A stretch of DNA of 35,031 nt from a virus. Its lineage: Duplodnaviria > Heunggongvirae > Uroviricota > Caudoviricetes. A program made the translations under genes and the position numbers. The stretch is from the IMG/VR virus record IMGVR_UViG_638341082_000010; one strand, 5' to 3'. The notes beneath the pieces were generated by a model. The model was not told the origin of the DNA and ran no database searches. It saw nothing but the letters and a program-made list of their open reading frames with translations. Positions 1 to 35,031 of the stretch are shown piece after piece; positions within the stretch are counted from its first letter, which is position 1; every line of letters begins with the position of its first letter.

Positions 1-1023
1 TTATGTGGATGAAATGTGGATGCCTCCTTTTAACGGATTAAGTGAAATTGCATCCTGGAGGAAATCAGGAGCGAGGTGCGCATAGGTCATAGTTTGCTGA
101 ATCGTGGCGTGCCCCATAATTCGCTGGAGCGTAAGTATATTTCCTCCATTAATCATAAAGTGAGCTGCAAAGGTATGGCGTAGAACATGTACAGCCTGTC
201 CCTTTGGTAGGTCTGGCTTAACACTGCGAAGCACCTTGCGATATTCCTCATAATTGACGTCAAACAAAAGGCCGGATTTCTTTGTTTTGATCTCACTAAC
301 AACCTCATCAGAGACAGGAATAATTCGAACTTTTCCGTTTTTAGTTTTGTTAAACGTCACGCGATTATTGATGATGTGTTCCGCGCGCAGATTTTTCGCT
401 TCTCCCCATCTCGCCCCAGTACTGAGACAAAGTAGCGTAATCCGCCGGGCATCACCGCTTACTGCATCCAGCAATTTGGCGATTTCTTCCGTGGTGAGGT
501 ACGTCATTTCGGGTGATTTTCGTTTCAAAGAGGGGAGGGCGCGGAGTGGATTTTCTCCGTGAAATTCCCCGGCATTTGCCAGGAGTGTAAACATTCCTCC
601 GAGATCCGACTCATCACGCCGAACAGTAGATTCTTTTACTCCTAAGGATAAACGGGAGCTTCGATAAGCTGCCATGAAACGAGCATTAATCTGGCTAACC
701 CTTGGATCATTCATTTCTTTGATGATTTTTTTCAATCTGGTTAGAACGCCGTTAGCATATGGCTTATTGCGTCCACCCAATTCCCACCATAATGGAAGCA
801 GATCTGAGAGATGACGTTGCTCTGTTGGCTTTTCAAGCCATTCCTTATCGTGCATGTGGCTGAGAACATAGCGCTCAAAGGCCACTGCATCTGCCTTTTT
901 CTTAAAAATCCGCTGAATCCGACGTCCACTTCGGCCACGCGGTCTAACATCCACTTTATACCGTCCACCATCGAGTGCCTTAATTGCCATTGGCAAGCCC
1001 TCCGGTGAAACGAGGAAAGACAT
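1..1023 (-). CDS. int: Tyrosine integrase (P2 Int-like)
   Basis: 340 aa; C-terminal catalytic motifs visible (GARWGEA, HVLRHTFA, YAHL); sits beside the repressor as in P2. Confidence 0.9.
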   Translation of the reverse strand: MSFLVSPEGLPMAIKALDGGRYKVDVRPRGRSGRRIQRIFKKKADAVAFERYVLSHMHDKEWLEKPTEQRHLSDLLPLWWELGGRNKPYANGVLTRLKKIIKEMNDPRVSQINARFMAAYRSSRLSLGVKESTVRRDESDLGGMFTLLANAGEFHGENPLRALPSLKRKSPEMTYLTTEEIAKLLDAVSGDARRITLLCLSTGARWGEAKNLRAEHIINNRVTFNKTKNGKVRIIPVSDEVVSEIKTKKSGLLFDVNYEEYRKVLRSVKPDLPKGQAVHVLRHTFAAHFMINGGNILTLQRIMGHATIQQTMTYAHLAPDFLQDAISLNPLKGGIHISST

Positions 1024-1056
1024 TCCCAGTTTGTAAAACGTAAGAATAATAAAGGG

Positions 1057-1359
1057 TTAACCAATTTTCCTTTCGGATGGGGGTAAGTCCGTTGGCTCTT
1101 GCCCATAGTGTGCGAGAGCCGGAGCTACCTGCCCGGATTCAGGCGCAATTTTTCCAGTCATAAACCACAAGGCATATTTTTCGAACCGCGGGCAATTTAA
1201 GATTTTCATCATTACATCCCCTTTGGGTATGGATTCGCCAGTCTCATAACGCCATAGCGCGTTATGCGGAATACCTATTAACTCCGCAGCCTCATTGCGA
1301 CTTGTAATGCGCTCACTTTCACGCATTAGTTTTAGTTTTTCACCAATCTCCAAAATCAT
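1057..1359 (-). CDS. C: Immunity repressor, P2 C-like HTH protein
   Basis: 100 aa from the internal Met (MILEIGEKLKLMRESE...), close to the length and sequence pattern of P2 C as I recall it (LWFMT..IAPESGQ.APALAH); alternative start at 1386. Confidence 0.8.
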   Translation of the reverse strand: MILEIGEKLKLMRESERITSRNEAAELIGIPHNALWRYETGESIPKGDVMMKILNCPRFEKYALWFMTGKIAPESGQVAPALAHYGQEPTDLPPSERKIG

Positions 1360-1360
1360 A

Positions 1361-1445
1361 TTGCATTCTCCAAATATGTAGTGCATTATGCAAACAATGA
1401 GTTGAACTATGGGGTAAATATCTCACCTATACCCCAAACAGGGAG
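1361..1445. promoter_or_regulatory. Immunity switch region between divergent C and cox: TGCATT direct repeats about 21 bp apart and a GGGGTA/TACCCC inverted repeat
   Basis: Read directly from the 94-bp intergenic sequence; P2 C binds direct-repeat operators at a similar spacing. Confidence 0.3.
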
Positions 1446-1453
1446 ATTATCAC

Positions 1454-1780
1454 ATGAATGAAGAACTATTGAGGGCATTGTTTAAGATCCCAGACCCCAT
1501 CACCGTCGATGAATTTGCCCGCCGCACGGGCAAGACCGAATCAGCCGTAAGAAAGTTGGTGGAACGTCGGCTCATCCCTCTGGCCACTGAGCGTGAAGTT
1601 TTAGGCGAGGAAGGAAGTTCACGCCGCCTTCTCATCCTATGGAACGAGTGGCTCGAAATGGTCTATGACGCAACGAAACAACTTCCTCCTGAGCGTAAAG
1701 ATTGGCGCAATCACTGGCTTAATAAAGCCAAGAAGCTGGCGGAAGATTTGGGATTAGGCTTTCTTAATTTTGCTGCATGA
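1454..1780 (+). CDS. cox: Cox/Apl-like excisionase and early regulator
   Basis: 108 aa, first gene divergent from the repressor; HTH-like segment EFARRTGKTESAVRKLVERRLIP resembles the P2 Cox pattern. Confidence 0.55.
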   Translation: MNEELLRALFKIPDPITVDEFARRTGKTESAVRKLVERRLIPLATEREVLGEEGSSRRLLILWNEWLEMVYDATKQLPPERKDWRNHWLNKAKKLAEDLGLGFLNFAA

Positions 1781-1798
1781 GATGCAGGGAGTTTTGAT

Positions 1799-2140
1799 AT
1801 GAAACAGCAACGTAATTCACGCTTTCGTAATGGTGCGGAACGCCATGCTAACCGTTTCGCTACCAGTGCATCACGTAGCAACTCTCGCTACAGCCTGAGC
1901 GAAACACACGCCACACCTGATGGACATCCCGTAAAACAAATCGGCGAGCACACCTGGCTGATTGAGAAAGCTGGAATCGTAGTCCACAAATGCCCACGCA
2001 ATCCGTTTACCGGAAACCGCATTTTTGCACTAAGCAGCGGCGACAATCAGTTCGGACAGGATTTCACATTATACGAAGCACTTCGCACGGTTGATCGTCT
2101 GCTTCGTGGGCAAAGTTTTATTAAACAGGCTGATTTATAA
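1799..2140 (+). CDS. Hypothetical early protein
   Basis: 113-aa ORF co-oriented in the early operon. Confidence 0.5.
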   Translation: MKQQRNSRFRNGAERHANRFATSASRSNSRYSLSETHATPDGHPVKQIGEHTWLIEKAGIVVHKCPRNPFTGNRIFALSSGDNQFGQDFTLYEALRTVDRLLRGQSFIKQADL

Positions 2141-2150
2141 CAGGTGCTTT

Positions 2151-2438
2151 ATGACCAAAGAGCATGCACAAGGTGTATTTATCCGTTTTATTGATTTTCG
2201 CGGTGAACTGTTATTACGCGCATCCGCTATTGATGGAGTGACTCCTGCGGGTAAAAACGGAGCCGCCGAAGCCACTTACATTTATCTGAACGGCACACGG
2301 CTGCTTGTGGAACTTCCGTACCAGACCGTACGAGAAATCATTAGCGAAGCTGAAAAGGCACGTCAGGTTAATGGCGATAAACCCTATATCGAAATTATTT
2401 GTATGGATTCAGAAGCAGAAATCCAGAAGGCAGATTAA
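2151..2438 (+). CDS. Hypothetical early protein
   Basis: 95 aa from the internal ATG preceded by AGGTG. Confidence 0.5.
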   Translation: MTKEHAQGVFIRFIDFRGELLLRASAIDGVTPAGKNGAAEATYIYLNGTRLLVELPYQTVREIISEAEKARQVNGDKPYIEIICMDSEAEIQKAD

Positions 2439-2448
2439 AGGGTGTGCG

Positions 2449-2691
2449 ATGGACAAAGAATATAAAGCTCTTATCAATAAAGCACTTGAGCGTTTTTATT
2501 TTCGCCTAAACACATCAGGGGCCCAGGCAGAACACGCAGCCCATGATTCATTAGCAAGGGCAATCAGAAGCCTTTATGACGTGGCTTTTTACGCCGACGA
2601 TTTGGATGCGATTAACGAGCTTTCCGAACTCGTCTGCGCTGCAGAATGCGGTGAACGCATTGAACCGTATAAACTGGGGAATATCGTATGA
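2449..2691 (+). CDS. Hypothetical early protein
   Basis: 80 aa from ATG at 2449, tightly packed after the previous gene. Confidence 0.5.
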   Translation: MDKEYKALINKALERFYFRLNTSGAQAEHAAHDSLARAIRSLYDVAFYADDLDAINELSELVCAAECGERIEPYKLGNIV

Positions 2692-2801
2692 GCATATTTA
2701 TGTCATGGCTTATTCTGATTATTTCGGTGGCCTGCGCAATCGGGATTATGCGAATTATTAATTCAGTAAAAAAGATTGAACGCTTTTTCACTGGTGAATA
2801 A
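2688..2801 (+). CDS. Small hydrophobic peptide, 37 aa (MSIFMSWLILIISVACAIGIMRIINSVKKIERFFTGE)
   Basis: ATGA start/stop overlap with the upstream gene; single predicted transmembrane helix; below the 60-aa cutoff of the ORF track. Confidence 0.35.
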   Translation: MSIFMSWLILIISVACAIGIMRIINSVKKIERFFTGE

Positions 2802-2894
2802 CGATACAAATAAAACATCAAATTAAATAAGAAAACGTGAAAACCATCCGTATTAACGGAGGTATTCGCACACGCAAATAATGGAGATACAAAA

Positions 2895-3305
2895 ATGCAC
2901 GCAAAAGAAGAAGGTATCATCAGAGCACTGAAAGAAATTTCAAAGACAGAAAACGAAGTAGCGAAAAAAGCCATAGCAAATAATCATATGGACGTCGCAA
3001 CCCACACACTGATAGTCGCAAGAGTCACGGCCGAAGCAGCCGAAATTATCGAAAAACAGGATGCTGAACTAACGGTTCTCAGAACACAACCAGTCACCGG
3101 GCTGGATTTGTCTAACACCGGACGCCTTATTTACACAATTGGCTCGGAGCCACAGCAATACACCATTATCGCCGGATTACAGGATAAATACCTGATCACT
3201 CCTCACCCCATAAGGGAATCAGAAATTCTGACAAATCTCCGCCTGATAGAGCGCTCTCAAGTCGCATTCATTGATGACGCACAGCGCACCGTATTTAACG
3301 CATAG
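2895..3305 (+). CDS. Hypothetical early protein
   Basis: 136-aa ORF with GGAG RBS upstream. Confidence 0.55.
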   Translation: MHAKEEGIIRALKEISKTENEVAKKAIANNHMDVATHTLIVARVTAEAAEIIEKQDAELTVLRTQPVTGLDLSNTGRLIYTIGSEPQQYTIIAGLQDKYLITPHPIRESEILTNLRLIERSQVAFIDDAQRTVFNA

Positions 3306-3328
3306 GGTTACTGGACAAAGGGGGCGCA

Positions 3329-3532
3329 ATGGCAATTAAACGTTTTTCCGTCATTCGTTTCACATCCAGAGGGCGTGAATACGAAGTTGACGAACGGCTG
3401 ATTAAAACGCTCGACCGTCACCGTTCGCAACCTGACGCGCATCACATTTATCTCACTGACGACACTTACTTCTGCGCCACCAACGTGGTGCAGGTGAACC
3501 TTATCCGACAGGTACAGGAGTCACGCAGATGA
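3329..3532 (+). CDS. Hypothetical early protein
   Basis: 67-aa ORF with AAGGGGG RBS; stop overlaps the next start. Confidence 0.5.
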   Translation: MAIKRFSVIRFTSRGREYEVDERLIKTLDRHRSQPDAHHIYLTDDTYFCATNVVQVNLIRQVQESRR

Positions 3533-3774
3533 CCATTCTGGACTATATCGCCGCCAATCCGGGTTGTAGCGGTGGAGAAATCGCCGCCGCGCTGAATACC
3601 CCAACCACAGCCATTAATGCGGAGTTACGCCGACTCTGGCGCAGCGGTTCAGTCATAAGAAAAGAGCGCAAAACAGGCGGTCGCTTTTCTTACCAGATAA
3701 ACCCGATGCCGTTCGGGTGCGGCAATCCACTTACCAACATGTTAAACCAGCTACTGAAGGAAGTCAGAGCATGA
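3529..3774 (+). CDS. Small putative winged-helix DNA-binding protein
   Basis: 81 aa, translationally coupled; helix-turn-helix-like core GGEIAAALNTPTTAINAELRRL. Confidence 0.45.
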   Translation: MTILDYIAANPGCSGGEIAAALNTPTTAINAELRRLWRSGSVIRKERKTGGRFSYQINPMPFGCGNPLTNMLNQLLKEVRA

Positions 3775-3893
3775 GCACCATCAACCATCAGGAACTACGT
3801 GAACTGGCGACTGCCGTGCAAAGAATGTCTACCCAAAAATCACTGCCATTCCGTGTGAGCCCTGTCCGGCAGGTACAGGAGTCACACGGATGA
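3771..3893 (+). CDS. Small ORF, 40 aa, translationally coupled
   Basis: ATGA overlaps at both ends; C-terminus RQVQES repeats the C-terminus of the 3329..3532 product. Confidence 0.3.
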   Translation: MSTINHQELRELATAVQRMSTQKSLPFRVSPVRQVQESHG

Positions 3894-4090
3894 ACAGAAG
3901 GAGAATTACACGCAGACATCGCCGCACACGCCTGAGCTCCCCGCCAACACTAAAGGAACTCATTCAAAGCGAGATCGGTGATTTCTTCGCTGGATTTGGA
4001 TCACCAGGCGAACCAGAAACACCAGAAGCGATGCAGCGCGAACTCACGATGCGCATCGACAACGTTTTCGATTTTTTCCTTAACCAGTAA
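3890..4090 (+). CDS. Hypothetical early protein
   Basis: 66-aa ORF, coupled start. Confidence 0.45.
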   Translation: MNRRRITRRHRRTRLSSPPTLKELIQSEIGDFFAGFGSPGEPETPEAMQRELTMRIDNVFDFFLNQ

Positions 4091-4104
4091 GGGAGTAAAT
4101 CACA

Positions 4105-4656
4105 ATGAAACTCAAACCAATGGGTACGCCTGGTGTGGCTCCGGCACATGTAAAGCCATGGACACAGCAGGAGGATGAACTTTTAGCCACGTTATACCAC
4201 TCCCACACAGCGCCGGAGCTGACAAAGCACTTTCAGAGAACCGAGTCAGCAATACGAAGCCGCATCCGTCTTTTGCTCTCTCAGGGGGTTATTCACGCCA
4301 AACAAACTCCACTGAGTACAAAAGAACTCAGCATGCTCATCAGGAATCGCCACACAAAAACCATCCGGGAACTCGCGAATGAGCTGGGGCGCTCGCCATC
4401 CACGGTAGAACTGAACCTGAGAAAAAGAGGGTATCGGTTCAGGAAATACGGGGAACTCCACCACAGAACCAGATACAGCGATCACCTGGTGGAGCTGGTA
4501 ACTGAACTGCGTGATGAGAAGGGGATGACATTCAGCGAAATCAGGAAGCACATCCGGGACACGACCGGGATATCCCTTAAAAGATGGGTCCCCGCCAGGC
4601 TTTACGCACGATATACCGCCGCTGATACCGTGCTTTGCGAACTACTACCGGACTGA
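4105..4656 (+). CDS. Putative DNA-binding protein with three tandem HTH-like repeats
   Basis: 183 aa; strong RBS AAGGGAG; three repeated basic helical segments. Confidence 0.5.
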   Translation: MKLKPMGTPGVAPAHVKPWTQQEDELLATLYHSHTAPELTKHFQRTESAIRSRIRLLLSQGVIHAKQTPLSTKELSMLIRNRHTKTIRELANELGRSPSTVELNLRKRGYRFRKYGELHHRTRYSDHLVELVTELRDEKGMTFSEIRKHIRDTTGISLKRWVPARLYARYTAADTVLCELLPD

Positions 4657-4776
4657 GTAACCACTATGTACACACAAAAAAACCGCTTGCCATGCCGCAA
4701 TCAGTCAGGTTACATTTCCGCTGCACCTCACAAAACGGGTGCCGGGTTTCGCAGCCTGCTGACAAACATAGCGCAC

Positions 4777-4797
4777 AACCGCGCCAGCGGTTTTTTT
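4777..4797 (+). terminator. Candidate intrinsic terminator (AACCGC-GCCA-GCGGTT then T7)
   Basis: GC stem followed by a 7-T run, read from sequence. Confidence 0.4.
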
Positions 4798-4976
4798 GTG
4801 CGTACTGTATCGCCACGTTTTTTTCGCACACGAATTATGGCGGGGCGTACGGGGCCGACTTCGGTCGGGCCGGGTTCTATGTTTGCCGGTACTGCGAACC
4901 TCGTACGTCTCGCCACCCACAGTTTCGCAGCTCTGGATGGTGAGTTTTCAAAACTTACACACATAGAGGCCACACC

Positions 4977-5207
4977 ATGGCAAACCGCAAACAGCACCGC
5001 GCTATCGCGGAGCGTCGTCACATCCAGACTGAAATCAACCGCAGACTTTCCCGCGCATTCCGCGTCGCTAAAATCATGCACATCAATATGCTGCATGAGC
5101 GTAGCTGCGAACTTTCAAACCTCTACTCATCCGCTGTTTTCAGTTATCTGGCGGATGATCTGCGCGAGCTTCAGCAGCTCATCCAGCAGCAAAACAAACT
5201 CCATTAA
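4977..5207 (+). CDS. Hypothetical small basic protein
   Basis: 76-aa ORF with AGAGG upstream; overlaps only low-quality alternative-frame ORFs. Confidence 0.35.
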   Translation: MANRKQHRAIAERRHIQTEINRRLSRAFRVAKIMHINMLHERSCELSNLYSSAVFSYLADDLRELQQLIQQQNKLH

Positions 5208-5279
5208 TTCCTGTTCCGGGCCTTTCCTGCACCTTGCGGCGGGAGGCCTTCGCACATCTGTAACAAGAGGATTGCCGCA

Positions 5280-5645
5280 ATGATTCTCGCCAACGACTTT
5301 CTTGAATACCTGCTCAACACAGAGCGTGATCTTGCCGTTCGCGTGCGTGAACGTTATGACATGTACCTGAAATCCCTGCCTGTACCGCAGCTCGCTGACG
5401 GAAAGATTGTTATTGATGGTCGCTACATGATTGACAGCCACGAGGGAAATTACAGGCTTTACTGCATTGAAGGTGGCACTCCGTCCGTTATTGGCATTTA
5501 CCAGCGCCCATCCTCTGCAATCGTCGATGTGATTGCCGACAGCATCCGCATCACACATCGCCATGCCGACACAGAAGACACCGTGCTGGAAATTCAGCGG
5601 CTGGCTGCCGTTTGCCGTGACACCCTGAACGGTATGACGCAGTAA
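5280..5645 (+). CDS. Hypothetical protein immediately upstream of A
   Basis: 121-aa ORF with AAGAGGA RBS. Confidence 0.5.
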   Translation: MILANDFLEYLLNTERDLAVRVRERYDMYLKSLPVPQLADGKIVIDGRYMIDSHEGNYRLYCIEGGTPSVIGIYQRPSSAIVDVIADSIRITHRHADTEDTVLEIQRLAAVCRDTLNGMTQ

Positions 5646-5651
5646 ATCAGT

Positions 5652-8474
5652 ATGACGACAGAGTACATCAGGGACTGGCAACAACCGCGCCACGCAGTGG
5701 GGCGTGAAGGAACGGGGATCCCCGCACCTGAATCCGCGCTTTCCTCCTGGCTGGATGCCTACCGGGCAGAGAACGAGCGCCGACAGGAAAAGGCTGATGC
5801 GGCGTTCTCCGCCACGCCGCTGGGCAACCTGATTAATAAAAGCCTGGATGCACAGGAAAAACAGGACAAAACTATCACACTGGCAGGAGACGTCAGAAAA
5901 CAGGCACGCGGCGCGGTGGATGAAGCCATGGCCTCGCTGCGCCTGCTGCCGTCCTATCTGCGCGATCCGCTTATTCGCCACCTCTCCTTCCTGCGCAAAA
6001 AACAGGAAGCCGATCGCCGGAAAGGCAAAAAGAGCTGGCAGGCGGAACGCTATGCACGCGGAACCCTGCGCAAAATATTCGAACGTCTGGATCGCACTGA
6101 CGGACGCTGGCTGACACCGGGTTATCGCTCCCTTGCCGGACGCGAACGCCTGGACGATTTGCTTTACCTGCCGCAGCTCAACAAACACCAGATACAGACG
6201 CTGGCCACCATGACGGCGGCGATGTTCAGCAGCACCTTCGAAAAACTCTGCGATGGCTTTGGCGCGACCGATGGCGAACTGACCATGGATGTAACGCTGA
6301 AGACGTATCAGATGCTGGCCCGCATGGCGTTACACCTGCACATCATGCCTCCACATTATGACGCACTGACAACAGATAAAGACCGGAGGAACGAACCGGA
6401 CACGGAGCTGCTGCCGGGCGCAGTCCTTCGCCTGACCTGTGCGGAATGGTGGAAACGCAAACTGTGGCTGTTACGTTGCGAGTGGAGAGAAGAACAACTC
6501 CGCGCCGCCTGTCTGGTTTCCAGAAAAACATCGCCCTATCTGAGCCAGGGCGCATTAAGCGAGTTTCGCGCACAGCGCGAGAAAACACGCGATTTCCTGA
6601 AAAGTTTCATGCTGGAAAATGAAGACGGGTTCACGATTGATCTCGAGACGGTGTATTACGCGGGAGTAAGTAACCCGGTTCACCGTAAGGCAGAAATGAT
6701 GACCACCATGAAGGGGCTGGAACTTCTGGCCGAAGCCCGTGGCGACAGAGCGGTGTTTCTGACTGTCACCTGCCCGTCAAAATACCACGCAACAACGGAG
6801 AACGGTCATCCGAATCCCAAATGGAACGGGGCCACCATGCGTGACTCCAGCGATTACCTGGTTAACACGTTTTTTGCGGCGGTCCGCAAAAAACTGAACC
6901 GCGACGGTCTTCGCTGGTATGGCATCCGCACGGTGGAGCCTCACCATGACGGCACTGTGCACTGGCATATGATGGTCTTTGCACATCCGGACGAGATTGA
7001 AACCATCGTGTCCCACGTCTGCGATATTGCCATTCAGGAAGACCGCCACGAGCTGGGCGATGACATAACTCCGCGTTTTAAAGCGGAGTACGTCGACGGC
7101 TCAAAAGGCACGCCAACCAGCTACATCGCCACCTACATCGGAAAGAACCTGGACAGCCGCGCCGTGGATGGTATCGACCCGAAAACGGGCAAGCCACGCG
7201 TTGACCACGAAACCGGAAAATCAATGGCCGAGAGCGTGGAGCGCGCCATCGGCTGGGCGCGCCTTCACCGGGTCCGCCAGTTCCAGTTCTTTGGCATCCC
7301 CTCCCGTCAGGTGTGGCGTGAACTGCGCCGCCTTGCCAGCCAGATGGCACGCAACCCGGAAGGCCCGCAACAGCTGAAGGATGACGCAATGGATGCAGTG
7401 CTCGCTGCCGCTGATGCCGGGTGTTTTGCCTCCTACATTGAAAAACAGGGCGGCGTACTTGTTCCACGCAAAGACTACCTGATTCGCACCGCCTACGACC
7501 TCGCAGATGAGCTGAACGATTACGGCGAACAGAGCGTACAGATTTACGGGATCTGGTCACCACTCATCGGGGAGTCTTCCCGTGTGTGCACACATCCGGA
7601 TAACTGGAAGCTGGTAAGACGTAAACCGGAAGCGGAAGACAGCGCCCGCGAAAATGGTTTTGACCTTCAGGGCGGCCCTGCCGCCCCTTGGACTCGTGGC
7701 AATAACTGTCCCCGTGTACAGGAAACGGACAACAACGGGACAGAACAGCCGGAAGAACGGCCAGCACCGTGGCCGCAGCTCCCTGACGGCGTTGAAGTGA
7801 ACGAATGGATGCGCTCACTGAAACGGCACGAACGCCGGGCGCTGATGCGTTCGCTGCGTGACAAGCAGGCAAAAAACAGCAGTGATGAAATGCAGAACTG
7901 GACACAGAGCCGCAAACAGCCACGGCCTTTGCCTGATAACCACGAATTACTCGCTAAAGAATGGCGGGAATCTGCCGAATCTCTCGGCCTGCATATCGGT
8001 GAACAGCAGATGCAGCACCTGTTACGGGGCGGCAGCCTGTACGTTGACGGCAGCATCATTGCACCACAGGGATTTGAAATTGTACGCAAACCGGATACCC
8101 GCCCGGACAGCCGAATCACGCAGCTCTGGCAGCACCTGAGCCGTAATCACGGCGTAAGCAGCACGGAGATCCGCCATAACCCGGTCGCCAGCTATCTGGA
8201 ACAGCTGGGGGCATCAGACCCCGAAGCCGCCGCACGTCTGGCATCCACACTTCAGCAGGACCAGAACACCATGAAAACCCCCGTTACCGTGCTTTCTGAC
8301 ATGCTGCGCGCCATTCGTGACGCAGAGCACGCACAGAGAATCAGTGAAACAACTGAACGCGCCCGCCGCAAAGCAGACCTGCTGCGGGGTGGCCTGACCA
8401 GTAGAAACAAAAAACAGACAGAAACGGGATTCACAAATCCCGTAAATGAGCAAAAAACGCGCCGCGATATATGA
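5652..8474 (+). CDS. A: Rolling-circle replication initiation endonuclease (P2 gpA family) with a long C-terminal extension
   Basis: 940 aa; HUH-type motif VHWHMMVF and paired catalytic tyrosines YIATYIGKN in the central domain. Confidence 0.9.
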   Translation: MTTEYIRDWQQPRHAVGREGTGIPAPESALSSWLDAYRAENERRQEKADAAFSATPLGNLINKSLDAQEKQDKTITLAGDVRKQARGAVDEAMASLRLLPSYLRDPLIRHLSFLRKKQEADRRKGKKSWQAERYARGTLRKIFERLDRTDGRWLTPGYRSLAGRERLDDLLYLPQLNKHQIQTLATMTAAMFSSTFEKLCDGFGATDGELTMDVTLKTYQMLARMALHLHIMPPHYDALTTDKDRRNEPDTELLPGAVLRLTCAEWWKRKLWLLRCEWREEQLRAACLVSRKTSPYLSQGALSEFRAQREKTRDFLKSFMLENEDGFTIDLETVYYAGVSNPVHRKAEMMTTMKGLELLAEARGDRAVFLTVTCPSKYHATTENGHPNPKWNGATMRDSSDYLVNTFFAAVRKKLNRDGLRWYGIRTVEPHHDGTVHWHMMVFAHPDEIETIVSHVCDIAIQEDRHELGDDITPRFKAEYVDGSKGTPTSYIATYIGKNLDSRAVDGIDPKTGKPRVDHETGKSMAESVERAIGWARLHRVRQFQFFGIPSRQVWRELRRLASQMARNPEGPQQLKDDAMDAVLAAADAGCFASYIEKQGGVLVPRKDYLIRTAYDLADELNDYGEQSVQIYGIWSPLIGESSRVCTHPDNWKLVRRKPEAEDSARENGFDLQGGPAAPWTRGNNCPRVQETDNNGTEQPEERPAPWPQLPDGVEVNEWMRSLKRHERRALMRSLRDKQAKNSSDEMQNWTQSRKQPRPLPDNHELLAKEWRESAESLGLHIGEQQMQHLLRGGSLYVDGSIIAPQGFEIVRKPDTRPDSRITQLWQHLSRNHGVSSTEIRHNPVASYLEQLGASDPEAAARLASTLQQDQNTMKTPVTVLSDMLRAIRDAEHAQRISETTERARRKADLLRGGLTSRNKKQTETGFTNPVNEQKTRRDI

Positions 8475-8519
8475 AGCGCGCACAAAACAGGCGAAAACGG
8501 GATTTAAAAATCCCGTAAA
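8422..8519. repeat. Two copies of a 20-bp palindrome (ACGGGATT-N4-AATCCCGT and ACGGGATTT-AA-AAATCCCGT) inside a roughly 40-bp direct repeat
   Basis: Read from sequence; first copy lies in the last codons of A, second about 35 bp upstream of the parM start. Confidence 0.5.
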
Positions 8520-8550
8520 CGATTAATTAATCAACATAAGGAAAAGCGAC

Positions 8551-9510
8551 ATGAAAATTTGTATCGACGACGGCTCCACCAACATCAAGCTGGCATGGAC
8601 TGAGAACGGCGAACGCCGCAACGCCATCAGCCCGAACAGCTTCAAGTCGGAATGGTCTGCGCCGTTCGGTGGCACGCAGCCCGCGAACTACATGCTTGAT
8701 GGCGTGCGCTATGGTTTTGATCCGGTCAGCGATCGCTTTGTCCAGACGACCGACACGCAATACCAGTACAGCGATGTGAATGTAATCGCCATTCACCACG
8801 CGCTGGTCAAATCAGGCATCACACCACAGGAAGTGGATGTGGTTGTTACCCTGCCACTGAGCGAGTATTTCGACACAAACGCACAGCCGGACATGGCCAA
8901 CATCAACCGCAAAAAAGCGAACGTTATGCGCCCGGTGGAGTACCAGAACGGCGAAGCATTCACTATCCGTAACGTGCGGGTTATGCCTGAATCCATTCCG
9001 GCTGGCTTTAAAGCACTGGCTGACATGAGTCCGTTTGAATCCCTGCTGATTGTGGATTTAGGCGGAACCACGCTGGATGTGGCAAAGGTTCAGGGGCAAC
9101 TGGCAGGTATCAGCCAGGTGTTTTGCGATCCACACGTAGGCGTCTCCCTGATGGCCGGTGCCGTGCTGTCGGTGATGGCCGCTAACGGTATGCGTACCAG
9201 TCACCACATCGCCAATACCATTATCGAACATCGCCATGATGAAGCCTGGTTGCGCCAACACATCCACAATGACGCGCATTACGCCAGCCTGATGGCGGTT
9301 ATTCGTGAAAAGGAAGAAACACTGAAACAACGCGTGATCCGCGCGCTGGCGGGTTTTTCGGGTTACGGGCGGGTGATGGTTGTCGGTGGCGGGGCGGAGA
9401 TTGTGGCACCCGCTATCCGCGAAGCCTGCGGAGTTAATGCGACTTTCATCGCGGACGGGGTGCCACAGTTTGCTCTGGTTAATGGGCTGTACGCAATGGA
9501 CAAGGAGTAA
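8551..9510 (+). CDS. parM: Actin-like plasmid segregation ATPase ParM/StbA
   Basis: 319 aa; N-terminus MKICIDDGSTNIKLAW and internal VMPESIPAG, DLGGTTLD, VMVVGGGAE, LVNGLY match the R1 ParM/StbA pattern. Confidence 0.85.
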   Translation: MKICIDDGSTNIKLAWTENGERRNAISPNSFKSEWSAPFGGTQPANYMLDGVRYGFDPVSDRFVQTTDTQYQYSDVNVIAIHHALVKSGITPQEVDVVVTLPLSEYFDTNAQPDMANINRKKANVMRPVEYQNGEAFTIRNVRVMPESIPAGFKALADMSPFESLLIVDLGGTTLDVAKVQGQLAGISQVFCDPHVGVSLMAGAVLSVMAANGMRTSHHIANTIIEHRHDEAWLRQHIHNDAHYASLMAVIREKEETLKQRVIRALAGFSGYGRVMVVGGGAEIVAPAIREACGVNATFIADGVPQFALVNGLYAMDKE

Positions 9511-9514
9511 ACCA

Positions 9515-9829
9515 ATGACGACACCAACCAGACGGATAAGTTTCTATCTGAAGCCAGTCGCCGTCAATAGTGAACGGGAGGCGTGTAATTACCTCGACAG
9601 CCTGCCAGCCTCTGAACGCAGCCGCGCGCAACGCGCGGCCTTTCTGGCCGGGCTGGCACTCATAAAACGCGATCCTGCATTTGCCTATTGGTTGGCCGAA
9701 TGGCCGGAAGAAGGAGCTGCGCCAGCCAAGAATAATATTCAGAGTAAATATGCCAGCACACCTGCCACCGGAAGCAATCACAGCACTAGCGAGATAAGAA
9801 AGAACATTCAGTCATTTTTCCCAGAGTGA
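9515..9829 (+). CDS. parR: ParR/StbB-like centromere-binding adaptor
   Basis: 104 aa from ATG after an AAGGAG RBS; N-terminus RRISFYLKP...LDSLPASERSRAQRAAFLAGLAL resembles R1 ParR. Confidence 0.75.
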   Translation: MTTPTRRISFYLKPVAVNSEREACNYLDSLPASERSRAQRAAFLAGLALIKRDPAFAYWLAEWPEEGAAPAKNNIQSKYASTPATGSNHSTSEIRKNIQSFFPE

Positions 9830-9848
9830 AAACAGGAGAGGAGCATCT

Positions 9849-10310
9849 ATGGCAACTATCCCCAAAAAATGGTTACAACGCAAAATTGCAGACCTTGAAT
9901 CGTGTCGTGAAGACATCCCGTTTGGCCTTGATGAAAACGATCACAATATGTTAATCGCACTGAAAATCGCACTCACATCGCTGGAAGCAGAGGCAGTTAT
10001 GTTCTGTATATCAGGACAAAATGTAGATTCAGAAGAACATGTATCAACCAGCAAAGCGGTTGTTGATGCCTGGGTTGAAGAATGGAATCAGGTTGACGGA
10101 AGTCCTGGCGAACCACTGTACAAAACTATGCCACTCTACTATCACGCTGCCTTGCCAGCGCCGGTAGTGCCGGAAGAAGCAACTCCGGAAAACGTAGAAA
10201 TGCTCTCTGGCTATGTTTCCACGTACAAATTAACCGATAGCGAGCGCGATATTGCTGCCGAAATATGGAACGCCTGCCGCGCCGCTATGCTTCATGGGAA
10301 AGGAGAGTGA
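9849..10310 (+). CDS. Hypothetical protein, lower-GC cargo
   Basis: 153-aa ORF with AGGAGAGGAG RBS; no recognisable motif. Confidence 0.55.
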   Translation: MATIPKKWLQRKIADLESCREDIPFGLDENDHNMLIALKIALTSLEAEAVMFCISGQNVDSEEHVSTSKAVVDAWVEEWNQVDGSPGEPLYKTMPLYYHAALPAPVVPEEATPENVEMLSGYVSTYKLTDSERDIAAEIWNACRAAMLHGKGE

Positions 10311-10311
10311 T

Positions 10312-10575
10312 ATGGCAACTTTAACAAAAAAAGAACGGGCATGGTTGAACGAATTACAGGACGTTCTTGATCGCTGCCCATCACCGAAAAAAATTGGTTT
10401 TTACACCATTGGCGATAAAAGCATTTACCTGTATGACCTGCGCCGCATGGATGAAATCATGGAGGCTCTTGATAATCGTTCGTCAATGGATTGGTGTGTT
10501 GCTGTCCATGATATGAATGCAGGGTTTGATGAAAAGATTTTGTTCCCCTCATCAGTTGAAAGCACAGCAGGATAA
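10312..10575 (+). CDS. Hypothetical protein, lower-GC cargo, coupled to the previous gene
   Basis: 87 aa from ATG at 10312 with AGGAGAG RBS, 1 bp after the upstream stop. Confidence 0.5.
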   Translation: MATLTKKERAWLNELQDVLDRCPSPKKIGFYTIGDKSIYLYDLRRMDEIMEALDNRSSMDWCVAVHDMNAGFDEKILFPSSVESTAG

Positions 10576-10610
10576 GGACCCAGCAAATATACACAACCTA
10601 TAAAACACTA

Positions 10611-10633
10611 AAGCGCCTCAGGGGCGCTTTTTG
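10611..10633 (+). terminator. Intrinsic terminator (AGCGCC-TCAG-GGCGCT then T5)
   Basis: GC hairpin plus T-run about 35 bp after the stop at 10575. Confidence 0.6.
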
Positions 10634-10635
10634 TT

Positions 10636-10662
10636 TGCACAAAAGTGCACAAATTTGCACAA
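10636..10662. repeat. Three direct TGCACAA repeats at exact 10-bp spacing
   Basis: Read from sequence: TGCACAAAAG TGCACAAATT TGCACAATTT. Confidence 0.5.
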
Positions 10663-10758
10663 TTTTTTTGAACGACTTTTTACCCTTCCGGCCCGCATGG
10701 CGGCTGGATCCGTCAAGGATCCGTGCGTGCACAAAAAAACGCGTTTTTTCTGCGCGCA

Positions 10759-10780
10759 GGTGACGGGGGAACAGCCCGCG
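10759..10780. other. Candidate cos-like GC-rich segment (GGTGACGGGGGAACAGCC)
   Basis: Partial resemblance to the recalled P2/186 19-nt cohesive-end sequences; position between the replication-side genes and Q matches the prophage map. Confidence 0.25.
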
Positions 10781-11035
10781 TTTCAGGGGGGTAAATAGCA
10801 TTCCCTGAATGATGTCGCAGAGACACAACAGAATGGCTGTATTTCTCATGCTGAGCGTGAAAAAGACGTGAGGGCTTTTGATTTGATGGGATGACAGATA
10901 GGGCTGTCAAAATCGCACTGAGGCAGTGAGAACATGCTGTCAGCGCGATGGGATTGCGTAAGAGTCCGGCAGTCGATGATGGCAATAAGTTGGAAGATGT
11001 CGTGAAATTATCTGATTGATACAGGAGCTGGAGAG

Positions 11036-11060
11036 TCGGGGCATAAATTTTTTATGCCCC
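11036..11060. promoter_or_regulatory. Perfect palindrome GGGGCATAAA-TTT-TTTATGCCCC about 100 bp upstream of the cargo gene
   Basis: 10-bp arms read from sequence; no flanking U-tract, so operator-like rather than terminator. Confidence 0.4.
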
Positions 11061-11162
11061 GGCGAAGCAGCAGACAAGCGAAGCGCGTCAGCGATACGGC
11101 ACCTTGCCGACCATACTTCATAAGTGCAAAATACGAGCAAAGAAATCAATGGAGGCTGTCTT

Positions 11163-11687
11163 ATGGTCATTAATTACAAGCAGTTAAGAGAAAAACGGGA
11201 GCAGGTAAAGGAGAGCTTTCGCCGCAATGAAGATCTGACCCCGCTTGTACGCCTTGCCCAGGGCATTGTTGATGCTTATGAAATCTCGCTGGAGCTGCCA
11301 TCACAGACCTGGACAGATAGCGACGGTAATCGCCAGCATTACGTTTCATGCGGACTGGAAGCAGCCGAAGGATTTCGCAGAATGCCTTTATCTCAGATCC
11401 CTGCCGCTACCCCCAAAGCACGGGGCTGCAATGATGAGCGAAAACTGACTTTTAGTATTGAAACGGTGGTTGACGACACACCTGGCGAAGTCGCGTTCGT
11501 GCACACTCCTGTTTCGATCGCAATGTATAACGATGAAATACAGGTTCGCGTTAATAATAATATCGTGCCACTTAAAGAAGGTAATTCACCATACACCACC
11601 GTTTGTGAAGCCATTCAATATTACGTTCTCTCTGAAATTGATAATCTCAAGCCTGACGGCACCCAGAAAATGGTTCAACTCTGGTAA
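11163..11687 (+). CDS. Hypothetical cargo protein between the cos region and the portal gene
   Basis: 174 aa from ATG with GGAGG RBS; lower GC than backbone; convergent with Q. Confidence 0.5.
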   Translation: MVINYKQLREKREQVKESFRRNEDLTPLVRLAQGIVDAYEISLELPSQTWTDSDGNRQHYVSCGLEAAEGFRRMPLSQIPAATPKARGCNDERKLTFSIETVVDDTPGEVAFVHTPVSIAMYNDEIQVRVNNNIVPLKEGNSPYTTVCEAIQYYVLSEIDNLKPDGTQKMVQLW

Positions 11688-11693
11688 AAAGGA

Positions 11694-11719
11694 CAGCCCC
11701 AATCACGGGGCTGTTTTTT
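11694..11719 (+). terminator. Intrinsic terminator hairpin (CAGCCCC-AATCA-CGGGGCTG then T6) overlapping the 3' end of Q
   Basis: GC stem plus T6 directly after the 11687 stop. Confidence 0.6.
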
Positions 11720-12749
11720 CATCAAGAAGAGCATAAGAATTAAAACGGATCACCTCTTCGCCAAGCCAGTCATTGATGTGCTTCATGGCCTCCATAACGG
11801 GCATCAGCTCGTTAATTGCATAAACCCGCGCGGCCTTCTCCACATCACCAAACGCACTTTTTTCGCCCGGCATCGCCCCCATCAGTTGCGGTGGAACACG
11901 GTGCGCAGCCAGCACATCATCACGGGATGCCGCCTTAACATTCATGAACTCATCTTTTGCGGTGATCTGCTGGAACGGCAAAATTTGCACCCCCTCTTTG
12001 CCCCCGTTGGGCGCATGGATGAGCACGTTTTTAAACGCACCACCACCACGCGCACCCTGTAACGTTTCTTTCAGGGAGTCCATGCTTTCGCGGTTTACCT
12101 GCGCTGCACCGATATAGATGATGCACCCGGCGTGGGATCCATTGTCGTAATACAGTTTTCTGAACATGTCCGCCGAATGAGACAGGCTGGCCGAGAGTAA
12201 TGCGCCAAGATATTCCGGCATGCCGTAAATTTCCTGGTTAATGTCCGGATTCATCAGGTGGCACACTTTGCCAGGGCGAAACTGAAACGCATCCTTGCCA
12301 TCCTGCACATACCACCATGATTCAAGATCGCTTCCGCGTCGCATGTATTTCGCCAGGGCGTGCCGTAATTTAAGCGGTTCGCCGAGCATATTGCTTCGAA
12401 GCTCAAGAAATGCGTTACCGAACACAAACCAGTCCAGCGCCAGCGCCGAGAAATCCTGCCGGGAAAGCAGCGGGTGCGGAATATAGCAACCGAGCAATAC
12501 ATTGCGCTTAAAGTAAAGCGCAGACTGATGCCAGGACGTTTGCCGGGCAGCTCTTGCCAGACCGTACCAGTCCACCGGGGTTTCATACCACCGCCCGTTA
12601 TCAGCACAGTACATATTGTCCAGCAAATCATGCCCGGTCAGGCGATAAGGACCATCAAATGTGAATGCACTGAGCGACGATTCTTTCCTGAGCGCATCAG
12701 CGAGATCAATGCGTGAACTCATGCGCACTTTTTTATTTTTTCTGCTCAT
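11703..12749 (-). CDS. Q: Portal protein (P2 gpQ family)
   Basis: 348 aa; divergent from O and directly downstream of P with ATGA overlap, as in P2. Confidence 0.9.
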   Translation of the reverse strand: MSRKNKKVRMSSRIDLADALRKESSLSAFTFDGPYRLTGHDLLDNMYCADNGRWYETPVDWYGLARAARQTSWHQSALYFKRNVLLGCYIPHPLLSRQDFSALALDWFVFGNAFLELRSNMLGEPLKLRHALAKYMRRGSDLESWWYVQDGKDAFQFRPGKVCHLMNPDINQEIYGMPEYLGALLSASLSHSADMFRKLYYDNGSHAGCIIYIGAAQVNRESMDSLKETLQGARGGGAFKNVLIHAPNGGKEGVQILPFQQITAKDEFMNVKAASRDDVLAAHRVPPQLMGAMPGEKSAFGDVEKAARVYAINELMPVMEAMKHINDWLGEEVIRFNSYALLDEKTAP

Positions 12750-14500
12750 CAGAACTCCATAACCGTAAAACGCTCGTTTTCCCCTTCGCCGCCAATTGGT
12801 TCGTTAATGACAGCAAGCATGGTTGCCCACGCAAGGTCGCCGTGGCTGATCCCCCTCGCACGGTCCGTTTCGTAAGTGATAAAACCGCCCGGTGTTTTCA
12901 CCTTACGCACGGCGTTAAAGGCCGCGACCAGCTCGCGTTCGGCGCGATCGTATTCCCACCGCCCGGCACGCATTATTTGCAGCATTTTCAGTACCAGCGA
13001 CCGTTTTGATGACAGCGTGAAGGTGTACGGAATAGCAGCAGGGAAAAACCGTTTCACTATCTGATAAACAGCCTCCCCGTTCCCGCCCGTCACATCAATG
13101 CCGATGTGTTCCACGTTGTAGCGACACGTGAACTCTTCAATGACTCTGGCCTGTTCTTCAAACTCCAGCCCCTGAACGCGTCGCGTCTCCACCGTTCGAA
13201 AACGGCCACCAGGAACAGCCGGAGGAACCACCACGGACACAGCGCCGCTGTCGCCGTTGCCACTGCTGCCGTTTGCGTCATACCCAATCCATACCGGACG
13301 ATTCCCCATCGGGCGGGGAGCAAAAGGTTTCCAGTCTTTCCAGTCGTCGTATCCGTCAACACCGCAGCCAATCAGGATATTCAGGTTAAATGCCGATTCC
13401 CCTTCGCGGACAAACTCACACATATAGAGATTGCGGAACTCGTCTTCGGTGTTTTCATCACGAATTTCGTCAATATCGGTGTGTTTCCAGCCGTGATTAA
13501 CCACATCTTCCAGCGTGACAATTTGCCGCCACGTCCGGTCAGGGCAGATAAGCCCGTTATGCAGCGTTTTCCAGTCCACAGAAAAACGCTGGCGTTTATG
13601 CGTGGCCTTTTTCTCGTTCCAGTGGTCGCCGTTCCAGTAGGCGTATGCCTCGTGCGTTTCGGTGGATGGCGTGGAGAAGTAGGTGCGCCGCAGTCCGCTG
13701 AGGGTTGCCATAGCGCCAGCCACCTTGCGCAGTTCAGCAAAGCGACTGACCCAGAAAAATTCATCAAAATAAAAATTGCCCGTATAGGACTGTGCCGACG
13801 CAGCAGAAGTGCCGAGAAAATGCAGCTCTGCACCGTTGGAGAGGATGATTTTATCGCCCCCTTTCAGCTCCACATCAACTTCAGCCGCGGCCTTCTGAAT
13901 AATGCTTTTGAACTGGAACGCCTGACGACGCGACGCAGACAAAAAAATCTGGTTACGCTGGTAAGGTTGCGCCACATCGTCACGCAGCGCCATCAGCAGA
14001 GCTTCCTGTGCAAAATACCAGGTCGCCCCAATCTGTCGGGATTTCAGGATCATCCTGTTACGTATCTCGGCTTCCTTGCAAAGTGTCAGGGAGTCAAACC
14101 AGCCCCGCTGATGCCACTCCAGCCTGCTGATGATTTTTTCCCGCAGTGCGGCAATCTGTTCCGGCGTGAAATGATTTTTGAGTTTTTTCGCCCGGCCTTT
14201 CTTTCCTGCGGCCATCACATCCGGCTGGCCATCATGCAGCTTTTTAAGCTGCCGGGTCAGCAGGTCTATTTCCTTAAAGTCACCGCCTGTTTTATTCTGT
14301 TTTTCAGTAAGCTGGATGAGGCGCGCATCGATGGACTGCGTGACACGCTGCACGGGTGGCGTTTCATCCCACTGGTCGCGTTTTTTCCACGCATAAACCG
14401 TGTTCGGGTTTATTCCCATCAGACGTGATATTTCTGCGGGCGGATAACCCTGCCAGTAAAGTTGCCGCGCACGCTGGCGCACAAAAGCGTCCTGAATCAT
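12749..14500 (-). CDS. P: Terminase large (ATPase) subunit (P2 gpP family)
   Basis: 583 aa; N-terminal HTH region and conserved position upstream of Q. Confidence 0.9.
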   Translation of the reverse strand: MIQDAFVRQRARQLYWQGYPPAEISRLMGINPNTVYAWKKRDQWDETPPVQRVTQSIDARLIQLTEKQNKTGGDFKEIDLLTRQLKKLHDGQPDVMAAGKKGRAKKLKNHFTPEQIAALREKIISRLEWHQRGWFDSLTLCKEAEIRNRMILKSRQIGATWYFAQEALLMALRDDVAQPYQRNQIFLSASRRQAFQFKSIIQKAAAEVDVELKGGDKIILSNGAELHFLGTSAASAQSYTGNFYFDEFFWVSRFAELRKVAGAMATLSGLRRTYFSTPSTETHEAYAYWNGDHWNEKKATHKRQRFSVDWKTLHNGLICPDRTWRQIVTLEDVVNHGWKHTDIDEIRDENTEDEFRNLYMCEFVREGESAFNLNILIGCGVDGYDDWKDWKPFAPRPMGNRPVWIGYDANGSSGNGDSGAVSVVVPPAVPGGRFRTVETRRVQGLEFEEQARVIEEFTCRYNVEHIGIDVTGGNGEAVYQIVKRFFPAAIPYTFTLSSKRSLVLKMLQIMRAGRWEYDRAERELVAAFNAVRKVKTPGGFITYETDRARGISHGDLAWATMLAVINEPIGGEGENERFTVMEF

Positions 14501-14654
14501 TGCTCCCCCTGAGTAATTACAGGAAGATTACCCGCGCGCGAAACCGTTCTCCTTAACCCCCTGTTCTGGCCGTTTTCTTACAACAAAAGCCCTTTGTATC
14601 AGCCTGTTACGCTTTGCCATCATGACTGAAGAACCAGTCAGAGGGGCAAAAACT

Positions 14655-15491
14655 ATGGCTAATGAAAAAAAGACATCCCGCAAAAAGTTTCGCGTGGCTG
14701 TCTCCGGATCAACTGTTGATGGCCGCGAAATCAGCCCGGTACATCTGCGTGAAGCCGCCGAGAACTTCAACCCGGATGTTTACGCTGCCCGCGTGAACGT
14801 TGAGCACTATCTCTCGCCATGCCCGTCAAGCGAATTTTCCGCAATGGGCGATGTCACCGCGCTGAGTACGGAAGATATTACGGAAGGCCCGCTGGCCGGA
14901 CGTACTGCGCTGTATGCAGAAATCGAACCGACCGAGCGCATGAAGCAGCTTGTCGCTGACGGCAAGAAAATCTATTCCAGTATCGAACTGCACCCGCAGT
15001 TCTCCGTTAACGGGCGCGCCTATCTGGTCGGGCTGGCGATGACCGACACCCCGGCAAGCCTGGGCACTGAGCGCCTGAAATTCACGGCACAGCAACGTCA
15101 GGCGGTGATGACGTTCAACAGTATCCAGGGTGAAGCGCCGCTTATCTCCGAAGCCATCGAGTCTGAAATCATCGAAATGGCAGAACAACGCCAGGAAGAA
15201 GGCACCCAGTGGTTTAACCGCGTAATGGGGATTATTGGTCGTGGCCGCAAAGCGGATGACGCCAGTTTTTCCCGTATTCAGGAAGCGGTGGAAGGCGTCG
15301 CAACGTCACAGGCCGACATTATCGACCGTTTTAATGTGCTGGAAACCCGCCATCAGCAGGACCGCCAGAAAATCACGTTACTGACCACAGAGCTGACAGC
15401 ACTGAAGGAAAAACTGCGCACGCAGGACGGCGATCCGCAGAACCGGTTCACCGCAACGGGCGCAGCCTCCGACCAGCTGGCTGACTTCTGA
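14655..15491 (+). CDS. O: Capsid scaffolding protein (gpO)
   Basis: 278 aa from the internal ATG with GAGGGG RBS; N-terminus KKFRVAVSGSTVDGREISP resembles P2 gpO. Confidence 0.85.
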   Translation: MANEKKTSRKKFRVAVSGSTVDGREISPVHLREAAENFNPDVYAARVNVEHYLSPCPSSEFSAMGDVTALSTEDITEGPLAGRTALYAEIEPTERMKQLVADGKKIYSSIELHPQFSVNGRAYLVGLAMTDTPASLGTERLKFTAQQRQAVMTFNSIQGEAPLISEAIESEIIEMAEQRQEEGTQWFNRVMGIIGRGRKADDASFSRIQEAVEGVATSQADIIDRFNVLETRHQQDRQKITLLTTELTALKEKLRTQDGDPQNRFTATGAASDQLADF

Positions 15492-15514
15492 TAAGACAAA
15501 GGAGCAAATTTTTT

Positions 15515-16567
15515 ATGAATCTGGTGATGTCAGATATTACCCGCAACAAGCTGGGTTGCTATATGGCGCAGCAGGCGTCGCTTAACAATATCCCGGTTTC
15601 CGCACTGGTATCGCGATTTACCGTGGAACCCTCGGTACAGCAGCGTTTTGAAAACGCCTCAAAGGAAAGCACCGAATTTACAAAAAGAATTAACGTGATC
15701 GGCGTGACCGACCAGAAAGGCGAAAAAATCCTCCTGGATACCACCGGGCCGATTGCGCGCACGAATACCAGTTATGACGGCACAAAACGCCGTAACCCGA
15801 ATAATGTGGTTGATCTGAAAAACCGCAAATACCAGTGCGAACAGGTGAACTACGACACGTTTATTTCATATCCGCAGCTTGATGCCTGGGCGGCACACCC
15901 TGATTTTCAGTCCCGCATCAGCGCACAGATTGCCCGACAGGTGGCACTTGACCGCATCATGATCGGTTTCAACGGCACGTCTCACGCGGATGAGTCCAAC
16001 TTCAGCACCAACAAGCTGCTTCAGGACGTTAACGTGGGGTGGCTGGAGCACATCAGAACCGACGCCAGCGAACGCGTTATGAATGACGTGACGCTGACCT
16101 CCCGTAACATGGACAACACCGTGGCGCACGCGGGTAAGTATGCGAACGCTGATGCACTGGTACAGGACGCGCGCTCATCCCTGCTGGATGAATGGCACAA
16201 GGAAGCTGACGACCTCGTGGTGATTATGGGGCGCAACCTGTTTAACTCGCTGCGTCTGCCCGTGCTGAACAGCATCAGCGGCCAGAATCCTAATGCGGAA
16301 TTACTCGCCGGGCAGCTCATTCTGTCATCGCGCACCATTGGCGGGCTGGGCGTGTTCCTTGCGCCGTTCTTCCCGGATGCAACGATGCTGATCACCTCGT
16401 TCAACAACCTGTCGATTTACTGGCAGAAAGGTTCAATGCGTCGTCTGATGAAAGACGAACCGGAATACAACCGCATCGCCACCTACCAGTCCATCAATGA
16501 CGCTTATGTCGTTGAAGACTATGGCAAGTGCGCGATGGTCACTGGCCTGAAGTTCGCCGACAGCTAA
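15515..16567 (+). CDS. N: Major capsid protein (gpN)
   Basis: 350 aa; motifs FTVEPSV, IMIGFNG, DYVVEDY resemble P2 gpN. Confidence 0.9.
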   Translation: MNLVMSDITRNKLGCYMAQQASLNNIPVSALVSRFTVEPSVQQRFENASKESTEFTKRINVIGVTDQKGEKILLDTTGPIARTNTSYDGTKRRNPNNVVDLKNRKYQCEQVNYDTFISYPQLDAWAAHPDFQSRISAQIARQVALDRIMIGFNGTSHADESNFSTNKLLQDVNVGWLEHIRTDASERVMNDVTLTSRNMDNTVAHAGKYANADALVQDARSSLLDEWHKEADDLVVIMGRNLFNSLRLPVLNSISGQNPNAELLAGQLILSSRTIGGLGVFLAPFFPDATMLITSFNNLSIYWQKGSMRRLMKDEPEYNRIATYQSINDAYVVEDYGKCAMVTGLKFADS

Positions 16568-16576
16568 TCAACTCAC

Positions 16577-16595
16577 GGCGGGCATCATGCCCGCC
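16577..16595 (+). promoter_or_regulatory. Perfect hairpin GGCGGGCA-TCA-TGCCCGCC directly after the capsid gene
   Basis: 8-bp GC stem read from sequence; no U-tract. Confidence 0.35.
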
Positions 16596-16612
16596 TGTAA
16601 CGGAGAGAAAAA

Positions 16613-17413
16613 ATGATTACTCCTGCACAGCAACACTGGCAGAACGTGATGGCACAGCGCGCAGGCCGGGCGAATGAAGGCGTGGACCATGCCGCGCGTA
16701 CCGCGCATGAAGAGGTGCTGTATCGTCTGCGTCTGGCACAGGCCCGGCTTAAGGGCGTACAGGCCAGAAGCGCGAAAGCCGCCATCAAAAAAGAGTTGTT
16801 GCCGGATTTTTCCGGCTGGATTGAGGGAACGCTGGAGGCTGACGGCGGGCAGCAGGATGAAGTGATTGCCACGCTGATGGTGTGGGCGATTGACTGTGGC
16901 GATCTTCCGCTTGCGCTGCGTATCGGCGCGTATGTGGTCCATCACAACCTCATCATGCCGGATAACTTTGGCCGTACTGCTGCCACGGTACTGACCGAAG
17001 AAATCTGTAATCCGGTACTGACGCAGGCCGGGACGGATGCCGACGCGGATTTGTCCGCCTTTATCGAACCACTGGACACCCTCCGGGAGATTGTCACCGA
17101 CCAGGACATGCCGGACGAAGTGCGCGCCAAATTATGCAAGGCGTGCGCCTTTGCCCGCCGTGGCCTGAGTGATGCGGACAGCATGGCCCTGTCACTGAAG
17201 CTGCTGCGCGAAGCGATGCACCTGAACCCGAACGCAGGTGTGAAACGCGAGATTGCAACCCTTTCCCGCGCCCTGAAAAAAGCCGATTCCGCAGCCGCAC
17301 CAGAAGACGCCAGCACACCGCAGGCGCAGGACGAAAGCAGCAAAAGTAAAAAGACAACGCGGAAGCCTGCAACACGAAAAACCACCGCGACGCAGAAGGC
17401 GAAGCGCGGTTAA
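16613..17413 (+). CDS. M: Terminase small/endonuclease subunit (gpM)
   Basis: 266 aa; position after N; basic C-terminal tail. Confidence 0.85.
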   Translation: MITPAQQHWQNVMAQRAGRANEGVDHAARTAHEEVLYRLRLAQARLKGVQARSAKAAIKKELLPDFSGWIEGTLEADGGQQDEVIATLMVWAIDCGDLPLALRIGAYVVHHNLIMPDNFGRTAATVLTEEICNPVLTQAGTDADADLSAFIEPLDTLREIVTDQDMPDEVRAKLCKACAFARRGLSDADSMALSLKLLREAMHLNPNAGVKREIATLSRALKKADSAAAPEDASTPQAQDESSKSKKTTRKPATRKTTATQKAKRG

Positions 17414-17431
17414 CGACTGACCCCGTCAGCG

Positions 17432-17500
17432 GGCGGCGTGCGCGGTGTTCCGGTTTGACTCCGTGACCGTTTACACCGCGCACCCACCGCCCGATTTTTT
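17432..17500 (+). terminator. Long imperfect hairpin followed by GATTTTTT between M and L
   Basis: GGCGGCGTGCGCGGTGT pairs with ACACCGCGCACCCACCGCC, then a T6 run. Confidence 0.45.
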
Positions 17501-17505
17501 CAGGA

Positions 17506-18009
17506 GTGAACCCCATGAGTATGGTTGCCAGAACCAACCCCGGACCCGCAGAGGACGACATCACCGATACCGATGATGGTGATACCCGTATTTCAGCAGG
17601 TGCATTCTGGCCGGATATTGTGCTGCGTGAACTGCGTCTGGCGGTACGACTGCCGGGCCGTGTGACCACCTCCCGCCTGCTGCATACCGCCACCGGGGCC
17701 GTGGCACACGTTACCCGCGAGCTGGAAGCGTGGCAGCAGGAACAGCAGGCGGCTGGCCATCAGACGCTGGCCGATGTTCCGGCACCCGTAATTAACGGAG
17801 AAAGCGTCAATCTCTGGCACTGGCGCAATGCGGTTTACACCGCCACACGCGCCCTGATTCTGGAGCGTTACCGCGATGCGGACACAACGGACAAGGGCGA
17901 CCGCCGGGCGGACGCACTGGATATACAGACATCGGATTTGTGGCGCGATGTGAGCTGGGCCATCTCTGACATTCTGTGCCGCCCGCGAATCTTTGCGGAA
18001 TTGTGCTGA
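17506..18009 (+). CDS. L: Head completion/stabilisation protein (gpL)
   Basis: 167 aa with CAGGAG RBS; conserved position. Confidence 0.85.
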   Translation: MNPMSMVARTNPGPAEDDITDTDDGDTRISAGAFWPDIVLRELRLAVRLPGRVTTSRLLHTATGAVAHVTRELEAWQQEQQAAGHQTLADVPAPVINGESVNLWHWRNAVYTATRALILERYRDADTTDKGDRRADALDIQTSDLWRDVSWAISDILCRPRIFAELC

Positions 18010-18209
18010 TGAAAGTGAAGGCACTGGAAGGCGACACCGTGGATTCGCTCTGTTTCCGGTACTACGGCACGACGCAGGGCGTCACCGAAAAGGTGCTGGA
18101 TGCCAACCCCGGACTCTGTCAGCAGGTATTTCTGGACGCCGGGCAGGACGTGGAGATGCCGGAGCCGGAGAAGAAGAAACGAGAAATGATTCAGTTGTGG
18201 GGGGAGTAG
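18009..18209 (+). CDS. X: Tail protein X
   Basis: 66 aa from MKVKALEGD..., start overlaps the L stop. Confidence 0.75.
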   Translation: MKVKALEGDTVDSLCFRYYGTTQGVTEKVLDANPGLCQQVFLDAGQDVEMPEPEKKKREMIQLWGE

Positions 18210-18211
18210 CA

Positions 18212-18535
18212 GTGAGCACCATTCAAACAGGGATCACAGAGCAGGTTATTGCATGGCTCTTTGACCACCTGCCAACGGTGTATGCAGTAGGCGCGGCGGT
18301 CAGCATTTCCGCGCTGATGAGTCTTTATGACGGACGAACACTGGTTCAGACCGTAACGGGATCGCTGGCGTGCGGCGTTCTTGCCATGGCCGTGGCCGGG
18401 TCGTTGCGCTTCTTCGGTTTTCCTGAAGATGCCGTGACGTTTATCGGCGCATCAATCGGTTTCATGGGGGCAGAGAAAGCACGCGACAAGGTTATTGCGG
18501 CCTTTAATCGCAGGGTGAAGGAGAAGGACGAATGA
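18212..18535 (+). CDS. Putative holin
   Basis: 107 aa from a GTG after a GGGGAG RBS; two or three hydrophobic helices; first gene of the lysis cassette. Confidence 0.55.
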   Translation: MSTIQTGITEQVIAWLFDHLPTVYAVGAAVSISALMSLYDGRTLVQTVTGSLACGVLAMAVAGSLRFFGFPEDAVTFIGASIGFMGAEKARDKVIAAFNRRVKEKDE

Positions 18536-18924
18536 GCAACACATTTAAATTCAGCAGCCGGAGCGAAAAGAATTTGCAGGGCGTAAATCCTGATCTGGTG
18601 AAAGTGACCCGACGGGCACTGGAAATCTCGGAAGTGGATTTTGGTATCACCGAAGGGTTGCGCAGCCGTTACCGCCAGAAGCAACTTGTGGCCACGGGTA
18701 AGAGCCAGACCATGAACAGTCGCCACCTTACGGGGCATGCCGTGGATGTTGTGGCTTATATCGGCAGCCAGGTGTCATGGGAATGGCCGCTGTACGAAAA
18801 AATCGCAGCAGCATTCAGACAGGCCAGCCGGGAACTGAATATTCCGGTGGAATGGGGCGGCGACTGGAAGACCCTGAAAGACGGACCGCATTTTCAGTTA
18901 CCACACGGAGTTTATCCGGCATGA
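18532..18924 (+). CDS. Endolysin, M15-family zinc peptidase
   Basis: 130 aa; SRHLTGHAVDV metal-binding motif typical of M15 peptidases. Confidence 0.75.
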   Translation: MSNTFKFSSRSEKNLQGVNPDLVKVTRRALEISEVDFGITEGLRSRYRQKQLVATGKSQTMNSRHLTGHAVDVVAYIGSQVSWEWPLYEKIAAAFRQASRELNIPVEWGGDWKTLKDGPHFQLPHGVYPA

Positions 18925-19328
18925 AGCTCTGGCCCACGCTGGGCGTCGCTTTCCTTCTGATTGCCGCATGGGGAACATCCATGCGTCTGTCGTGGTCGCT
19001 GGGCCGGGAGAACGCCAGAAACGAAGCGCAGGCCAGCGCCCTGAAACGTACCGCCGACACCCTGAATATCATCAGCGCCGGGGTACAGGATATGCAGCAG
19101 GTGCTGGCGCAACTCCGCGTGGAAAATCAACAGCGAAATCAGGACGGAGAGGCCAGACGTGAACAGCTACGCAACGATATTGCAAAAGATGAATGCGCCC
19201 ACGCTTTGCCTGACGCTCGTTTTACTGACAGGTTGCGCAGGCACGCAGAACGCGCCACGGCCAGCGCCGTCAGTCCGGCTTATACCGCAGACGCTGACCA
19301 TACCGGTAACGCCTCCCCCCTTCCCTGA
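18921..19328 (+). CDS. lysB: i-spanin (LysB/Rz-like)
   Basis: 135 aa with an N-terminal transmembrane helix and a charged coiled-coil region. Confidence 0.6.
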   Translation: MKLWPTLGVAFLLIAAWGTSMRLSWSLGRENARNEAQASALKRTADTLNIISAGVQDMQQVLAQLRVENQQRNQDGEARREQLRNDIAKDECAHALPDARFTDRLRRHAERATASAVSPAYTADADHTGNASPLP

Positions 19329-19479
19329 CACTCCCACATGGGGAAATCTCGGTATATGGGGCGACCGCCTTCTGGATGCACTGGAAACCTGTAACGCGGA
19401 TAAACGGGCCATTGAATTACTGGAACAGCGCAGGCTGCAACGACTGAACAACGAGGATAACAACCATGCTGAAAACTGA
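19189..19479 (+). CDS. lysC: o-spanin lipoprotein (LysC/Rz1-like), overlapping lysB out of frame
   Basis: Lipobox LLTGC after a signal peptide, proline-rich body. Confidence 0.6.
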   Translation: MNAPTLCLTLVLLTGCAGTQNAPRPAPSVRLIPQTLTIPVTPPPFPDTPTWGNLGIWGDRLLDALETCNADKRAIELLEQRRLQRLNNEDNNHAEN

Positions 19480-19933
19480 TTCCCTGCGTGAAGCCATGAC
19501 CCGTTCATGCCGATGGTGTCAGGCCAACCCGGAAAAATTCACCATTTTCGTGGAGAGCGGCAACATTGAAACGACAGGAGAAACCCCATCGTTTGTTTAC
19601 CGCTATCAGATGGTGATGTTTGTCATGGATTACGCCGGGGAGCTGGATGACCTCACGCTGCCGCTGCTGGCGTGGTTATCCGAAAATCAGCCACAGTTGT
19701 TGCTCAACCCTGAGCGTAATCAGGACATCAAATTCTCCGCCGTTATCAATGACGATGACAGCGCCGACCTCCTGTTTACGCTCCCCCTGTGGGAACGCGT
19801 TCGCATCACGCGCAACAGTCAGGGCACACCGCAGGCAGAACACCTGCCGGAGCCAAAACCCCGTCTGCCCTCTTCCGAAGGCGACTGGTCGCATGTATTC
19901 CAGGATGTGACGTGGGGTGAAAGCGATGGATAA
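19466..19933 (+). CDS. R: Tail completion protein R
   Basis: 155 aa, same length as P2 gpR; conserved position. Confidence 0.8.
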   Translation: MLKTDSLREAMTRSCRWCQANPEKFTIFVESGNIETTGETPSFVYRYQMVMFVMDYAGELDDLTLPLLAWLSENQPQLLLNPERNQDIKFSAVINDDDSADLLFTLPLWERVRITRNSQGTPQAEHLPEPKPRLPSSEGDWSHVFQDVTWGESDG

Positions 19934-20561
19934 GGCATTCACCCGCGTGGATGAAACCTTTGAGGCCATCCGCGACAGCCTGAATCAGCAGGCCATCAAT
20001 AACATCGCCAGAAAGCTGGCACAGGATTTACGCCGCGCCCAGCAGGCGCGTATCCGGTCACAGAAAGCGCCGGACGGGACCGCGTGGACACCACGCAGAC
20101 GCCGCGTAACCCGGATACAGGAGCGCATTCGCTTTATCTGGAATAACGAAGCACGCACGCTGAAAAACTGGCATCACGACACGGGGAAATACGGGCGAAC
20201 CATTACCGGGTGGGATGAGGATAAAAACAATATCCGCACGTTTTACCGGGATGACATCGACCGTTTTCTGGAAATACGCACCCGGCGCATCAACCAGGAC
20301 AGCACAAAGCGCGTCCCCATGTTCGTAAAACTGCGCACCGCCCGCTACCTGAAAGCCCGTGCAGATGCTTCCGGTGTGACGGTGGGTTACAGCGGCGTGT
20401 CCGCACGTATTGCCCGCGTTCATCAGTTCGGTGAGCGCGATCAGGTTGCGCCGGGCATTTTCACCGATTACCCGGTACGTGAGCTGCTGGGTATCAGCCA
20501 GGCAGATGAGCGCCTGATTTATAACACGATGCTGGGCCGGATTGCGGAGGCTGTACGGTGA
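19926..20561 (+). CDS. S: Tail completion/virion morphogenesis protein S
   Basis: 211 aa from ATG at 19926; conserved position. Confidence 0.7.
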   Translation: MDKAFTRVDETFEAIRDSLNQQAINNIARKLAQDLRRAQQARIRSQKAPDGTAWTPRRRRVTRIQERIRFIWNNEARTLKNWHHDTGKYGRTITGWDEDKNNIRTFYRDDIDRFLEIRTRRINQDSTKRVPMFVKLRTARYLKARADASGVTVGYSGVSARIARVHQFGERDQVAPGIFTDYPVRELLGISQADERLIYNTMLGRIAEAVR

Positions 20562-21139
20562 GCGCAGAACTCATGCGACTGCTGAGCAATATCATCCGCA
20601 CCGGGATCATCTCTGAAATTGATGAGAAGTCCTGGCGCGTGCGCGTTCGCAGCGGCGAACTGGAAACAGGATGGTTGCGCTGGAACACCACGCGCGCGGG
20701 AGCCTTCAATGTGTGGCTGCCGCCATCACCAGGCGAACAGGTGGTAATTGCCTGCATTGGCGGCAACCCGGAAACCGCCATGATAATTGGCAGCCTGTGG
20801 AGTGATGCCAGTCCGGCACCCGGCAAAAGCCTGAAAGAAATCGTGGTCAGCGCGCCGGATGGCGCGGTGTTCCGCTACGACGCGGACGCAGGCGCACTGA
20901 GCGCCAGCGGCATGAAAACGGCCACTTTACAGGCATCCGTCAGCGTGAAACTGGATACGCCCGTCGTGGAATGCACAAACCTTCTGAGAACGGCGACGCT
21001 TGACGTCACAAAAGGAGGAAAGATGAGCGGCAATATCACGCACAGCGGCGGCAACTTCACCTCAAACGGCATCACAGTGCATACGCATAAACACGGTGGC
21101 GTGAAAGGCGGCAGCGATTCGACAGGAGGCCCGCAGTGA
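20558..21139 (+). CDS. V: Baseplate spike/assembly protein V
   Basis: 193 aa; GTGA-coupled start. Confidence 0.85.
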   Translation: MSAELMRLLSNIIRTGIISEIDEKSWRVRVRSGELETGWLRWNTTRAGAFNVWLPPSPGEQVVIACIGGNPETAMIIGSLWSDASPAPGKSLKEIVVSAPDGAVFRYDADAGALSASGMKTATLQASVSVKLDTPVVECTNLLRTATLDVTKGGKMSGNITHSGGNFTSNGITVHTHKHGGVKGGSDSTGGPQ

Positions 21140-21486
21140 CAACCCGCTACACAGGAATGAATCCGGACGGGACGGGAAACCTGAACGATATGGAGCACCT
21201 GAAACAGTCAGTCAGGGATATCCTGACCACCCCGCTGGCAAGCCGGGTTATGCGACGGGAATATGGCAGCCTTGTGCCTGATTTGATTGACGAACCCATG
21301 AATAACACCACGCGTCTGCAATGCATGAGTGCTGCCGTGATTGCGCTGACACGATGGGAACCCCGCATTGCCCTGGATGCCATCGACGTTGTCTGGAAAG
21401 CGGGAGGCCGCGCCGGGGTGACGCTGTCGGGCACTGTCATGCAGACCATGCAGAATGTTGAATTAACCATCACGCTAAGGGAGTAA
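21136..21486 (+). CDS. W: Baseplate wedge protein W (gp25-like)
   Basis: 116 aa; MTTRYTGMN...RVMRREYGS closely resembles P2 gpW. Confidence 0.85.
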   Translation: MTTRYTGMNPDGTGNLNDMEHLKQSVRDILTTPLASRVMRREYGSLVPDLIDEPMNNTTRLQCMSAAVIALTRWEPRIALDAIDVVWKAGGRAGVTLSGTVMQTMQNVELTITLRE

Positions 21487-21489
21487 ATC

Positions 21490-22386
21490 ATGCCCGCCGT
21501 TGACCTTTCACAGTTACCGGACCCCGCCATCATCGCGGAGCCTGACTTTGAGGCAATTCTGGCTGACACAAAGGCCATGATGATTGCGGCTTATCCCGCC
21601 GAACAGCGTGAAGCCGTTTCCGCCGCGCTGGAGCTGGAATCGGAACCCCTTAACGTTATCGCTCAAACCATGTCGTTTCGTGAAATGCTGTTACGCCAGC
21701 GGGTTAACGAGGGGGCACGCGCCTGCATGTTAAGCCACAGCGCCGGGACAGACCTGGACAACCTCGCGGGCAATATGAACACAAAGCGCCTGACCATCAC
21801 TCCGGCAACGGATACCACCGACGCAGTGATGGAAAGTGACACCTCGCTGAGACTGCGGGCGCAGCGGGCGTACGATGGCCTGAGTGTTGCTGGCCCGTCA
21901 GGTGCATACGAGTATTTTGCCCGCAGCGCCAGCGGTCTGGTGCGTGATGCGCGGGCTATCAGTCCGTCTCCGGCAAATGTGACGGTTTCCATCCTGTCCA
22001 CTGAAGGCGACGGCACAGCAACGGAGGCGTTGCTTAATACCGTTCGCGCCGTTCTGAATGCAGAGGATACCCGCCCGGTGGCCGACCGCCTTACTGTACA
22101 GAGCGCCAGAATCGTGACATGGCGGCTGAATGCAAAACTGTACTTTTACCCCGGCCCGGAATCCGAACCTATTCTGGCGGCGGCTGAATCGTCGTTCAGG
22201 AAGTGGCTGGCTGAGCAGGGGCTTATCGGTCAGGACGTGGCGTTGTCCGCCATTGCTGCCGCACTGCATGTGCACGGTGTGCAACGCGTGGAGATAATCG
22301 AACCCACACAGAATATGGCCATCAGCGACATACAGGCGGCGCGCTGTGAGTCGTTCACCATCAGCGAAGGTGGGCGTAATGAGTAA
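21490..22386 (+). CDS. J: Baseplate assembly protein J
   Basis: 298 aa; conserved position and length. Confidence 0.85.
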   Translation: MPAVDLSQLPDPAIIAEPDFEAILADTKAMMIAAYPAEQREAVSAALELESEPLNVIAQTMSFREMLLRQRVNEGARACMLSHSAGTDLDNLAGNMNTKRLTITPATDTTDAVMESDTSLRLRAQRAYDGLSVAGPSGAYEYFARSASGLVRDARAISPSPANVTVSILSTEGDGTATEALLNTVRAVLNAEDTRPVADRLTVQSARIVTWRLNAKLYFYPGPESEPILAAAESSFRKWLAEQGLIGQDVALSAIAAALHVHGVQRVEIIEPTQNMAISDIQAARCESFTISEGGRNE

Positions 22387-22909
22387 TTCGTTGTTACCCC
22401 CATCAGCCAGCAATTTCATGCGTTGTGCCGAAGCCGTCGGAACACGCATTACAGACATCCCGGTAGACCTCAACACACTGTGGTCCCCGGACACCTGCCC
22501 GGTGCACCTGCTGCCTTATCTCGCCTGGGCATTTTCCGTTGACCGCTGGGATCGCAACTGGCCGGAAGAGACAAAGCGACAGGTTATTCGTGATGCATGG
22601 CTGATACACCGACACAAAGGGACCATCAGCGCACTGCGCCGGGCCATTGAGCCGCTGGGATACCTCATTCGCGTGTCTGAGTGGTGGGAATTCGGCGGAG
22701 AATCGGGAACATTTACCGTTGAAGTCGGCACGCTGGACAGTGGCGTGACGGAGGAAATGTATCTGGAAATGGAGCGGTTGATTGCTGATGCCCGCCCGGT
22801 CAGCCGCCACATGACAGGGCTGAATATCATTCAGGAAATTCCGGGGGATATTTTCGCAGCGGCGGCAACTTATGACGGTGAAGTTATCACCATTTATCCA
22901 GGCGATTAA
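22379..22909 (+). CDS. I: Baseplate/tail protein I
   Basis: 176 aa from the internal ATG overlapping the J stop. Confidence 0.8.
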
Positions 22910-22911
22910 GC

Positions 22912-25044
22912 ATGAGTACCACAACACGAAAATTTAAAACCGTTATCACCGATACGGGTGCAAAAAAATTAGCTCAGGCAGCCGCGCCAGATGGTAAGCC
23001 TGTCCGCCTGACTCATATGGCCGTGGGCGACGGTGGCGGCACGTTGCCCACACCAGACAGTAAGCAGACCCGTCTGGTGCATGAGGTGTGGCGACATACT
23101 GTTAATCGCGTCATCCTGGACGCAACACATCAGAATCGCATTATTGCGGAGCTGGTTATTCCTCCAGAAACGGGCGGATTCTGGATCCGGGAAATTGGTG
23201 TGTTTGATGAGCACGGCGATTTAGTCGCGGTGGGCAATACTGCCGAAAGTTACAAGCCAGCCGTTGCCGAAGGGTCCGGTCGTACACAAACATTTCGCAC
23301 CATTCTGACCGTATCCAGCACTGCCACTGTGGCGCTTACCGTGGATAACACCATGGTGATGGCCACAGTGGATTACGTGGATAACAAACTGAAAGAGCAT
23401 GAACAGTCACGACGTCACCCGGATGCCTCGCTGACCGCAAAAGGCTTTGTTCAACTCAGTAGCGCCACTAACAGCGTGTCTGAAACACAAGCTGCAACGC
23501 CGAAAGCAGTAAAGGCCGCGTATGACCTTGCTAACGGGAAATATACTGCGCAGGATGCCAGCACAACGCGAAAAGGCCTTGTTCAGCTCAGTAGCGCCAC
23601 CAACAGCGATTCTGAAACGCTGGCGGCAACACCAAAGGCGGTAAAGGCAGCATATGACCTTGCTAACGGGAAATATACCGCACAGGACGCTACCACAGCG
23701 CGAAAAGGTCTTATCCAGCTCAGCAGTGCGACTAACAGCACTTCCGAGTCACTGGCGGCAACGCCAAAAGCCGTTAAGGCCGCGTATGAGCTGGCTAACG
23801 GGAAATACACCGCACAGGATGCAACGACAGCACAGAAAGGGATAGTTCAGCTTAGCAACGCGACCAACAGCACATCTGAAACGCTGGCGGCAACGCCAAA
23901 GGCGGTAAAGGCAGCATATGACCTTGCTAACGGGAAATATACCGCACAGGACGCTACCACAGCGCGAAAAGGTCTTGTCCAGCTCAGTAGTGCAACCAAC
24001 AGCACGTCTGAAACGCTTGCCGCGACCCCGAAAGCGGTTAAAGCTGCTAATGACAATGCAAACGGGCGTGTGCCCTCTGGACGTAAGGTTAATGGCAAAC
24101 CACTGACCAATGATGTCAATGTTACATCACAGGATATTTTTAACGGTCAGAGTATTAATATTGGTGCAAACCAGAATCTGGATAATTACAAAACGCCGGG
24201 GCTGTACCATCAACCCCTGAATGCCTATACAAGTGCAGCGCTGAAATACCCAGAGAATCTTGCCGGTACACTGGTTGTGCTTAAAAATGCCGGGATAACA
24301 CAGATTTACTATGTGTATAACACATCCAGAAGCTATACCCGCAGCCAGTACTCAACGGGTGACTGGACAGCATGGACGCCGCAGGATTCATTTCCTGTAG
24401 GTGCGGCGATTCCGTGGCCTTCTGATTCAGTGCCTACAGGCTATGCCGTTATGCAGGGGCAGACTTTTGATAAAACAACCTATCCCCTGCTTGCAGCAGC
24501 TTATCCCTCTGGTGTACTCCCCGATATGCGTGGCTGGACAATCAAGGGCAAACCCGCCAGTGGTCGGGACGTATTGTCTCTGGAACAGGATGGCATTAAA
24601 TCGCACACCCACAGCGCCAGCGCATCCAATACGGATTTGGGTACGAAAACCACATCTTCGTTTGATTACGGTACTAAATCAACGAATAACACAGGTGCAC
24701 ATACCCACAATGTATCTGGTACTGCAAATAGTGCTGGCGCACATACTCATACCGTGCCATTAAGGAGACCAAACAGTGGCGGTATGAATTTCGACTGGCT
24801 GGATGGTGCATCAAGTGGCACGGTGGTAGGGAATGGAACTGTGCCTTCTTCTGGCGCACATACCCACTCAGTATCAGGTACCGCTACAAGTGCTGGGGCA
24901 CATGCACACACTGTTGGTATTGGCGCTCATACGCACTCTGTTGCGATTGGTTCACATGGACATACCATCACCGTTAACGCTGCTGGTAACGCGGAAAACA
25001 CCGTTAAAAACATCGCATTTAATTATATTGTGAGGCTTGCATAA
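22912..25044 (+). CDS. H: Tail fibre protein H
   Basis: 710 aa; conserved P2-H-like N-terminus, about six tandem 42-aa repeats, His-rich C-terminal domain ending NYIVRLA. Confidence 0.85.
23434..24065 (+). repeat. About six tandem 126-bp coding repeats inside H
   Basis: Repeated peptide unit [43 protein letters not shown]; also produces spurious antisense ORFs. Confidence 0.8.
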
Positions 25045-25661
25045 TGGCATTCAGAATGAGTGAACAATCACGTACTGTAAAAATTTATAACCTGCTGGCC
25101 GGAACTAATGAGTTTATTGGTGAAGGTGACGCATATATTCCACCTCATACAGGGCTGCCAGCTAATTCTACAGATATCGCCCCACCGGAAATTCCTGCTG
25201 GCTTTGTGGTAGTTTTTAACAGTGAAAATGAATCGTGGAATATTGTTGAAGACCATCGTGGTAAAACGGTCTATGACGTGGCATCGGGGGACGCGTTGTT
25301 TATTTCTGAACCCGGACCGCTACCAGAGAATGTCACCTGGTTGTCGCCAGCAGGGGAATATCAGAAGTGGGACGGCGTATCCTGGGTGAAGGATGAGGAA
25401 GCAGAAAAACTGTTTCGGATACGGGAAGCGGAAGAGAAAAAGGCAAGGTTGATCCAGGAGGCAACAGATAACATCGCAATCCTGCAGGATGCAGTTAATC
25501 TTGAAATAGCAACAAACGAGGAAAATTCACAACTGGATTCCTGGAGAAAATACAGAGTATTAGTGAGTAGAATTGACACCAGTACAGCTCCGGATATCGT
25601 ATGGCCAGAGCTGATGAATCAGGGTTATGTGCGGGAGGACGAGCAGATAACTTCAGACTGA
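25044..25661 (+). CDS. G: Tail fibre assembly chaperone (gpG/Tfa-like)
   Basis: 205 aa directly after H. Confidence 0.75.
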
Positions 25662-26188
25662 AATTTAGTGATGAATGTTGAATCATCAGGAATATCATGC
25701 AATACCAATGCATGAGCACCTATTGTGACATTGTTTCCTATACGCACTTTGCCACCAAGAATGGTGGCATTACAACCAATGGTCACATTATGTCCTATAA
25801 CAATATCCATATCATTAAAATCACCACGTAGCCCAATAGTTACCCCCGGTTTTATTGAACAATTTTCACCGATTGTTACTTTGTGACCGATAACAACACT
25901 GTTGAGATAAGAAATATCAAAGCCTTTCCCTATATTTACAGTTAAAGGGACTGTTATATTATATTTATCAAGAATGAAACGTTCTATTTTCCCCGCAATC
26001 TTCCGACAGTATCCGCCTTTATCAAAAAGGTATTTGGCTATGCGCCACCAAAATAAATAACGAAGTCTTCTATGTTTTATTGCGCGAACAATTGCCTTTC
26101 GCCAGGAGAAAGGACGCTCGCTACCGATTACTTCATAGTGAATACAGTCTTTAAGTTCATTAATATTCATATCTCTATTATTCAGCAT
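25625..26188 (-). CDS. Hexapeptide-repeat (left-handed beta-helix) acetyltransferase; low-GC moron
   Basis: 187 aa; imperfect hexapeptide repeats ([45 protein letters not shown]); visibly AT-rich versus flanks. Confidence 0.75.
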
Positions 26189-26358
26189 AAGATAATCATG
26201 TGACCAATTATTGTAATAATTTTAATGGTATGTTTCTACTGGCTATCCAGCGTGTCTGATACCCAGTAACAAATCGTTAACACAGGTGCAATCAAATGGT
26301 GAGTGTTAAGACTGGCCACTTATTACCAGGTATGAGGGTATGAGTGGCCAGCATTAAA

Positions 26359-26853
26359 TCAGAACAGCCCTTTAACTGAACTGGCCGCGCTGTTAAGGGA
26401 TGATGTCACTTTATCTTTGAAGCCGGACAGCATATCGCTGAACGATGAGGATTGCAGGCGCTCCCGCAAATCCTCATCACAGCGTTCAAGGGTCAGTGAA
26501 AATTCTATCTTTTTCGCCTTACCGTAGCGATCAAACTCGGAACGGGTCGTATTCGTTTCGGTCAGGACATACATGCCGTAAATCTGCCCGACGCCATCAA
26601 TAAGAGGCCAGGGGCGTCCTGTATACGCCTGCGTGGTCAGCAGCGACAGCGACACTTCGCCACCTGTAATTTCAGGATAAAGCACACCAGAAAGAACGAT
26701 GCGATCATCACCTGCACCGATATACTGCCAGCTTGCTGAACGGTTAACGCGTTCATTTTTCACATGCCGCCAGCTTTTGTTTTGCTGTAACTGCTGATGC
26801 GGCAGCGTGCGCAGCTCAAAAACAAACATGCCGTAGATCATCATCATGGCCAT
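26359..26853 (-). CDS. U: Tail protein U
   Basis: 164 aa downstream of the tape measure gene. Confidence 0.8.
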   Translation of the reverse strand: MAMMMIYGMFVFELRTLPHQQLQQNKSWRHVKNERVNRSASWQYIGAGDDRIVLSGVLYPEITGGEVSLSLLTTQAYTGRPWPLIDGVGQIYGMYVLTETNTTRSEFDRYGKAKKIEFSLTLERCDEDLRERLQSSSFSDMLSGFKDKVTSSLNSAASSVKGLF

Positions 26854-26859
26854 GACTCC

Positions 26860-29703
26860 TCAATCTTTATCGTAAAAACTGCCACGCCCGGCATGGGCAC
26901 GCCGTTCCATTTCTGCCCTGACCATTTCACCGACCAGTTTCGCCAGTTCGCGGGGATTCTGCGTAACAACGTTATGCAGATGAACATGAATTTCACCACC
27001 AAATCCGGAGGCAACAGGCTCCCGGTTACGGGAAGTTGCAGGAACTGATGCCACTGGCGATCGTATGGCCTCCGCCACCGGGTGAGAGCTGGCCGCAACA
27101 ACAGGGACCAGCGCCGGAGGCAGCGGAGCCGGAACCACGGGGGTGATATTAATTGCGGGGGCAGGCTTACTGACCTGTGTAATCTTCCGCTCCTGCCACT
27201 CCCCACGAACAGCAAGTGCGCGGGGCAGGTTCTTAAAGACAATATCGCCGGGGCCAATGCGTTTTTTCGTCTCATCAACCAGCTTACCTGTGTTATCAGC
27301 AATTTTGCTGAGTCTGCGTAGCGTCCCGGTATTGCTGTCTGTGAGCGGTTTGTTGTCTTTGGGTTTATCACCTCCGGTGCCATTGCCATTTTCCACAGGC
27401 TTCGGCGGATTGATTTTCGCCAGGTCCCCCTGAAGTAAGGCTACCTTGTCCTGAAGAATGGCCGCACGCTGTGCGTCTTCGATTTTCTTGCGCGCCCTTT
27501 CCGCTTCATCCGGAAGGACGCCAAGTTTTTCAAGTATCCACGCCAGCGTATCCAGTAGCATTTTTGCAGGTGTCAGAACAAGTTGTAACGCACCGCCAAG
27601 AACGTTACCGAATATCTCGCCAGCACTGGTACATTTATCCAGCGTTTCCTTGCTGGACTCCATCGGTGACAGTAGCGATTTAAACCAGTTAAACACCTGG
27701 CTGATCCCGCTTCCGATTGCGTCAAAAACAGGACCAAACCGTTCAAAAGTTTCGCGCAACGGGGTCAGCCTTTCCATAATCCCGCTGAACACCCCGGCAA
27801 AAAATGCCCTGATGGGATCCCAGTATTTCCAGATAAGAACGGCAGCTCCGGCAAGCGCAGCCACGATAAGACCAACCGGACTGAACAGCGCCCCGATAGC
27901 ACCTCCCAGCAAAGAAACGGAACCCGTCACCATTCCCCATAGTGCTGGCAGGAGCCTGACAGCATTCATTGATCCGGTCAGGAGGGAAAAACCAAGACGC
28001 AGTTTTGCCAGCGGGCCAGCAAGCACACCAAGAGCAAGCGACAACGAGCCTACGGTTGCAGTCACTGCCAGCAGCGCACCGCCTGCAATCAGTAGCTGGC
28101 GCGTCAGTACAGGATGGGCCTGCGCCAGTACCGTCACCTTTGAGACCACCCGTGTTAGCCACTGCGTGACAGAACGCAGCGGACCGTCAACCAGATCACT
28201 GATGCGAATACGAAGACCTTCCCATGCGCTGTCGAGATTTTTCAGGTCGCCATCAAGGTTGTCGGCCATAACCTTTGCCGTGCGTTCAGCCTCACCGCGT
28301 GCGCCCTCAAGTTCTTTTCTCAGTTTGGGTAAGGAACCGTCACCCGCCGCATCAACGAGTGCCATAAACGATGTGAAAGCCTCTTCCCCGGCGATGTCCT
28401 TAAAGAAGGATACCCGGTCAACTTCCCCGTATTTGCGGGTAGCTTTATAAAGGTCAGCCAGCAGATCTTCCATCGGGCGCATTTTGCCCCCGGCATCCGA
28501 AACGGACACGCCCAGCTCTTTCAGAGCTTCTGCCGCCGCCTTTGGCGGTGATGCCAGACGAGCCAGGCTGGCACGCATTGCCGTCCCGGCATCACTCCCT
28601 CTGATGCCCATATTCGCCAGCACGCCCGCCATCGCTGCGGTCTGCTCCAGCGATATTCCCAGCTTACCCGCCACCGGACCTGCATATTTCATGGTTTCGC
28701 CCAGTGCGCGAAGGTCAGTGTTGGTACGGGTAAACGCTGCGGTGAGTGTGTCACCGACCCGGTCCATCTGGTCAGCAGAAAGGCCGAACTGCGTCAGGAT
28801 ATTTGAGCCAATATCTGCCGTCTCGCCGAGATCCATACCGCCAGCCGTTGCCATGCTCAGCACGCCGGGAAGCGCAGCCTGAATGGCCTGCGGAGTGAAG
28901 CCAGCCATTGCAAGAAATGCCTGTCCACTGGCGGCATCGCCTGCGGTGAACTGCGTTTCAGAGCCAAGTTTTAACGCCTGCTCACGCAGCGCCTTAAACT
29001 GCGGGCTGTTCTGGTCGATTCGCGTCAGTGCCTGAACGCGGGACATCTCTTTGCCGAACCCGATCGCAGGCTGCAAAAAACGCCCGGCAGCATAGCCGCC
29101 CGCCGCTGCCGCACCAATTGCCAGTGCACCACCTGTTTTCAGTTTTCCCGCTGTTTCCTGCGCGCGCGAATACCGCTCACGCGCCCGCGTTACACGCGCA
29201 AGCGCCTGCCGTTCGCGTTCAAGCTGATTGTTGTACTGTTCGGTGCGTCTGATGGCCTGCTGGATGGTGTTATCGCTGCCTGTCAGGGAAATGCCGTGGC
29301 GTTTCAGCTCTCCGCCAAGCTCCCGCATTTTCTGAATTTCCCGCGTGCGCGATTCATTCAGGCGTTCAAGCCGGGTGCTTAACTGCTGCATCAGCTTTTG
29401 TTGTTTTTCGCTGAGCACTGTACCCGTGCGTTGTAACTGATTAAGGGCGTTAAGCTGGCGTCGTGCTTTCACGATACCCGCATCCGCTTTACTGACAGCG
29501 TCGCGGGCGCGCTCAAATGAACGCGCCTGACGCTCGAGATTTTTGATCGCCCCCTGCGTTCGCTGGATGGAGTCACCAAACTGCCCCATCAGGCGGCGGG
29601 CGTTTTCGGCAGGCCGGGTCAGCCTGTCAACGGCGCTGAAAGCGACCCGGATATCAAGAGTCTTCATTGTCTGCATTCCCGCTGCGAAGTGCCGCCCGCT
29701 CAC
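26860..29703 (-). CDS. T: Tail tape measure protein T
   Basis: 947 aa, coiled-coil N-terminus and Gly/Ala-rich hydrophobic segments. Confidence 0.85.
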   Translation of the reverse strand: MSGRHFAAGMQTMKTLDIRVAFSAVDRLTRPAENARRLMGQFGDSIQRTQGAIKNLERQARSFERARDAVSKADAGIVKARRQLNALNQLQRTGTVLSEKQQKLMQQLSTRLERLNESRTREIQKMRELGGELKRHGISLTGSDNTIQQAIRRTEQYNNQLERERQALARVTRARERYSRAQETAGKLKTGGALAIGAAAAGGYAAGRFLQPAIGFGKEMSRVQALTRIDQNSPQFKALREQALKLGSETQFTAGDAASGQAFLAMAGFTPQAIQAALPGVLSMATAGGMDLGETADIGSNILTQFGLSADQMDRVGDTLTAAFTRTNTDLRALGETMKYAGPVAGKLGISLEQTAAMAGVLANMGIRGSDAGTAMRASLARLASPPKAAAEALKELGVSVSDAGGKMRPMEDLLADLYKATRKYGEVDRVSFFKDIAGEEAFTSFMALVDAAGDGSLPKLRKELEGARGEAERTAKVMADNLDGDLKNLDSAWEGLRIRISDLVDGPLRSVTQWLTRVVSKVTVLAQAHPVLTRQLLIAGGALLAVTATVGSLSLALGVLAGPLAKLRLGFSLLTGSMNAVRLLPALWGMVTGSVSLLGGAIGALFSPVGLIVAALAGAAVLIWKYWDPIRAFFAGVFSGIMERLTPLRETFERFGPVFDAIGSGISQVFNWFKSLLSPMESSKETLDKCTSAGEIFGNVLGGALQLVLTPAKMLLDTLAWILEKLGVLPDEAERARKKIEDAQRAAILQDKVALLQGDLAKINPPKPVENGNGTGGDKPKDNKPLTDSNTGTLRRLSKIADNTGKLVDETKKRIGPGDIVFKNLPRALAVRGEWQERKITQVSKPAPAINITPVVPAPLPPALVPVVAASSHPVAEAIRSPVASVPATSRNREPVASGFGGEIHVHLHNVVTQNPRELAKLVGEMVRAEMERRAHAGRGSFYDKD

Positions 29704-30183
29704 GCCAGCTAACCACTTCGCCGGGCGTCATCATGAAGATTTCGGCGGGCGACCAGTTAAAAATAACGGCAATATCTGCCACAAAGTCTTCTATGTGCTC
29801 AAAGCACACAACCGTGATCAGGCTTCCGTCGCCTGTTCGTTCTTCCCGCCAGAGTCCGCACCGCTCAAAAAATTTACGGCAACCACACATAACTGAATAA
29901 AGTCACGGGATGCCATTTTTTTGATCGTCACTTCATCCAGTCGCGGTGATGTCACTCGTGACAGCAGCGTAAACATGGATTCCGCTTTCAGATTCAGCAC
30001 ATCAGACAGCGACAAATCTCGCAGAGATCCAGCCTGCTCAATAGCCCCGGTGATCTCCACATACGTGATTTTTTCGCCGCCTCGCTCAATTGGTTGGGTA
30101 AGTTTTACGCCACGCTCACTGGTTTCTTTCACAGTGTCAGCAACTACCGTGTTTTCGGTATCGATGTTTTTCGTCTCTTTCAT
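29654..30183 (-). CDS. E+E' fusion made by -1 programmed frameshift
   Basis: Overlapping -1 frame stays open from 29902 to 29654 and overlaps the T start; T TTT TTG heptamer at 29866..29872. Confidence 0.65.
29818..30183 (-). CDS. E: Tail assembly chaperone E
   Basis: 121 aa between tube and tape measure genes; contains the slippery site. Confidence 0.75.
   Translation of the reverse strand: MKETKNIDTENTVVADTVKETSERGVKLTQPIERGGEKITYVEITGAIEQAGSLRDLSLSDVLNLKAESMFTLLSRVTSPRLDEVTIKKMASRDFIQLCVVAVNFLSGADSGGKNEQATEA
29866..29872 (-). other. -1 frameshift slippery heptamer T TTT TTG
   Basis: Read from sequence in the E frame (AAT TTT TTG); same heptamer as the classical P2 E/E' site. Confidence 0.7.
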
Positions 30184-30237
30184 CAGGAAACTCCTTTCAG
30201 TCAGAGGCGACGCACTGCGCCGCCTGCATATTACTTA

Positions 30238-30750
30238 TCAGCCAAGCCCAAGCGCGGAACGGATGCGATCGGGCACAATGTCCTTGCCGTCCTTCCGGTA
30301 AATGAAGTTCAGCAGGTCAATCTCCCACAACGGACGATCGTTAACACTCAGCTTGTAGTAGGTGTTTTTAATGGCGTAAGTGTGTGATGTGGCTTCGCCC
30401 TGTTTGGCTTCCCCCATATCAATTTCCGTCACGCGTCCGCGCATTTCGACTTCATACAGGTCGCTTTCTGCATCGGTGTAGTATTCACCCGCAAAACGCA
30501 GTAGCGTGCCGTCAATCGTGCCGCCATACTTAAGGAACAGCTCACGAACTGCGCCCCCCATGACAAAGCTCGCATCAAGCGCGGAGTCGTCCAGACCGAG
30601 ATCAATACTTACCGCACCCATCATGCCACCACCCCGGTAGCTGTCGGTTTTGCGCGTCAGTTTAGGCAGGGTGACGGACGTCACCTTACCCACTTCGTTT
30701 TCACCATCCACAAACAGCGTAAAAAAGCGAAGATGTTTTGGTACAGCCAT
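30238..30750 (-). CDS. FII: Tail tube protein FII
   Basis: 170 aa, directly downstream of the sheath gene. Confidence 0.85.
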   Translation of the reverse strand: MAVPKHLRFFTLFVDGENEVGKVTSVTLPKLTRKTDSYRGGGMMGAVSIDLGLDDSALDASFVMGGAVRELFLKYGGTIDGTLLRFAGEYYTDAESDLYEVEMRGRVTEIDMGEAKQGEATSHTYAIKNTYYKLSVNDRPLWEIDLLNFIYRKDGKDIVPDRIRSALGLG

Positions 30751-31934
30751 CAGGCACCTCCCAGCACCGCAAATGCGGGACCAAAGAATTCATCAGTAAA
30801 CGACTGGTAAAGCTCCATGTCTTCCAGCGGAGGAACGGGCGTATATTTGTAGCGAATACGCACACGCCCCTGACGTAAATCCGTGGTGCTGTTATCCACC
30901 ACGTCATACCAGCACGACGCCCCAATCAGTTTCCCGGCAGTAACCAGTGAATCCAGTTTTGCCCTGATGGCACTGATAACATCCTTCACGTTCGCAGGCG
31001 TCAGTGGACTATCGATGGTTTCAAACTGCGCTTCCGCAATTGAATCAGCCAGCACCTGTGCGGTTCGGGTATACACCTCAAAGATGTAGGCGTTCGTTTC
31101 CGGTGTGCGGTTGCCCCAGAAGCGGAACCCGTTGCGACGAATAATGGTCGTGATTTCTTTGTTGTTGAGGCTGTTGGCATCACTGTCTTCGGCCTGCAAC
31201 GACCAGAACACATGCCTGGACATCCCCAGCACATTTTTAACCGGAACGTTGGACAGCGATTTGTGCCAACCCTGCTCATGGTCAATGTACGCACGAAGGC
31301 CGCACGCATAGGCAGGCGCGGGGAACGTTTCGTTTTTGCCACTTTTCGGGTTGTAGGCGATGAAGTCCGGCCATAAGAGCATCACCTCACGTTCGTTGAA
31401 TTTCTGGCGGTAGGTAATCGCCTCAGCCATCGTGTTACAGCCGTGACATGAGGCATACACAAACGCGCGCAGTTTACCCGCAATCACGCACAGGGATTTT
31501 GTTACCGCCTCCGTGTCCAGCTCCGGCGCGGCCAGAATACGCGGACGGTATCCGATGCTTTCATCCTGCTCTGCAACAAGCAGCGCATACATCCCCGTAT
31601 AGCTGCCGTCAGATTCAGAACCACCGATAACCAGTTGATCCTGCGTTTTTCCGTCTTCTTCTTTGTGTTCAGCCACGCGAACGACGATCACCTTTGTACT
31701 CACCTGGTCTGCGATGGCCTTAAGCGCACGATAAAGCGTCCCCGTTGTCCCGCATTTTCCCAGCACGTCATTGACGCGGGTCAGCAGTGTGGGCTTGTTC
31801 AGCGGGAACAGCTTCGCGTCCGCATCATCCGCCGTTGCCACGATACCGATAACGCTGGAATCAACATCGTTAATCGCTGTTACCAGGTCGGTATTTTCCG
31901 TAACACGGGCACCATGAAAACGAGTTTCACTCAT
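30750..31934 (-). CDS. FI: Tail sheath protein FI
   Basis: 394 aa; motifs RILAAPELDT, KLRAF, IRRNGFRFWGNRT, YTPVPPLE typical of contractile sheath proteins. Confidence 0.9.
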   Translation of the reverse strand: MSETRFHGARVTENTDLVTAINDVDSSVIGIVATADDADAKLFPLNKPTLLTRVNDVLGKCGTTGTLYRALKAIADQVSTKVIVVRVAEHKEEDGKTQDQLVIGGSESDGSYTGMYALLVAEQDESIGYRPRILAAPELDTEAVTKSLCVIAGKLRAFVYASCHGCNTMAEAITYRQKFNEREVMLLWPDFIAYNPKSGKNETFPAPAYACGLRAYIDHEQGWHKSLSNVPVKNVLGMSRHVFWSLQAEDSDANSLNNKEITTIIRRNGFRFWGNRTPETNAYIFEVYTRTAQVLADSIAEAQFETIDSPLTPANVKDVISAIRAKLDSLVTAGKLIGASCWYDVVDNSTTDLRQGRVRIRYKYTPVPPLEDMELYQSFTDEFFGPAFAVLGGA

Positions 31935-32091
31935 AGCTTCAGCCCCTTGTATCCGTTAAATGATTCGGCAACAATCATCACCCACCACGCGCGTAATCTC
32001 ACCCCTGCGCCGTTCTCTCGCCACGGCGACAACAAAAAGCAGTAACCCCCTCCGCACGCACATGCGACCATGCCGCACAGGGAGGGAGCAG

Positions 32092-33198
32092 ATGACCGAC
32101 ACCACCATGCAATTGCTCAGTCAGGGCACAGACCCCGTAAAAATGCCGGATTTTGATATTCTCGCGGAGGGTAAAACGCTGTCAGGCGTGGCAGAGCGCC
32201 TGATGAGCCTGTCACTGACCGACAACCGGGGATTTGAGGCGGACCAGCTCACCATCACGCTGGATGATGCGGATGGTCAGTTGCAGCTACCGCCACGGGG
32301 CGCGCGCCTGACGGTTCTCATTGGCTGGAAGGGAGAACCGCTGACAGAAAAAGGCACTTACATTGTTGATGAAATCGCTCACGAAGGACCGCCGGACAGG
32401 CTGACTGTTTCAGCCAGAAGCGCAGATTTTCGGGATGAATTTAACGTTAAACGTGAGGTGTCCTGGCATGATGTGACCGTTGAGCGTGTGGTATCCGCCA
32501 TCGCTCATCGGTATGGTCTGAAACCGCAAATCAGCGAAATGCTGATGGATATCGAAATCGACCACGCCGACCAGACCGAAGAAAGCGACATGTCCTTCCT
32601 TACGCGCATGGCGGAAATGCTGGGTGCAATCACCACGGTAAAAAGCGGCAATCTGTTATTCATCATGCCAGGTGGTGGCGTGAACGCACAGGGCCAGCCG
32701 TTGCCCTCGTTCGCCATTACACGCAGCAGCGGCGATCGCCATCAGTTCCGCATTGCTGACCGCGAGGCGTATACGGGGGTACGCGCCTACTGGCTTGATC
32801 TTAATTACGGGAAAAAGAAAAAAGTCAGCGTGAAACGCCGTAAACCGCCAAAACCCAAAAAGGAGAAAAGCAGCCGTGAAGGTGATTATATGGAAGGCGC
32901 GGAAGGCAATGTGTTTGTGTTACGCAAGACTTATCAGAACGAGCAGGCAGCAAGACGCGCAGCGGCGGCAAAGTGGCAGCAACTACAACGCGGAGCCGCA
33001 TCATTCTCCATCACGCTGGCGCGTGGACGTGCAGAACTCTACCCCGAAATGCATGGCACGGTAACAGGATTTAAAAGCGAGATTGATAATCAGGACTGGA
33101 TTATTGCAAAAGCCGGGCACACCATTGATAACAGCGGCTTTACCACGCAGCTTGAGCTTGAGGCAAAAATCCCGGAATGGATAGCGGAAACAGAGTGA
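32092..33198 (+). CDS. D: Tail protein D (late control gene D family)
   Basis: 368 aa from ATG with GGGAGGGAG RBS; conserved position upstream of ogr. Confidence 0.85.
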   Translation: MTDTTMQLLSQGTDPVKMPDFDILAEGKTLSGVAERLMSLSLTDNRGFEADQLTITLDDADGQLQLPPRGARLTVLIGWKGEPLTEKGTYIVDEIAHEGPPDRLTVSARSADFRDEFNVKREVSWHDVTVERVVSAIAHRYGLKPQISEMLMDIEIDHADQTEESDMSFLTRMAEMLGAITTVKSGNLLFIMPGGGVNAQGQPLPSFAITRSSGDRHQFRIADREAYTGVRAYWLDLNYGKKKKVSVKRRKPPKPKKEKSSREGDYMEGAEGNVFVLRKTYQNEQAARRAAAAKWQQLQRGAASFSITLARGRAELYPEMHGTVTGFKSEIDNQDWIIAKAGHTIDNSGFTTQLELEAKIPEWIAETE

Positions 33199-33240
33199 GC
33201 AACTTAGAATAGCGGCAGCACCACGTTAAGGGAGGTCGCT

Positions 33241-33501
33241 ATGTTCCGTTGTCCGCTTTGTGGCGCATCTGCCCGTATCCGCACCAGTCGTCCGGAAAAT
33301 GATTCAAACACCGTGCGGCAAAAGTATTACCAGTGTAACAATCTGGAATGCGGCGTATGCTTCTCAACACTGGAAGCTTTCCATAAATTCACATCGAAAC
33401 ACGCCTCCGGCGTTCACTCATCAGAAGGTATCCCGTGGCATGAGCTGCCAGCTTCACACAGGGGAAACAATCAGATGAGTTTGCCTTTACCTCAGAATTA
33501 A
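33241..33501 (+). CDS. ogr: Ogr/Delta-family zinc-finger late transcription activator
   Basis: 86 aa; MFRCPLCG...YYQCNNLECG cysteine pattern resembles P2 Ogr. Confidence 0.85.
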   Translation: MFRCPLCGASARIRTSRPENDSNTVRQKYYQCNNLECGVCFSTLEAFHKFTSKHASGVHSSEGIPWHELPASHRGNNQMSLPLPQN

Positions 33502-33589
33502 CAGGCAGAATTGCCGGAGTAACAAAAAAGCGATAGATTACGTGCGGGTGCCTTTCGGCTGATGGTCGGAGGGAATACCCGAAGGCCAG

Positions 33590-33826
33590 ATGTGGAAAGG
33601 CCCCGGAAAACATTTCTGTTTAACCGAGGCCCTAACACTTCTTACCTTCGCAAGTAGAAGATTAGCGCCTCTCCTCTCAGGAGACAAGCGTTATGACGCA
33701 AATTCCGTTAAAAACCCTGTTACTTTGCATAACTGCGGTAGCGATAATCTGGATCCTCCACACATCACCGTGCGAGTTACGATTCAGGTTTGCTGGCACG
33801 GAAATTGCGGCATTCTTACTATGTAA
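33590..33826 (+). CDS. mok-like overlapping reading frame of a type I toxin locus
   Basis: 78-aa ORF that contains the hok-like ORF in another frame, as in hok/mok loci. Confidence 0.4.
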   Translation: MWKGPGKHFCLTEALTLLTFASRRLAPLLSGDKRYDANSVKNPVTLHNCGSDNLDPPHITVRVTIQVCWHGNCGILTM

Positions 33827-33833
33827 TAAGTAA
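33693..33833 (+). CDS. hok: Hok/Gef-family membrane toxin, 46 aa
   Basis: MTQIPLKTLLLCITAVAIIWILHTSPCELRFRFAGTEIAAFLLCNK: transmembrane helix then CE.R...G.E.AAF motif characteristic of Hok/Gef; AGGAG RBS. Confidence 0.65.
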   Translation: MTQIPLKTLLLCITAVAIIWILHTSPCELRFRFAGTEIAAFLLCNK

Positions 33834-33919
33834 GATAACCGCGACGGGGGAGTAATCCCCCGTCAATCGGTTGCTAAGGTTGGTCGAAACGGCACCCTAT
33901 CTCACAGACATGAACAACA

Positions 33920-33953
33920 AACCCGCAGCGTAAAAACTGCGGGTTTTCTTTTT
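33920..33953 (+). terminator. Intrinsic terminator (AACCCGCAG-N8-CTGCGGGTT then TTCTTTTT)
   Basis: 9-bp stem plus U-tract about 90 nt after the hok stop. Confidence 0.65.
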
Positions 33954-34000
33954 GCTGCCCTCACAAATGAGGGCACCATACATAAGCAATAGGCATAACA

Positions 34001-34035
34001 GATCGATGCAATAAATCCGATCGATAAAAACGATC
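34001..34035. promoter_or_regulatory. Cluster of three GATC sites (GATCGAT repeats) upstream of the com-like gene
   Basis: GATC at about 34001, 34019 and 34032, read from sequence. Confidence 0.55.
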
Positions 34036-34082
34036 GATTTGTTATCATATCGGCAGCAGTAACCACACAAGAGGTGCCGCAA

Positions 34083-34280
34083 ATGACGCAAAATGTACGA
34101 TGCAAAAATTGCAACAAACTACTTGCCCGCGCCTCATTTCACTACATTGAAATAAAATGTCCGCGCTGCAAAACACTTAACCAGATAACGAGAGCCATCG
34201 AGCACCCCACACACATGAGGAGTTATGACCGTGGGGATCGCAATCCAGCACCAACCAGCACATACACCGGAACACACTAA
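34083..34280 (+). CDS. com: Mu Com-like zinc-finger protein
   Basis: 65 aa from ATG with AGAGG RBS; RCKNCNKLL...HYIEIKCPRCK closely resembles Mu Com. Confidence 0.75.
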   Translation: MTQNVRCKNCNKLLARASFHYIEIKCPRCKTLNQITRAIEHPTHMRSYDRGDRNPAPTSTYTGTH

Positions 34281-35031
34281 GGTTTATCAGACTGACAATG
34301 CCACGCTCTGTCGTGGGAATGCGCTGGAAATATTGCCGCTGATTGAGCCAGAAAGTATTGATGCCTTAATCACTGACCCGCCTTACAGTTCAGGCGCGAC
34401 ACACAAGGCCGGACGCACCAACCAGGGCAGCCATGCAAAATATCTGAACGGCGAGAACCTTCACCGCTTTGATGGGTTCGCGGGTGAAAACATGGACGCC
34501 CGTTCGTGGGCTTACTGGACACAATTATGGATGGCACAGGCACACCGCGCAGTCAGGCCGGGCGGTTATGCCCTGGTATTTACTGACTGGCGACAACTAC
34601 CAGCTTTAACCGATGCGTTTCAGGCCAGTGGCTTTACATGGCGCGGCATCATTGCGTGGAACAAGGGGAGGGGGTCACGAACACCACATACCGGGTATTT
34701 CCGGCATCAGTGCGAATACATCGTCTGGGGCAGCAAAGGCCATTTAGATAAATCGCCTTCGGGACCGTTCGACGGCTGCATGACGTTCCCGGTTATCCCG
34801 TCAAAGAAAATGCACCCGACCGGAAAACCAGAAGAACTAATGGCGGAACTGGTCAGGACTGTGAATAGTGGCGGAACAGTCCTTGATCCTTTTATGGGGT
34901 CAGGGACAACGGGTGTGGCTGCACTGAAAGCAGGGCGAAAATTTATTGGTATAGAAACCAGCGATCATTATTTTGAGGTAGCAGCGCAGCGGCTTCGGGG
35001 GACTATTACCACAACCATTTCGGCTACATAA
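34225..35031 (+). CDS. DNA methyltransferase, beta-class amino-MTase (N6-adenine or N4-cytosine)
   Basis: 268 aa; DPPY catalytic motif near the N-terminus and FMGSGTT AdoMet motif near the C-terminus; start overlaps the com 3' end. Confidence 0.85.
   Translation: MTVGIAIQHQPAHTPEHTKVYQTDNATLCRGNALEILPLIEPESIDALITDPPYSSGATHKAGRTNQGSHAKYLNGENLHRFDGFAGENMDARSWAYWTQLWMAQAHRAVRPGGYALVFTDWRQLPALTDAFQASGFTWRGIIAWNKGRGSRTPHTGYFRHQCEYIVWGSKGHLDKSPSGPFDGCMTFPVIPSKKMHPTGKPEELMAELVRTVNSGGTVLDPFMGSGTTGVAALKAGRKFIGIETSDHYFEVAAQRLRGTITTTISAT

Follow-up and report, generated by a model that had tools for sequence, protein, structure and literature searches.

The early region of the prophage analysed here contains the same gene-junction sequence twice, and the most probable reading of this repeat is that the first copy (J) is simply the ordinary end of a small early gene, g3459, and that the second copy (J') is a displaced J segment produced by recombination between alternative early-region arrangements. 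The window, meaning the whole 35,031-nt stretch of DNA that was analysed, is a P88-like prophage of the P2 family (Xuanwuvirus, Peduoviridae). It encodes an integrase (1-1023) and a C-type repressor (1057-1386) on the minus strand, a Cox-family protein (1454-1780), an HTH protein of 183 aa (4105-4656) and a replication endonuclease of 940 aa (5652-8474); a run of small early genes follows the Cox-family gene. The nearest phage record is Citrobacter phage Shae_phiSM, with 95.8% identity over 2850-4700, and the chromosome of E. coli TW10828 carries a 100% identical copy of 3771-4104.

The preliminary description had reported a 28-bp cassette occurring twice, 361 bp apart, and both its coordinates and its pattern were borne out. 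The first copy (3505-3532) reads CCGACAGGTACAGGAGTCACGCAGATGA and the second (3866-3893) reads CCGGCAGGTACAGGAGTCACACGGATGA, with 25 matching positions out of 28 and an exact 16-nt core, CAGGTACAGGAGTCAC. When the degenerate pattern was searched allowing up to three mismatches, only these two matches were found in 35 kb, and none of 100 dinucleotide-shuffled sequences yielded two matches; a search of the 35-kb window with the core again returned just the same two copies. The similarity between J and J' is therefore non-random and the repeat is real. A repeat finder extended it to 42 nt (3494-3535 against 3855-3896, 83%), the longest unbroken identity between the copies being 16-21 nt. Both copies are read in the frame that ends in ...RQVQES, both carry AGGAG 8 nt upstream of an ATG (3516-3520 and 3877-3881), and both end in an ATGA stop/start overlap, at 3529-3532 and 3890-3893, which joins ORFs 3329-3532 and 3529-3774 in the first case and ORFs 3771-3893 and 3890-4090 in the second. 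An SD sequence located 5-10 nt upstream of the start and inside the preceding ORF, combined with a stop/start overlap, is the arrangement by which translationally coupled genes are recognised, and it is present at both copies.

Copy 1 corresponds to the last ~12 codons and the stop of g3459 (3329..3532, + strand), a 67-aa early gene that matches phrog_3459 over its full length (E=7e-43) and has orthologues in Shae_phiSM, P88, Chuche and E. coli prophages. J (3494..3535, + strand) is thus the native 3' end of g3459, and its ATGA leads into a marR-like winged-helix gene (3529..3774, + strand; 81 aa; Pfam MarR_2/HTH_24; phrog_1687). Copy 2 is built differently. J' (3855..3896, + strand) consists of a displaced g3459 tail followed by the AGGAG and the ATGA, and it provides both the stop of one ORF, ORF1, and the ribosome-binding site and start of the next, geneB. 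ORF1 (3771..3893, + strand; 40 aa) begins in an ATGA overlap with marR, ends at the ATGA of copy 2 and is a chimera, in which residues 1 to ~30 are an Ea22-like N-terminus and the last ~10 (PVRQVQESHG) are the g3459 tail. The earlier statement that each copy comprises the RQVQES end of a small gene, an AGGAG and an ATGA consequently stands for the sequence elements, but the ORF at copy 2 is this chimera and represents no independent gene family.

Profile comparisons with PHROG families placed ORF1 at positions 1-30 and geneB (3890..4090, + strand; 66 aa) at positions 34-99 of phrog_4144, a family with a length of 99 residues, the two parts lying in different reading frames. No single ~99-aa ORF spanning the whole phrog_4144 profile is present in the window. 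A single Ea22-like gene of 98-99 aa occupies this site in Shae_phiSM, P88, Entero_P88_23 and E. coli CMZE027. Judged by its sequence, J' is a piece of the g3459 end out of its native context, which splits an Ea22-like gene into the predicted 40-aa ORF1 and 66-aa geneB. In a large protein database, ORF1 occurs as a 40-41-aa protein in only three clusters, and no longer protein carrying the ORF1 allele was found there.

A census of the gene architecture at ~190 related loci revealed several arrangements around the junction. Type A, with the order g3459-J-marR-Ea22 (99 aa), was found at 89 loci, and at 44 further loci g3459-J-marR is followed by a different gene. Type B, g3459-J-geneB, accounts for 41 loci in IMG/VR, and type C, the type of the window with both J and J', accounts for 15. 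In phage Chuche, in the E. coli prophage L005 and in the 41 IMG/VR contigs, g3459 is joined to a geneB homologue through the same junction, without marR and without the Ea22 N-terminus. After the identical ...GGAGTCACGCAGATGA, type A continues into the marR-like gene and type B into geneB, and the sequences diverge right after the ATGA. Among 5426 complete E. coli genomes, type C was found in 16 and the Ea22 N-terminus in 978; the junction of the subtype B-iii, to which L005 belongs, was found in 10 E. coli records, and more distant type B alleles in ~190 E. coli genomes.

SD sequences with ATGA overlaps are common here (the operon has them at 2688-2691, 3529-3532 and 3771-3774, among others), and this frequency is the one observation that would favour an origin of J and J' as chance or convergent initiation regions. 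Such an origin, or alternatively a paralogy of the two upstream genes, is extremely improbable: the exact 16-nt core, the 25 of 28 matches, the common frame and the shuffles refute chance; paralogy was ruled out by the profiles, as only the last ~10 residues are common and the N-terminus of ORF1 is Ea22-like; and type B shows a physical link between g3459 and geneB.

When L005 was aligned to the window by blastn, the left alignment stopped at 3532 and the right alignment started at 3855, and the single L005 junction aligned to J as well as to J'. The 361-bp module that lies between the repeats (3533..3893, + strand), composed of marR, the Ea22 N-terminus and J', is thus present in type C and missing in type B-iii; the marR-like gene is missing in type B prophages. 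A segment flanked by repeats, alongside a relative that has one copy of the repeat and no segment, is what identifies an indel flanked by direct repeats. L005, L137 and the 10 E. coli records share the order g3459-J-geneB, with flanks 97-99% identical to the window. For L005, identity to the window reaches 99% in orf136, 99% in g3459, 99% in the 5' part of geneB and 97% in 3976-4045, and the type A phage Shae_phiSM is 97-98% identical to the window in marR and in the HTH gene. On a kilobase scale the type C and type B-iii prophages are not near-isogenic, with an identity of just 90-95%; the values of 97-99% are local, applying to a few hundred nt on either side of the module. Type C occurs on at least two backbones, which carry a 246-nt or a 267-nt marR and differ in their downstream genes, and the repeat spacing is 382 bp in the type C prophages with the 267-nt marR allele (L214 and L215). 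This presence on different backbones indicates that the ~230-nt type C segment spread by recombination.

The preliminary description had interpreted the junction as a conserved linker that allows the modular exchange of small early genes, and had proposed that related prophages be aligned to see whether cassettes are swapped exactly there. The interpretation is borne out in part, as modules do differ exactly at these junctions: the junction is found in relatives at the boundary between cassettes, types A and B diverge immediately after its ATGA, and the L005 alignments end and begin at the repeats. The inference of a dedicated linker, that is, a portable 28-bp block of homology for the exchange of small early genes, akin to the 'short conserved boundary sequences' proposed for lambdoid phages, is nevertheless unlikely. 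The exact switch of downstream partner at the ATGA between types A and B, the 361-bp module bounded by two copies and the lower variability of third codon positions in J (0.122, against 0.212 in the gene body) would agree with it. However, J occurs solely behind g3459 or as a relic. Alignments show it kept at the orthologous place in all type A, B, C and D relatives; it is present in ~190 relatives, in each case behind g3459; and among the ~190 related loci of the census it was found at no other gene boundary. The occurrences of the core in fetched loci (n=126) give the same picture, since the phage-related ones all lie behind g3459 or are a relic of J', the remainder being unrelated chance matches.

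Nor is J a conservation island. Its 28 nt have a diversity of 0.104, against 0.105 for the body of g3459, in 34 distinct g3459 alleles that were retrieved through the downstream protein, so that the sample was not chosen on J; the quieter third positions are expected from the embedded SD sequence and start. Efficient RecA-dependent exchange usually requires ~23-27 bp of identity, and the unbroken identity of 16-21 nt between J and J' falls below this. No hybrid J/J' alleles were found in IMG/VR, where the J'-specific right half occurs only in 9 type C contigs, and the type B-iii junction is J-like throughout. Furthermore, the variable segment stands between full conserved sequences, g3459 to its left and the C-terminal part of Ea22 to its right, which offer ample homology for exchange. 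Copy 2 itself did not come from an exchange at a linker: its left edge is an illegitimate join at GTGA(A/G)C inside two coding sequences, and the copy splits a gene that is intact in relatives. According to the citations in PMC3029335 and PMC2327257, the short conserved boundary sequences of lambdoid phages have been proposed to recur between different modules and to serve as the substrate for homologous exchange. The likeness is that of a short sequence at a gene boundary where relatives switch neighbours; the difference is that J stands behind one gene only and is not specially conserved, and that copy 2 came from an illegitimate join.

The left breakpoint of the displaced segment was located at a GTGAGC microhomology (3855..3860, + strand) by alignment and translation. 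At this join the unsplit Ea22-like gene of CMZE027, which among the 5426 E. coli genomes has the unsplit N-terminal allele closest to that of the window (86%), reads ...CGCGTGAGCTTAC..., and the g3459 tail reads ...GGTGAACCTTAT...; over a longer stretch, CMZE027 reads ...CGCGTGAGCTTACAACC..., the window ...CCGTGTGAGCCCTGTCCGG... and the g3459 tail ...CAGGTGAACCTTATCCGAC..., and it is the comparison of these three sequences that places the join at the GTGA(A/G)C microhomology. In the leftmost 11 nt of the 42-nt repeat, the resemblance to Ea22 and that to the g3459 tail are about the same. On the right side, GATGA is common to J, J' and the unsplit gene (CTGGATGAGCTGGAG), and the start of geneB in type B, ATGAGCAGGAG, is identical at 10 of 11 positions to an internal ATGAGCTGGAG of the unsplit gene. 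Further right, homology switches at approximately 4040..4055 (+ strand), near 4046: to the left of this point the window resembles the type B-iii prophage L005 (97-99%), and to the right it resembles the type A phage Shae_phiSM. An unsplit parent with the exact Ea22 N-terminal allele of the window was found neither in the fetched loci nor in the 5426 E. coli genomes nor in the large protein database; an unsplit Ea22-like gene reading ...AVQRMSTQKSLPFRVS..., if it existed, would fix the left breakpoint.

From these homologies we infer an order of events. At the end of g3459, J, with its SD sequence and overlapping ATGA, would couple the translation of the next gene to that of g3459. The simplest account would be an out-of-register exchange between type A and type B, in which the left part of a type A phage was joined, at the GTGA(A/G)C microhomology, to a type-B-like segment consisting of g3459 tail, J and geneB, and the sequence then returned to the type A backbone by homologous exchange near 4046, within the C-terminal part of Ea22. 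The left join would accordingly be illegitimate and the right crossover homologous, and the displaced segment would consist of the final ~10-12 codons of g3459 together with the AGGAG and the ATGA. Four outcomes would follow from such an exchange. The Ea22-like gene would have been split into the chimeric 40-aa ORF1 and an intact geneB; J' would serve as the initiation region of geneB, with ORF1 presumably relaying ribosomes from marR; J and J' would form direct repeats around the 361-bp marR module, which could be lost or gained as a unit; and J', after the duplication, would have gained five transitions that turned a weak fold into a hairpin of about -30 kcal/mol.

Alternatively, J' may have arisen by intragenomic ectopic conversion, in which a patch of ~30 nt of J was copied into the Ea22-like gene through GTGA(A/G)C and GATGA, and a later deletion between the repeats would then give type B. 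The direction may likewise run either way, with type B-iii as parent of type C or as a product of deletion from it. Type B alleles are far more diverse than those of type C (13-18 differences in 82 nt, against 0-1), which points to type B being, as a class, the older one. Between J' and the B-iii junction 5 of 33 positions differ, against ~1-3% in the adjacent geneB, and this discrepancy would be accounted for more readily by a recent origin of B-iii through a deletion that left J in place.

The displacement left behind a downstream half, geneB, whose product combines an Arg-rich N-terminus (MNRRRITRRHRRTRL) with an Ea22-like C-terminal half (positions 34-99 of phrog_4144). Its sequence suggests that geneB is the 3' ~60% of an Ea22-like gene, fused to the junction ATG one base out of frame, and alignment shows that it regains the original frame ~15-27 codons on, through indels. 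The geneB ORF is found in 60 loci, as 26 distinct alleles in three diverged groups. Its N-terminus, M[S/N]RRRITRRH[R/H]RT, is upheld through synonymous changes of Arg codons, and variable sites at the first, second and third codon positions number 5/11/16 in codons 1-28 and 6/7/19 in codons 29-60. As far as can be judged from such substitution patterns, geneB is probably a real small gene under coding constraint.

An opposing reading takes 3771-4090 as a scrambled Ea22-like pseudogene, in which the ORFs and the repeat are functionless. The NCBI pipeline (PGAP) does annotate 3771-4090 as one 'frameshifted' pseudogene in type C E. coli genomes, one of them identical to the window over the segment, and its flags for the region are 'frameshifted' or 'incomplete'; moreover, ORF1 has just 40 aa, with non-synonymous variation in its tail (3871 and 3873). 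We consider this reading quite unlikely, because geneB with its own SD sequence and ATG is kept in 60 loci across three diverged allele groups, with synonymous changes of Arg codons and third positions that vary most, because type B phages have geneB as their sole version, because the initiation region that the patch supplies is complete and correctly in frame, and because type C persists on different backbones. The annotation as a frameshifted pseudogene in E. coli genomes would then mask a conserved small gene. No model in Pfam or NCBIfam matches ORF1 or geneB, and none provides a name for g3459, ORF1, geneB or the unsplit Ea22-like proteins. A programmed -1 frameshift to a fused Ea22-like protein was also considered, geneB being read at -1 relative to ORF1 and CCAAAAA standing 10 nt before the hairpin described below; it was ruled out by a TGA at 3857-3859 in the geneB frame, and no slippery site was found between 3860 and 3890.

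A strong hairpin is predicted over copy 2 (3850..3890, + strand). Its arms (3850-3865 and 3875-3890) are 16 nt long and form 14 pairs with one internal 2-nt mismatch, enclosing a 9-nt loop (3866-3874), and the stem covers the GGA of the AGGAG and the first base (A) of the ATG. The RNA from 3840-3900 has an MFE of -30.2 kcal/mol (z=-5.98), which none of 200 shuffled sequences equalled; the equivalent stretch at J reaches -13 kcal/mol (z=+0.17) and has no significant structure. Within 3861-3893, J' differs from J at five positions (3862, 3864, 3869, 3886 and 3888), all of them transitions, and each stabilises the fold, so that the predicted energy passes from -16.8 kcal/mol for a notional ancestor, composed of the left flank of the window and the J sequence, to -30.2 kcal/mol. 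Equal stabilisation was obtained with 0.06% of random sets of five transitions (P=0.0006) and with none of 5000 arbitrary sets of five substitutions. In 20 type C copies, representing 5 distinct sequences, 12 of 275 sites vary; the 9-nt loop contains 3 of them, and the 32 stem positions are invariant; the probability that all three variable hairpin sites should be in the loop is ~0.008, a value that rests on these three sites. A scan of the + strand from 3850-3900 detected no intrinsic terminator, the hairpin being followed by UGAACAGAAGGAG with no U tract, and neither a terminator nor a promoter was found at copy 2.

Hairpins that sequester an SD sequence and are opened by upstream translation are well known, as is coupling through ATGA overlaps, the RNA phage MS2 being among the textbook examples. 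Both copies resemble that system in the ATGA overlap and in the AGGAG 8 nt upstream of the start, and J' alone adds a stem over part of the SD sequence and the first base of the start. Here the hairpin is confined to the derived arrangement, the native junction having none, and the coupling is predicted. The pattern fits a selected structure that would make translation of geneB depend on ribosomes arriving from ORF1.

The five transitions may reflect either selection, whether for tight coupling, for damping of geneB translation or for breaking the identity of the repeats, or template switching at a quasipalindrome. The latter process, known from E. coli, can perfect inverted repeats without selection (PMC7202029), and the J' changes are similar in that a cluster of substitutions perfects an imperfect inverted repeat. 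They are dissimilar in that they lie on both arms, in opposite directions, and in that the central 2-nt mismatch over the SD sequence was left uncorrected. Given changes on both arms and an uncorrected mismatch, template switching would have to have occurred at least twice, and selection explains the pattern equally well.

If the hairpin is taken as the primary feature, J' would be a selected regulatory RNA that gates the translation of geneB and is possibly recognised by the Arg-rich N-terminus of the geneB product, J having supplied the raw material. The fold stability (z=-5.98), the five of five substitutions relative to J that favour pairing, the invariant stems and variable loop in 20 copies and the conserved ARM-like N-terminus of geneB all agree with this. 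Even so, we regard it as doubtful: the stems are identical in all type C copies, which precludes covariation; the hairpin is missing from type B phages that have the same geneB; template switching can perfect inverted repeats without selection; Rfam 15 gave no match at E<=1 within 3300-4200 on either strand; and an interaction between an ARM and the hairpin is pure conjecture. The most specific form of this idea, a selected RNA switch that would close the ribosome-binding site of geneB unless the 40-aa relay ORF is translated and that might be bound by the MNRRRITRRHRRTRL head of geneB (an autoregulation of the ARM-peptide/hairpin kind), is very unlikely. Were it true, a P2-family phage would possess an autoregulatory loop with a loose resemblance to N-boxB of the lambdoid phages, and the Arg-rich head of geneB would be a new peptide, created where the junction ATG was fused out of frame in the middle of an Ea22-like gene.

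For the displaced J segment itself, the closest published parallel is found in the Cluster I mycobacteriophages Island3 and Brujita. Gene 68 of Island3, which Brujita lacks, shares its ~18 C-terminal codons (~50 bp) with gene 67 (PMC3029335, Pope et al. 2011), and the authors, who considered deletion versus insertion undecidable, compared the case to recombination at boundary sequences (PMC3029335). Common to both systems are a repeated gene end beside an extra gene and a relative with one copy. In our case, by contrast, a recognisable Ea22-like gene is split by the second copy within it, the repeat, at 28-42 nt, is shorter, the microhomology at the left join measures 4-6 nt, and the copy has since evolved a strong hairpin. 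Models of phage mosaicism, as summarised in PMC2327257 and PMC3029335, invoke illegitimate recombination at novel joints, homeologous recombination and short boundary sequences. Our findings show no essential difference from illegitimate or microhomology-mediated recombination as described there: the 4-6-nt joint lies inside coding sequence, a functional arrangement survives, and homologous or homeologous recombination then carries the flanks to other backbones. The event belongs to the ordinary traces of phage mosaic evolution and reveals no new mechanism; what is unusual is only that a hairpin evolved rapidly and directionally over a duplicated ribosome-binding site.

The case is a well-resolved further instance of such evolution in a phage of the P2 family, a family that is usually regarded as genetically rather homogeneous (PMC3448106). 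Its particular features are that the scar splits a recognisable gene, that it delivers a full initiation region to the downstream half and that a hairpin was added later. It thereby provides a base-resolved example of how a mosaic joint originates, in which a join at a microhomology of 4-6 nt moved a translation-initiation cassette into another gene and gave rise to a new two-ORF arrangement and to direct repeats around a regulator-gene module. As an additional observation, a scan of genome contigs with g3459 returned three loci only, in E. albertii, in Salmonella and in a contig labelled 'Vagococcus'.

In at least 40 relatives, exemplified by loci L086 and L038, the gene that follows the marR-like winged-helix gene (3529-3774) begins with the same ATGAGCACC as the window at 3771-3779, and directly after it these relatives turn to the unrelated sequence ATGAGCACCTCCAACTGCCGG... 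This switch is a further mosaic breakpoint, lying a few bases from the ATGA stop/start overlap. A single host genome, IMG genome 2711768053, was also observed to hold prophages of both type C, the arrangement of the window with both copies of the 28-bp junction, and type B-iii, in which the 67-aa gene g3459 is joined to geneB through one junction copy without the 361-bp marR module (L020/L132 and L137; contigs _000016 and _000017). The two arrangements thus meet in one cell, where they could recombine.

The first residues of the 66-aa geneB, M[S/N]RRRITRRH[R/H]RT[R/H] (window 3890-3970; also L004, L005 and L129-L175), are conserved and rich in arginine; their arginine codons change synonymously in all allele groups while the stretch itself is retained. 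This start resembles arginine-rich RNA-binding motifs. In automatic annotation the geneB locus appears as a pseudogene, either frameshifted or partial.

Two other repeats were observed in the window. An inverted repeat of 23 nt (4668-4690 and 4783-4805; 91% complementary, 92 nt apart) is located in a non-coding gap of approximately 400 nt 3' of the HTH gene, and it includes a hairpin that resembles a terminator and carries a T7 run (4777-4799, + strand); gene content at this gap varies among relatives, with P88, for example, carrying an SPFH-domain gene. A second 42-nt direct repeat (83%) places one copy, 8408-8449, in the final codons of the replication endonuclease gene, whose stop is at 8474, and the other, 8481-8522, in the spacer ahead of a 319-aa ORF (8551-9510; MKICIDDGSTNIKLAW...). 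Each copy contains a 20-nt palindrome, ACGGGATT(C/T)A(C/A)AAATCCCGT, and the palindromes may be paired stem-loops, or sites bound by a protein, at a further module boundary.

Finally, a g3459 homologue with 84% identity occurs on a 226-kb contig (NZ_JBQPOM010000071.1; L127) whose genome is labelled as the Gram-positive Vagococcus sp., which probably reflects contamination or mislabelling, with enterobacterial sequence as the source.

Follow-up and report, generated by a model that had tools for sequence, protein, structure and literature searches.

Why does a phage that integrates into the chromosome and replicates by the rolling-circle mode keep a plasmid segregation machine? This experimentally tractable question is raised by a locus in a stretch of DNA of 35,031 nucleotides (the window), which derives from a P88-like (Xuanwuvirus) prophage of the P2 family in E. 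coli. The assignment to Peduoviridae, genus Xuanwuvirus, rests on the P2-type gene set and order and on nucleotide similarity to P88, with the DNA of the cassette region being 94-98% identical to P88 and other Xuanwuvirus records. Genes were identified for an integrase (1-1023, minus strand), a C-type HTH repressor, Cox, gpA, and a portal protein, in keeping with the integrative P2-like prophage proposed in the initial annotation; no att site was found within the window.

The cassette lies directly 3' of replication gene A, as first annotated: parM (8551..9510, plus strand), encoding a predicted actin-like segregation ATPase of 319 aa, comes after gene A (5652..8474, plus strand) and is followed by parR (9515..9829, plus strand), which encodes a 104-aa adaptor and begins, with an ATG at 9515, 4 nt past the parM stop. 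Gene A, which adjoins the cassette on its upstream side, encodes a rolling-circle initiator of 940 aa (Pfam Phage_GPA, 1.4e-128; PHROG 91, "nicking at origin of replication"). The cassette is annotated in RefSeq, both of its protein families are present in PHROGs, and the hypothesis of plasmid-like maintenance or an episomal state has been raised in two papers (Rousset 2022, Pfeifer 2021). Thus, neither the cassette nor the episomal hypothesis is new, and our additions are the details of the cis site. No experiments on the cassette were found in the searchable literature.

The ParM motor and the ParR adaptor

The ParM protein matches both domains of its class (Pfam PF06406 and PF21523) over their full length and above the curated thresholds, with 1.8e-82 and 275 bits for StbA_N (cut-off 24.6) and 1.5e-67 and 227 bits for the C-terminal domain (cut-off 27.4). 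It belongs to PHROG 691 and aligns over residues 2-316 with the solved R1 ParM (1mwk; E 8.4e-93), to which it is 47% identical (alignment A2). The actin-fold nucleotide-binding and catalytic motifs are intact: when the protein is aligned with R1 ParM and with four diverged ParMs from phages, the phosphate-1 (DDGSTNIK), phosphate-2 (DLGGTTLD), adenosine (GGGAE), and catalytic (PESIPAG) motifs are invariant, including D6, D7, G8, S9, T10, K13, E147, D169, G171-T174, and G279-A282. Comparison of the E. coli, E. albertii, and Salmonella copies gives dN/dS values of 0.03-0.14, which indicate that parM is under strong purifying selection.

The ParR protein is placed among the R1/pB171 StbB adaptors both by its sequence (PF10784, Plasmid_stab_B [StbB/ParR], 3.8e-25 and 88 bits against a cut-off of 25; PHROG 2515; BLASTP 1e-16 to R1 ParR) and by the position of its gene directly downstream of parM. 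The naming of the pair as ParM and ParR, for which profile searches had been set as the check, is borne out by these clear matches to the ParM/StbA and ParR families. Three segments can be distinguished in ParR, namely a predicted DNA-binding N-terminal domain (residues 1-66) with the strand RRISFYLKP, a variable linker (residues 67-96), and a C-terminal tail, RKNIQSFFPE. Across 35 variants, R6-P14, the helices, and N97, I98, F102, and P103 are invariant, the linker of about 30 aa varies freely, and the tail follows the pattern (K/R)xNIxx(F/L)FPE, which aligns with the R1 tail KKNAMKLIN. This pattern of conservation matches the known ParR layout of a DNA-binding domain, a linker, and what would be a ParM-binding tail. 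A profile built from the 35 ParRs matches the structure of pB171 ParR (2jd3) with an E-value of 4.9e-4. An AF2 monomer of low confidence (pLDDT 64.5) has helices at 20-29, 32-52, and 54-61 and a C-terminal helix at 88-101, with the N-terminal strand unmodelled; Foldseek with this low-confidence model returned no match.

A candidate parC and operator upstream of parM

Two 20-nt boxes lie 5' of parM, at -127 to -108 and -54 to -35 relative to its ATG, with a box-to-box spacing of 73 bp. Box 1 (8424-8443) reads ACGGGATT-CACA-AATCCCGT (8+4+8 nt), with the core GGG-N10-CCC, and box 2 (8497-8516) reads ACGGGATTT-AA-AAATCCCGT (9+2+9 nt). Each is embedded in a longer direct repeat of 42 nt, the two copies of which are 83% identical: copy 1 (8408..8449), containing box 1, is proposed to bind ParR as the upstream half of a parC-like site, and copy 2 (8481..8522), containing box 2, is the proposed parM-proximal ParR-binding site and operator. 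The 53-nt core between the boxes (8444..8496) holds the gene A stop (8472-8474) and A-rich repeats of the CAAAAAAC type, and the parM leader (8523..8550, plus strand) carries a TTAATCAA motif at 8527-8534 and the Shine-Dalgarno sequence AAGGA at 8538-8542. The initial annotation had described two copies of a perfect 20-bp palindrome preceding the two genes. The two palindromic 20-nt copies and their place ahead of parM and parR stand; the perfect palindrome does not, as the arms are of 8-9 bp around unlike centres of 4 or 2 nt, and box 1 falls within the 3' end of gene A, in its last 17 or so codons. No further copies of the box occur in the 35-kb window, even allowing 3 mismatches, and none of 100 shuffled sequences had two matches.

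The suggestion that the palindromes are an operator or centromere gains comparative support from P2-like phages of Hafnia and Plesiomonas, in which two GGG-N10-CCC boxes are equally placed despite divergence of the flanks. The upstream box lies at -125 from the parM ATG in the window, -128 in Hafnia, and -131 in Plesiomonas, and the parM-proximal box at -52, -55, and -59, respectively; the spacing of the pair is 72-73 bp in all three, and such a pair occurs in at most 1.5e-5 of shuffles. The TTAATCAA leader motif is likewise found in the Hafnia and Plesiomonas phages. In the Serratia and Enterobacter phages, the upstream repeat is arranged differently.

Like parC of R1, the region has repeated candidate ParR sites in two groups just upstream of parM, and the half-site AAATCCCGT resembles the R1 iteron AAAACCCAA. 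However, R1 has ten direct 11-bp iterons (2 x 5) around the par promoter, whereas the window has two inverted-repeat boxes only; with four half-sites against ten iterons, the site could serve chiefly as an operator and do poorly as a centromere. The 53-nt core is analogous in position to the promoter core of R1 parC, although a promoter scan found no consensus sigma-70 promoter between gene A and parM; no plus-strand terminator was detected there either. By eye, a possible weak -35 (TTTAAA) and -10 (ATTAAT) can be read in the parM leader, which the promoter scan did not support. With a ParM motor, a ParR adaptor, and a likely binding site, the segregation module is intact as far as its sequence goes; it is predicted to be a complete R1-type (type II) ParMRC module and looks functional.

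Distribution and relationship to known systems

The cassette is present in 1303 of 5426 complete E. coli genomes (24%), including the O157:H7, ST131, and UTI89 lineages. At a coverage of at least 80%, the 3' kb of the gene A type is found in 1355 E. coli genomes and the cassette in 1277, and about 95% of the E. coli genomes with gpA of the window type also have the cassette. A survey of related P2-like prophages, as the initial annotation had proposed, recovered it in Hafnia, Plesiomonas, Serratia, and Enterobacter, with the order gpA, parM, parR, variable genes, and portal kept throughout. The ParM homologues of these prophages are 54-62% identical to that of the window (62% in Hafnia and Plesiomonas, where the gene slot is shared), and the ParMs of P2-like prophages form one cluster apart from plasmid ParMs. 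The GC content was rightly described as backbone-like (parM 55.5%, parR 53.0%, gene A 57.4%, whole window 53.0%); the ORFs 3' of parR have 42-47%. Together, the GC content, the gpA linkage, and the gene order kept across genera agree with the earlier view that the cassette is long resident, and it is predicted to be a backbone component in P88-like (Xuanwuvirus) phages, as opposed to a plasmid segment inserted recently. The accompanying claim that it is unexpected in an integrating myovirus does not hold, as it is a fixed, RefSeq-annotated feature of the P88-like lineage.

Escherichia phage P88 (NC_026014 gp17/gp18, annotated as ParM and "partition protein"), Citrobacter phage PhiSM, and other Xuanwuvirus members have the same cassette in the slot after the replication endonuclease, with ParMs 95-99% identical (tblastn) and matching upstream boxes; P88 and PhiSM are active, excising phages. 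In contrast, the window ParR shares only 52% identity with P88 gp18, most of the difference coming from substitutions in the linker and helices, and the downstream genes differ because they lie within a variable hotspot. The ParMRC system of R1/NR1 (parA/stb locus; type II) shares the order of cis site, parM, and parR, all of the ParM nucleotide-binding motifs, a ParR N-domain with 45% identity (E 1e-16), a similar C-terminal tail of basic and hydrophobic character, A-rich CCC-containing repeats in two groups 5' of parM, and the CATAAGGA element of the parM leader before the start codon. It differs in serving a low-copy theta plasmid, as against an integrating myovirus that replicates by rolling circle, and in the two boxes 73 bp apart that take the place of the iterons, the first of them inside the terminal codons of gene A.

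Type II partition in a normally integrated element that replicates by rolling circle when excised has a precedent in srpMRC of SXT/R391, which stabilised both the excised element and a mini-F plasmid deficient in partition, SrpR binding repeats upstream of srpM (Carraro et al. 2015, PMC4489591). Its sequence relationship to the phage cassette is distant. No ParR domain can be recognised in SrpR, in contrast to the phage ParR with its clear membership of PF10784, and srpMRC resides in a conjugative element and not in a virus. In prophage CGP3 of Corynebacterium glutamicum, an actin-like protein, AlpC, works with a DNA-binding adaptor, AlpA, at upstream sites, alpS (PMC4446434, PMC5539076). This system too is prophage-encoded and acts on phage DNA after induction; however, AlpC is a divergent actin-like protein of an actinobacterial prophage, not an R1-type ParM, and it affects replication efficiency, as distinct from a demonstrated partition. 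The sole other R1-type ParM in the phage collection is the StbA-type protein of the P1-like phage-plasmid D6 (47.8% identity), but D6 is a 91-kb plasmid prophage, in which a partition system is expected.

Possible roles of the cassette in the phage life cycle

Being common, under strong purifying selection, and kept across several enterobacterial genera, the cassette very probably serves the phage in some way. Its almost invariably chromosomal location (1441 places against 2 on plasmids in the 5426 complete genomes) makes segregation of a transient circular phage genome the likeliest role, and we give about an even chance to the reading that ParMRC does this as a backbone module of P88-like phages. 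In the scheme that we infer for ParR binding to the boxes, for the timing of expression, and for the biological role, ParR dimers would bind the two GGG-N10-CCC boxes just 5' of parM, probably also controlling parMR expression, and the conserved C-terminal tail of ParR would capture the ends of ATP-driven ParM filaments, which could push apart DNA molecules bearing parC. The substrate would most likely be the circular extrachromosomal phage genome, which is present between infection and integration, once the prophage has excised, and while gpA drives rolling-circle replication. Segregation would then provide a copy for each daughter cell ahead of integration or lysis, a role that has been shown for srpMRC of SXT/R391, and an integrated prophage would leave the module idle. 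In P2, excision goes together with commitment to the lytic cycle and a repressed genome is not replicated, so a low-copy segregating intermediate is hard to place in time. The initial annotation had offered an episomal phase, an actively segregated replicating intermediate, or exclusion, which sequence analysis cannot separate.

Several other readings bear on the same evidence. The cassette could make P88-like phages facultative phage-plasmids that persist stably as low-copy circles in place of integrating, a possibility raised by both Pfeifer 2021 and Rousset 2022, and one circular 34.5-kb "plasmid" in PLSDB is a whole P88-like genome, the two ends of the record coinciding exactly with the att junction. 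However, a single circular contig can also come from excised phage DNA in a sequenced culture, the other plasmid matches are prophages within records of 228 kb to 1.4 Mb, and a probe spanning attP had a contiguous match in 0 of the 5426 genomes, although a circle with its record start at att would also look split. Integrase, C, and Cox are all encoded in the window, and extrachromosomal maintenance in lysogens, as in P1-, N15-, or SSU5-like phages, is not borne out by these counts; the genomes speak against a stable plasmid state being the norm, and we regard the facultative one as unlikely. P2-type replication yields monomeric circles, and the cassette, which comes immediately after gene A and is separated from it by no detected plus-strand terminator, could share the early lytic operon transcript. 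Both points would suit ParM filaments that position or spread replicating phage DNA for better replication or packaging, daughter-cell inheritance not being the purpose, as with AlpC/AlpA in CGP3 (PMC4446434). Such a role is possible, if on the unlikely side, the window ParM being a close R1-type homologue from a family whose demonstrated activity is the bipolar segregation of low-copy DNA.

The cassette might instead be cargo directed at the host or at competitors, with prophage ParR/ParM disturbing the partition of incoming R1-type IncF plasmids or of related phages (incompatibility or exclusion). Its position at the edge of the gpA-gpQ defence hotspot (Rousset 2022), the resemblance of the ParR tail and the box half-site to their R1 counterparts, and the abundance of R1-type ParM plasmids in E. 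coli (1836 PLSDB records match R1 ParM, 1623 of them with at least 99% identity) would fit. Nevertheless, PADLOC gave no match, the backbone GC content, gpA linkage, and conservation across genera are unlike those of hotspot cargo, and the DNA-reading strand (RRISFYL against RTIAFKL in R1) and the orientation of the sites (inverted against direct) both differ, which makes cross-interference very unlikely as the purpose. As for the boxes, they might not be ParR sites but RNA or DNA hairpins that act in transcript processing or stability or as a terminator for the minus strand: the window palindromes fold at about -11 kcal/mol each (z -3.6 to -4.1), and box 1, read on the minus strand, runs into a T-rich tail and has a terminator-like score. 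Yet in the Hafnia and Plesiomonas counterparts, a loop of 10 nt is closed by no more than 3-4 bp of GGG/CCC (z -0.1 to -2.4), an arm change in the P88 box (GGGACT) is uncompensated, the plus strand lacks a T-run at the boxes, and no minus-strand gene converges there. Since hairpin stability is not conserved, a duplex protein-binding site is favoured and the hairpin reading has only a slim chance.

A bolder form of the segregation reading is that P88-like phages may use ParMRC for an unrecognised, actively segregated carrier (pseudolysogenic) circular state. This would add a third lifestyle, intermediate between integration and lysis, and its centromere would be a minimal one of two boxes overlapping the last codons of gene A; we consider this distinctly unlikely. 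Whether the phage ParMRC interacts with the related systems of IncF plasmids is an experimentally tractable question, and if the carrier state were real, it could have the side effect of cross-talk in partition with R1-type resistance and virulence plasmids of the IncF group.

Identity and integrity of the parMR module

Gene A (5652-8474, plus strand), whose 940-aa product gpA matches the Pfam Phage_GPA family (1.4e-128), is followed on the same strand by parM (8551-9510, 319 aa) and, beginning four bases beyond the parM ORF, parR (9515-9829, 104 aa). The first of these matches both Pfam ParM domains (StbA_N, 1.8e-82; ParM C-terminal domain, 1.5e-67), falls in PHROG 691 ("partition protein"), and aligns end to end with the crystallized ParM of plasmid R1, the type II ParMRC reference (E 8.4e-93); the ParM models of NCBIfam were matched only below threshold, which is uninformative rather than contradictory. 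The second matches PF10784 (Plasmid_stab_B, the StbB/ParR family of R1/NR1; 3.8e-25), belongs to PHROG 2515, and is recovered in a BLASTP comparison with R1 ParR taken from an IncF plasmid (1e-16), while a profile built from 35 ParR relatives matches the solved pB171 ParR (2jd3) at 4.9e-4. The ParM/ParR pair proposed after gene A in the initial annotation is thus borne out, and the module can be securely identified as a segrosome of the ParMRC type. The AlphaFold2 monomer of ParR, computed from a 35-sequence alignment, is of low confidence (pLDDT 64.5), and a Foldseek search of this model against the PDB returned meaningless matches only; the predicted fold of ParR comes from the sequence-profile match to 2jd3 and not from the model.

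The four actin-fold nucleotide-binding motifs are all unchanged across the window ParM, its R1 counterpart, and four divergent ParMs from phages, and dN/dS for parM is 0.03-0.14 when the window is compared with the copies from Escherichia phage P88, a circular E. coli record, E. albertii, and Salmonella. Together, these observations rule out a decayed relic. ParR is far more variable: the Escherichia versions form dozens of 90%-identity clusters with 50-78% identity to the window protein, as against about four clusters for ParM. Most of this variation lies within a linker of ~30 residues (67-96); little or no change is seen in the N-terminal domain (an RRISFYLKP strand plus helices) or in the tail, (K/R)xNIxx(F/L)FPE. 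R1 ParR is known to share this layout, its DNA-binding domain being joined through a flexible linker to a C-terminal peptide that binds ParM; its tail reads KKNAMKLIN. Across Escherichia prophages parR is a mosaic, with megablast matches breaking off inside the gene near 9567, 9660, 9705, and 9711, which suggests that recombination at the edge of the gpA-gpQ hotspot extends into parR.

A two-box site upstream of parM

Two perfect 20-bp palindromes had been described upstream of the pair. Two 20-nt boxes are indeed present, but they are not perfect 20-mers: box 1 (8424-8443; ACGGGATT-CACA-AATCCCGT) lies within the final codons of gene A, and box 2 (8497-8516; ACGGGATTT-AA-AAATCCCGT) follows at a spacing of 73 bp, both being embedded in a 42-nt direct repeat. 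The window contains no further box-like copies, and two matches never appeared together in a shuffle. Relative to the parM start codon, the GGG-N10-CCC cores of the boxes are placed at -125/-52 in the window, -128/-55 in a diverged Hafnia phage, and -131/-59 in a Plesiomonas phage, within surrounding sequence that has diverged among the three. Such a pair, 70-75 bp apart, arises in at most 1.5e-5 of 200,000 shuffles per upstream region. The Serratia and Enterobacter phages display another inverted-repeat arrangement upstream of parM.

The boxes might alternatively be RNA or DNA hairpins rather than ParR sites, a reading compatible with any of the roles considered below. In the window they do fold with a stability of about -11 kcal/mol (z about -4). 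However, the Hafnia and Plesiomonas equivalents close with only 3-4 bp (z -0.1 to -2.4), and one box arm in P88 carries an uncompensated change. As the spacing of the cores is kept and hairpin stability is not, we reject conserved RNA hairpins as the main reading and rate this alternative as the most improbable of all; the constraint looks like that on a duplex protein-binding site.

The R1 parC site, as read from the IncF plasmid, consists of A-rich CCC iterons, spaced every 11 bp, in two groups flanking a promoter core, and by-eye reading of two plasmid relatives (L014 and L015) reveals similar direct repeats. The phage site resembles R1 parC in its two site groups, an AAATCCC half-site, and a CATAAGGA leader, but differs in having inverted pairs and four half-sites only. 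Scans of 8200-10000 found neither a consensus sigma-70 promoter nor a plus-strand terminator between gene A and parM, and a candidate promoter picked out by eye (-35 TTTAAA, -10 ATTAAT) is weak. This points to parMR transcription that may proceed by read-through from the early operon, from its own weak promoter, or both. The Pfam GPA domain spans only residues 179-503 of gpA, and the long C-terminal extension of this protein reaches into the parC-like region, with its terminus falling between boxes 1 and 2.

Distribution and residence in the phage backbone

Besides gpA, the window encodes Cox, a portal protein, a C-type HTH repressor, and a terminal DNA methylase, and a tyrosine integrase gene occupies 1-1023 on the minus strand. 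At the DNA level the cassette region is 94-98% identical to its counterparts in members of Xuanwuvirus (Peduoviridae) that include P88 and Citrobacter phage PhiSM; their records already name the two genes "plasmid segregation protein ParM" and "partition protein". Among 5426 complete E. coli genomes, 1303 carry the cassette, in 1441 chromosomal places versus 2 on plasmids, with a "replication endonuclease" adjoining every time. At a coverage of at least 80%, the 3' kilobase of the window's gpA type is found in 1355 genomes and the cassette in 1277, indicating that ~95% of phages with this gpA type carry it.

Searching genome contigs with the single ParM recovered only copies 97-99% identical (in E. 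albertii, Salmonella, and a "Vagococcus" assembly); the diverged phage relatives emerged through protein searches and contig look-ups. A survey of related P2-like prophages found the slot kept in Hafnia, Plesiomonas, Serratia, and Enterobacter, where gpA, parM, a PF10784 parR, variable genes, and the ogr/portal/terminase block follow one another and the ParMs are 54-62% identical. For three homologues at 49-53% identity the context was examined, and it is that of plasmids, of an integrated plasmid, or of an ICE. In a neighbor-joining tree computed without support values, the phage ParMs, spanning five genera, form a group separate from R1 ParM and the ParMs of plasmids, the joining branch being short.

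The backbone-like composition noted earlier holds, in that GC and GC3 of parM agree with those of gene A. The ORFs 3' of parR have 42-47% GC and received no family assignment in that comparison, two of them falling in PHROGs of unknown function; hence, the variable cargo of the gpA-gpQ hotspot begins after parR. Backbone GC, the linkage to gpA, and the phage-specific ParM cluster rule out a recent insertion from a plasmid, in line with the long residence that had been proposed.

Likely role

Segregation of a transient circular phage genome is, in our view, the likeliest role, and we hold it with middling confidence. Given that this phage is found integrated in nearly every case, the substrate is plausibly a transient circle, which would be the genome as it exists following infection, upon excision, or while gpA drives rolling-circle replication. 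The nearest precedent for such a function is srpMRC of the SXT/R391 integrative elements, which stabilizes their excised rolling-circle-replicating form as well as a partition-deficient mini-F plasmid; a second is the CGP3 prophage, whose actin AlpC and adaptor AlpA support phage DNA replication.

Next in our ranking, and unlikely, is an organizer of the lytic cycle, followed by a stable plasmid lifestyle, which we regard as still less probable. The latter has little genomic support: a probe spanning attP had a contiguous match in none of the 5426 genomes. The one such circular record in PLSDB, the "plasmid" NZ_CP148288.1 of 34,461 bp, contains a complete P88-like phage genome with integrase. 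This 34.5-kb record ends exactly at the att junction, as expected for an assembler-resolved excised circle. Chromosomal prophage matches to the probe stop exactly where the record ends, indicating that the circle is an excised phage joined at att. Interference with plasmids or other phages appears improbable and precedes only the hairpin reading.

The cassette itself is already known, having been dealt with by Rousset et al. (2022) and Pfeifer et al. (2021), both of whom suggested a plasmid-like mode of maintenance, and the PhiSM gene is listed as a "fitness" factor by Magaziner et al. (2019); we found no experimental test of it in the searchable literature. Added here, as refinements and not as a new kind of system, are the two-box architecture with its cross-genus conservation, the way conservation of ParR differs from domain to domain, the ParM cluster specific to phages, and the quantitative linkage to the window's gpA type.

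Neighboring features

Three plus-strand ORFs separate parR from the portal gene (9849-10310, 10312-10575, and 11124-11687; 42-47% GC versus 53% for the window). None has a Pfam match, two belong to PHROG families 5117 and 1714 of unknown function, and PADLOC returned no match for these ORFs, ParM, or ParR. They are candidate cargo of the gpA-gpQ hotspot, which often holds anti-phage systems. Directly after parR, the Serratia prophage carries a HicAB toxin-antitoxin pair (L009, 7450-8084) and the Enterobacter prophage a KAP-family NTPase (L010, 7411-8757), consistent with defense or addiction cargo starting immediately 3' of parR. The 226-kb contig NZ_JBQPOM010000071.1, from an assembly labeled as the Firmicute "Vagococcus sp. 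WN89Y", encodes a ParM that shares 97% identity with its E. coli prophage counterpart; enterobacterial contamination or mislabeling of the assembly is the most likely explanation. Upstream of an ORF at 5280-5645 and the gene A region, Rfam gathering-score matches to the Hfq-binding sRNA isrK (4723-4797, plus strand, 65 bits) and C4 antisense RNA (4833-4920, plus strand, 83.5 bits) lie side by side, probably constituting an antisense-controlled anti-repressor or immunity module.

Follow-up and report, generated by a model that had tools for sequence, protein, structure and literature searches.

In P2-like phages, the interval between gpA and gpQ is the main hotspot for cargo and defence genes (PMC13586616). 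Among the lambdoid proteins that most resemble the cargo described here, the Ea22 proteins are mosaic, with acidic C-terminal domains and a K/RGE end; their expression comes very early, and they promote lysogeny and survival of the host (PMC7093339, PMC10834534). More generally, the exo-xis-region proteins Ea22, Orf60a/61/63 and Ea8.5 are made very early and, by way of host partners, shift both the lysis-lysogeny balance and host survival.

We analysed a 35,031-nucleotide stretch of phage DNA (IMG/VR record IMGVR_UViG_638341082_000010, hereafter the window), and within it two small genes at positions 9849-10575, termed ORF1 and ORF2. The window belongs to the P2 family and, within it, to the P88-like phages (Xuanwuvirus). 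The closest chromosomal relatives of this prophage are integrated adjoining yecA, and no P2-type cos sequence was found in the window. A scan of genome contigs returned six loci only.

Gene order, expression signals and the cargo slot

The features to which we refer are the following.

5652-8474: gpA, 940 aa, with a Phage_GPA domain.
8551-9510: parM (PF06406/PF21523, E 1e-82).
9515-9829: parR-type gene (Plasmid_stab_B, E 4e-25).
9834-9843, plus strand: Shine-Dalgarno-like element AGGAGAGGAG, read from the sequence, 5 nt 3' of the parR stop and 5 nt 5' of the ORF1 ATG.
9849-10310, plus strand: ORF1 (from the ORF list), ATG start, 153 aa, an acidic mosaic protein of the EaA/Ea22 class.
9849-9963, plus strand: N-terminal module of ORF1, residues 1-38, an EaA-type N-terminal helical hairpin.
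9964-10153, plus strand: central module of ORF1, residues 39 to about 102, flanked by the linkers ..SLEAEAV.. and ..APVVP..
10154-10310, plus strand: C-terminal module of ORF1 with its tail WNACRAAMLHGKGE, which also holds the ORF2 ribosome-binding site.
10312-10575, plus strand: ORF2, ATG start, 87 aa, a phrog_1714 member.
10610-10637, plus strand: intrinsic terminator from the terminator scan, with a 9-bp stem (10610-10630) containing five G-C pairs, followed by TTTTTGTTT.

Beyond ORF2, the order is terminator, a conserved non-coding stretch, a 174-aa ORF (11163-11687) and then the portal and terminase genes, which lie on the minus strand. ORF1 and ORF2 are co-oriented with gpA-parMR and closely spaced: 19 nt separate the parR stop (9829) from the ORF1 start, and a single nucleotide lies between the ORF1 stop TGA (10308-10310) and the ORF2 ATG. 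This junction, together with an AAGGAG at 10300-10305 within the 3' end of ORF1, would be compatible with translational coupling of ORF2 to ORF1. The ORF list gives a longer ORF2 with a TTG start at 10252; all homologues begin at the methionine of MATLTKKE.

The terminator RNA folds with -25.2 kcal/mol (z = -4.2 against shuffled sequences) and forms the right-hand edge of the variable slot as well as the end of the transcription unit, and from gpA to 10610 the scan finds weak terminator-like sites only. A crude consensus scan of the plus strand over 8300-11100 found no sigma-70-like promoter. ORF1 and ORF2 are probably transcribed as the tail of a gpA-parM-parR early transcript that ends at 10610-10637 and, as the tail of such a transcript, they would be active when the phage infects or the prophage is induced, and not in the resting lysogen. 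A ParR-regulated or other lysogen-active promoter for the cargo genes is possible, and palindromic repeats at 8408-8522 could be the mark of one.

The GC content of ORF1 is 0.472 and that of ORF2 is 0.420, against 0.574 for gpA, 0.555 for parM and 0.530 for the whole window; GC3 is 0.43 and 0.40 for ORF1 and ORF2, respectively. ORF1 has a pI of 4.56, with 26 aspartate and glutamate residues against 12 lysine and arginine, and ORF2 a pI of 4.83. The original prediction had described a 153-aa acidic ORF and an 87-aa ORF following parR, a clean intrinsic terminator and a GC content lower than that of the backbone. It was accurate in each of these: the ORFs have the stated lengths and order, ORF1 is acidic, the terminator is a 9-bp G+C-rich hairpin with a T-run, and GC stands at 42-47% against 53-57%.

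To map the edges of the slot, we used nucleotide comparison with PhiR44_2, P88, 520873 and a P88-like prophage of ST131. The homology to these relatives breaks off within parR (9567-9705) and restarts at the terminator (10611-10636). Between these edges, P88 carries a ClpX-zinc-finger protein and small ORFs, while PhiR44_2 carries a ClpX-zinc-finger protein, a 104-aa protein, a Mom-like XF1762 protein and a copy of ORF2; other cargo found in the slot comprises a DUF4760 protein with a 280-aa protein on the opposite strand, or a lone 89-aa ORF. Of 5426 complete E. coli genomes, 1279 have the parMR backbone, and in only 28 of these does the present cargo come after parR; about 98% of the genomes with this backbone hold other cargo. 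The slot is a true swap site. The comparison across related prophages that accompanied the original prediction as a suggested check thus reveals the cargo turnover it was meant to look for, and the claimed position in the P2 cargo hotspot is established by the gpA-to-portal interval, in agreement with the published map (PMC13586616).

This setting raises the reading that the cargo serves prophage defence or superinfection exclusion, with one or both proteins made in the lysogen and aborting or blocking the infection by other phages, like tin and old of P2. Most P2 defence systems sit in the gpA-gpQ hotspot, of eight unknown P4-satellite cargo loci picked at random six turned out to be defensive, and machine learning marks 15-32% of unknown P2 proteins as antiviral (PMC13586616). 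The turnover among P88-like prophages and the low GC content, a sign of recent acquisition, point in the same direction. Against it speak the orientation and tight spacing that the genes share with gpA-parMR and the outcome of the promoter scan; P2 tin and old have promoters of their own. Moreover, neither ORF1 nor ORF2 has a match in PADLOC: a PADLOC-DB scan of both proteins and of the neighbouring 174-aa ORF returned nothing at E up to 1. The ancestry of the two genes, to which we now turn, also bears on this reading.

ORF1 and the lambdoid origin of the cargo

ORF1 matches phrog_5117 (E 6e-27) and phrog_660 (E 8e-17), and its relatives are annotated as Ea22, EaA, ead/Ea22-like or DUF551 proteins of lambdoid phages. 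Among the 444 ORF1 homologues, separate parts of the protein are matched by separate relatives. At the N-terminus, residues 1-73 are 48% identical (BLASTP, E 4e-18) to the N-terminus of ST64T gp09, an EaA, DUF550 protein, and tblastn matches of the N-terminal module are to EaA proteins of P22-like phages and to N15 gp44/45. In the centre, residues 39-99 share 92% identity with an exo-xis-region ORF found in 57 Stx-converting phages. Over residues 45-153, ORF1 has 98% identity with P0129, an Ead_Ea22-domain protein, in the C-terminal two-thirds of the latter, and residues 103-150 of ORF1 again match ST64T gp09 (BLASTP, E 1e-5). Alternative modules replace the C-terminal module in P0139, P0225 and P0226, and some other relatives carry an appended DUF551 domain.

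Across E. coli genomes, homology breakpoints fall at nucleotides 116/128, 306 and 451/460 of the cassette, where they coincide with the short conserved linkers ..SLEAEAV.., ..APVVP.. and ..NACRAAML.GKGE. The protein ends in ...HGKGE, which is the K/RGE motif. ORF1 is a clean example, within the Ea22/EaA class, of module shuffling at short conserved linkers.

We stress that membership of this class is not the same as orthology to lambda Ea22. No Pfam signature was found in ORF1 at E up to 1, PF13935 included, and neither BLASTP nor hhalign detects similarity to lambda Ea22, which rules out ORF1 as an orthologue of that protein. ORF1 is a member of the wider EaA/Ea22 mosaic class. The AF2 model of ORF1 has a pLDDT of 57, with helices at residues 6-22, 29-46, 66-80 and 130-149 and the remainder disordered; with low confidence, it suggests that a disordered acidic centre lies between an N-terminal helical hairpin and a C-terminal helix. 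Because the model is this poor, ORF1 was kept out of the fold search.

The origin of the cargo is clearer at the nucleotide level. From ORF1 codon 39 through the ORF2 stop (9964-10578), the window is 98.9% identical to the lambdoid phage vB_EcoS-689R5, in which an 'Ea22 protein' gene and the 87-aa gene are adjacent too, as part of a series of similar small genes. Lambdoid relatives show nucleotide homology only from 9964/9976 onwards. These comparisons demonstrate the mosaic origin of the cargo: 9849-10575 is a fragment of a lambdoid early-left accessory array (the 'ea' or exo-xis region) that was recombined into the P2-family slot. Such an origin weighs against the defence reading, as the studied members of the lambdoid early-left region modulate the phage's own development.

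ORF2 and the independence of the two genes

ORF2 aligns over its whole length with phrog_1714 (E 9.6e-51, residues 1-87 on positions 1-87 of the 87-position profile) and is 58-72% identical to ST64T gp10, Chivirus FSL SP-030 gp43 and Av-05 gp127. It contains all hallmarks of the family: W11, C-P at 22-23, the GFYTIGD hairpin, YD and a C-terminal FPxxVxS(T/V)(A/C/S)G. Its own C-terminus is conserved as ..FPSxVESTAG, and the C-terminal glycine is present in 130 of 147 family members. A profile search of 1.84 billion representatives gave 209 clusters (50% identity), nearly all of standalone proteins of 80-90 aa, which keep length and motifs down to about 30% identity. Domain fusions were considered and dismissed; the few longer proteins are devoid of Pfam domains and look like read-throughs or gene-calling artefacts.

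The family is widespread. ORF2-only matches occur in more than 1000 of the 5426 complete E. coli genomes, among them EDL933, UTI89 and ATCC 25922, and close relatives, all labelled 'hypothetical', are found in Escherichia, Salmonella, Klebsiella, Edwardsiella, Pectobacterium and other Enterobacterales. Family members are carried by P22-like and other lambdoid phages, by virulent Chivirus, Avunavirus and Guernseyvirinae phages, and by Vibrio, Aeromonas and Yersinia phages.

Given that 444 contigs carry the exact ORF1 protein and at least 1000 carry that of ORF2, and that dN/dS of ORF2 is 0.20-0.26 where dS is unsaturated, both ORFs are real genes and not chance ORFs. The same data bear on the view that the cargo is functionless recombination debris, open only through recent acquisition. 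The patchwork of ORF1, with its breakpoints at linkers, and its mostly disordered model would fit that view. We give it almost no credence in the face of the contig counts, the retention of ORF2 length and motifs across the 209 clusters, the dN/dS values and the good ribosome-binding sites before both genes.

The predicted model of ORF2 is a confident one and suggests a small standalone alpha/beta protein. We found no structural match to this model and no nucleic-acid-binding or enzymatic signature in the protein, and the sequences in the PDB, queried with single sequences and with the ORF2 profile, gave nothing meaningful; Pfam and NCBIfam scans of ORF1 and ORF2 returned no matches. The C-terminal glycine suggested a ubiquitin-like protein, and the candidate MoaD/ThiS-like ubiquitin (beta-grasp) fold was rejected, as there is no fold or profile similarity. 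It is possible that the function of ORF2 depends on its C-terminal tail.

The genomic settings of ORF2 homologues vary. In ST64T the homologue lies in the ea region, between abc/erf and xis/int. Pectobacterium P2/186-like prophages carry it 3 nt after gpA, and in Serratia phage Otaku it sits 2 nt after a helicase gene and directly before an adenine methylase gene, while others adjoin N6/N4 and MT-A70 methyltransferases. Taken with the proximity to Mom-like XF1762 genes and to ST64T erf/abc, these settings speak for ORF2 as an accessory of phage DNA replication, recombination or modification and not a binder of host or defence proteins, for instance as a small subunit or regulator working with gpA, a helicase or methyltransferases. 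We regard such a role as decidedly unlikely. The neighbouring enzymes vary by phage and no single partner is conserved, ORF2 shows no nucleic-acid-binding or enzymatic signature, and most P2-like and lambdoid phages lack the family, which is therefore dispensable for replication. As a general observation, the neighbours of ORF2 elsewhere amount to loose guilt by association only.

Nor do ORF1 and ORF2 form a fixed pair. We examined 79 IMG/VR loci with an ORF2 of 99-100% identity. The upstream gene is ORF1-type in 26 loci, encodes a 45-72-aa membrane protein in another 26, is XF1762/Mom-like in 16 and encodes other Ea22-like proteins ending in ..KGE in about 11. All 79 loci have the same 1-nt junction between stop and ATG. 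Since the junction is kept and the upstream genes differ, it is the junction, including the ORF2 ribosome-binding site, that is conserved, and not the partner. Boundaries kept in this way are a typical feature of accessory arrays in lambdoid phages. Other P2-like prophages and virulent phages have homologues of ORF2 with no ORF1 beside them, and the genes that precede these homologues in Chi-like phages (gp31) and Av-05 (gp128) are not relatives of ORF1 or XF1762. An obligate ORF1-ORF2 pair is ruled out by these counts, and ORF1 and ORF2 are two independent genes, not a functional pair.

These counts also decide against a toxin-antitoxin or maintenance add-on of the ParMR cassette, with ORF1, the acidic protein, as antitoxin and ORF2 as toxin, or with these roles exchanged. 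The small size and tight coupling of the genes directly after parMR, and the acidity of the upstream product, might suggest such an arrangement. However, the obligate linkage of a type II pair fails, ORF1-type genes being upstream in 26 of 79 loci; ORF2 at 99-100% identity stands alone or after unrelated genes, which a toxin could not tolerate; the parMR backbone is accompanied by other cargo in nearly all genomes; and Pfam, NCBIfam and PADLOC yield no toxin or antitoxin match. We consider this explanation extremely improbable.

For the defence reading, the non-conserved pairing and the relatives of ORF2 in virulent phages and directly after replication genes are further points against, and on balance we judge it unlikely. 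The original prediction had gone further in presenting a compact two-gene module without recognisable motifs, a prime candidate for a novel defence, anti-defence or exclusion system. Of this, the hotspot and the swap site stand. The novelty does not, as ORF1 belongs with phrog_5117 and phrog_660 and ORF2 with phrog_1714 (E 1e-50); the homology and structure analysis leads to known uncharacterised families, with a poor model for ORF1 and a confident one without a match for ORF2. Nor does the two-gene module, near-identical ORF2 genes following at least four unrelated kinds of upstream gene. Nothing at the locus singles out defence: the proteins have no PADLOC match, no promoter-like site was found on the plus strand, orientation and tight spacing are shared with gpA-parMR, and ORF2 has relatives in virulent phages. 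The proteins may have an anti-defence or host-modulating role.

Proposed role and comparison with known systems

From these observations, we lean, with a little more confidence than doubt, towards the hypothesis that ORF1 and ORF2 are two independent early accessory proteins acting on host or host-defence factors. This functional part of our explanation, with the time of expression and the host-directed or counter-defence role, is inferred from context. We favour it because the proteins have no PADLOC match and the genes share the orientation and close spacing of gpA-parMR with no promoter-like site found; because ORF2 occurs in virulent phages, behind replication genes and beside genes of a DNA-modification or anti-restriction type (methyltransferases, a Mom-like protein, abc1/abc2); and because the studied proteins of the same lambdoid region act very early. 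Our literature search found no paper on exo-xis genes as anti-defence factors.

By analogy with Ea22, ORF1 would most likely work as an acidic, oligomeric adaptor, binding a host factor and altering how infection or induction turns out. Carrying the Ea22 phenotype over to ORF1 is a weak step, since ORF1 has no similarity to lambda Ea22 and no PF13935 signature. ORF2 would most likely be an early lytic binder that neutralises or redirects a conserved host or host-defence protein, possibly through its exposed, nearly invariant C-terminal ...S-T-A-G tail. A more specific idea, which we think very unlikely, is that ORF2 has a new fold and that its exposed C-terminal glycine tail acts as a decoy or plug for a host enzyme that recognises C-terminal glycines. 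The enzymes we considered for this were the ubiquitin-like conjugation machinery of Bil or CBASS-Cap2 defences, or a protease. If the idea were true, ORF2 would be a broad-range counter-defence protein present in about one-fifth of E. coli genomes and in virulent phages. ORF2 is in any case worth characterising, being a tiny protein under purifying selection, with a confident model without a match, a nearly invariant C-terminal glycine and a distribution over temperate and virulent phages.

Neither the families of the two genes, which are uncharacterised, nor the hotspot is new. What the locus adds is that the P2 gpA-portal hotspot admits, beside defence systems, fragments of lambdoid early accessory arrays with their gene junctions intact. 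Since it takes such fragments too, unknown cargo in a defence hotspot is not to be taken for defence by default.

Compared with P2 tin and old, ORF1 and ORF2 occupy the same gpA-Q interval of the P2-type map. They have no sequence, domain or architectural similarity to those genes and no match to ABC ATPase, TOPRIM or other defence domains; moreover, they run with gpA-parMR, with no separate promoter detected, and have relatives in virulent phages.

ORF1 resembles Ea22 of lambda and Stx phages in being a mosaic with swappable modules, in its acidic C-terminal part and K/RGE end, and in its early-left origin. It differs from the Ea22 family (PF13935, IPR025153) in the absence of the PF13935 signature and of similarity to lambda Ea22. 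In Stx phages, its central module belongs to another ORF, which follows two genes downstream of the one of Ea22 type. ORF1 also differs in location, with parR on one side and the portal gene on the other in a P2-like prophage, whereas the near-identical DNA is found in lambdoid phages. With P22-type EaA (ST64T gp09), ORF1 shares the N-terminal module (MxTIxKxWLQ..IPFGLD..) and the tail PAPVVP...NACRxAMLxG; however, the central DUF550 domain of EaA, about 150 aa in length, is replaced in ORF1 by an unrelated acidic module of 50-60 aa, the central 50-100 residues of ORF1 show no relation to gp09, and ORF1 is the smaller protein (153 aa against 271 aa for ST64T gp09). ORF2, for its part, is a full-length member of phrog_1714 with nothing structurally different about it. 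It is the setting that is unusual, a cargo slot of the P2 family, and this setting recurs in the P2/186-like prophages of Pectobacterium.

Partition cassette, replication gene and intervening repeats

Although the window is a P2-family prophage of the integrating kind, it has a full actin-type ParM/ParR partition cassette (8551-9829). Searching complete E. coli genomes, we found the parMR backbone in 1279 of 5426, and in 1441 of its 1443 places the location is chromosomal. The cassette follows the replication gene and a pair of repeats:

5652-8474, gpA, replication protein, 940 aa
8408-8449 and 8481-8522, 42-nt direct repeat in two copies, 83% identical to each other

A domain scan of gpA assigned the Phage_GPA domain to residues 179-503 only, and returned no domain match for the approximately 440 C-terminal residues. 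One repeat copy falls at the gpA 3' end and the second within the 76 nt that separate gpA from parM, and each contains the 20-nt palindrome ACGGGATTnAnAAATCCCGT. The repeats are a candidate ParR binding site of parC-like type or a candidate promoter region; such an element would bear on whether parMR, ORF1 and ORF2 can be expressed in the lysogen.

Non-coding stretch and second variable slot

Downstream of the terminator that closes the cargo slot between parR and the portal gene, three further features were recorded:

10634-10662 and 10728-10736, repeated TTTGCACAA / TGCACAAAA motifs, directly 3' of the terminator
10641-10666, palindrome overlapping these motifs
11163-11687, + strand, 174-aa ORF, phrog_5091 (E 1.5e-67)

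The motifs and the palindrome fall in a non-coding stretch (10636-11095) that Xuanwuvirus genomes share at 91-97% conservation. A role in regulation, or in packaging as part of a cos region, is possible for them; a search of the window for a P2-type cos sequence found none.

Just ahead of the portal gene we observed a second variable slot (11095-11728), which holds the 174-aa ORF. This ORF has a GC content of 0.47, and Pfam, NCBIfam and PADLOC searches returned no match for it. Among the P88-like relatives, PhiR44_2 and the ST131 prophage have it too; P88 and 520873 lack it, their homology to the window skipping from 11095 to 11728.

Variants of ORF1 and its module boundaries

In the closest chromosomal relatives (E. 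coli FORC_069, locus L088, 12450-12920), the mosaic EaA/Ea22-class ORF1 occurs as a variant of 156 aa, in which PVV is duplicated within the proline-rich linker (..APVVPVVPEE..). The duplication points to slippage or a recombination event at this linker, which also acts as a module boundary. In the Stx2a phage Stx2_716 (locus L089, 2393-3569), a gene containing the ORF1 central module departs from ORF1 past the APVVP linker; it lies two ORFs 3' of an Ea22-type gene whose product ends IRIKGE, and its own end adjoins an opposite-strand gene for a 228-aa protein. Judged by eye, this 228-aa protein has a transposase-like appearance.

Alternative cargo and further copies of ORF2

In the related prophage PhiR44_2 (locus L001, 1991-3393), the first slot carries a protein with a ClpX C4 zinc finger, a protein of 104 aa whose N-terminus is Ead-like, an XF1762-family protein, which gave a weak, sub-threshold match (E 1e-4) to the Mom DNA-modification family, and a copy of ORF2, the phrog_1714 member. 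ORF2 lies directly 3' of the XF1762-family gene there, as it does in 16 IMG/VR loci. Pectobacterium P2/186-like prophages (L103-L106, 4001-4249) encode an ORF2 homologue of 61% identity within the gpA-portal interval, beginning 3 nt past the gpA stop, and these loci contain no ORF1-like gene. There have thus been at least two entries of phrog_1714 into the P2-family slot.

Follow-up and report, generated by a model that had tools for sequence, protein, structure and literature searches.

Positions 10636–10785 of the window, by which we mean the whole 35,031-nt stretch of viral DNA analyzed here, quite probably constitute the cos site of a P88-like prophage of the P2 family, and the phased TGCACAA repeats at their left side would be the array recognized by the terminase. 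The position of this block, its conservation and the geometry of its repeats were observed directly in the window, in close relatives and in a survey of P2-family loci, and its assignment to packaging was made by sequence comparison. A preliminary description of the same DNA had called the region a cos region with a protein-binding array for packaging, and this gained support from the map position, from the only match to a P2-family cohesive-end core and from a repeat geometry shared with P2, 186 and P4, the binding itself being predicted from these sequences.

Position and extent of the conserved block

Judged from its sequence, the window is a P88-like prophage (Xuanwuvirus, Peduoviridae; P2 family), showing 90–96% DNA identity to P88-type phages over the flagged region (10576–11123), and its genes are ordered as replication protein, ParM/ParR, small genes, flagged region, portal and terminase (Table 1). 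According to ORFs, Pfam matches and annotated relatives, the site has on its left the variable accessory region that follows the replication gene and on its right the 3′ end of the portal gene, and it neighbours the terminase/capsid block; in the P2-like layout, a hotspot adjoins cos between gpA and gpQ (PMC9122126). The core of the site (161 bp) was present in 1140 of 5426 complete Escherichia coli genomes (~21%); strain FORC_069 matched 10630–10790 at 100% identity.

The preliminary description had taken all of the flagged region for a 550-bp non-coding cos region. Its non-coding status was upheld: RefSeq had no annotation under 10630–10790 in the 40 E. coli genomes listed of the 1140 carriers, near-identical relatives differed by single-base indels in homopolymer runs (A6/A7, G5/G6), and a small ORF annotated in P88 and P88_4B11 was interrupted by a stop codon in the window. 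An Rfam scan of 9500–12500 at E ≤ 1 gave no match, and a promoter scan gave no sigma-70-like site within 10576–11123. However, the region did not behave as one conserved element, which only ~150 bp of it (10636–10785) did. In 72 unique close relatives, the left flank was unrelated up to 10636, with more than 15 different cargo ends, and homology started at the first repeat. Variability was 0.002–0.065 over 10637–10783, with the minimum over the predicted cohesive end, and 0.06–0.24 over 10784–11003. In P4-like satellites, homology began at the repeats and ended after TGCGCGC, about 26 bp to the right of the left nick. Since the boundaries in relatives and in satellites intersect at 10636–10785, we take this stretch of about 150 bp as the functional cos; among the non-coding DNA lying from the variable accessory genes to the portal, it was the only block with strong conservation. 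One relative carried a deletion removing the three distal repeats, so these repeats may be less than strictly required, or the prophage itself may be defective.

The remainder of the 548 bp falls into separate parts. Positions 10576–10635 are the 3′ end of the upstream cargo operon with its terminator, and this terminator is the final piece of the variable 'hotspot' DNA, outside cos. To the right of the cos block, a less conserved spacer is followed by a near-invariant block with a perfect hairpin (11004–11091). This block directly adjoins the portal stop codon wherever relatives have no accessory gene, so it probably forms the 3′ end, or the terminator, of the operon of terminase and portal. 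Similarity to P88-type records stops at 11091, where those records reach the portal stop codon, and the DNA from ~11092 onward was counted with the inserted accessory gene. The neighbouring small genes, scanned for defence systems and against PHROG, gave only assignments of unknown function.

Table 1. Features of the window relevant to the predicted cos site, from left to right
Feature	Position	Strand	Basis or remark
Integrase	1–1023		
Replication protein, 940 aa	5652–8474		
ParM	8551–9510		
ParR-like protein	9518–9829		
Two small genes upstream of the flagged region	end at 10575		
Intrinsic terminator (hairpin and T-run) of the upstream cargo operon	10610–10630	+	Terminator scan
Distal array, three direct TGCACAA	10636–10662	+	Starts 123, 113 and 103 bp to the left of the predicted nick; putative sites of terminase recognition, at the left boundary of cos
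Spacer, fixed length	10663–10727		72 bp from the third distal to the proximal repeat
Proximal TGCACAA	10728–10734	+	31 bp left of the predicted nick; A-tract follows
A7-CGCG-T6 palindrome	10733–10749		Seen in the preliminary description
GCGCGC-A flank	10752–10758		Directly left of the predicted top-strand nick
Predicted cohesive-end segment GGTGACGGGGGAACAGCCC	10759–10777	+	Family core match; alignment to the annotated P2 and 186 ends
Right edge of the conserved cos block	10778–10785		End of satellite homology; variability rises from ~10784
Less conserved spacer, no conserved reading frame	10786–11003		Variability 0.06–0.24
Near-invariant block with perfect 11-bp hairpin (11037–11061)	11004–11091	−	Variability 0.001–0.02
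Accessory gene, 174 aa, phrog_5091, function unknown	11163–11687	+	Inserted between the hairpin block and the portal; outside cos
Portal	11703–12749	−	
Large terminase subunit (P2 gpP homologue)	12749–14500	−	Pfam PF06056, PF03237, PF17289
Capsid genes			Between the large and the small terminase subunit
Small terminase subunit (P2 gpM homologue)	16613–17413	+	PF05944

Repeats, cohesive-end core and their geometry across the family

The three TGCACAA copies noted in the preliminary description at exact 10-bp spacing were found as stated (starts at 10636, 10646 and 10656), and a fourth copy, which that description did not include, was found at 10728. The 35-kb window held 6 copies of TGCACAA against 8.9 expected, of which 4 lay inside 100 bp; the remaining copies were at 2165 and 20972, and none was in the immunity/switch region. 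Nowhere else in the window does an exact 7-mer recur as a triple spaced by 10 or 11 bp. The spacer between the third distal and the proximal repeat contains T/A tracts (10663–10669 and 10676–10680) and an imperfect GC-rich inverted repeat (10688–10707) with a perfect core, CCGC-atg-GCGG, at 10693–10703. Two further elements of the preliminary description, a GGATCCG direct repeat (10706–10712 and 10717–10723, both copies containing GATC sites) and the A7-CGCG-T6 palindrome, were likewise present, but both proved lineage-specific rather than conserved features of the site: the first T of the palindrome (10744) was replaced by C in roughly half the close relatives, and in other genera the A-tract beside the repeat was kept while the palindrome was absent.

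To the right of these elements, the P2-family core pattern GG[CT]G..G.?GGGG had a single match in the 35 kb, counting both strands, GGTGACGGGGG at 10759, preceded by a flank of the GCG(C/G)GC type as expected of a P2-family cos. The GCGCGC-A flank was invariant or nearly so in close relatives, and the survey loci read agcgcgcaGG or agcgggcaGG there. The loose resemblance of a GC-rich segment to the P2/186 ends, which had been remarked on before, thus holds at the level of the family core and not at that of the P2 end itself: the 19-nt cohesive end of P2 had no match in the window within 3 mismatches, so the family-level pattern was used instead (the 19-nt ends of P2 and 186, and the P4 ends, were taken from the annotation of GenBank records). 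By analogy with these ends, a 19-nt 5′ overhang at GGTGACGGGGGAACAGCCC is expected, with about 1 nt of uncertainty in the right-hand nick. No other 20 bp of the region varied as little as those at the GGTGACGGGGGAACAGCCC segment (variability 0.002). In most of the 80 species loci, the core pattern occurred once per 13-kb locus, on the expected strand and typically 200–300 bp past the portal stop codon.

Ends of database records were considered as evidence of cleavage. None of the phage records in the collection had its start at the predicted end. The break of the linear P88_4B11 record was rejected as end evidence; it lies past the distal array and short of the inverted repeat, without overlap, and so looks arbitrary. 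An IMG/VR contig apparently ending at the predicted nick (L068) was rejected because the end of an IS1 abuts CA|GGTGAC in it, and another contig (L043) was rejected because it merely stops at the first repeat.

The geometry was surveyed in prophages of ~60 species and 148 P4-like satellites, with all loci aligned on the predicted nick; 80 prophage loci from different bacterial species had been fetched via the portal protein (46–100% identity). Three motif classes (TGCACAA, TGCAT and CCGTCA) followed one geometry, and the distance from the third distal to the proximal repeat was 72 bp in every class. Relative to the left nick, the repeats started at −123, −113, −103 and −31 in the window (TGCACAA), at −123, −111, −101 and −29 in P2 (TGCAT), and at −124, −111, −101 and −29 in 186 and the satellite P4 (TGCAT). 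Among 31 non-redundant enterobacterial loci of the TGCAC(AA) class, 18, 17 and 19 had the motif at −123, −113 and −103, respectively, and 18 at −31; a sub-class, which takes in most of the other loci, had copies 2 bp nearer the nick (−111, −101 and −29), and the proximal copy was at −31 or −29 in 28 of the 31. The TGCAT class had the motif at −29 in 22 of 22 loci (10–22 of 22 over its positions), and the CCGTCA class, represented by 8 betaproteobacterial loci, at about −109, −99 and −27 (5–7 of 8 per position). The background motif frequency was ~0.004 per position. In most loci, an inverted repeat of differing sequence was centred near −60 (mean best stem of 5.1 bp, 4.0 bp after shuffling); P2 was without it. 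GATC at −41 was found in 19 of the 31 TGCAC-class loci. In all 148 P4-like loci, repeats, core and spacer length were kept while the spacer sequence drifted.

The window therefore resembles the cos of P2, 186 and P4 in its map position, with a variable region on one side and the portal gene's 3′ end on the other, in a G-rich core starting GG(C/T)G after GCG(C/G)GC(A/G), in four direct repeats containing TGCA at about −123, −112, −102 and −30 with an A-tract after the proximal one, and in a terminase gene pair of the gpP and gpM type. It differs from them in the spelling and spacing of the repeats (TGCACAA at 10 + 10 bp, TGCAT at 12–13 + 10 bp), in its predicted GGTGACGGGGGAACAGCCC in place of GGCGAGGCGGGGAAAGCAC (~7 of 19 positions differ, and a 1-nt shift is needed to align them), and in GATC at −41, which is characteristic of its TGCAC class. 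Alignment with the P2 and 186 cos gave alike distances of the repeats from the core, at a nucleotide identity of the block to P2, 186 and P4 of only ~51–53%. The link to these phages is architectural, and the nick is placed by analogy, with some slack as shown by the 2-bp offset of the sub-class.

Packaging and its alternatives

The preliminary description had left undecided whether the repeats serve packaging or the nearby partition system, and had named a centromere and iterons among the arrays that they resemble. Centromeres bound by ParR are typically phased direct repeats. The window encodes ParM and a ParR-like protein 0.8–2 kb upstream of the array, and its short, helically phased direct repeats are like those of parC in the ParMRC system of plasmid R1 type; the TGCACAA repeats could on these grounds be a parC centromere, bound by ParR and segregating a plasmid-form prophage. 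This is very improbable in view of where the array lies and what it is inherited with. The array is downstream rather than upstream of the operon, ~2.1 kb from the start of parM and separated from parR by two genes and a terminator, and its position is fixed relative to the cos core, not to parM. Of 31 species loci with a TGCAC-type array, only 1 had ParM at a distance of up to 6 kb; in ~30 species without nearby ParM the array travelled with the portal/terminase module and the cos core; 13 near-identical relatives with enough flanking sequence had the array and no ParM; and phiT5282H and 3LV2017 carried the array without ParMR, beside unrelated cargo. Moreover, two other palindromes of 20 bp (8424–8443 and 8497–8516) lie directly upstream of parM, the canonical location of a centromere, each within a 42-nt direct repeat, and were conserved in 45 of 45 distinct parM upstream sequences, as judged by direct inspection because a strict palindrome pattern missed sequence variants. 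This pair is a candidate for the partition operon's own centromere. With the array locked to the cos core and ParM mostly absent, the centromere and iteron readings were not borne out, and co-occurrence, satellites and the separate parM palindromes decide the question for packaging. An iteron-type origin was rejected also because the partition operon, two small genes and a terminator separate the array from the replication gene, a distance of over 2 kb, and because it is to the cos core that the array holds a constant distance.

Other proteins could in principle occupy the repeats. In lambda cos, IHF acts between the terminase sites, and the A/T tracts beside each repeat, in helical phase, would suit a host architectural protein of the IHF, Fis or H-NS type that binds the repeats and bends cos while the terminase reads only the GC-rich core. 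We consider this unlikely, though less so than the other alternatives, because the motif varies among lineages in the same host species, E. coli, which a host factor would not require, because the motif class shifts together with the terminase sequence, and because no good IHF consensus was found on inspection of the sequence. The repeats could also be a promoter or operator for rightward transcription across cos, of the accessory gene or of an unannotated RNA, given that TTGCAC is like a −35 hexamer and that the accessory gene is without an obvious promoter of its own. The promoter and Rfam scans described above, which were negative for the flagged region, the occurrence of the array in satellites, whose right-hand DNA is unrelated, and in relatives that do not have the accessory gene, and the lack of TGCACAA in the immunity/switch region make this quite improbable. 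As for the phased repeats being a functionless low-complexity feature left by chance or slippage, TGCACAA is indeed not over-represented window-wide, but 2000 first-order Markov simulations of the entire window yielded no such triple, and the positions of the repeats are conserved across genera while the flanks are replaced; this is the explanation to which we give the least credence of all.

A cos site of the lambda type was rejected, as the repeats lie opposite the packaging-gene side, the small-subunit model has no winged helix and the core is of the P2 type. Functionally, lambda cos is nevertheless the nearest well-studied model. Its R sites are bound by the small terminase subunit gpNu1, it has an IHF site in addition, and its overhang is 12 nt. 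The likeness lies in a nicking site that has short repeats arrayed beside it for the packaging enzyme, and in bent DNA between them, which we infer for the window; the lambda subsites are laid out as cosQ-cosN-cosB (PMC4669245). The window differs from lambda in a predicted overhang of 19 nt, in having no IHF consensus, in conserved recognition sequence that is all on one side, at what would be the right end of the mature genome and away from the terminase genes, and in a small subunit whose predicted fold is a different one, without a winged helix, while the large subunit has a helix-turn-helix of its own.

Terminase, satellites and packaging specificity

For the packaging reading, we infer binding, bending and nick positions as follows. 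The four direct repeats would be sequence-specific docking sites of the terminase; with the distal sites one helical turn apart and the proximal site 72 bp (about seven turns) further on, all four would lie on about one face of the helix. The A/T-tract DNA between them would be bent or wrapped to bring the bound enzyme over the nicking site, where its nuclease domain, placed over the GCGCGC-flanked core, would make staggered nicks. The top strand would be nicked just before G10759 and the bottom strand ~19 nt rightward, to give 5′ cohesive ends of GGTGACGGGGGAACAGCCC. In P2-type phages the packaging substrate is reported to be a monomeric circle. A single cos would then act at both the start and the end of packaging, and this would be in keeping with recognition sequence lying wholly on one side of the nick.

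The reading head would be either the N-terminal helix-turn-helix of the large subunit or the small subunit. The large subunit has a helix-turn-helix (PF06056, residues 6–63) followed by ATPase and RNase H-like nuclease domains, making it a candidate for the reader of the repeats as well as for the nuclease. The small subunit was modelled as an all-helical repeat fold with a disordered basic C-terminal tail (mean pLDDT of 82.7); the model showed no recognizable DNA-binding fold and no winged helix, and a fold search gave weak TPR-like matches (best E of 0.017). It is a candidate for an alternative reader or a co-reader. A sequence search of solved structures with either subunit gave no match. 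The putative recognition helix of the large subunit read NQNTVYAWKKRD in the TGCAC class, RPTVQSWKQRD and variants in the TGCAT class, and PRSTVQGWKDAE in the CCGTCA class, and the N-terminal 20 residues of the small subunit likewise segregated by repeat class. In two Pectobacterium loci with TGCAC-type distal repeats and a 186-type core, both terminase proteins grouped with the TGCAC class. Thus the helix-turn-helix of the large subunit and the N-terminus of the small subunit both track the motif class, and this covariation does not separate the two candidates; since motif and terminase both follow phylogeny, their association is not independent evidence of contact. The TGCAT class (P2, 186) and the TGCACAA class are both found in E. 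coli, and since the motif changes among lineages sharing this host while the geometry stays constant, the reader is expected to be phage-encoded.

P4-like satellites have cos alone in common with their helpers (PMC9122126), an indirect indication that this block may suffice in cis for packaging. All 148 sampled P4-like satellites had the TGCAT motif, and the TGCACAA variant was found in 0 of these 148 loci, which came from two Psu-based scans covering Psu-bearing satellites in IMG/VR only. The absence of the variant from the sampled satellites may bear on helper-satellite specificity.

The site is what one expects for packaging in a very common type of prophage, with a lineage-specific spelling of its repeats, and as such it is largely explained. 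Its coordinates are useful for setting genome starts, for the design of cosmids and transducing particles, and for reading the defence-gene hotspot that abuts it. Two later papers credit Ziermann and Calendar (1990) with a conserved core of 55 bp (PMC5694545, PMC5247547); as far as that usually cited core goes, the P2-family cos would extend well beyond it, into a position-locked array of lineage-specific sequence, although the distal repeats may already have been noted in the 1990 paper. A further proposal, which we put forward tentatively and think less likely to be right than wrong, is that the array is a packaging-specificity code of the P2 family, with fixed geometry and letters swapped by lineage, read by the helix-turn-helix of the large subunit and not by the small subunit as in textbook phages, with escape from P4-like satellites as a corollary. 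If this is true, TGCACAA/GGTGAC phages, carried by about one-fifth of complete E. coli genomes, would be unusable as helpers by TGCAT-coded P4-like satellites, and divergence of cos would be an escape from molecular piracy.

Palindromic repeats upstream of parM

The 42-nt direct repeat that precedes the ParMR genes (see table) straddles the end of the replication gene, with parM directly downstream of the pair, and each copy contains a 20-bp palindrome, ACGGGATT(C/T)A(C/A)AAATCCCGT. When 45 distinct sequences from upstream of parM were compared, every one retained the palindrome-bearing repeats. These repeats are likely to be the true centromere/operator of ParMR.

Features of the window
Feature	Position	Strand	Details
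42-nt direct repeat, two copies	8408-8449, 8481-8522		span 8408-8522
Nearly invariant 88-bp block	11004-11091		hairpin 11037-11061
174-aa accessory gene, phrog_5091	11163-11687		between portal stop codon and conserved hairpin block
N-terminal helix-turn-helix domain, large terminase subunit	gene 12749-14500	minus	residues 6-63, PF06056
Disordered basic C-terminal tail, small terminase	gene 16613-17413		residues 230-266

Variation of cos in other prophages and satellites

The geometry of cos, the predicted packaging site, was kept in P2-like prophages of Betaproteobacteria (L134-L142 and L160; Acidovorax, Rhodoferax and others), in which the repeat is CCGTCA, located at about −109, −99 and −27 from the predicted nick, and the core, i.e. 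the predicted cohesive-end segment, reads GGCG(C/G)GGCGGGGTCTCGAC. Among the P4-like satellites sampled from IMG/VR (L175-L333), cos was of the TGCAT class, the spelling found in P2, 186 and P4, in 148 out of 148 cases and of the TGCACAA class in none (0/148); their variable 'hotspot' DNA begins 26 bp to the right of the left nick. In the survey (L094-L130), a GATC sequence, the site of Dam methylation, was found at −41 in 19 of the 31 TGCACAA-class loci, compared with only two of the 22 TGCAT-class loci, and the window has two such sites (10708-10711 and 10719-10722) by virtue of the GGATCCG duplication. It is possible that methylation is linked to packaging.

Two close relatives carry lesions at cos. 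In L032 (IMGVR_UViG_3300007747_000080), ~80 bp including the three distal repeats have been deleted between short similar sequences, and in L068 (IMGVR_UViG_2681813261_000011) an IS1 end adjoins the predicted nick (…GTCATTACC followed by CAGGTGACGG). Both are probably packaging-defective prophages.

DNA between cos and the portal gene

The hairpin of the 88-bp block consists of an 11-bp perfect stem and a 3-nt loop, with no T-run beside it on either strand. In relatives the block lies directly 3' of the portal gene, and the window retains it despite the inserted gene that parts the two. This accessory gene is present in PhiR44_2 and missing from P88, and searches of its 174-aa product against Pfam and PADLOC gave no match. 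It lies on the 'wrong' side of cos compared with the usual hotspot. P88 and P88_4B11 are annotated with a small ORF (gp22 and gp01, respectively) that in the window (10887-10926) is broken by a stop codon, CAG TGA replacing the CGG CGA of those two phages; its annotation is probably spurious.

Terminase subunits and a related Salmonella prophage

Residues 6-63 of the large terminase subunit also match generic helix-turn-helix families, and such a domain is unusual on this subunit because DNA recognition in terminases is normally assigned to the small one. In the loci compared (L146-L173), the small-terminase tail carries an AT-hook-like KRGRPRKV motif in P2/186-type relatives, whereas that of the window's lineage is longer and rich in K, T and A. 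Each cos repeat is followed by an A/T tract.

The chromosome of Salmonella enterica strain s1 (CP191473.1, L094) carries a prophage whose portal protein and ParM are 99.7% and 97% identical to those of the window, respectively, which shows that phages of this type have recently moved between Escherichia and Salmonella.

Follow-up and report, generated by a model that had tools for sequence, protein, structure and literature searches.

The gpA-gpQ interval of P2-like phages is a hotspot of accessory genes, from which several anti-phage systems have been validated (Rousset et al. 2022, PMC9122126). The tin and old genes of P2 reside in this interval; they are accessory, variably present, located by cos and equipped with their own transcription signals (PMC9122126). 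Another group of accessory genes, the morons, is represented by stx and ctx. Both form separate units with their own terminator and an atypical GC content, are positioned between genes that are adjacent in relatives, and encode secreted toxins. In Stx phages, stx is located between Q and the lysis genes, while ctx adjoins cos in phiCTX. At the other border of the hotspot, the rho-independent terminator tQ follows the portal gene Q in P2, and in P2, 186, and PSP3 the interval between cos and Q is only ~170 bp and gene-free.

The window discussed here, i.e., the whole 35-kb stretch of DNA that was analysed, is a P88-like (Xuanwuvirus) P2-family E. coli prophage. Within its A-to-Q interval, adjacent to the probable cos region, it carries a gene coding for a 174-residue protein (Table 1), here referred to as the cargo gene. 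The original prediction placed this gene between a cos-like region and Q, in a position where P2 has none. Both parts stand, and the gene is also absent from P88, the closest reference phage. The cargo gene resembles tin/old in being a single accessory gene, variably present, near cos and associated with a terminator of its own and a candidate promoter; tin and old, however, are on the A side of cos, whereas the cargo gene is on the Q side. As with stx and ctx, it constitutes a separate unit with its own terminator and atypical GC content between genes that are neighbours in relatives, but its product is cytoplasmic.

Table 1. Positions of the features discussed, numbered from the first nucleotide of the window
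Feature	Coordinates	Strand	Basis or remark
Gene A (replication)	5652-8474		Flank of the hotspot
Terminator-like hairpin	10610-10630	both	End of the rightward early/accessory genes
Probable cos region	10636-10777	+	Putative assignment from repeats and a cos-like 19-mer
Backbone 3'-end module	11025-11091	-	Palindrome and ~30 nt, ending in TCA at 11088-11090 (the Q stop codon in P88)
Inserted cassette, ~660 bp	11092-11752 (3' edge approximate)	+	Alignment against P88
Candidate weak sigma-70-like promoter, TTGCCG-17 nt-CAAAAT	11104-11132	+	Putative; read from the sequence
Shine-Dalgarno GGAGG	11152-11156	+	6 nt before the ATG; read from the sequence
Cargo gene, 174-aa soluble protein, pI 5.0, PHROG 5091	11163-11687	+	ORF and profile match
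Bidirectional intrinsic terminator, common to cargo gene and Q	11688-11719	both	Scan, folding and reading
Portal gene Q	11703-12749	-	Convergent with the cargo gene; portal by annotation in PhiR44_2, P88 and RefSeq

The position relative to cos depends on a cos-like 19-mer, GGTGACGGGGGAACAGCCC, at 10759-10777, and because of this site the cargo gene is placed, by inference, between cos and Q, which ends at 11703. The 19-mer agrees with P2 cos at 13 of the 19 positions. It is preceded by three TGCACAA repeats with a 10-bp phasing (starting at 10636, 10646, and 10656) and a fourth at 10728, and TGCAT repeats occupy the equivalent relative position at P2 cos. The 19-mer is also kept in P2-like prophages of Salmonella and Trabulsiella and in AMSCJX04, where it lies ~160 bp from the Q stop codon, a P2-like distance. 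Two other candidates for cos, GGCGAAGCAGCAGACAAGC at 11061 and a 19-mer overlapping the left arm of the palindrome discussed below, were dropped; a Salmonella phage with a 78% identical terminase lacks both of them and has a site of the 10759 type. Upstream of the repeats, the terminator scan lists, on both strands, a hairpin with the stem AAAGCGCC...GGCGCTTT and T-runs. An Rfam scan of positions 10400-11900 gave no match.

Alignment of the window with P88 and PhiR44_2 shows that the identity stops after GCGCGTCAG (position 11091) and returns at ~11740-11753 within Q. The intervening cassette contains a promoter-like site, a ribosome binding site, the ORF, a terminator, and a substitute 3' end of Q. 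As a result, the last ~16 codons of Q are cassette-derived, and the C-terminus reads VIRFNSYALLDEKTAP in the window versus VIRFNPYALLDTQPTS in P88. In P88 and in ~60% of the P88-like prophages, the module that carries the palindrome leads directly to Q without any cargo gene. The backbone is present in ~1146 E. coli genomes, and the cargo gene occurs in 397 of these (out of 5426 complete E. coli genomes), in the same slot in all and at full length in every case. The dN/dS ratio is 0.08-0.10 among the E. coli alleles; for the Salmonella and Trabulsiella homologues, compared with each other, it is 0.17. Judged from these ratios, the gene is under strong purifying selection and the ORF is hence not a degraded fragment (always full length, dN/dS ~0.09); degradation had been named in the original prediction as evidence against it. 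The GC content is 0.470 for the cargo ORF and 0.463 for the cassette, whereas Q, P, and A have values of 0.522, 0.539, and 0.574 and the window as a whole has 0.53; the dip is modest yet real, and the gene is lower in GC than its neighbours (0.47 versus 0.52-0.57), as predicted. Collectively, the insertion between sites that are adjacent in relatives, the presence of an own terminator and the deviant base composition identify the cassette as a classical accessory gene (moron) gained by a P88-like P2-family phage between cos and Q. The prediction of a stand-alone cargo gene in this interval agrees with its absence from P88 and with its own terminator. The sub-slot between cos and Q is nearly binary, i.e., it is either empty or holds a member of the PHROG 5091 family.

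The ORF had been described as 174 codons long with a good ribosome binding site, and this description is correct for 11163-11687, with a GGAGG and a 6-nt spacer. The ORF list also offers an upstream GTG start (position 11124; 187 aa), which was rejected. The homologues and the RefSeq entries all begin with M-V-I-N-Y and hence 174 aa is the correct length. The candidate promoter matches the consensus at 8 of 12 positions and is omitted from the promoter scan, which needs 9 of 12. Its -10-like element GCAAAATA is kept in the Salmonella homologue at an equal distance to the ATG. On the 3' side, the cargo gene and Q converge on a common terminator hairpin, also as predicted. Its stem covers 11693-11714, with an A-run ahead and a T-run behind; the Q stop codon (11703-11705) is inside the loop, and the convergent stop codons are 15 nt apart. 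The scan assigns this terminator to the minus strand. Read on the plus strand, the stem (-22.3 kcal/mol, z -5.4) runs into TTTTTT, and we therefore regard it as bidirectional. Homologues in other phages are likewise followed by a hairpin and a T-run after the stop codon.

The region upstream of the cargo gene contains a palindrome, CGGGGCATAAA / TTTATGCCCCG, at 11037-11061. The original prediction described it as perfect, with 10-bp arms, ~100 bp upstream of the gene, and as guarding the gene in the manner of an operator. It is indeed perfect and ends 102 bp before the ATG; the arms, separated by a 3-nt loop, are 11 nt rather than 10. In such a model, a repressor acting at this site would control the cargo gene. 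Inverted repeats that are perfect over arms of 11 nt or more occur only twice in the 35 kb of the window; the expectation, from first-order Markov random sequences with the same base transitions, is 0.25. The distribution of the palindrome makes such a role very improbable. The module is identical in P88, and the palindrome is 100% conserved in P88-like prophages without the cargo gene, where it is found ~27 bp past the Q stop codon. Moreover, the window shares a 65-72-bp stretch with P2-like prophages that are only 36% identical in TerL. In these unrelated prophages (loci L003 and L004), an ogr-like gene immediately precedes the palindrome, the arms of which differ by a compensatory T:A to A:T exchange. 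Both 65-72-bp matches (H79 and H80) were considered as P4-like satellites with a common cos; they are actually other P2-like prophages. In a third arrangement, the palindrome separates Q from another cargo gene that is convergent with it. It is thus present without the cargo gene in P88, L003, L004, and L018, and it is absent upstream of the Salmonella homologue and from all other homologue loci. In the window, the one plausible -35 element is 43 bp downstream of it, which also argues against an operator. Since it occupies the same place in the absence of the gene and follows an ogr-like gene in unrelated phages, the sequence comparison identifies the palindrome as a 3'-end element of the phage backbone and not an operator.

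The predicted hairpin is stable, with a free energy of -26 to -33 kcal/mol (z -3.6 to -4.9), the minus-strand value being -26 kcal/mol. When no cargo gene is present, it resembles P2 tQ in being a GC-rich hairpin between Q and cos at a tQ-like position, i.e., a few to ~27 bp past the Q stop codon; only in this ancestral arrangement is there a GC-rich hairpin past the stop codon of the last gene. In contrast to tQ, the palindrome lacks a T-run on both strands, where the stem leads into ACUCUCC (minus) and GCGAAGC (plus). It is therefore not a canonical intrinsic terminator, and the terminator scan did not list it. The palindrome may be a transcript-stabilising hairpin or a protein-binding site. 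We regard it as the former 3'-end hairpin of the Q transcript, stranded by the insertion of the cassette and outside the cargo unit.

The cargo protein matches PHROG 5091 (E 1.5e-67), with residues 1-168 covering profile positions 1-164 of 164. The same profile is matched by 25 of 25 diverse family members and by a second E. coli paralogue. The cargo protein is a plain member of this family, and the membership explains no function. Scans of the cargo protein against Pfam, NCBIfam, and PADLOC gave no match, and Pfam and PADLOC scans of 25 diverse relatives gave nothing meaningful, with one chance-level PADLOC match among the other 24. The AlphaFold model, which is confident (pLDDT 79, pTM 0.73), predicts two N-terminal helices, an antiparallel sheet, and a C-terminal helix. 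No fold match was found for it, and the only resemblance is weak and to small protein-binding modules alone. A PDB match to designed helical-repeat proteins, obtained with a narrow profile (E 2e-10), was spurious and disappeared with a diverse profile. Hence, the check by homology and structure that had been suggested provided a family but no Pfam, NCBIfam, PADLOC, or fold match. Homology to structural proteins, also named beforehand as evidence against an accessory role, was looked for, and no similarity to structural, regulatory, or packaging proteins was found. Across the family, the N-terminal half is kept (M-x-I-T/N-Y ... AYxxSLxLPxxxWxDxxGxxxxYV) and the sheet region is variable. Literature searches by RefSeq accession, PHROG number, and virus genus returned no study of its function.

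These features bear on the idea that the gene encodes a host-directed factor of lysogenic conversion, altering host physiology or virulence as ctx does in phiCTX. The comparison draws on an analogous position next to cos, and the cargo gene is common in pathogenic lineages, including ST131 and O111/O103/O121 STEC. The Kyte-Doolittle hydropathy over 19 residues peaks at 0.86, the protein has a charged N-terminus (MVINYKQLREKREQ), and no signal peptide, membrane segment, or catalytic motif was found. Lacking a signal peptide or hydrophobic segment, the protein is not a secreted toxin. Furthermore, the frequency in pathogens merely tracks the P88-like prophage, and homologues in insect-associated Xenorhabdus, in Serratia, and in environmental metagenomes argue against a host-specific virulence role. 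A conversion factor of this kind thus appears improbable.

The family consists of 89 representatives at 50% identity. It is phage-restricted, and its members are found in accessory-gene slots of temperate phages with at least three architectures. In a Salmonella P2-like prophage, the homologue is in the same cos-Q slot, whereas in a Trabulsiella P2-like prophage it comes directly after gpA and is followed by HicAB and Phd/Fic toxin-antitoxin genes. Four lambdoid prophages carry a distant homologue between antiterminator Q and holin, exactly the Q-to-holin slot of stx. In Xenorhabdus myophages, the homologue is between the tail tube/chaperone genes and an 835-aa ORF, taken as the tape-measure gene. 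One sub-alignment of the family gave four related loci. Most of the homologue copies examined have a terminator-like hairpin (a GC stem and a T-run, identified by eye) on one or both sides, and AT-rich promoter-like spacers upstream. The second E. coli paralogue (type 2), which spans 2950-3453 in locus L018 and is ~20% identical to the first, is found in the same cos-Q interval in 31 genomes but never alongside it.

All copies examined map to a late or packaging region (cos/portal, Q-holin, or tail module) or border on one. This raises the possibility that the protein serves the phage's own life cycle, in late expression, lysis timing, or packaging, or that it inhibits capsid-hijacking P4- or PICI-like satellites. 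Satellites parasitise both P2-like and lambdoid phages (PMC9122126, PMC13586616), which counts in favour of this reading. We consider this explanation unlikely. About 60% of the P88-like prophages manage without the gene, the protein has no similarity to structural, regulatory, or packaging proteins, and the Trabulsiella copy, after gpA amid toxin-antitoxin genes, is not part of a late operon.

A defence, exclusion, or lysogenic-conversion role, as originally proposed, is reasonable, and the cargo gene is probably a phage-versus-phage conflict gene. Among the more specific readings, we favour that it is a moron coding for a lysogen-expressed, non-enzymatic exclusion or defence protein, and assign this a probability of about 0.42. 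According to this model, the gene would be transcribed from its own weak sigma-70 promoter, apart from the P2 late operons. Such independent transcription would result in synthesis of the protein in the lysogen. The protein would act stoichiometrically by binding either a protein of the superinfecting phage or a host factor that such a phage needs. Either kind of binding would exclude competitors in a Tin-like manner, unlike enzymatic defence; P2 Old is an ATPase-nuclease, whereas the cargo protein has no enzymatic motif. The conserved N-terminal half would constitute the common core, and the variable sheet would carry the target specificity. The likeness to tin/old is one of location and, for Tin, of the proposed mode of action; the cargo protein has no sequence or fold similarity to either and no PADLOC model match.

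Data from two surveys are relevant for this model. One confirmed allele, WP_000236495, is listed as "hypothetical" by Rousset et al. 2022 (PMC9122126). Table S10 of DefensePredictor includes WP_000236487.1, a hypothetical 174-aa protein of E. coli, as a "predicted novel defense gene" with a mean log-odds of 4.65, just above the cut-off of 4; 45% of the tested units were validated, and WP_000236487.1 was outside the cloned units (PMC13092281). The alleles verified here (WP_000236489, 491, 493, 495, and 496) belong to the same accession series, and WP_000236487.1 is very probably an allele of the cargo protein, a match by length and accession series only. Moreover, GC content and neighbour genes enter the score, which is therefore not independent of the present observations. 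Several findings count against defence in the lysogen. No homology links PHROG 5091 to defence, and PADLOC is empty. The candidate promoter is weak and missing from the scan output. The cos-Q sub-slot is not hypervariable, unlike the typical part of the hotspot between parR and cos. In addition, the lambdoid homologue is in a slot of late, Q-dependent transcription, as is stx, and a role in the lytic cycle fits this at least equally well.

Among small acidic phage proteins without enzymatic activity, counter-defence inhibitors are commoner than defence proteins. In this context, the cargo protein, which is small, soluble, mildly acidic, and without a catalytic motif, might bind and neutralise a host immune protein or sequester an immune signal, thereby permitting infection or induction. 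The lambdoid homologue directly follows antiterminator Q, implying strong expression in the lytic cycle, and in the window, going inward along the virion DNA from its left cohesive end, the cargo gene comes first. Two very divergent paralogues that alternate at one locus are also what an arms race would be expected to generate. On the other hand, there is no adjoining HTH regulator of the type that accompanies anti-CRISPR genes, the self-contained layout flanked by terminators suits expression from the prophage, toxin-antitoxin neighbours in two contexts are typical of defence hotspots, and the probable allele is listed as defensive by DefensePredictor. Counter-defence is therefore a possible role for the cargo protein, albeit a doubtful one.

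A wider reading, which we regard as tentative and somewhat unlikely, is that PHROG 5091 comprises new effectors of conflict between phages, or between phages and satellites, that work as single non-enzymatic proteins, have a fold missing from the solved structures, and were captured independently by temperate phages of three architectures. The junction of cos and Q would then be an arms-race locus, at which P88-like phages exchange highly divergent paralogues. In a bolder variant, the cargo gene would be a leading-end counter-defence gene that is expressed upon DNA entry, since it is the first inward from the left cohesive end.

Irrespective of its function, the exact boundaries of the cassette are now usable for cloning, and the model of the palindrome as an operator is removed. 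The two distant paralogues alternating at one locus constitute a natural comparison of specificity. About 7% of complete E. coli genomes carry the cargo gene on a P88-like prophage, including pandemic ST131 and several Shiga-toxin-producing serogroups. If the gene excludes other phages or neutralises a host defence, the range of therapeutic or temperate phages able to infect those strains would be affected, and a small family with an unmatched fold would join the repertoire of phage conflict.

The window represents a P88-type prophage (genus Xuanwuvirus) of the P2 family. Nucleotides 10580-11760 share 97% identity with Escherichia phages PhiR44_2, vB_EcoM-569R5, and vB_EcoM-705R2, and the left part of this region shares about 91% with P88 and its relatives. 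The partition pair that follows gpA (see the table) encodes an actin-like ParM (StbA) and a ParR-like protein (Plasmid_stab_B), here within a P2-like prophage integrated in the chromosome. P88-like phages conserve the pair, a hint that there is a plasmid-like stage or that the replicating genome is stabilised.

Features of the gpA-Q region, with matching loci in other prophages
Feature	Position	Strand	Remarks
Replication gene A	5652-8474		
ParM/ParR partition pair	8551-9829		directly after gpA
Small accessory ORFs	between the ParM/ParR pair and hairpin 10610-10630		
Terminator-like hairpin	10610-10630		flagged on both strands
Non-coding stretch	between hairpin 10610-10630 and the cargo ORF		
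Palindrome module	11025-11091; L003:6001-6072; L004:6001-6065		about 92-94% identity; L003 and L004, P2-like prophage loci
Cargo ORF	11163-11687	+	174 aa
Portal gene Q	11703-12749	-	convergent with the cargo ORF; terminase gene P next
Second paralogue	L018:2950-3453		E. coli DG342-2, NZ_CM144242.1; equivalent window interval 10890-11036

We infer that cos lies at 10759-10777, where the best candidate, GGTGACGGGGGAACAGCCC, agrees with the cohesive end of P2 in 13 of 19 positions. Upstream of this 19-mer, TGCACAA occurs three times with an exact 10-bp spacing (10636, 10646, and 10656) and a fourth time at 10728; P2 carries TGCAT repeats at the equivalent position, and the TGCACAA repeats are likely terminase-binding sites. 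The 19-mer or a close variant is also present in three other P2-like prophages, from Salmonella (terminase 78% identical), Trabulsiella, and E. coli AMSCJX04, and in the last its distance from the Q stop is, as in P2, about 160 bp. This cos candidate therefore places the cargo gene between cos and Q, as originally predicted. The prediction that P2 has no gene here also holds, and extends to 186 and PSP3; in all three phages the cos-Q interval is only about 170 bp.

The boundaries of the cargo cassette were derived from an alignment of the window with P88 and PhiR44_2. Identity to P88 ends after GCGCGTCAG (11091), within which TCA is the Q stop codon in P88, and returns at about 11740-11753, inside Q. 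The cassette therefore comprises ~70 bp of upstream sequence, the ORF, a terminator, and a new Q 3′ end. It replaces the last ~16 codons of Q, whose C-terminus reads ...YALLDEKTAP in the window versus ...YALLDTQPTS in P88. On the right, the junction has the look of a homologous exchange inside Q with another P2-like phage, and a Salmonella relative has the same gene-terminator-Q arrangement. P88 without the gene and an inserted cassette in the window support the proposed accessory-gene slot. The predicted ribosome-binding site is a GGAGG six bases 5′ of the ATG, and the hairpin said to be shared with the convergent Q gene has its stem at 11693-11714, with an A-run before it, a T-run after it, and the Q stop codon in the loop. 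We read this terminator as bidirectional: it was listed for the minus strand by the scan, and RNA from the plus strand folds at -22.3 kcal/mol. The GC content of the ORF (0.47) is indeed lower than that of A, Q, and P (0.52-0.57).

The original prediction further described a perfect palindrome upstream of the gene, with 10-nt arms, as an apparent operator. The palindrome is present at 11037-11061; its arms are 11 nt long and its loop 3 nt. All elements of the original description are confirmed. The window contains two perfect inverted repeats whose arms reach 11 nt or more, versus 0.25 expected from first-order Markov random sequences based on the base transitions of the window. The only other one, at 6869-6894, is inside replication gene A; P2-type origins are situated inside gene A. 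The operator role is not supported, because an identical palindrome stands about 27 bp past the Q stop in P88, which lacks the cargo gene, and the palindrome was not found at any other homologue locus examined. Together with ~30 nt it forms a 65-72-bp module common to P2-like prophages with a terminase only 36% identical. In these prophages (L003 and L004), the module lies directly 3′ of the stop codon of an ogr-like gene (the same TCA), this gene lies between the module and Q, and the palindrome arms differ by a compensatory T:A to A:T exchange. In a third arrangement, the E. coli locus L018, the palindrome separates Q from another cargo gene that is convergent with it. Since the palindrome folds stably but has no T-run, we regard it as a 3′-end hairpin of late transcripts, with a non-canonical terminator, a stabiliser, and a protein-binding site as candidate roles. 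It is located where P2 has the tQ terminator. The cassette was inserted between this old hairpin and Q, bringing a canonical bidirectional terminator, and the palindrome thus stands upstream of the cargo gene by accident.

Homology searching and structure prediction had been proposed as checks, and the former placed the protein only in PHROG 5091 (function unknown; E 1.5e-67), with no match in Pfam, NCBIfam, or PADLOC. A word-indexed search returned enterobacterial relatives only; an exhaustive profile search gave 89 representatives at 50% identity, almost all of 155-175 aa and matching end to end, and 25 of 25 sampled relatives belong to PHROG 5091. Conserved motifs are an N-terminal M-x-I-T/N-Y, AYxxSLxLPxxxWxDxxGxxxxYV, F-x-I-x-TV-x-DD-x-P, and VCxxIK/Q. 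Several homologues (loci L023, L026, and L028) are annotated with an N-terminal extension of 12-13 residues; their true start would be the internal ATG, to judge from the family N-terminus M-[ST]-I-T-Y, an internal GGAG, and the overlap of the annotated start with a promoter-like element, ATGACA-17-AATTAT. The cargo protein is soluble and mildly acidic (pI 5.0), and its sequence contains no hydrophobic segment. The AlphaFold model is confident (pLDDT 79, pTM 0.73), with two helices at the N-terminus, an antiparallel sheet, and a helix at the C-terminus. Nothing points to an enzymatic function, and stoichiometric binding is the most parsimonious interpretation.

The P88-type backbone occurs in 1146 of 5426 complete E. 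coli genomes and the cargo gene in 397, in every case full length, with at least 90% identity, and in the same slot; most remaining sampled backbone records have an empty, P88-like junction. Between E. coli alleles dN/dS is 0.08-0.10: the ORF is a functional gene that codes for a protein and not a remnant, which disposes of the degraded fragment raised earlier.

Homologues occupy various positions. The one in a Salmonella P2-like prophage has the same position and orientation as in the window, and that in a Trabulsiella P2-like prophage lies directly 3′ of gpA, followed by HicAB and Phd/Fic modules. The lambdoid homologues, from four prophages (of Klebsiella, Serratia, a metagenome, and an insect symbiont), all sit between the late antiterminator Q and holin genes, the same slot that holds stx in Stx phages. 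Those of Xenorhabdus myophages have tail tube/chaperone genes on one side and, on the other, an 835-aa ORF whose size and position suggest the tape-measure gene. Inspection by eye shows, for most copies, a hairpin plus T-run on one or both flanks and an AT-rich, promoter-like spacer, and no partner gene is conserved across the contexts examined. The family appears to be a one-gene unit with a history of repeated capture. A HicAB toxin-antitoxin pair adjoins the homologue in two unrelated phages (Trabulsiella, L007:6738-8053; Serratia, L021:6242-6876), and in Trabulsiella a Phd/Fic pair is also nearby.

In 31 of the 5426 E. coli genomes the cos-Q interval holds another PHROG 5091 member (E 3e-52), about 20% identical to the cargo protein (hhalign probability 98%); its RefSeq start is over-extended, giving 236 instead of 167 aa. 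This paralogue is inserted upstream of the palindrome, and the 174-aa cargo gene downstream of it. The Q-side junction is empty in 31/31 of these genomes, and the two paralogues therefore never co-occur (0 observed versus about 11 expected if independent, many of the 31 being clonal). Very divergent paralogues alternating at one site are a pattern typical of conflict genes.

The cargo gene interval falls inside the gpA-gpQ, cos-proximal hotspot of P2-like phages, which holds tin and old in P2 and several validated systems (PMC9122126; PMC13586616; bioRxiv 10.1101/2024.10.15.618418). The truly hypervariable part of this hotspot is the parR-to-cos sub-slot (window 9849-10575; L013:10031-10837; L002:2293-2960), which carries two function-unknown ORFs (PHROG 5117 and PHROG 1714) in the window, other genes in P88, and a DUF3800 gene in strain ETEC4069. 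In the gpA-gpQ arrangement table of Rousset et al. (PMC9122126), WP_000236495, a confirmed allele of the cargo protein, is entered as "hypothetical". Among the predicted novel defence genes of DefensePredictor Table S10 is that of WP_000236487.1, a hypothetical E. coli protein of 174 aa (mean log-odds 4.65 versus a cut-off of 4; prediction only; PMC13092281). This is very probably the same protein, because the verified alleles are WP_000236489, 491, 493, 495, and 496. The predictor takes GC content and neighbouring genes among its inputs, and 45% of tested units were validated overall (PMC13092281); the listing is weak support for a defence role and is not independent of the present observations. 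Literature searches found no functional study of the protein.

The most likely function, with a probability of about 0.4, is exclusion or defence, by a non-enzymatic protein that is self-transcribed and made in the lysogen. Its main rival, counter-defence, is distinctly less probable; a function in the life cycle of the phage itself, or against satellites, ranks third and is improbable, and a role directed at the host is the least likely of all. The cargo gene is an uncharacterised, new example of a well-known kind of feature and as such no surprise; its cassette is precisely delimited and a good candidate for a simple plaque-assay test.

Follow-up and report, generated by a model that had tools for sequence, protein, structure and literature searches.

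Modular composition and allelic variation of a P2-type tail fibre gene in a P88-type Escherichia coli prophage

The tail fibre gene analysed here very probably specifies gpH, the trimeric side tail fibre of a P88-type prophage, assembled from modules that have been described before and varying by two routes, recombination between the repeat units of its shaft and exchange of its tip as a cassette. It lies in a 35,031-nucleotide stretch of viral DNA (IMG/VR record IMGVR_UViG_638341082_000010; the window, to which all positions refer), and the element that carries it is a P2-like, P88-type (Xuanwuvirus) prophage of E. coli. The gene is already known, being annotated in RefSeq, with all of its domains represented in Pfam and with a tip homologue of known crystal structure.

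Fibre gene, shaft array and chaperone

The fibre protein, of the P2 gpH type seen in Peduoviridae, has 710 residues. RefSeq holds the identical sequence (100%) for E. coli E700025 under the name "tail fiber protein", and in PHROGs it matches the tail fibre family phrog_295 (E 2.5e-282); in a search of NCBIfam, neither it nor the adjoining assembly chaperone, Tfa, gave a family match. Genes in the locus follow the order V-W-J-I-H-G of the P2 baseplate operon, as read from Pfam matches for gpV, gpJ, gpI, the fibre and Tfa and from the RefSeq annotation of an identical prophage. A preliminary description of this DNA had called the gene a tail fibre, an identification borne out by the P2 gene order, the RefSeq name and the PF12571 domain at the N-terminus. 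The interval that it gave, 23434-25044, ends correctly at the stop codon but starts at the second codon of repeat unit 1, the open reading frame beginning at 22912. The fibre gene and its neighbourhood comprise the following features.

22912-25044, plus strand: P2 gpH-type tail fibre gene, 710 aa (open reading frame list, RefSeq identity, phrog_295)
22927-23370, plus strand: N-terminal baseplate-attachment domain, aa 6-153 (Pfam PF12571 Phage_tail_fib, E 3e-54)
23431-24090, plus strand: shaft array of five PF03406 repeats of 44 aa/132 bp each (Tandem Repeats Finder, Pfam, unit table and identity matrices)
23431, 23563, 23695, 23827 and 23959: starts of repeat units 1-5 (aa 174-217, 218-261, 262-305, 306-349 and 350-393)
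23632-23712, plus strand: copy 1 of an 81-nt perfect direct repeat, beginning in the 3' part of unit 2 and ending in unit 3; the 3-unit allele has its junction here
23896-23976, plus strand: copy 2 of the same repeat, beginning in the 3' part of unit 4 and ending in unit 5
24157-24378, plus strand: tentative intermediate knob-like domain linking shaft and tip, aa ~416-489 (weak pyocin matches)
24382-25041, plus strand: receptor-binding tip, aa 491-710, homologous to the collar, needle and head of T4 gp37 (2XGF, E 3e-81)
24400-24543, plus strand: Collar domain, aa 497-544 (Pfam PF07484, E 3.8e-11)
24754-24855, plus strand: head segment, hypervariable, aa 615-648; presumed contact surface for the receptor (divergence from T4)
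25044-25661, plus strand: Tfa, the tail fibre assembly chaperone, in the P2 gpG position, 205 aa (Pfam PF02413 Caudo_TAP, E 1.6e-39)
24391-26449, no strand assigned: exchangeable block that runs from the tip through Tfa and a convergently oriented acetyltransferase gene into the 3' end of gpU (identity to phage 613R2)

The N-terminal domain would anchor the fibre onto the baseplate; a sequence search for solved structures with the N-terminal 173 residues gave no homologue. The shaft that follows would be formed by the five 44-residue units, whose number is expected to set its length. The preliminary description had counted six repeats of 42 residues and 126 bp, a figure that gives way to five units of 44 residues and 132 bp on three lines of evidence: Tandem Repeats Finder, applied to the fibre gene, returns a period of 132 bp with 4.6 copies (score 732), Pfam PF03406 (Phage_fiber_2), a model for tandem units of ~42 aa, recognises five stretches (E 1e-98; 323 bits, where the cut-off is 22), and the unit table agrees. 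Unit 5 keeps the consensus for only ~30 residues, to about position 24048. Nor are the units near-identical, as had been thought, since units 1-4 share only 74-89% of their DNA in pairwise comparison (77-89% at the protein level) and most pairs are 74-80% identical, with 15-18 synonymous codon differences. The description does hold for the 81-nt perfect direct repeat, which is the longest exact run at an offset of 264 in the array; Tandem Repeats Finder additionally reports a higher-order period of 264 bp with 87% matches. A literature search on the structure of the PF03406 unit found nothing decisive. Two minus-strand open reading frames within the repeats (23583-23810 and 23847-24119) mirror the repeat, are without gene support and were rejected as genes.

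The start codon of tfa overlaps the fibre stop codon. Sequence identity of its product is 80% with lambda Tfa and 29% with T4 gp38 (E 8e-20), and the C-terminus of the product matches Mu gpU (5YVQ_B, E 4e-10). This lambda-type chaperone would fold the tip encoded immediately upstream.

The receptor-binding tip and its HxH motifs

The C-terminal 220 residues of the fibre (aa 491-710) align with residues 26-242 of the 2XGF chain at 64% identity, and the similarity is unevenly distributed: 77% for aa 491-548 (the collar region), 69% for the ascending needle and 76% for the descending needle, with the last 30 residues almost identical to those of T4 gp37, against 9% for the head segment (aa 615-648 versus T4 933-964) that the 69-77% identical flanks enclose. 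In T4, the OmpC- and LPS-contact residues 938-955 fall within this segment (PMC5221442; PMC9659904). The tip is 65% identical to that of lambda Stf and 91% to that of phage 613R2, and with sequences clustered at 50% identity, 248 cluster representatives match it at E<=1e-30. Between shaft and tip, the knob-like domain weakly resembles two pyocin structures in sequence, the R1 fibre 6CL5 (E 0.005) and 6CT8 of R2 (E 0.12); with the construct offset of 6CL5 estimated, it may tentatively be equated with Knob2 of PMC6116203.

The last 220 residues contain 14 histidines, every one of them in an HxH pair, and the pairs correspond one-to-one with the seven of T4, as follows (all on the plus strand).

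24604-24612: motif 1, H565/H567, KSHTHS (T4 H883/H885)
24700-24708: motif 2, H597/H599, GAHTHNV (T4 H915/H917)
24742-24750: motif 3, H611/H613, GAHTHTV (T4 H929/H931)
24859-24867: motif 4, H650/H652, GAHTHSV (T4 H966/H968)
24901-24909: motif 5, H664/H666, GAHAHTV (T4 H980/H982)
24928-24936: motif 6, H673/H675, GAHTHSV (T4 H989/H991)
24955-24963: motif 7, H682/H684, GSHGHTI (T4 H998/H1000)

Six of these had been listed in the preliminary description, which claimed at least six, and all six are present; KSHTHS at H565 is the seventh. The resemblance to T4 histidine arrays that it noted proves to be homology, with the seven motifs in register. Such an array is not a product of composition, as 100,000 shuffles of the last 220 residues gave a mean of 0.83 HxH motifs and a maximum of five, none reaching seven. 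Seven is also the commonest count in the tip family (49 of 98 representatives).

PMC6957217, PMC6116203 and PMC11705849 describe seven iron ions held by the HxH motifs of the T4 tip. H929 and H931 bind iron there, and substitution of either by alanine abolishes plaque formation (PMC6957217). In crystals of T4 gp12, zinc occupied the HxH site (PMC6116203). By homology, we infer that the window fibre forms trimers, binds metal, depends on its chaperone and contacts the receptor through its head. Each chain of the tip would then run up a thin needle, form the small receptor-touching head and return down, and at each of the seven HxH motifs the three chains would together enclose one axial metal ion (Fe2+ in T4), stapling the needle. 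An AlphaFold2 model of the tip as a monomer (aa 480-710, 13-sequence alignment) was unusable (mean pLDDT 30, pTM 0.16), as is to be expected when an obligate, interwoven trimer is folded as a single chain.

Unit-number alleles, mosaic blocks and alternative readings

Fibre proteins of 710, 666, 622 and 578 residues, containing five, four, three and two shaft units, occur among close relatives. The preliminary description had proposed that the repeats are a substrate for copy-number change, and the number does vary, from two to five. In a breakpoint-aware comparison, the four alleles differ by 3-4 SNPs elsewhere in the gene and are otherwise 99.8% identical; their N- and C-terminal parts are near-identical, and tip, Tfa and flanks are common to all of them. 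BLAST identities of 92-98% for the shorter alleles are misleading because repeat units cross-align and divergent upstream genes are included. Four distinct junctions are observed, located in exact in-register runs of 81, 26, 17 and 11 nt, in each case the longest shared, as expected under unequal homologous recombination. The longest of them marks the 264-bp deletion of L009 and L010, with its junction at 23632-23713/23896-23977. Because this 3-unit junction falls within the perfect repeat, collapse during short-read assembly is conceivable; a protein of 3-unit length (P0078, 622 aa, paired with the 3-unit allele by length alone) is encoded on a 5.1-Mb contig, which counts against it. Among complete genomes, the 2133-bp allele is present in 15 and the 2001-bp allele in 16, and the 2-unit allele occurs in two draft or Logan contigs only. 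Variation by this route would proceed through unequal homologous recombination between units in register, so that whole 132-bp units are gained or lost and the frame is kept.

Larger mosaic blocks are superimposed on these changes. The block at 24391-26449, which begins at the collar, is 95.6% identical to the DNA of phage vB_EcoM-613R2 over 2059 nt, and upstream of it the 948-residue 613R2 fibre has only scattered similarity, in repeats. Similarity to P88 is ~94% over nucleotides 1-869 of the gene and ends inside unit 3, and DNA similarity to lambda and Chuche stops at ~24680 and restarts at ~24907. The earlier suggestion that the gene may be recombinogenic is substantiated by these mosaic breakpoints, some of which fall within the repeat array and others where the collar begins and on both sides of the head segment. 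A second route of variation would be the swapping of the tip as a cassette at conserved flanks, namely the collar start and the HxH-bearing segments of the needle, which would alter the receptor-contact head. Switching by an invertible segment of the Mu G, P1 C or P88 type was considered and rejected, a search of the locus having found no invertase, second tip or flanking inverted repeats.

The unit-number differences, although real, could be neutral by-products of recombination that leave adsorption and host range unaffected, a reading that we consider rather less likely than not. It accommodates the coexistence of alleles with two to five units on one tip, chaperone and flanking sequence, as well as the way in which junction sites track the length of shared exact sequence, as they would in a purely mechanical process. 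It sits less easily with the fact that all observed changes are in frame and remove whole units, and with the purifying selection on the units indicated by their mostly synonymous differences. This selection implies that the shaft matters; shaft length is a separate question. That the array is instead a programmed contingency locus, switching rapidly by slippage or site-specific recombination to phase-vary the fibre, appears highly improbable. The array is in frame, lies in a host-range gene and shows four independent junctions among near-identical alleles, as such a locus might, but units of 132 bp and mostly 74-80% identity are unlike short, perfect, slipping repeats, and the junctions fall in homology tracts of 11-81 nt. 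The inversion apparatus is likewise missing here, whereas P88 has an invertase cassette at this place, and the 5-unit allele is at least 99.8% identical in fifteen complete genomes, which indicates stability.

Two further readings concern the tip. The HxH motifs might be retained mainly as DNA recombination sites, or coordinate some other metal in place of iron, and be structurally dispensable. "His boxes" of this kind reportedly drive adhesin swapping in T-even phages, according to Tetart and colleagues in the late 1990s. In the window, the lambda and Chuche breakpoints adjoin HxH-encoding segments, two of the HxH pairs are specified by an internal direct repeat of 62 nt, and the zinc in gp12 could be taken in the same sense. 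Yet all 14 histidines are conserved as protein across T4, lambda, 613R2 and the window fibre while their codons and adjacent residues vary, and the loss of plaque formation in the T4 alanine mutants argues against dispensability; the reading is improbable as stated, and recombinational and structural roles are not mutually exclusive. There is also very little to recommend the proposal that the fibre does not itself bind the receptor and carries a separate terminal adhesin, as T2, T6 and S16 do with gp38. Tip relatives occur in T-even phages, some of them with gp38 adhesins, but the downstream protein has the Caudo_TAP domain, the high identity to lambda Tfa and a non-adhesin architecture. In addition, the fibre has a full head segment and a T4-type ending (a stretch of 15 residues), and the open reading frame list contains no candidate gene between those for the fibre and Tfa.

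Relation to known fibres and significance

Among characterised systems, T4 gp37 (2XGF) resembles the window fibre along the entire last 220 residues, including the collar, both needle strands and the seven HxH pairs. The two differ in their unrelated heads, in the protein that bears the tip (the 1026-residue gp37 in T4, a 710-residue P2-type fibre here) and in the chaperone, which in T4 is the distant gp38 rather than a lambda-Tfa-like protein. Lambda Stf (orf-401/orf-314) with Tfa is similar in tip, in chaperone, in stf-tfa order and in the PF03406-like repeats upstream, but lambda has eight HxH motifs, a longer and unrelated head, a different N-terminal part and a siphovirus tail. The PhiNP ORF6 family (PMC9659904) likewise combines a conserved tip of ~215 residues with a divergent specificity segment equivalent to T4 932-965; its head sequence differs from that of the window, and the PhiNP receptor is glucose II of the LPS core. 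In enteric phages, tips of the PhiNP type are borne by fibres whose lengths vary widely (Magaziner & Salmond 2022, PMC9659904), a picture with which our representative search of tip homologues agrees.

P88 gp39 and P2 gpH share with the window the prophage type and the gene order, and DNA identity to P88 is ~94% in the N-terminal domain and the first repeats. The host range of P88 has been shown experimentally to be set by the fibre C-terminus (PMC5285337). P88, however, combines a P2-type tip with a DNA invertase, a second tip that is invertible and a second Tfa, whereas the window has a single fixed tip of the T4/lambda type, a lambda-type Tfa and an acetyltransferase gene. Mu gpS/gpU (5YVQ, 8JU3) is similar in that a single PF03406-type unit is present in the solved gpS (E 2.5e-09 and 5.7e-10) and gpU resembles the C-terminus of Tfa; it differs in having one unit instead of five, an unrelated tip that lacks the HxH needle, and the invertible G segment.

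Every part of the locus comes from a described family, and the locus raises no new biological question. A more ambitious reading, which we regard as unlikely, would combine two proposals: that the polymorphism of two to five units is an adaptive adjustment of reach to the thickness of O-antigen or capsule, and that tip, Tfa and the hexapeptide acetyltransferase form one mobile cassette. If the cassette proposal were true, receptor specificity would be coupled to a lysogen-expressed enzyme that modifies the receptor or a nearby surface sugar, leading to superinfection exclusion. As it stands, the locus has modest practical value as a clear case from nature of two routes by which a host-range gene changes in a temperate phage, the first seen in the in-frame gain and loss of whole units at four independent junctions among near-identical alleles and the second in the T4/lambda-type tip and chaperone cassette. 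The natural junctions mark where fibres tolerate shortening and tip swapping, information that is useful for engineering the host range of phages and tailocins.

Gene identity and setting

The repeats and histidine-rich tip of the preliminary description lie within a single tail fibre ORF preceded by P2 gpV, gpW, gpJ and gpI. Of the named phages, P88 (Xuanwuvirus) has the nearest backbone and is ~94% identical to the window across gene nt 1-869; given these P2-type neighbours and the P88 match, the ORF is gene H in a prophage of P88 type. E. coli E700025 has a chromosomal gene, annotated by RefSeq as "tail fiber protein", that is 100% identical over its whole length and lies within a complete P2-like prophage adjoining raiA/bamD. 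Every part of the fibre comes from a family already described, and RefSeq lists the identical protein, so the fibre itself is not new. The features first described are real and were correctly interpreted, with errors in repeat count, repeat identity and one missed HxH motif.

Features of the fibre gene and its chaperone
22912-25044 (+): tail fibre ORF, 710 aa, containing the whole region first described
aa 6-153: N-terminal Phage_tail_fib domain (Pfam PF12571, E 3e-54)
aa 174-217, 218-261, 262-305, 306-349 and 350-393: repeat units 1-5, five Phage_fiber_2 repeats (Pfam PF03406, E 1e-98)
aa 497-544: Collar domain (Pfam PF07484)
within the fibre: short Phage_fiber motif (Pfam PF03335)
25044-25661: Caudo_TAP tail fibre assembly protein (Tfa), directly downstream

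Shaft repeats and their variation in number

The shaft holds five units of 44 aa rather than the six of 42 aa originally counted; the PF03406 model itself is 42 positions long, against the 44-aa unit. Tandem Repeats Finder gives a 132-bp period (4.6 copies, score 732) and a higher-order period of 264 bp with 87% matches. Unit 5 keeps the consensus for ~30 residues before merging into the next domain. To call the units near-identical was an overstatement: pairwise identity among units 1-4 is 74-89% at the DNA level and 77-89% at the protein level, and most unit pairs differ at 15-18 synonymous codons, so the duplications are old and purifying selection acts on the unit peptide. Units 2 and 4 depart from this pattern in that their ends share an 81-nt perfect direct repeat (23632-23712 / 23896-23976). 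The solved Mu fibre gpS (5YVQ, 8JU3) has one PF03406 unit. Two minus-strand ORFs inside the array, 23583-23810 (75 aa) and 23847-24119 (90 aa), have repetitive translations and were rejected as genes; they are repeat by-products.

The repeats had been proposed as a substrate for number variation, and alleles of two to five units do occur on a nearly identical gene. Among the best 120 database relatives, length classes are spaced by exactly 44 aa: 710, 666, 622 and 578 aa correspond to 5, 4, 3 and 2 units, and a second series with a different tip runs 696, 652 and 608 aa. Representatives with 4, 3 and 2 units match the window protein exactly over the C-terminal 331 residues and differ from it at two positions in the N-terminal 173. 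In a breakpoint-aware, scripted comparison of the DNA, each shorter allele differs from the window by just 3-4 SNPs over the remaining gene, and the deletion junctions are all in register, within the longest exact matches between the participating units.

Deletion junctions in shorter alleles
264-bp loss: in the 81-nt perfect repeat
396-bp loss: in a 26-nt run, 23521-23547 / 23917-23943
132-bp loss: in a 17-nt run, 23752-23769 / 23884-23901
second, different 132-bp loss: in an 11-nt run, 23863-23874 / 23995-24006

These four independent events in one genetic background bear the signature of unequal homologous recombination. An assembly artefact of draft genomes does not account for the polymorphism, because complete E. 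coli genomes carry both a 2133-bp allele (15 genomes) and a 2001-bp allele (16); the 2-unit allele comes from two draft or Logan contigs only.

A T4-type tip with seven HxH motifs

The six HxH strings quoted earlier are all present, and a seventh, KSHTHS at H565, had been missed. The C-terminal 220 residues contain 14 histidines, every one in an HxH pair; in 100,000 shuffles seven motifs were never reached (mean 0.83 motifs, maximum 5). In sequence this region matches the crystallised T4 gp37 tip (2XGF, E 3e-81), and the 14 histidines map one-to-one onto T4 H883/885, 915/917, 929/931, 966/968, 980/982, 989/991 and 998/1000. In a multiple alignment with T4 gp37, lambda Stf orf-314, phage vB_EcoM-613R2 (613R2 below) and phage Chuche, conservation extends to the collar, the two needle strands and the C-terminal ...[15 protein letters not shown]. 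"Reminiscent" of T4 was thus an understatement, the tip being a true homologue. The T4 needle holds seven iron ions along its length, each coordinated octahedrally by the HxH motif that all three chains contribute; residues H929 and H931 are both essential (PMC6957217; PMC6116203; PMC11705849). We infer iron binding and trimer formation for the present tip; its AlphaFold2 monomer model has a mean pLDDT of 30.

Identity to T4 is 77% in the collar region (aa 491-548); the ascending and descending needle strands have 69% and 76%, respectively, and aa 615-648 have only 9% to T4 933-964. In T4, this head segment holds the OmpC- and LPS-contacting residues (PMC5221442), and it is the "receptor specificity domain" that Magaziner and Salmond described for the T4/lambda receptor-binding protein family (PMC9659904). 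With clustering at 50% identity, the tip family numbers 248 representatives at E<=1e-30 (1899 at E<=1e-3) and forms the C-terminus of proteins of 214 to 1599 aa. HxH counts range from 4 to 10 and most often equal seven (49 of 98 scorable representatives). Between shaft and tip, residues ~416-489 weakly match the R1 pyocin fibre 6CL5 (E 0.005) and may tentatively be assigned, via an estimated construct offset, to its Knob2 domain (PMC6116203).

The baseplate spike gpV (20558-21139, +) carries HTHKH at its C-terminal end (21080-21094), inside the GpV Apex motif PF18946, matching the kind of HxH iron site that has been described at the tip of the P2 gpV spike (PMC6116203). With the fibre tip included, two different trimeric proteins of this prophage's tail would thus bear HxH metal sites.

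Mosaic boundaries and linked accessory genes

Similarity to P88 ends at gene nt 869, within unit 3; P88 has a P2-type tip at this place, with an invertible alternative tip and Tfa plus a DNA invertase. The P88 cassette (locus L008, 6799-9503), compared here with window 25044-26200, comprises Tfa, Tfa' and an alternative fibre C-terminus, the latter two inverted, and the invertase; the window instead has one T4/lambda-type tip, a Tfa of lambda type and an acetyltransferase gene. The window locus has no P88-like P2-type tip, invertible alternative tip/Tfa or invertase, and no inverted repeats. A second boundary opens a block, from nt 24391 (the first collar residues) to 26449, that is 95.6% identical to 613R2 and spans the tip, Tfa, the convergent hexapeptide acetyltransferase gene and the gpU end; the 948-aa fibre of 613R2 differs outside it. 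At the third, DNA similarity to lambda and Chuche ends at ~24680 and restarts at ~24907, with the distal needle and head between. All three are known exchange points of the T4/lambda tip family, and "His box" recombination is an old idea for T-even adhesins. Tfa shares 80% identity with lambda Tfa and 29% with T4 gp38, and is similar to Mu gpU at its C-terminus.

The tail module (gpU, tape measure, E', E, tube, sheath; 26359-~31934, -) lies on the strand opposite to the baseplate/fibre operon; in P2 the tail module, baseplate and fibre genes are all co-directional. P88, like the window, has a minus-strand tail protein gene directly after the fibre cassette, so the opposite orientation appears normal for Xuanwuvirus. 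Elsewhere (~8364-9639 and ~33693-35031, coordinates derived from the annotation of locus L001, offset +2911) there are ParM and plasmid-partition-like genes and, at the right end of the prophage, a hok/gef toxin gene and a Mu com/mom-like Com-regulator/DNA methyltransferase pair.

In Chuche (locus L004, 4827-5696), the fibre gene and Tfa are separated by a gene for a 289-aa protein with a macro domain (PF01661, E 4e-18), and comparable "tail fiber | macro domain" pairs occur in SEN4 and O55/O157 prophages; this is another accessory gene linked to the T4/lambda-type tip family. The window acetyltransferase gene (187 aa, hexapeptide-repeat; 25625-26188, -) is convergent with Tfa, overlapping its 3' end by 37 nt. 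Although RefSeq names the product "serine acetyltransferase", its scores for EpsC, CysE and WcaB all fall far under the family cut-offs; the protein belongs to phrog_2154, of unknown function. What is mildly new here is only the 2-5 unit polymorphism with its mapped junctions and the linkage of tip and Tfa to this acetyltransferase gene. The acetyltransferase gene accompanies tip and Tfa in 613R2, occupies the position of the Z/fun accessory gene in P2, and may be a lysogenic-conversion or receptor-modifying gene.

Follow-up and report, generated by a model that had tools for sequence, protein, structure and literature searches.

A tail-fibre-linked acyltransferase-family gene without the catalytic Asp–His pair in a P88-like Escherichia coli prophage

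Results

Locus

The window, the whole stretch of 35,031 nucleotides analysed here, comes from a P88-like E. coli prophage in which a gene of the left-handed beta-helix (LbH) acyltransferase family (25625..26170, minus strand; hereafter the LbH gene) lies between the tail-fibre genes and the tail operon. On one side, the tail-fibre gene (22912..25044, plus strand) matches Pfam Phage_tail_fib, Phage_fiber_2 (five times), Collar and Phage_fiber, and its C-terminal tip is similar to those of lambda Stf and T4 gp37, with 65% identity to the orf-314 region of lambda and 64% to gp37 of T4. It is followed by the tail-fibre assembly (chaperone) gene tfa (25044..25661, plus strand; Pfam Caudo_TAP, 1.6e-39), which a 2-nt indel has lengthened by 15 aa relative to a 190-aa allele. 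The LbH gene is convergent to tfa and their 3' ends overlap by 37 nt; no terminator was found downstream of the LbH gene, which runs into tfa. On the other side lies a gene for a P2 gpU-like tail protein (26359..26853, minus strand; Pfam Phage_P2_GpU, 5.5e-39), which ends the inverted tail operon and borders the variable slot. The tape measure, E, tube and sheath genes follow beyond it, all on the minus strand, and homology with other P88-like phages picks up again only at about 26354, at gpU.

A preliminary description had placed the gene at the Z/fun locus of P2. The likeness holds on one flank, as the gene lies directly behind and convergent to a Peduoviridae tail-fibre chaperone gene, as P2 fun(Z) does, but the host phage is P88-like and the far flank is gpU in place of the F promoter. 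The tail block has the opposite orientation to its P2 counterpart, so that the LbH gene abuts the 3' end of U and not the FI promoter. P2 fun(Z), a lysogenic-conversion gene, is dispensable and its product is unrelated in kind to the LbH protein, and P88 has, in the same slot, tfa' and fibre' (an invertible fibre segment) and a DNA invertase instead of the LbH gene. A search for a remnant of the invertase crossover site with the pattern AAACCNNGGTTT, allowing 1 mismatch, gave 0 matches, which is a weak test.

The open reading frame extends over 25625..26188 (minus strand) and would encode 187 aa if started at the in-frame ATG 26188, the length given earlier. Allele alignments indicate that the true start is probably ATG 26170, giving a product of 181 aa, as alleles of 91% identity have no ATG 26188 and the homologues start from the downstream Met. 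The GC content of the LbH gene is 37.4%, compared with 53% for the whole window, 45.8% for tfa, 51.3% for the fibre gene, 50.5% for gpU and 57% for the tape-measure gene, and its GC3 is 29.7% vs 56–57% in the tail genes, which bears out the strong AT-richness noted before. Other P88-like phages are without the gene. The LbH gene has a foreign composition and is best explained as a cargo gene (moron) that was acquired horizontally.

We found the gene in 184 of 5,426 complete E. coli genomes (about 3%), and it is intact in nearly all of these carriers, the sole disruptions seen being a few IS1-interrupted copies and a 3'-deleted allele. Its dN/dS of 0.055–0.07 indicates strong purifying selection. 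Frameshifts in related strains, which had been named as an observation that would refute the proposed surface role, were therefore not the pattern found. Tandem repeats that could support phase variation were sought within the LbH gene and none were present.

The spacer between the gpU stop and the start of the LbH gene (26171..26358, minus strand) had been suggested to hold a promoter. It is AT-rich, with 37.2% GC, and a consensus scan gave a sigma-70-like promoter candidate, TAGAAA-17 nt-TACAAT (26210..26238, minus strand), about 40 nt upstream of ATG 26170, but this is a consensus match only, at 9/12 positions, and promoter-like matches in the region were not significantly enriched (8 vs 4.6 ± 2.3 in shuffles). 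The site is kept as TAGAAA...TATAAT in alleles with a synonymous divergence of about 0.6 and falls within a segment common to the P88-like, 47-kb plasmid and P1-like backbones. Given this conserved promoter-like site and its orientation convergent to the fibre gene and tfa, the LbH gene is probably a separate transcription unit. RNA folding predicts, immediately behind the gpU stop, a hairpin with a 10-bp stem and without a U-tract (26312..26351, minus strand; −24.1 kcal/mol, z = −2.8), which may mark where the tail operon ends or serve to stabilise RNA. The loop region of this hairpin has an 8-nt sequence repeated twice. Rfam searches over 24800–27000 returned nothing credible in the spacer, the only matches being a chance-level miRNA and a sub-threshold IS009 inside tfa.

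Protein fold and the lost Asp–His pair

The hexapeptide repeats reported earlier are clear: the Pfam Hexapep match has an E-value of 1.1e-12 and scores 47.5 bits against a cut-off of 27, and the register of the tandem, imperfect hexapeptides that mark the superfamily (PF00132 clan; [LIV]-[GAED]-X2-[STAV]-X) is seen across residues 75–164. The product is a soluble protein of serine acetyltransferase (SAT) architecture, with a short helical, SAT-like N-domain carrying an FWWR motif (residues 1–70) followed by a left-handed parallel beta-helix (about 75–164). Structure modelling covered the monomer; the protein is probably a trimer, in line with the superfamily, whose homotrimers bind acyl-CoA between subunits. 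Besides SATs, its structural neighbours include QdtC, WlbB and AntD as well as the non-enzymatic LbH proteins CcmN, dynactin p25/p27, eIF2B and complex-I gamma-CA-like subunits; the viral structure library BFVD gave poor matches only, with TM below 0.45.

The CoA-binding coils retain their full pattern of glycines and hydrophobic residues. HMMER alignments to solved SATs match Tyr88 (codon TAT, 25907..25909, minus strand) with the His that serves as catalytic general base, His158 of E. coli CysE, and Thr73 (codon ACA, 25952..25954, minus strand) with the Asp partner of that His, Asp143, the two residues that form the catalytic pair of E. coli CysE (PMC8786284). Across 93 relatives, the His column contains 82 His, 8 Tyr and 3 Asn. 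The Asp column is K, T or V in 8/8 Tyr-type sequences, and D or E in 59/82 of the His type. The Tyr-type sequences are a monophyletic subclade in which both residues of the dyad have been lost together. The sugar O-acetylation expected from other enzymes of this fold cannot simply be carried over to this gene, as canonical O-acetyl transfer is doubtful with both the general-base His and its acidic partner absent, and the chemistry in the Tyr subclade must be non-canonical. If the subclade is catalytic, transfer would be base-independent (e.g., to an amine), Tyr-assisted or substrate-assisted.

PGAP (RefSeq) and phage annotators label the LbH gene "serine acetyltransferase," and the closest solved structures are indeed SATs (e.g., PDB 4n69, 1t3d and 6wye). 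We rejected a CysE identity, with scores far below the family cut-offs (TIGR01172, 70.7 bits vs 210.65; PRK11132, 43.1 vs 397) and the serine-binding and catalytic residues missing, and consider the RefSeq name wrong on these grounds. The counterparts of CysE Asp143, Asp157, His158, Arg192 and His193 are Thr, Ser, Tyr, Met and Asp, respectively; the serine/cysteine-binding residues Asp157, Arg192 and His193 correspond to Ser87 and to the Met/Asp of an "NDMDI" stretch. The SATase_N domain gave no Pfam match, the helical part being only about 70 residues long.

The best-scoring NCBIfam profiles are, alongside CysE, the polysaccharide-type acetyltransferases EpsC, WcaB and NeuD. The WcaB/EpsC type (TIGR04016, NF041874) consists of short SAT-like LbH proteins of 150–190 aa that act on exopolysaccharide units and thus resemble the LbH protein, but the scores are 60–82 bits vs cut-offs of 150–196, those for the colanic acid acetyltransferase WcaB itself being 60.0 and 62.4 bits vs 194.65 and 196 (TIGR04016/PRK10191). 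WcaB/EpsC proteins also conserve the active-site His where the LbH protein has Tyr, and the LbH gene is in a prophage between tfa and gpU, outside any polysaccharide or wca cluster.

A mobile-element family linked to fibre genes

The LbH protein matches PHROG 2154, a family of function unknown (phrog_2154, 1.6e-78, residues 5–186), in whose phage and plasmid members W41, W42 and R43 of the FWWR motif are invariant. This PHROG 2154/FWWR family is borne by mobile elements, namely temperate phages, phage-plasmids and I-complex conjugative plasmids, and 59 of the 218 places of the LbH gene in E. coli are on plasmids. In E. coli, the gene travels with the chaperone gene across at least four phage or phage-plasmid backbones: the unit of tfa and the LbH gene occurs in P88-like prophages, 47–49 kb RepA phage-plasmids, P1-like IncY phage-plasmids and a btsSR-adjacent prophage. 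A convergent tfa within −36 to +50 nt was found at 41/43 Tyr-type and 17/41 His-type loci. Such loci include Hafnia phage yong2, C. rodentium phiNP and the P1-like JL22 at 36–52% identity, and the adjacency still holds at 34–38% identity, involving Tfa proteins of at least five types. Synonymous divergence among the cassette lineages is similar for the two genes (0.53–0.68 for the LbH gene and 0.68–0.75 for tfa), and the fibre tip apparently travels along with them as one host-range cassette.

In phiNP, the homologue lies downstream of a toxin-antitoxin pair, hicAB, and shares its strand. The linkage is not universal: family members on conjugative plasmids, and some in phages, lack a fibre neighbour. 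The homologue of the virulent S. thermophilus 987-group phages is placed, with the same orientation, between the holin gene and the last structural gene. Among species-representative genomes, we found no Tyr-clade member, and Enterobacterales relatives there (35–45% identity) have mixed contexts without tfa. A chromosomal family member in Leminorella adjoins a Wzy_C gene. In Pedobacter relatives, which lie near a Bac_transf gene, a Tyr at the His column arose independently. More distant relatives are a mixture of genes among glycosyltransferases or polysaccharide loci and true cysE genes by cysS or cysK, so that gene context does not discriminate between functions at that distance. Our literature search found no functional study of the LbH gene or its family: the reason for its presence in JL22 is stated to be unknown (PMC9603915), and the phiNP homologue is listed only as a "fitness" gene (PMC6456863). 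The fibre linkage of the family and the lost catalytic pair of the subclade both go beyond the preliminary description.

Discussion

The most plausible role predicted for the LbH gene is receptor masking or serotype conversion, and the gene probably alters the cell surface of the lysogen. As the specific form of this role we favour, tentatively and with somewhat less than even confidence, a cargo enzyme that is expressed in the lysogen, modifies an envelope glycan by non-canonical chemistry and masks the receptor. The LbH gene would be transcribed in the lysogen from its own promoter, and its product would bind acyl-CoA and, working on the cytoplasmic side of the membrane, modify a sugar in the precursor of an envelope glycan; candidate acceptors are lipid A-core, the undecaprenyl-linked O-unit, ECA, colanic acid or a nucleotide sugar. 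The changed surface would then act against phages using the receptor type of the linked fibre, through masking or superinfection exclusion, and might also be antigenically altered.

The conserved linkage to fibre and Tfa genes strengthens receptor masking, and a glycan acceptor is supported by the EpsC/WcaB/NeuD profiles, the Wzy_C neighbour in Leminorella, the glycosyltransferase neighbours of distant relatives and the Bac_transf neighbour in Pedobacter. Counting against a glycan modifier are the family members without a fibre neighbour and the promoter being a consensus match only. Lambda Stf and T4 gp37 use OmpC besides LPS, and modification of a glycan might therefore not block the linked fibre. 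The carrier strains cover several serotypes, including O6, O166 and O80, which argues against a serotype-specific O-antigen target.

Precedents exist in both fold and location. NeuO of prophage CUS-3 is an LbH capsule O-acetyltransferase (PMC3046976), in Salmonella, oafA has a gene for tail-fibre assembly as its neighbour (PMC9426603), and P2 fun(Z) is a conversion gene at the corresponding position. NeuO, which O-acetylates polysialic acid (PDB 3jqy), nevertheless belongs to another LbH branch, the MAT/LacA-like one, whose profiles match the LbH protein weakly; it requires His147 and Trp171, whereas the LbH protein has no His at the active-site column; it is phase-variable by 5' heptanucleotide repeats, of which the LbH gene has none; and it resides in a P22-like and not a P88-like phage. 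T5 llp, cor of phi80, N15 and HK022, Sf6 Oac and Salmonella OafA resemble the LbH gene as exclusion or conversion genes beside receptor-binding or other phage genes. Oac and OafA, however, are integral-membrane acyltransferase-3 enzymes, while the LbH protein is soluble and its exclusion role putative. Llp and Cor, for their part, block FhuA and are either small lipoproteins or small membrane proteins.

If the protein modifies a receptor glycan, temperate phages, phage-plasmids and perhaps conjugative plasmids would give their hosts a widespread and so far unstudied protection, and the same mechanism would change host surface antigens. It would also explain a gene that is routinely misannotated in about 3% of complete E. 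coli genomes, and would bear on the prediction of host range and resistance for phages with exchangeable fibres. The change from Asp–His to Thr–Tyr under strong purifying selection provides, besides, a clean natural test case of whether an LbH acyltransferase can work without a general base or can be turned into a binding protein.

A bolder version, which we consider rather unlikely, would make the Tyr subclade a mechanistically new kind of LbH protein (a base-independent or Tyr-dependent acyltransferase or a noncatalytic binder) and the self-exclusion partner in a mobile cassette of fibre tip, Tfa and LbH protein. Each fibre specificity would then be accompanied by its own modifier, matched to the LPS or glycan that it uses as receptor. 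T5 Llp and phi80 Cor would thereby have a counterpart for glycan receptors, and the relatives on I-complex conjugative plasmids might act likewise against LPS-binding thin pili.

A serious rival to the glycan modifier, though rather unlikely as well, is a noncatalytic pseudoenzyme whose surface or exclusion phenotype comes from inhibition through binding, the target being a sequestered sugar-nucleotide or lipid-linked intermediate, acetyl-CoA or a host or phage protein. The joint loss of both dyad residues in a monophyletic subclade fits such a binder, as do the non-enzymatic LbH proteins among the structural neighbours and the strength of the purifying selection, which shows that the protein is used for something. 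Against it stand the fully kept CoA-binding coils and the independent His-to-Tyr change within polysaccharide loci; moreover, QdtC, WlbB and AntD are LbH N-acetyltransferases that work without a catalytic base.

Two further explanations are improbable. The first is an intracellular anti-phage defence or counter-defence gene in the manner of P2 fun(Z), old and tin, with a target other than a surface glycan. The variable slot is where P2 has fun(Z), a blocker of T5 growth, the phiNP homologue adjoins hicAB and the family is present on conjugative plasmids too, but PADLOC models gave no match, even at E ≤ 1, and a single small gene without a partner would have to suffice. To our knowledge, no LbH acyltransferase defence system has been described. 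P2-like phages do hold hotspots of antiviral systems (PMC9122126), the one reported there being gpA–gpQ and not the tfa–gpU slot. The second is a generic hitch-hiker: an acetyltransferase of the maltose/galactoside or antibiotic type, with a small-molecule, xenobiotic or metabolic role, which would sit at a permissive site, have no relation to the fibre and be carried along by fibre recombination. Insertions such as the P88 invertase segment and P2 fun(Z) are tolerated behind tail-fibre genes, a general location for cargo, so that the linkage could be hitch-hiking; some relatives without a fibre neighbour are in line with this, as are matches, though weak, to profiles of LacA, Maa, Vat and CatB-type enzymes. 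Those matches are much weaker than the ones to SAT, EpsC and WcaB and cover the C-terminal coils only, however, xenobiotic enzymes need the catalytic His that is missing here, and an adjacency kept down to 34–38% identity with at least five Tfa types speaks against chance carriage.

We regard a late, virion-related role as very improbable. Read-through from the tail operon could supply a protein that modifies or assists the fibre or chaperone, given that the gene lies on the same strand directly downstream of gpU, separated only by a hairpin without a U-tract, and that the 987-group homologue occupies a same-strand position between structural and holin genes; yet most P88-like phages build the same tail without the gene, its composition is foreign, it is convergent to the fibre operon and it is found on conjugative plasmids, which have no virion. 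Finally, a true serine O-acetyltransferase (CysE, EC 2.3.1.30) boosting cysteine synthesis is almost certainly not encoded here, whatever the annotation and the nearest solved structures, as the scores, replaced residues and absent SATase_N domain above are joined by a prophage location without cys gene or cysteine-pathway context, an N-domain of about 70 aa in place of about 140 and an identity to CysE of just 21–28%.

Genomic setting of the LbH gene

The window is an E. coli prophage of the P88-like type (Xuanwuvirus, Peduoviridae), and its positions 24900-27000 are 100% identical to the chromosome of E. coli strain E700025. The gene for an acetyltransferase-like left-handed beta-helix (LbH) protein (25625-26188, minus strand) lies between the Caudo_TAP tail-fibre assembly gene tfa (25044-25661, plus strand; Pfam) and a P2-type gpU gene (26359-26853, minus strand; Pfam), past which the tape measure, E, tube and sheath genes follow on the minus strand and then gpD on the plus strand. 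Homology to other P88-like phages begins only at ~26354, the gpU stop codon; in P88, the slot between tfa and gpU is occupied by an invertible fibre segment made up of tfa' in inverted orientation, part of a fibre gene and a gene for a DNA invertase. The preliminary description placed the gene at the Z/fun site of P2, and as P2 has its lysogenic-conversion gene fun(Z) immediately behind G, in convergent orientation, the analogy of position is fair; however, the loci are not homologous, and the far side is bounded here by the 3' end of the inverted tail operon at gpU.

The hexapeptide-repeat reading frame of 187 aa was recovered (Pfam Hexapep, E = 1.1e-12, 47.5 bits against a cut-off of 27), but its start probably lies further downstream. 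Since ATG 26188 is missing from 91%-identical alleles and the Met at 26170 is the first residue in all homologues, the protein is probably 181 aa long; residue numbers follow this form. The reported AT-richness is evident in both GC content (37.4% against 53% for the window) and GC3 (29.7% against 56–57% for the tail genes), and the composition is clearly foreign. The upstream spacer is likewise AT-rich (37.2% GC) and, in line with the suggestion that it holds a promoter of its own, contains the promoter-like site TAGAAA-17-TACAAT (26238-26210, minus strand), which is identified by consensus match only, falls within the segment common to all backbones and is kept as TAGAAA/TATAAT in alleles at synonymous divergence of ~0.6. 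Directly 3' of gpU (minus strand), RNA folding predicts a hairpin whose stem is 10 bp long and which lacks a U-tract.

By sequence and domain matches, the tail-fibre gene (22912-25044, plus strand) is a mosaic: its N-terminus is of the P2 gpH type, it contains five Phage_fiber_2 repeats and a collar domain, and its His-rich tip shares 65% identity with the lambda Stf tip and 64% with the T4 gp37 tip. The Stf and gp37 fibres use OmpC and LPS. The window's tfa encodes 205 aa, 15 more than in related cassettes, whose allele has 190 aa (25616-25661, plus strand); a 2-nt indel just ahead of the usual stop (...DIVWPEL*) lengthens it and thus creates a 37-nt 3'–3' overlap with the LbH gene. A sub-threshold match to Rfam IS009 (RF02111; 25387-25585, plus strand; 75.4 bits against a gathering score of 117, E = 1.1e-16) is contained entirely within the tfa coding sequence and is probably homology to tfa-derived sequence in the Rfam seed, not an sRNA here.

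A constrained subclade without the catalytic pair

The confident AlphaFold model (pLDDT 91.8, pTM 0.84) comprises four helices (residues 3–70) followed by beta-helix coils. Among solved structures, serine acetyltransferases (SATs) come closest (phmmer 7.7e-12, Foldseek TMq 0.7–0.77), and NCBIfam models rank as EpsC (81.9 bits), CysE (70.7), WcaB (60–62) and NeuD (49.9), all far under their cut-offs of 150–210 bits. In PHROGs, the protein belongs to phrog_2154 (1.6e-78), a group with no assigned function. The Asp143–His158 pair is catalytic in SAT (PMC8786284). Gap-free HMMER alignments with SATs of solved structure match Asp143, Asp157, His158, Arg192 and His193 of E. coli CysE to Thr73, Ser87, Tyr88, Met and Asp. 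With these residues replaced, no long SATase_N domain found by Pfam and the CysE score far under its cut-off, a true CysE is effectively excluded.

Across 93 aligned family sequences, the catalytic-His column is His in 82, Tyr in 8 and Asn in 3, and the Asp143 column is Lys, Thr or Val in all 8 Tyr-type members while Asp or Glu in 59 of the 82 His-type. All relatives of at least 52% identity are Tyr-type, including every E. coli allele, Hafnia phage yong2 and several metagenomic proteins, whereas those at or below 50% are all His-type. Neighbour-joining places the Tyr-type sequences in one monophyletic clade inside the phage-borne His-type family; this clade is narrow, with only 4 of 1.84 billion cluster representatives at E ≤ 1e-30.

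Judged from its coding sequence, the gene is free of decay and strongly constrained: against the 91% alleles, dN is 0.033–0.043, dS 0.53–0.68 and omega 0.055–0.07. Frameshifting in related strains, which the preliminary description would have held against its reading, is not the pattern, as almost every carrier has an intact copy. Two kinds of disruption were seen: an IS1 insertion at one site, and one 3'-deleted allele in a degraded prophage. The IS1 lies at the identical position, after approximately codon 67 (window ~25970), in three independent records (comparison loci L049, 1-180, and L052, 4202-4970, and E. coli E1648) and is a recurrent or inherited knock-out. The other copy, in a P88-like prophage of E. 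coli 99-3165 (L005, 3703-5003), has lost its last ~26 codons at a deletion junction, shows dN/dS of ~0.6 against the window allele, accompanies a truncated baseplate J gene and a fibre gene remnant, and looks like a decaying one.

Linkage to tail-fibre assembly genes

Of 5426 complete E. coli genomes, 184 carry the LbH gene, which occupies 159 places on chromosomes and 59 on plasmids. The unit of tfa and LbH gene occurs in four kinds of backbone: P88-like prophages; RepA phage-plasmids of 47–49 kb, with a remnant reading frame still just upstream; P1-like IncY phage-plasmids; and a prophage edge beside IS1 and the host btsSR genes. Phage vB_EcoM-613R2, kin of the RepA phage-plasmids, keeps ~90 nt of the gpU 3' end. 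We scored linkage in 84 full-length loci (GenBank phages, E. coli replicons and IMG/VR) as a convergent tfa homologue with its 3' end within −36 to +50 nt. Such a gene was present at 41 of 43 Tyr-type and 17 of 41 His-type loci, the latter with at least five different Tfa types and including C. rodentium phiNP (38% identity) and P1-like JL22 (36%). Several other loci have a fibre-like gene other than tfa directly convergent, one with a Gp10_C/gp37-like domain. Between the two E. coli cassette lineages, synonymous divergence is similar for tfa (0.68–0.75) and the LbH gene (0.53–0.68), which, at the sequence level, fits long co-inheritance. In JL22 (L009, 273-7489), the homologue lies between U and convergent tfa/stf, beside cin, and thus inside the counterpart of the invertible C segment of P1; fibre inversion and an LbH gene can therefore coexist.

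The exceptions to linkage are P2-like ESSI2 phages with the gene near int, loci with unrelated neighbours, and His-type relatives on I-complex (IncK2/Z) conjugative plasmids (L171, 2963-3553; L172, 3935-4522). The plasmid relatives (36–38% identity) have a WWR motif and an intact Asp/His pair. They are situated near repA, between a toxin–antitoxin pair and a gene of the ProQ/FinO family, in surroundings devoid of phage genes. By tblastn, a relative is present in 664 plasmid records, 376 of them from Escherichia.

Proposed function

The gene is foreign, separately oriented and strongly conserved, encodes a SAT-fold LbH protein and is co-inherited with tfa and apparently with the fibre tip. We propose that it would be expressed in the lysogen from its own promoter, and that the protein may bind acyl-CoA, as its CoA-binding region retains an unbroken coil pattern, and modify a precursor of an envelope glycan at the cytoplasmic face; the change would alter the receptor landscape for phages of the linked fibre type. 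As Stf/gp37-like fibres use OmpC and LPS and the carrier strains are of several serotypes, a conserved glycan (LPS core, ECA or colanic acid) is a better guess for the target than a specific O-antigen. Precedents for this logic are NeuO of prophage CUS-3 (PMC3046976), Salmonella oafA beside a tfa gene (PMC9426603) and fun(Z) of P2.

Because the Asp-His pair is absent, the chemistry must, to judge from the residues, differ from that of CysE, WcaB or NeuO. Non-enzymatic LbH proteins exist, and as both residues of the pair were lost in coordination, we take seriously that the protein could be a non-catalytic binder. Tyr-type proteins serving glycan pathways are hinted at by two distant chromosomal relatives in Pedobacter (L156 and L167, both 3884-4426), which have independently acquired Tyr at the catalytic-His column ('RIQYGFG') and have a Bac_transf phosphoglycosyl transferase gene ~0.6 kb away. 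Other rivals to glycan modification are hitch-hiking cargo unrelated to the fibre, a late, virion-related role, and an intracellular defence or counter-defence gene; PADLOC defence models gave no match to the protein.

Our literature search found no functional study of the gene: a paper on P1-like phage-plasmids states the reason for its presence as unknown (PMC9603915), and another names it only as a possible contributor to fitness (PMC6456863). LbH acetyltransferases that prophages carry as conversion cargo are known in general. Two features appear undescribed: the conserved association with tail-fibre assembly genes in both phages and phage-plasmids, and the dyad-less yet strongly constrained subclade.

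On an IMG/VR contig (L069, 3021-4124, minus strand), the gene convergent to a His-type relative has a borderline match to Glyco_transf_9, the LPS heptosyltransferase family (E = 1.6e-4, 21.5 bits against a cut-off of 22), making a phage-borne LPS-core modification pair possible. A His-type relative of 28% identity is carried by S. thermophilus phage 9871 (L010, 3510-4037) and ~20 related records; in these virulent dairy phages of the 987 group, it lies between the last virion structural gene and the holin genes, all on one strand, and directly after what is presumed to be the receptor-binding module.

Follow-up and report, generated by a model that had tools for sequence, protein, structure and literature searches.

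Must the tail genes of a P2-like element keep the order and direction that they have in P2? The question is raised by a viral DNA of 35,031 nucleotides (IMG/VR record IMGVR_UViG_638341082_000010; the whole of this analyzed stretch is called the window below), in which the block running from the sheath gene FI to gene U is read toward G on one strand, while D and ogr are on the other. A preliminary description regarded this as either a lineage-specific arrangement or an inversion that rewired late transcription. The locus thus poses two problems, namely how the block came to be reversed, and how the two transcription units that now diverge from the FI/D spacer might be controlled. The explanation that we favor, and to which we give a probability of approximately 0.85, is that the window is a P88-like element carrying one ancestral, fixed inversion, with a shared Ogr-type site serving the promoters pF and pD.

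Gene content and orientation of the tail region

In its open reading frames the window has the layout of a P2-like temperate phage: int and C are on the minus strand at the left end of the window, the early region is read rightward and includes a 940-aa A protein, Q and P are on the minus strand, and O through G are on the plus strand (approximately 14655-25661). The region of interest follows (identities are at the amino acid level):

26359-26853, minus strand: gpU homologue, last gene of the inverted block (Pfam Phage_P2_GpU, E = 5.5e-39; 46% identity to P2 U, 99% to P88)
26860-29703, minus strand: gpT tape measure (Pfam PhageMin_Tail, E = 1.9e-58; 32% identity to P2 T, 97% to P88)
to 29654, minus strand: E' extension in the -1 frame of E, read from the sequence; overlaps the start of T
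29818-30183, minus strand: gpE (32% identity to P2 gpE)
30238-30750, minus strand: gpFII tail tube (Pfam Phage_tube, E = 7.5e-47; 44% identity to P2 FII)
30750-31934, minus strand: gpFI tail sheath, first gene of the inverted operon (Pfam sheath domains; 45% identity to P2 FI)
32092-33198, plus strand: gpD, outside the block and divergent from FI (Pfam Phage_GPD; 49% identity to P2 D, 96% to P88)
33241-33501, plus strand: ogr-like late activator, 86 aa (Pfam Ogr_Delta, PF04606, E = 5e-14; 36% identity to P2 Ogr)

The tail set is that of a P2-like (Peduoviridae) phage, with FI, FII, T, U and D all above the Pfam gathering score and matching P2 by tblastn at 32-49% identity, and D is followed, as in P2-like phages, by a gene for an Ogr/Delta-type zinc-finger activator (PF04606). 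The E product had no Pfam or NCBIfam match; however, a AAATTTTTTG slippery run lies inside E at approximately 29877-29868 and is followed by an open -1 frame reaching the start of T. An E/E' pair with a T-run just before T is a further P2-like trait, suggesting that E' may be made by a -1 frameshift at this run, and the same pair of reading frames is annotated in P88 and Fels-2. The longest frame for gpT opens with a GTG at 29703, and the ATG at 29667 matches the start given in the P88 annotation. For D, a longer frame beginning at 31960 was rejected as the start, as it is not conserved among relatives. The ATG at 32092 is both conserved across relatives and annotated in P88, so that 31935-32091 is indeed the FI/D spacer, as had been proposed.

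The preliminary description assigned FI, FII, E/E', T and U to the minus strand and D and ogr to the plus strand, and the ORF map and the Pfam matches bear this out. Its statement that FI through D form one co-oriented operon in P2 agrees with the annotated record (NC_001895), where FI, FII, E, E+E', T, U and D are on the V-G strand in one F operon transcribed from pF. The reference layouts were compared with that of the window, and they differ: P2, 186 and Fels-2 all have FI through D co-oriented. Fels-2 had itself been a candidate for sharing the inverted layout and was discarded, its annotation being of the P2 type. The canonical P2/186 synteny of the F operon is therefore not that of the window, where FI-U occupies the minus strand, opposite to D and V-G. 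Consistent with this, tblastn matched Q and P of the window to the minus strand of P2, and O-G and D to its plus strand, while U, T, E, FII and FI, all minus-strand genes in the window, also matched the P2 plus strand.

Whole-genome comparison, which had been suggested as a check, gave the same picture at the nucleotide level. Against P2, the sole piece of FI that aligned was inverted and a piece in I/H was direct; against P88, blastn aligned 78.4% of the window at 95.8% identity, colinearly and with no inverted segment. The product of aligned fraction and identity, 0.75 (a rough measure and not a VIRIDIC value), lies above the usual ICTV genus line of approximately 70% whole-genome nucleotide similarity, and the second trait used to recognize Xuanwuvirus, an inverted FI-U block with divergent D, is also present. 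As a temperate phage or prophage, the window belongs with the P88-like elements (Xuanwuvirus, Peduoviridae). Over 9.4 kb surrounding the block, P88 and other Xuanwuvirus records align to it as a single colinear segment at 94-96% identity. As P88 can be induced and lyses E. coli strains (PMC5285337, PMC6456863), the inverted layout is a functional one.

On its left side, homology to P88 begins at 26354, at the U stop codon. The interval between G and U, a convergent junction in the P88-like clade, holds different cargo elsewhere (an invertible fiber cassette and invertase in P88, extra fiber genes in 3LV2017); in the window it carries a minus-strand gene of low GC content (42%) for a 187-aa protein, identified by Pfam and NCBIfam as a hexapeptide acetyltransferase, and no invertase was found in the window. 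One further feature lies at this boundary:

26306-26357, minus strand: stem-loop just past the U stop codon (inverted repeat I8; RNA fold -22.9 kcal/mol, z -2.3, without a U-tract)

This structure is a possible terminator of the FI-U transcript; a terminator scan returned no canonical terminator after U or G. The stem-loop is located just outside the DNA held in common with P88.

A conserved dyad between FI and D

If FI and D diverge, then each needs a promoter within the spacer, and the preliminary description had accordingly placed divergent FI and D promoters there. The features that bear on this proposal are as follows:

31935-32091, no strand: divergent FI/D control region of 157 bp (conserved blocks in a 17-sequence clade alignment)
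31974-31979, minus strand: predicted pF -10 hexamer GATGAT (aligns with the conserved GATTAT/GAATAT of relatives)
32014-32031, no strand: Ogr-type dyad TCTCTCGCCACGGCGACA (TCT-N12-ACA), continuing as ACAACAAAAA, centered at 32022.5 (clade alignment)
32066-32071, plus strand: predicted pD -10 hexamer GACCAT, preceded by a GC block at 32054-32065 (relatives have CGCGCGCRTG and an AATCAT-like hexamer)
14565-14582, no strand: further copy of the dyad in the divergent P/O spacer, TCT-N12-ACA with ACAAAAG after it; counterpart of the P2 pO/pP site

The spacer is 153-157 bp long in P88, 3LV2017 and SEN5. When it was aligned across 17 diverse members of the clade, the conserved blocks comprised the ribosome sites of FI and D (the latter with its ATG), a hexamer resembling GATTAT on the FI strand, a T(G/C)T-N12-ACA dyad followed by ACAA(AAA), the block CGCGCGCRTG, and an AATCAT-like hexamer; outside these blocks the sequence varied freely.

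The consensus of the four Ogr-dependent late promoters of P2 is TGT-N12-ACA (PMC3931495). Exact matches to this consensus number eight in the window, no excess over chance, and none is in a late spacer; the left half-site at FI/D is TCT rather than the canonical TGT, relatives having either TGT-N12-ACA or TCT-N12-AGA, and the site was recognized through the alignment of relatives' spacers, which revealed the TCT variant. An extended motif, TYT-N12-ACAACAAAA, has only two zero-mismatch matches in the 35 kb, one in the FI/D spacer and the other in the P/O spacer (14565-14588), and P88, 3LV2017 and SEN5 each likewise have one dyad in each of the two spacers. Among 40 loci of the inverted type (described below), T[GC]T-N12-ACA was found 78.5-88.5 nt upstream of the FI ATG in 37, and the other three, all from Providencia, have TCT-N12-AGA at the equivalent place. 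These patterns suggest that the dyad at 32014-32031 is probably an activator site shared by pF and pD.

The candidate core promoters fit such a site. GATGAT is approximately 46 bp from the dyad center, as in P2-type late promoters, and transcription from pF would begin just downstream of it, near 31967 on the minus strand; by the same reasoning, pD would start just downstream of GACCAT, near 32078 on the plus strand. Both hexamers are weak (three to four of six matches), and a generic sigma-70 scan detected no promoter-like site in the FI/D spacer, which is expected for activator-dependent promoters but does not speak in their favor. As a pattern, then, the proposed pair of divergent promoters agrees with a conserved dyad flanked on both sides by -10-like hexamers. 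A mapped precedent exists at the other divergent late region: in the P2 record pO and pP share one activator site (3057-3087), with their mapped starts (pP at 3016, pO at 3127) each 55.5 bp from the site center, and the starts predicted here for pF and pD would be approximately 110 bp apart, compared with 111 bp for P2 pP/pO. Similarly, PP' and PO' of Smp131 were assigned to the same 18 bp (PMC3931495).

The strongest alternative accepts the inversion as real and holds that the dyad serves pF only, with D or ogr under a constitutive promoter or one regulated in some other way. Sites of the Ogr type are usually described as belonging to a single promoter, the -10 hexamer of pD (GACCAT) is weak, and the conserved CGCGCGCRTG block could bind another factor. 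We nevertheless consider this unlikely, as the spacer has a single conserved dyad, located approximately 55 bp from -10-like hexamers on both sides, and as P2 and Smp131 each provide the example of one site for two promoters. The P side of the P/O spacer, moreover, has the same GC block and -10 layout as the D side of the FI/D spacer. Late control of D is also to be expected, D being an essential late tail gene of P2.

Distribution and history of the inverted block

A 1.7-kb probe spanning the FI/D junction found that junction intact in 29 phage records, including 3LV2017, SEN5 and KSP20, and in 1116 of 5426 complete E. coli genomes, or approximately one in five. We also collected 80 loci from GTDB species representatives by FI alignment (the best FI matches, as opposed to randomly drawn loci) and used tblastn to locate J, I, U, T, FII, FI, D and ogr in every locus. 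Two groups of 40 resulted. Wherever FI was at least 55% identical to that of the window (40 of 40 loci), D was divergent upstream of FI; in these loci J and I, where detected, converge on U, with the exception of one rearranged locus (L015). All except one of the 40 are in genomes of Enterobacterales, the hosts including Escherichia/Salmonella, Citrobacter, Enterobacter, Kosakonia, Klebsiella, Raoultella, Serratia, Brenneria, Pectobacterium, Erwinia, Pantoea, Mixta, Providencia, Morganella and Xenorhabdus, among others. Conversely, all 40 loci with an FI nearer to that of P2 have the P2 gene order, and these include loci from outside the Enterobacterales (Paraburkholderia, Collimonas, Solimicrobium, Pseudomonas, Acinetobacter and Celerinatantimonas). 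The reversed layout is thus fixed throughout a clade to which Xuanwuvirus, Reginaelenavirus, Senquatrovirus and many prophages of Enterobacterales belong.

In quick neighbor-joining trees (midpoint rooted, without support values), the inverted type was monophyletic for FI (39 of 39 sequences), U (37 of 37) and D (39 of 39), and in the D tree it was nested among P2-type sequences. The J tree was incongruent with these three, indicating recombination nearby, which is expected close to the recombining fiber genes. Our best reading of these comparisons is that one old inversion of orthologous genes became fixed in a large, Enterobacterales-infecting branch of the Peduoviridae; that it was a single event, and that the P2 order is the ancestral one, would follow by parsimony. 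The two options offered by the preliminary description would then both apply, since the arrangement is lineage-specific, as the state of a whole clade, and is best explained by an inversion, one that called for a new D promoter.

A different history, in which FI-U was imported ready-made and in the opposite orientation from another contractile-tail element, appears improbable. P2-like phages are mosaic around their tail fiber and baseplate genes, and here, too, the J tree is incongruent and both H/G and the cargo between G and U vary between close relatives. Divergence from P2, however, is equal inside the block (FI 45, FII 44, U 46, T 32 and E 32% identity) and beyond its ends (D 49, Q 47, P 44, N 42 and V 45%), which argues for inversion in place over a module swap. 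Furthermore, FI and U, within the block, yield the same monophyletic group as D, beyond it. The control region also resembles that of P2 pF: the dyad lies 88.5 bp from the FI ATG in the window and 83 bp from it in P2, and the half-site farther from FI (GTTGT) is the better one in each, as expected if pF and its site had travelled with the block.

Still less credible is the idea that the block is a programmed invertible segment, a switch of the Gin/Cin/Hin type of which the window happens to show one of two states. Invertases do occur in the vicinity: P88 has a DNA invertase gene adjoining U together with its invertible tail fiber cassette, and Fels-2 has an invertase between its fiber genes and FI. 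The window, by contrast, has no invertase between G and U, and the search for inverted repeats at the block boundaries that had earlier been called for, once run, disclosed no crossover sites or other repeats pairing the two ends, the best pairs being short, imperfect and elsewhere in the window. The opposite orientation was seen in none of the 40 clade loci and in no phage record checked, and it would break the conserved divergent promoter architecture. Finally, an artefact of assembly or scaffolding, for which we found no supporting point, is refuted by the identical junction in independent phage genomes and in 1116 complete E. coli genomes.

We found no published description of this inversion, in a search that took in few of the subscription journals and is therefore weak evidence of absence. 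The arrangement itself is already known in the sense that annotated public records have shown it from KSP20 and P88 onward, and as the layout is both common and old, little about it remains surprising.

Proposed origin and late-control wiring

Our preferred explanation, a single ancestral inversion with a shared activator site, can be set out as a series of steps. In the ancestor of a large P2-like branch infecting Enterobacterales, a segment comprising the pF activator site, pF itself and FI, FII, E/E', T and U would have inverted once, with one breakpoint after the V-G operon but before the pF activator site and the other at the U/D boundary. The FI-U operon would thereafter have been read toward G, leaving D and ogr without an upstream operon. 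As the old pF site is a dyad, it would now stand back to back with D; and as D would adjoin the more distant half of this symmetric site, it would have needed only a core promoter, gained approximately 55 bp away on the far side. In the present-day element, a single Ogr-type site would probably drive pF leftward (FI to U) and pD rightward (D and probably ogr).

This proposal bears on the remainder of the late region. No pV-like site was found in the 130 bp preceding R or V, nor does a comparable intergenic gap come before either gene, and for this reason O through G may be one long operon. We lean, by a narrow preference, toward a late program with two bidirectional Ogr-dependent nodes (P/O and FI/D), no separate pV, and tighter positive feedback on ogr. 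If this is so, the closer placement of ogr, approximately 1.2 kb downstream of an Ogr-activated pD and not at the end of an operon of 6.4 kb, would account for the tighter feedback. No description of such two-node wiring in P88-like phages was encountered in the literature searched.

The distribution also carries a caution, which is that P2 synteny is not universal within the Peduoviridae: the block from sheath to U is reversed in a very common group of prophages of E. coli, Salmonella, Klebsiella and their relatives. In P88-like elements, D and the late promoters will be misassigned by annotation pipelines and by operon or promoter predictions that take P2 as their model; the P88 record is an example, as it lacks an annotated ogr and shows a spurious ORF within the FI/D spacer. 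More generally, a dyad-symmetric site can serve the gene left behind, so that an operon may be inverted without loss of late control.

Comparison with known systems

The closest known relative is P88 (NC_026014 / KP063541), which has the same gene order and strands (U, T, E/E', FII and FI minus; D and ogr plus), 96% nucleotide identity over 26354-33958, and block proteins with 95-100% amino acid identity. Its FI/D spacer, also 157 bp, differs from that of the window at only two bases, one of them within the N12 of the dyad. The two elements differ between G and U, where P88 has its invertible cassette and invertase and the window the acetyltransferase gene, and they diverge in distal H, in G, in parts of the early region, and in the immunity and integrase region. 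More distant relatives, 3LV2017 (Klebsiella; Reginaelenavirus), SEN5 (Salmonella; Senquatrovirus) and KSP20 (Serratia), share the inverted FI-U block, the divergent D, and one TGT-N12-ACA dyad in each of the FI/D and P/O spacers; nevertheless, their FI proteins are only 55-69% identical to that of the window, and their genera, hosts and fiber-to-U cargo are different.

The P2 F operon has the same seven tail genes, at 32-49% amino acid identity, with the E/E' T-run frameshift, an Ogr-family activator gene after D, and a TGT-N12-ACA-like dyad approximately 83-88 bp upstream of the FI ATG; even the G-U site of the window has a counterpart, the P2 cargo site that separates G from FI (Z/fun). In P2, however, D is the last of seven genes co-oriented with V-G, whereas in the window FI-U is inverted, D is separate and divergent, and V has neither a pV-type site of its own nor a gap upstream.

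The nearest parallel to the proposed control region is the P2 pP/pO region, where divergent late operons, approximately 155-175 bp apart, likewise have one dyad in mid-spacer; the -10-like hexamers of the window lie at matching distances on either side, preserving the geometry of approximately 55 bp. The half-site in the window is TCT and not TGT, and its starts are predicted while those of P2 are mapped. A shared Ogr site at FI/D would thus be a small addition, of a kind already known from pP/pO: P2 has this architecture at P/O only, and the window has it at FI/D as well.

Annotation of the window and of P88

Escherichia phage P88 (NC_026014), the colinear relative of the window, carries an ogr gene that is unannotated in its RefSeq record: by tblastn, P88 34476-34733 is 99% identical to the window's Ogr. 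The same record annotates a 43-aa ORF at 33155-33286, within the spacer between the divergent FI and D genes; this ORF is probably spurious. The longest O reading frame in the window begins at 14622, with an alternative ATG at 14655 that matches the start annotated for O in P88. We favour the ATG at 14655 because pO, the predicted late promoter of O, is predicted to start at approximately 14628, and because of a GAGGGG ribosome site.

Inverted-layout loci from other hosts

Among the loci collected with the FI alignment, L007 (NZ_JBQPOM010000071.1, 'Vagococcus sp. WN89Y') is a 226-kb contig carrying a P88-like prophage whose FI is 98% identical. Vagococcus is a Firmicute, and the contig is most likely contaminating or mislabelled enterobacterial DNA. 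The inverted layout (FI, FII, E/E', T and U opposite to D and ogr) was also found in Xenorhabdus (L034, L035, L039, L041 and L043) and in Pectobacterium (L036 and L037). As both genera carry P2-derived R-type tailocins (xenorhabdicin and carotovoricin, respectively), tailocin clusters, not prophages, may account for some of the seven. For L043, neither J nor I, two P2-type late genes, was found in the 10-kb flank downstream of the FI-to-U block.

Accessory genes and RNAs

Features of the window outside the P2-type late genes
4723-4797 and 4833-4920, plus strand: isrK and C4 antisense RNA (Rfam)
8551-9510, plus strand: ParM-like segregation ATPase
25625-26188, minus strand: hexapeptide-repeat acetyltransferase, 187 aa, EpsC/CysE/WcaB-like
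33919-33946: bidirectional terminator-like hairpin, downstream of ogr
34225-35031: DNA N6/N4 methyltransferase, 268 aa

Both early-region RNA hits exceed the Rfam gathering score (isrK, 65 bits; C4, 83.5 bits) and adjoin a gene annotated in P88 as 'derepression protein'. This P2-like phage may thus carry an antirepressor module under antisense control, in the style of P1/P7. The ParM-like ATPase is 99% identical to P88 gp17, which in P88 is directly followed by a 'partition protein' gene; an actin-type partition system is unusual in a P2-like phage that integrates. The stop codon of the methyltransferase gene (35029-35031) is the exact right end of the window. The corresponding region of P88 holds a hok/mok-like gene.

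The acetyltransferase gene lies in low-GC DNA (42%) and is convergent with G, the 3' ends overlapping by 37 bp. Its product scores under every equivalog cut-off. The gene is probably lysogenic-conversion cargo, with a predicted role that is perhaps polysaccharide O-acetylation. The gene occupies the interval between G and U, which in P88 holds an invertible fibre cassette and an invertase; the acetyltransferase cassette of the window also occurs in phage vB_EcoM-613R2.
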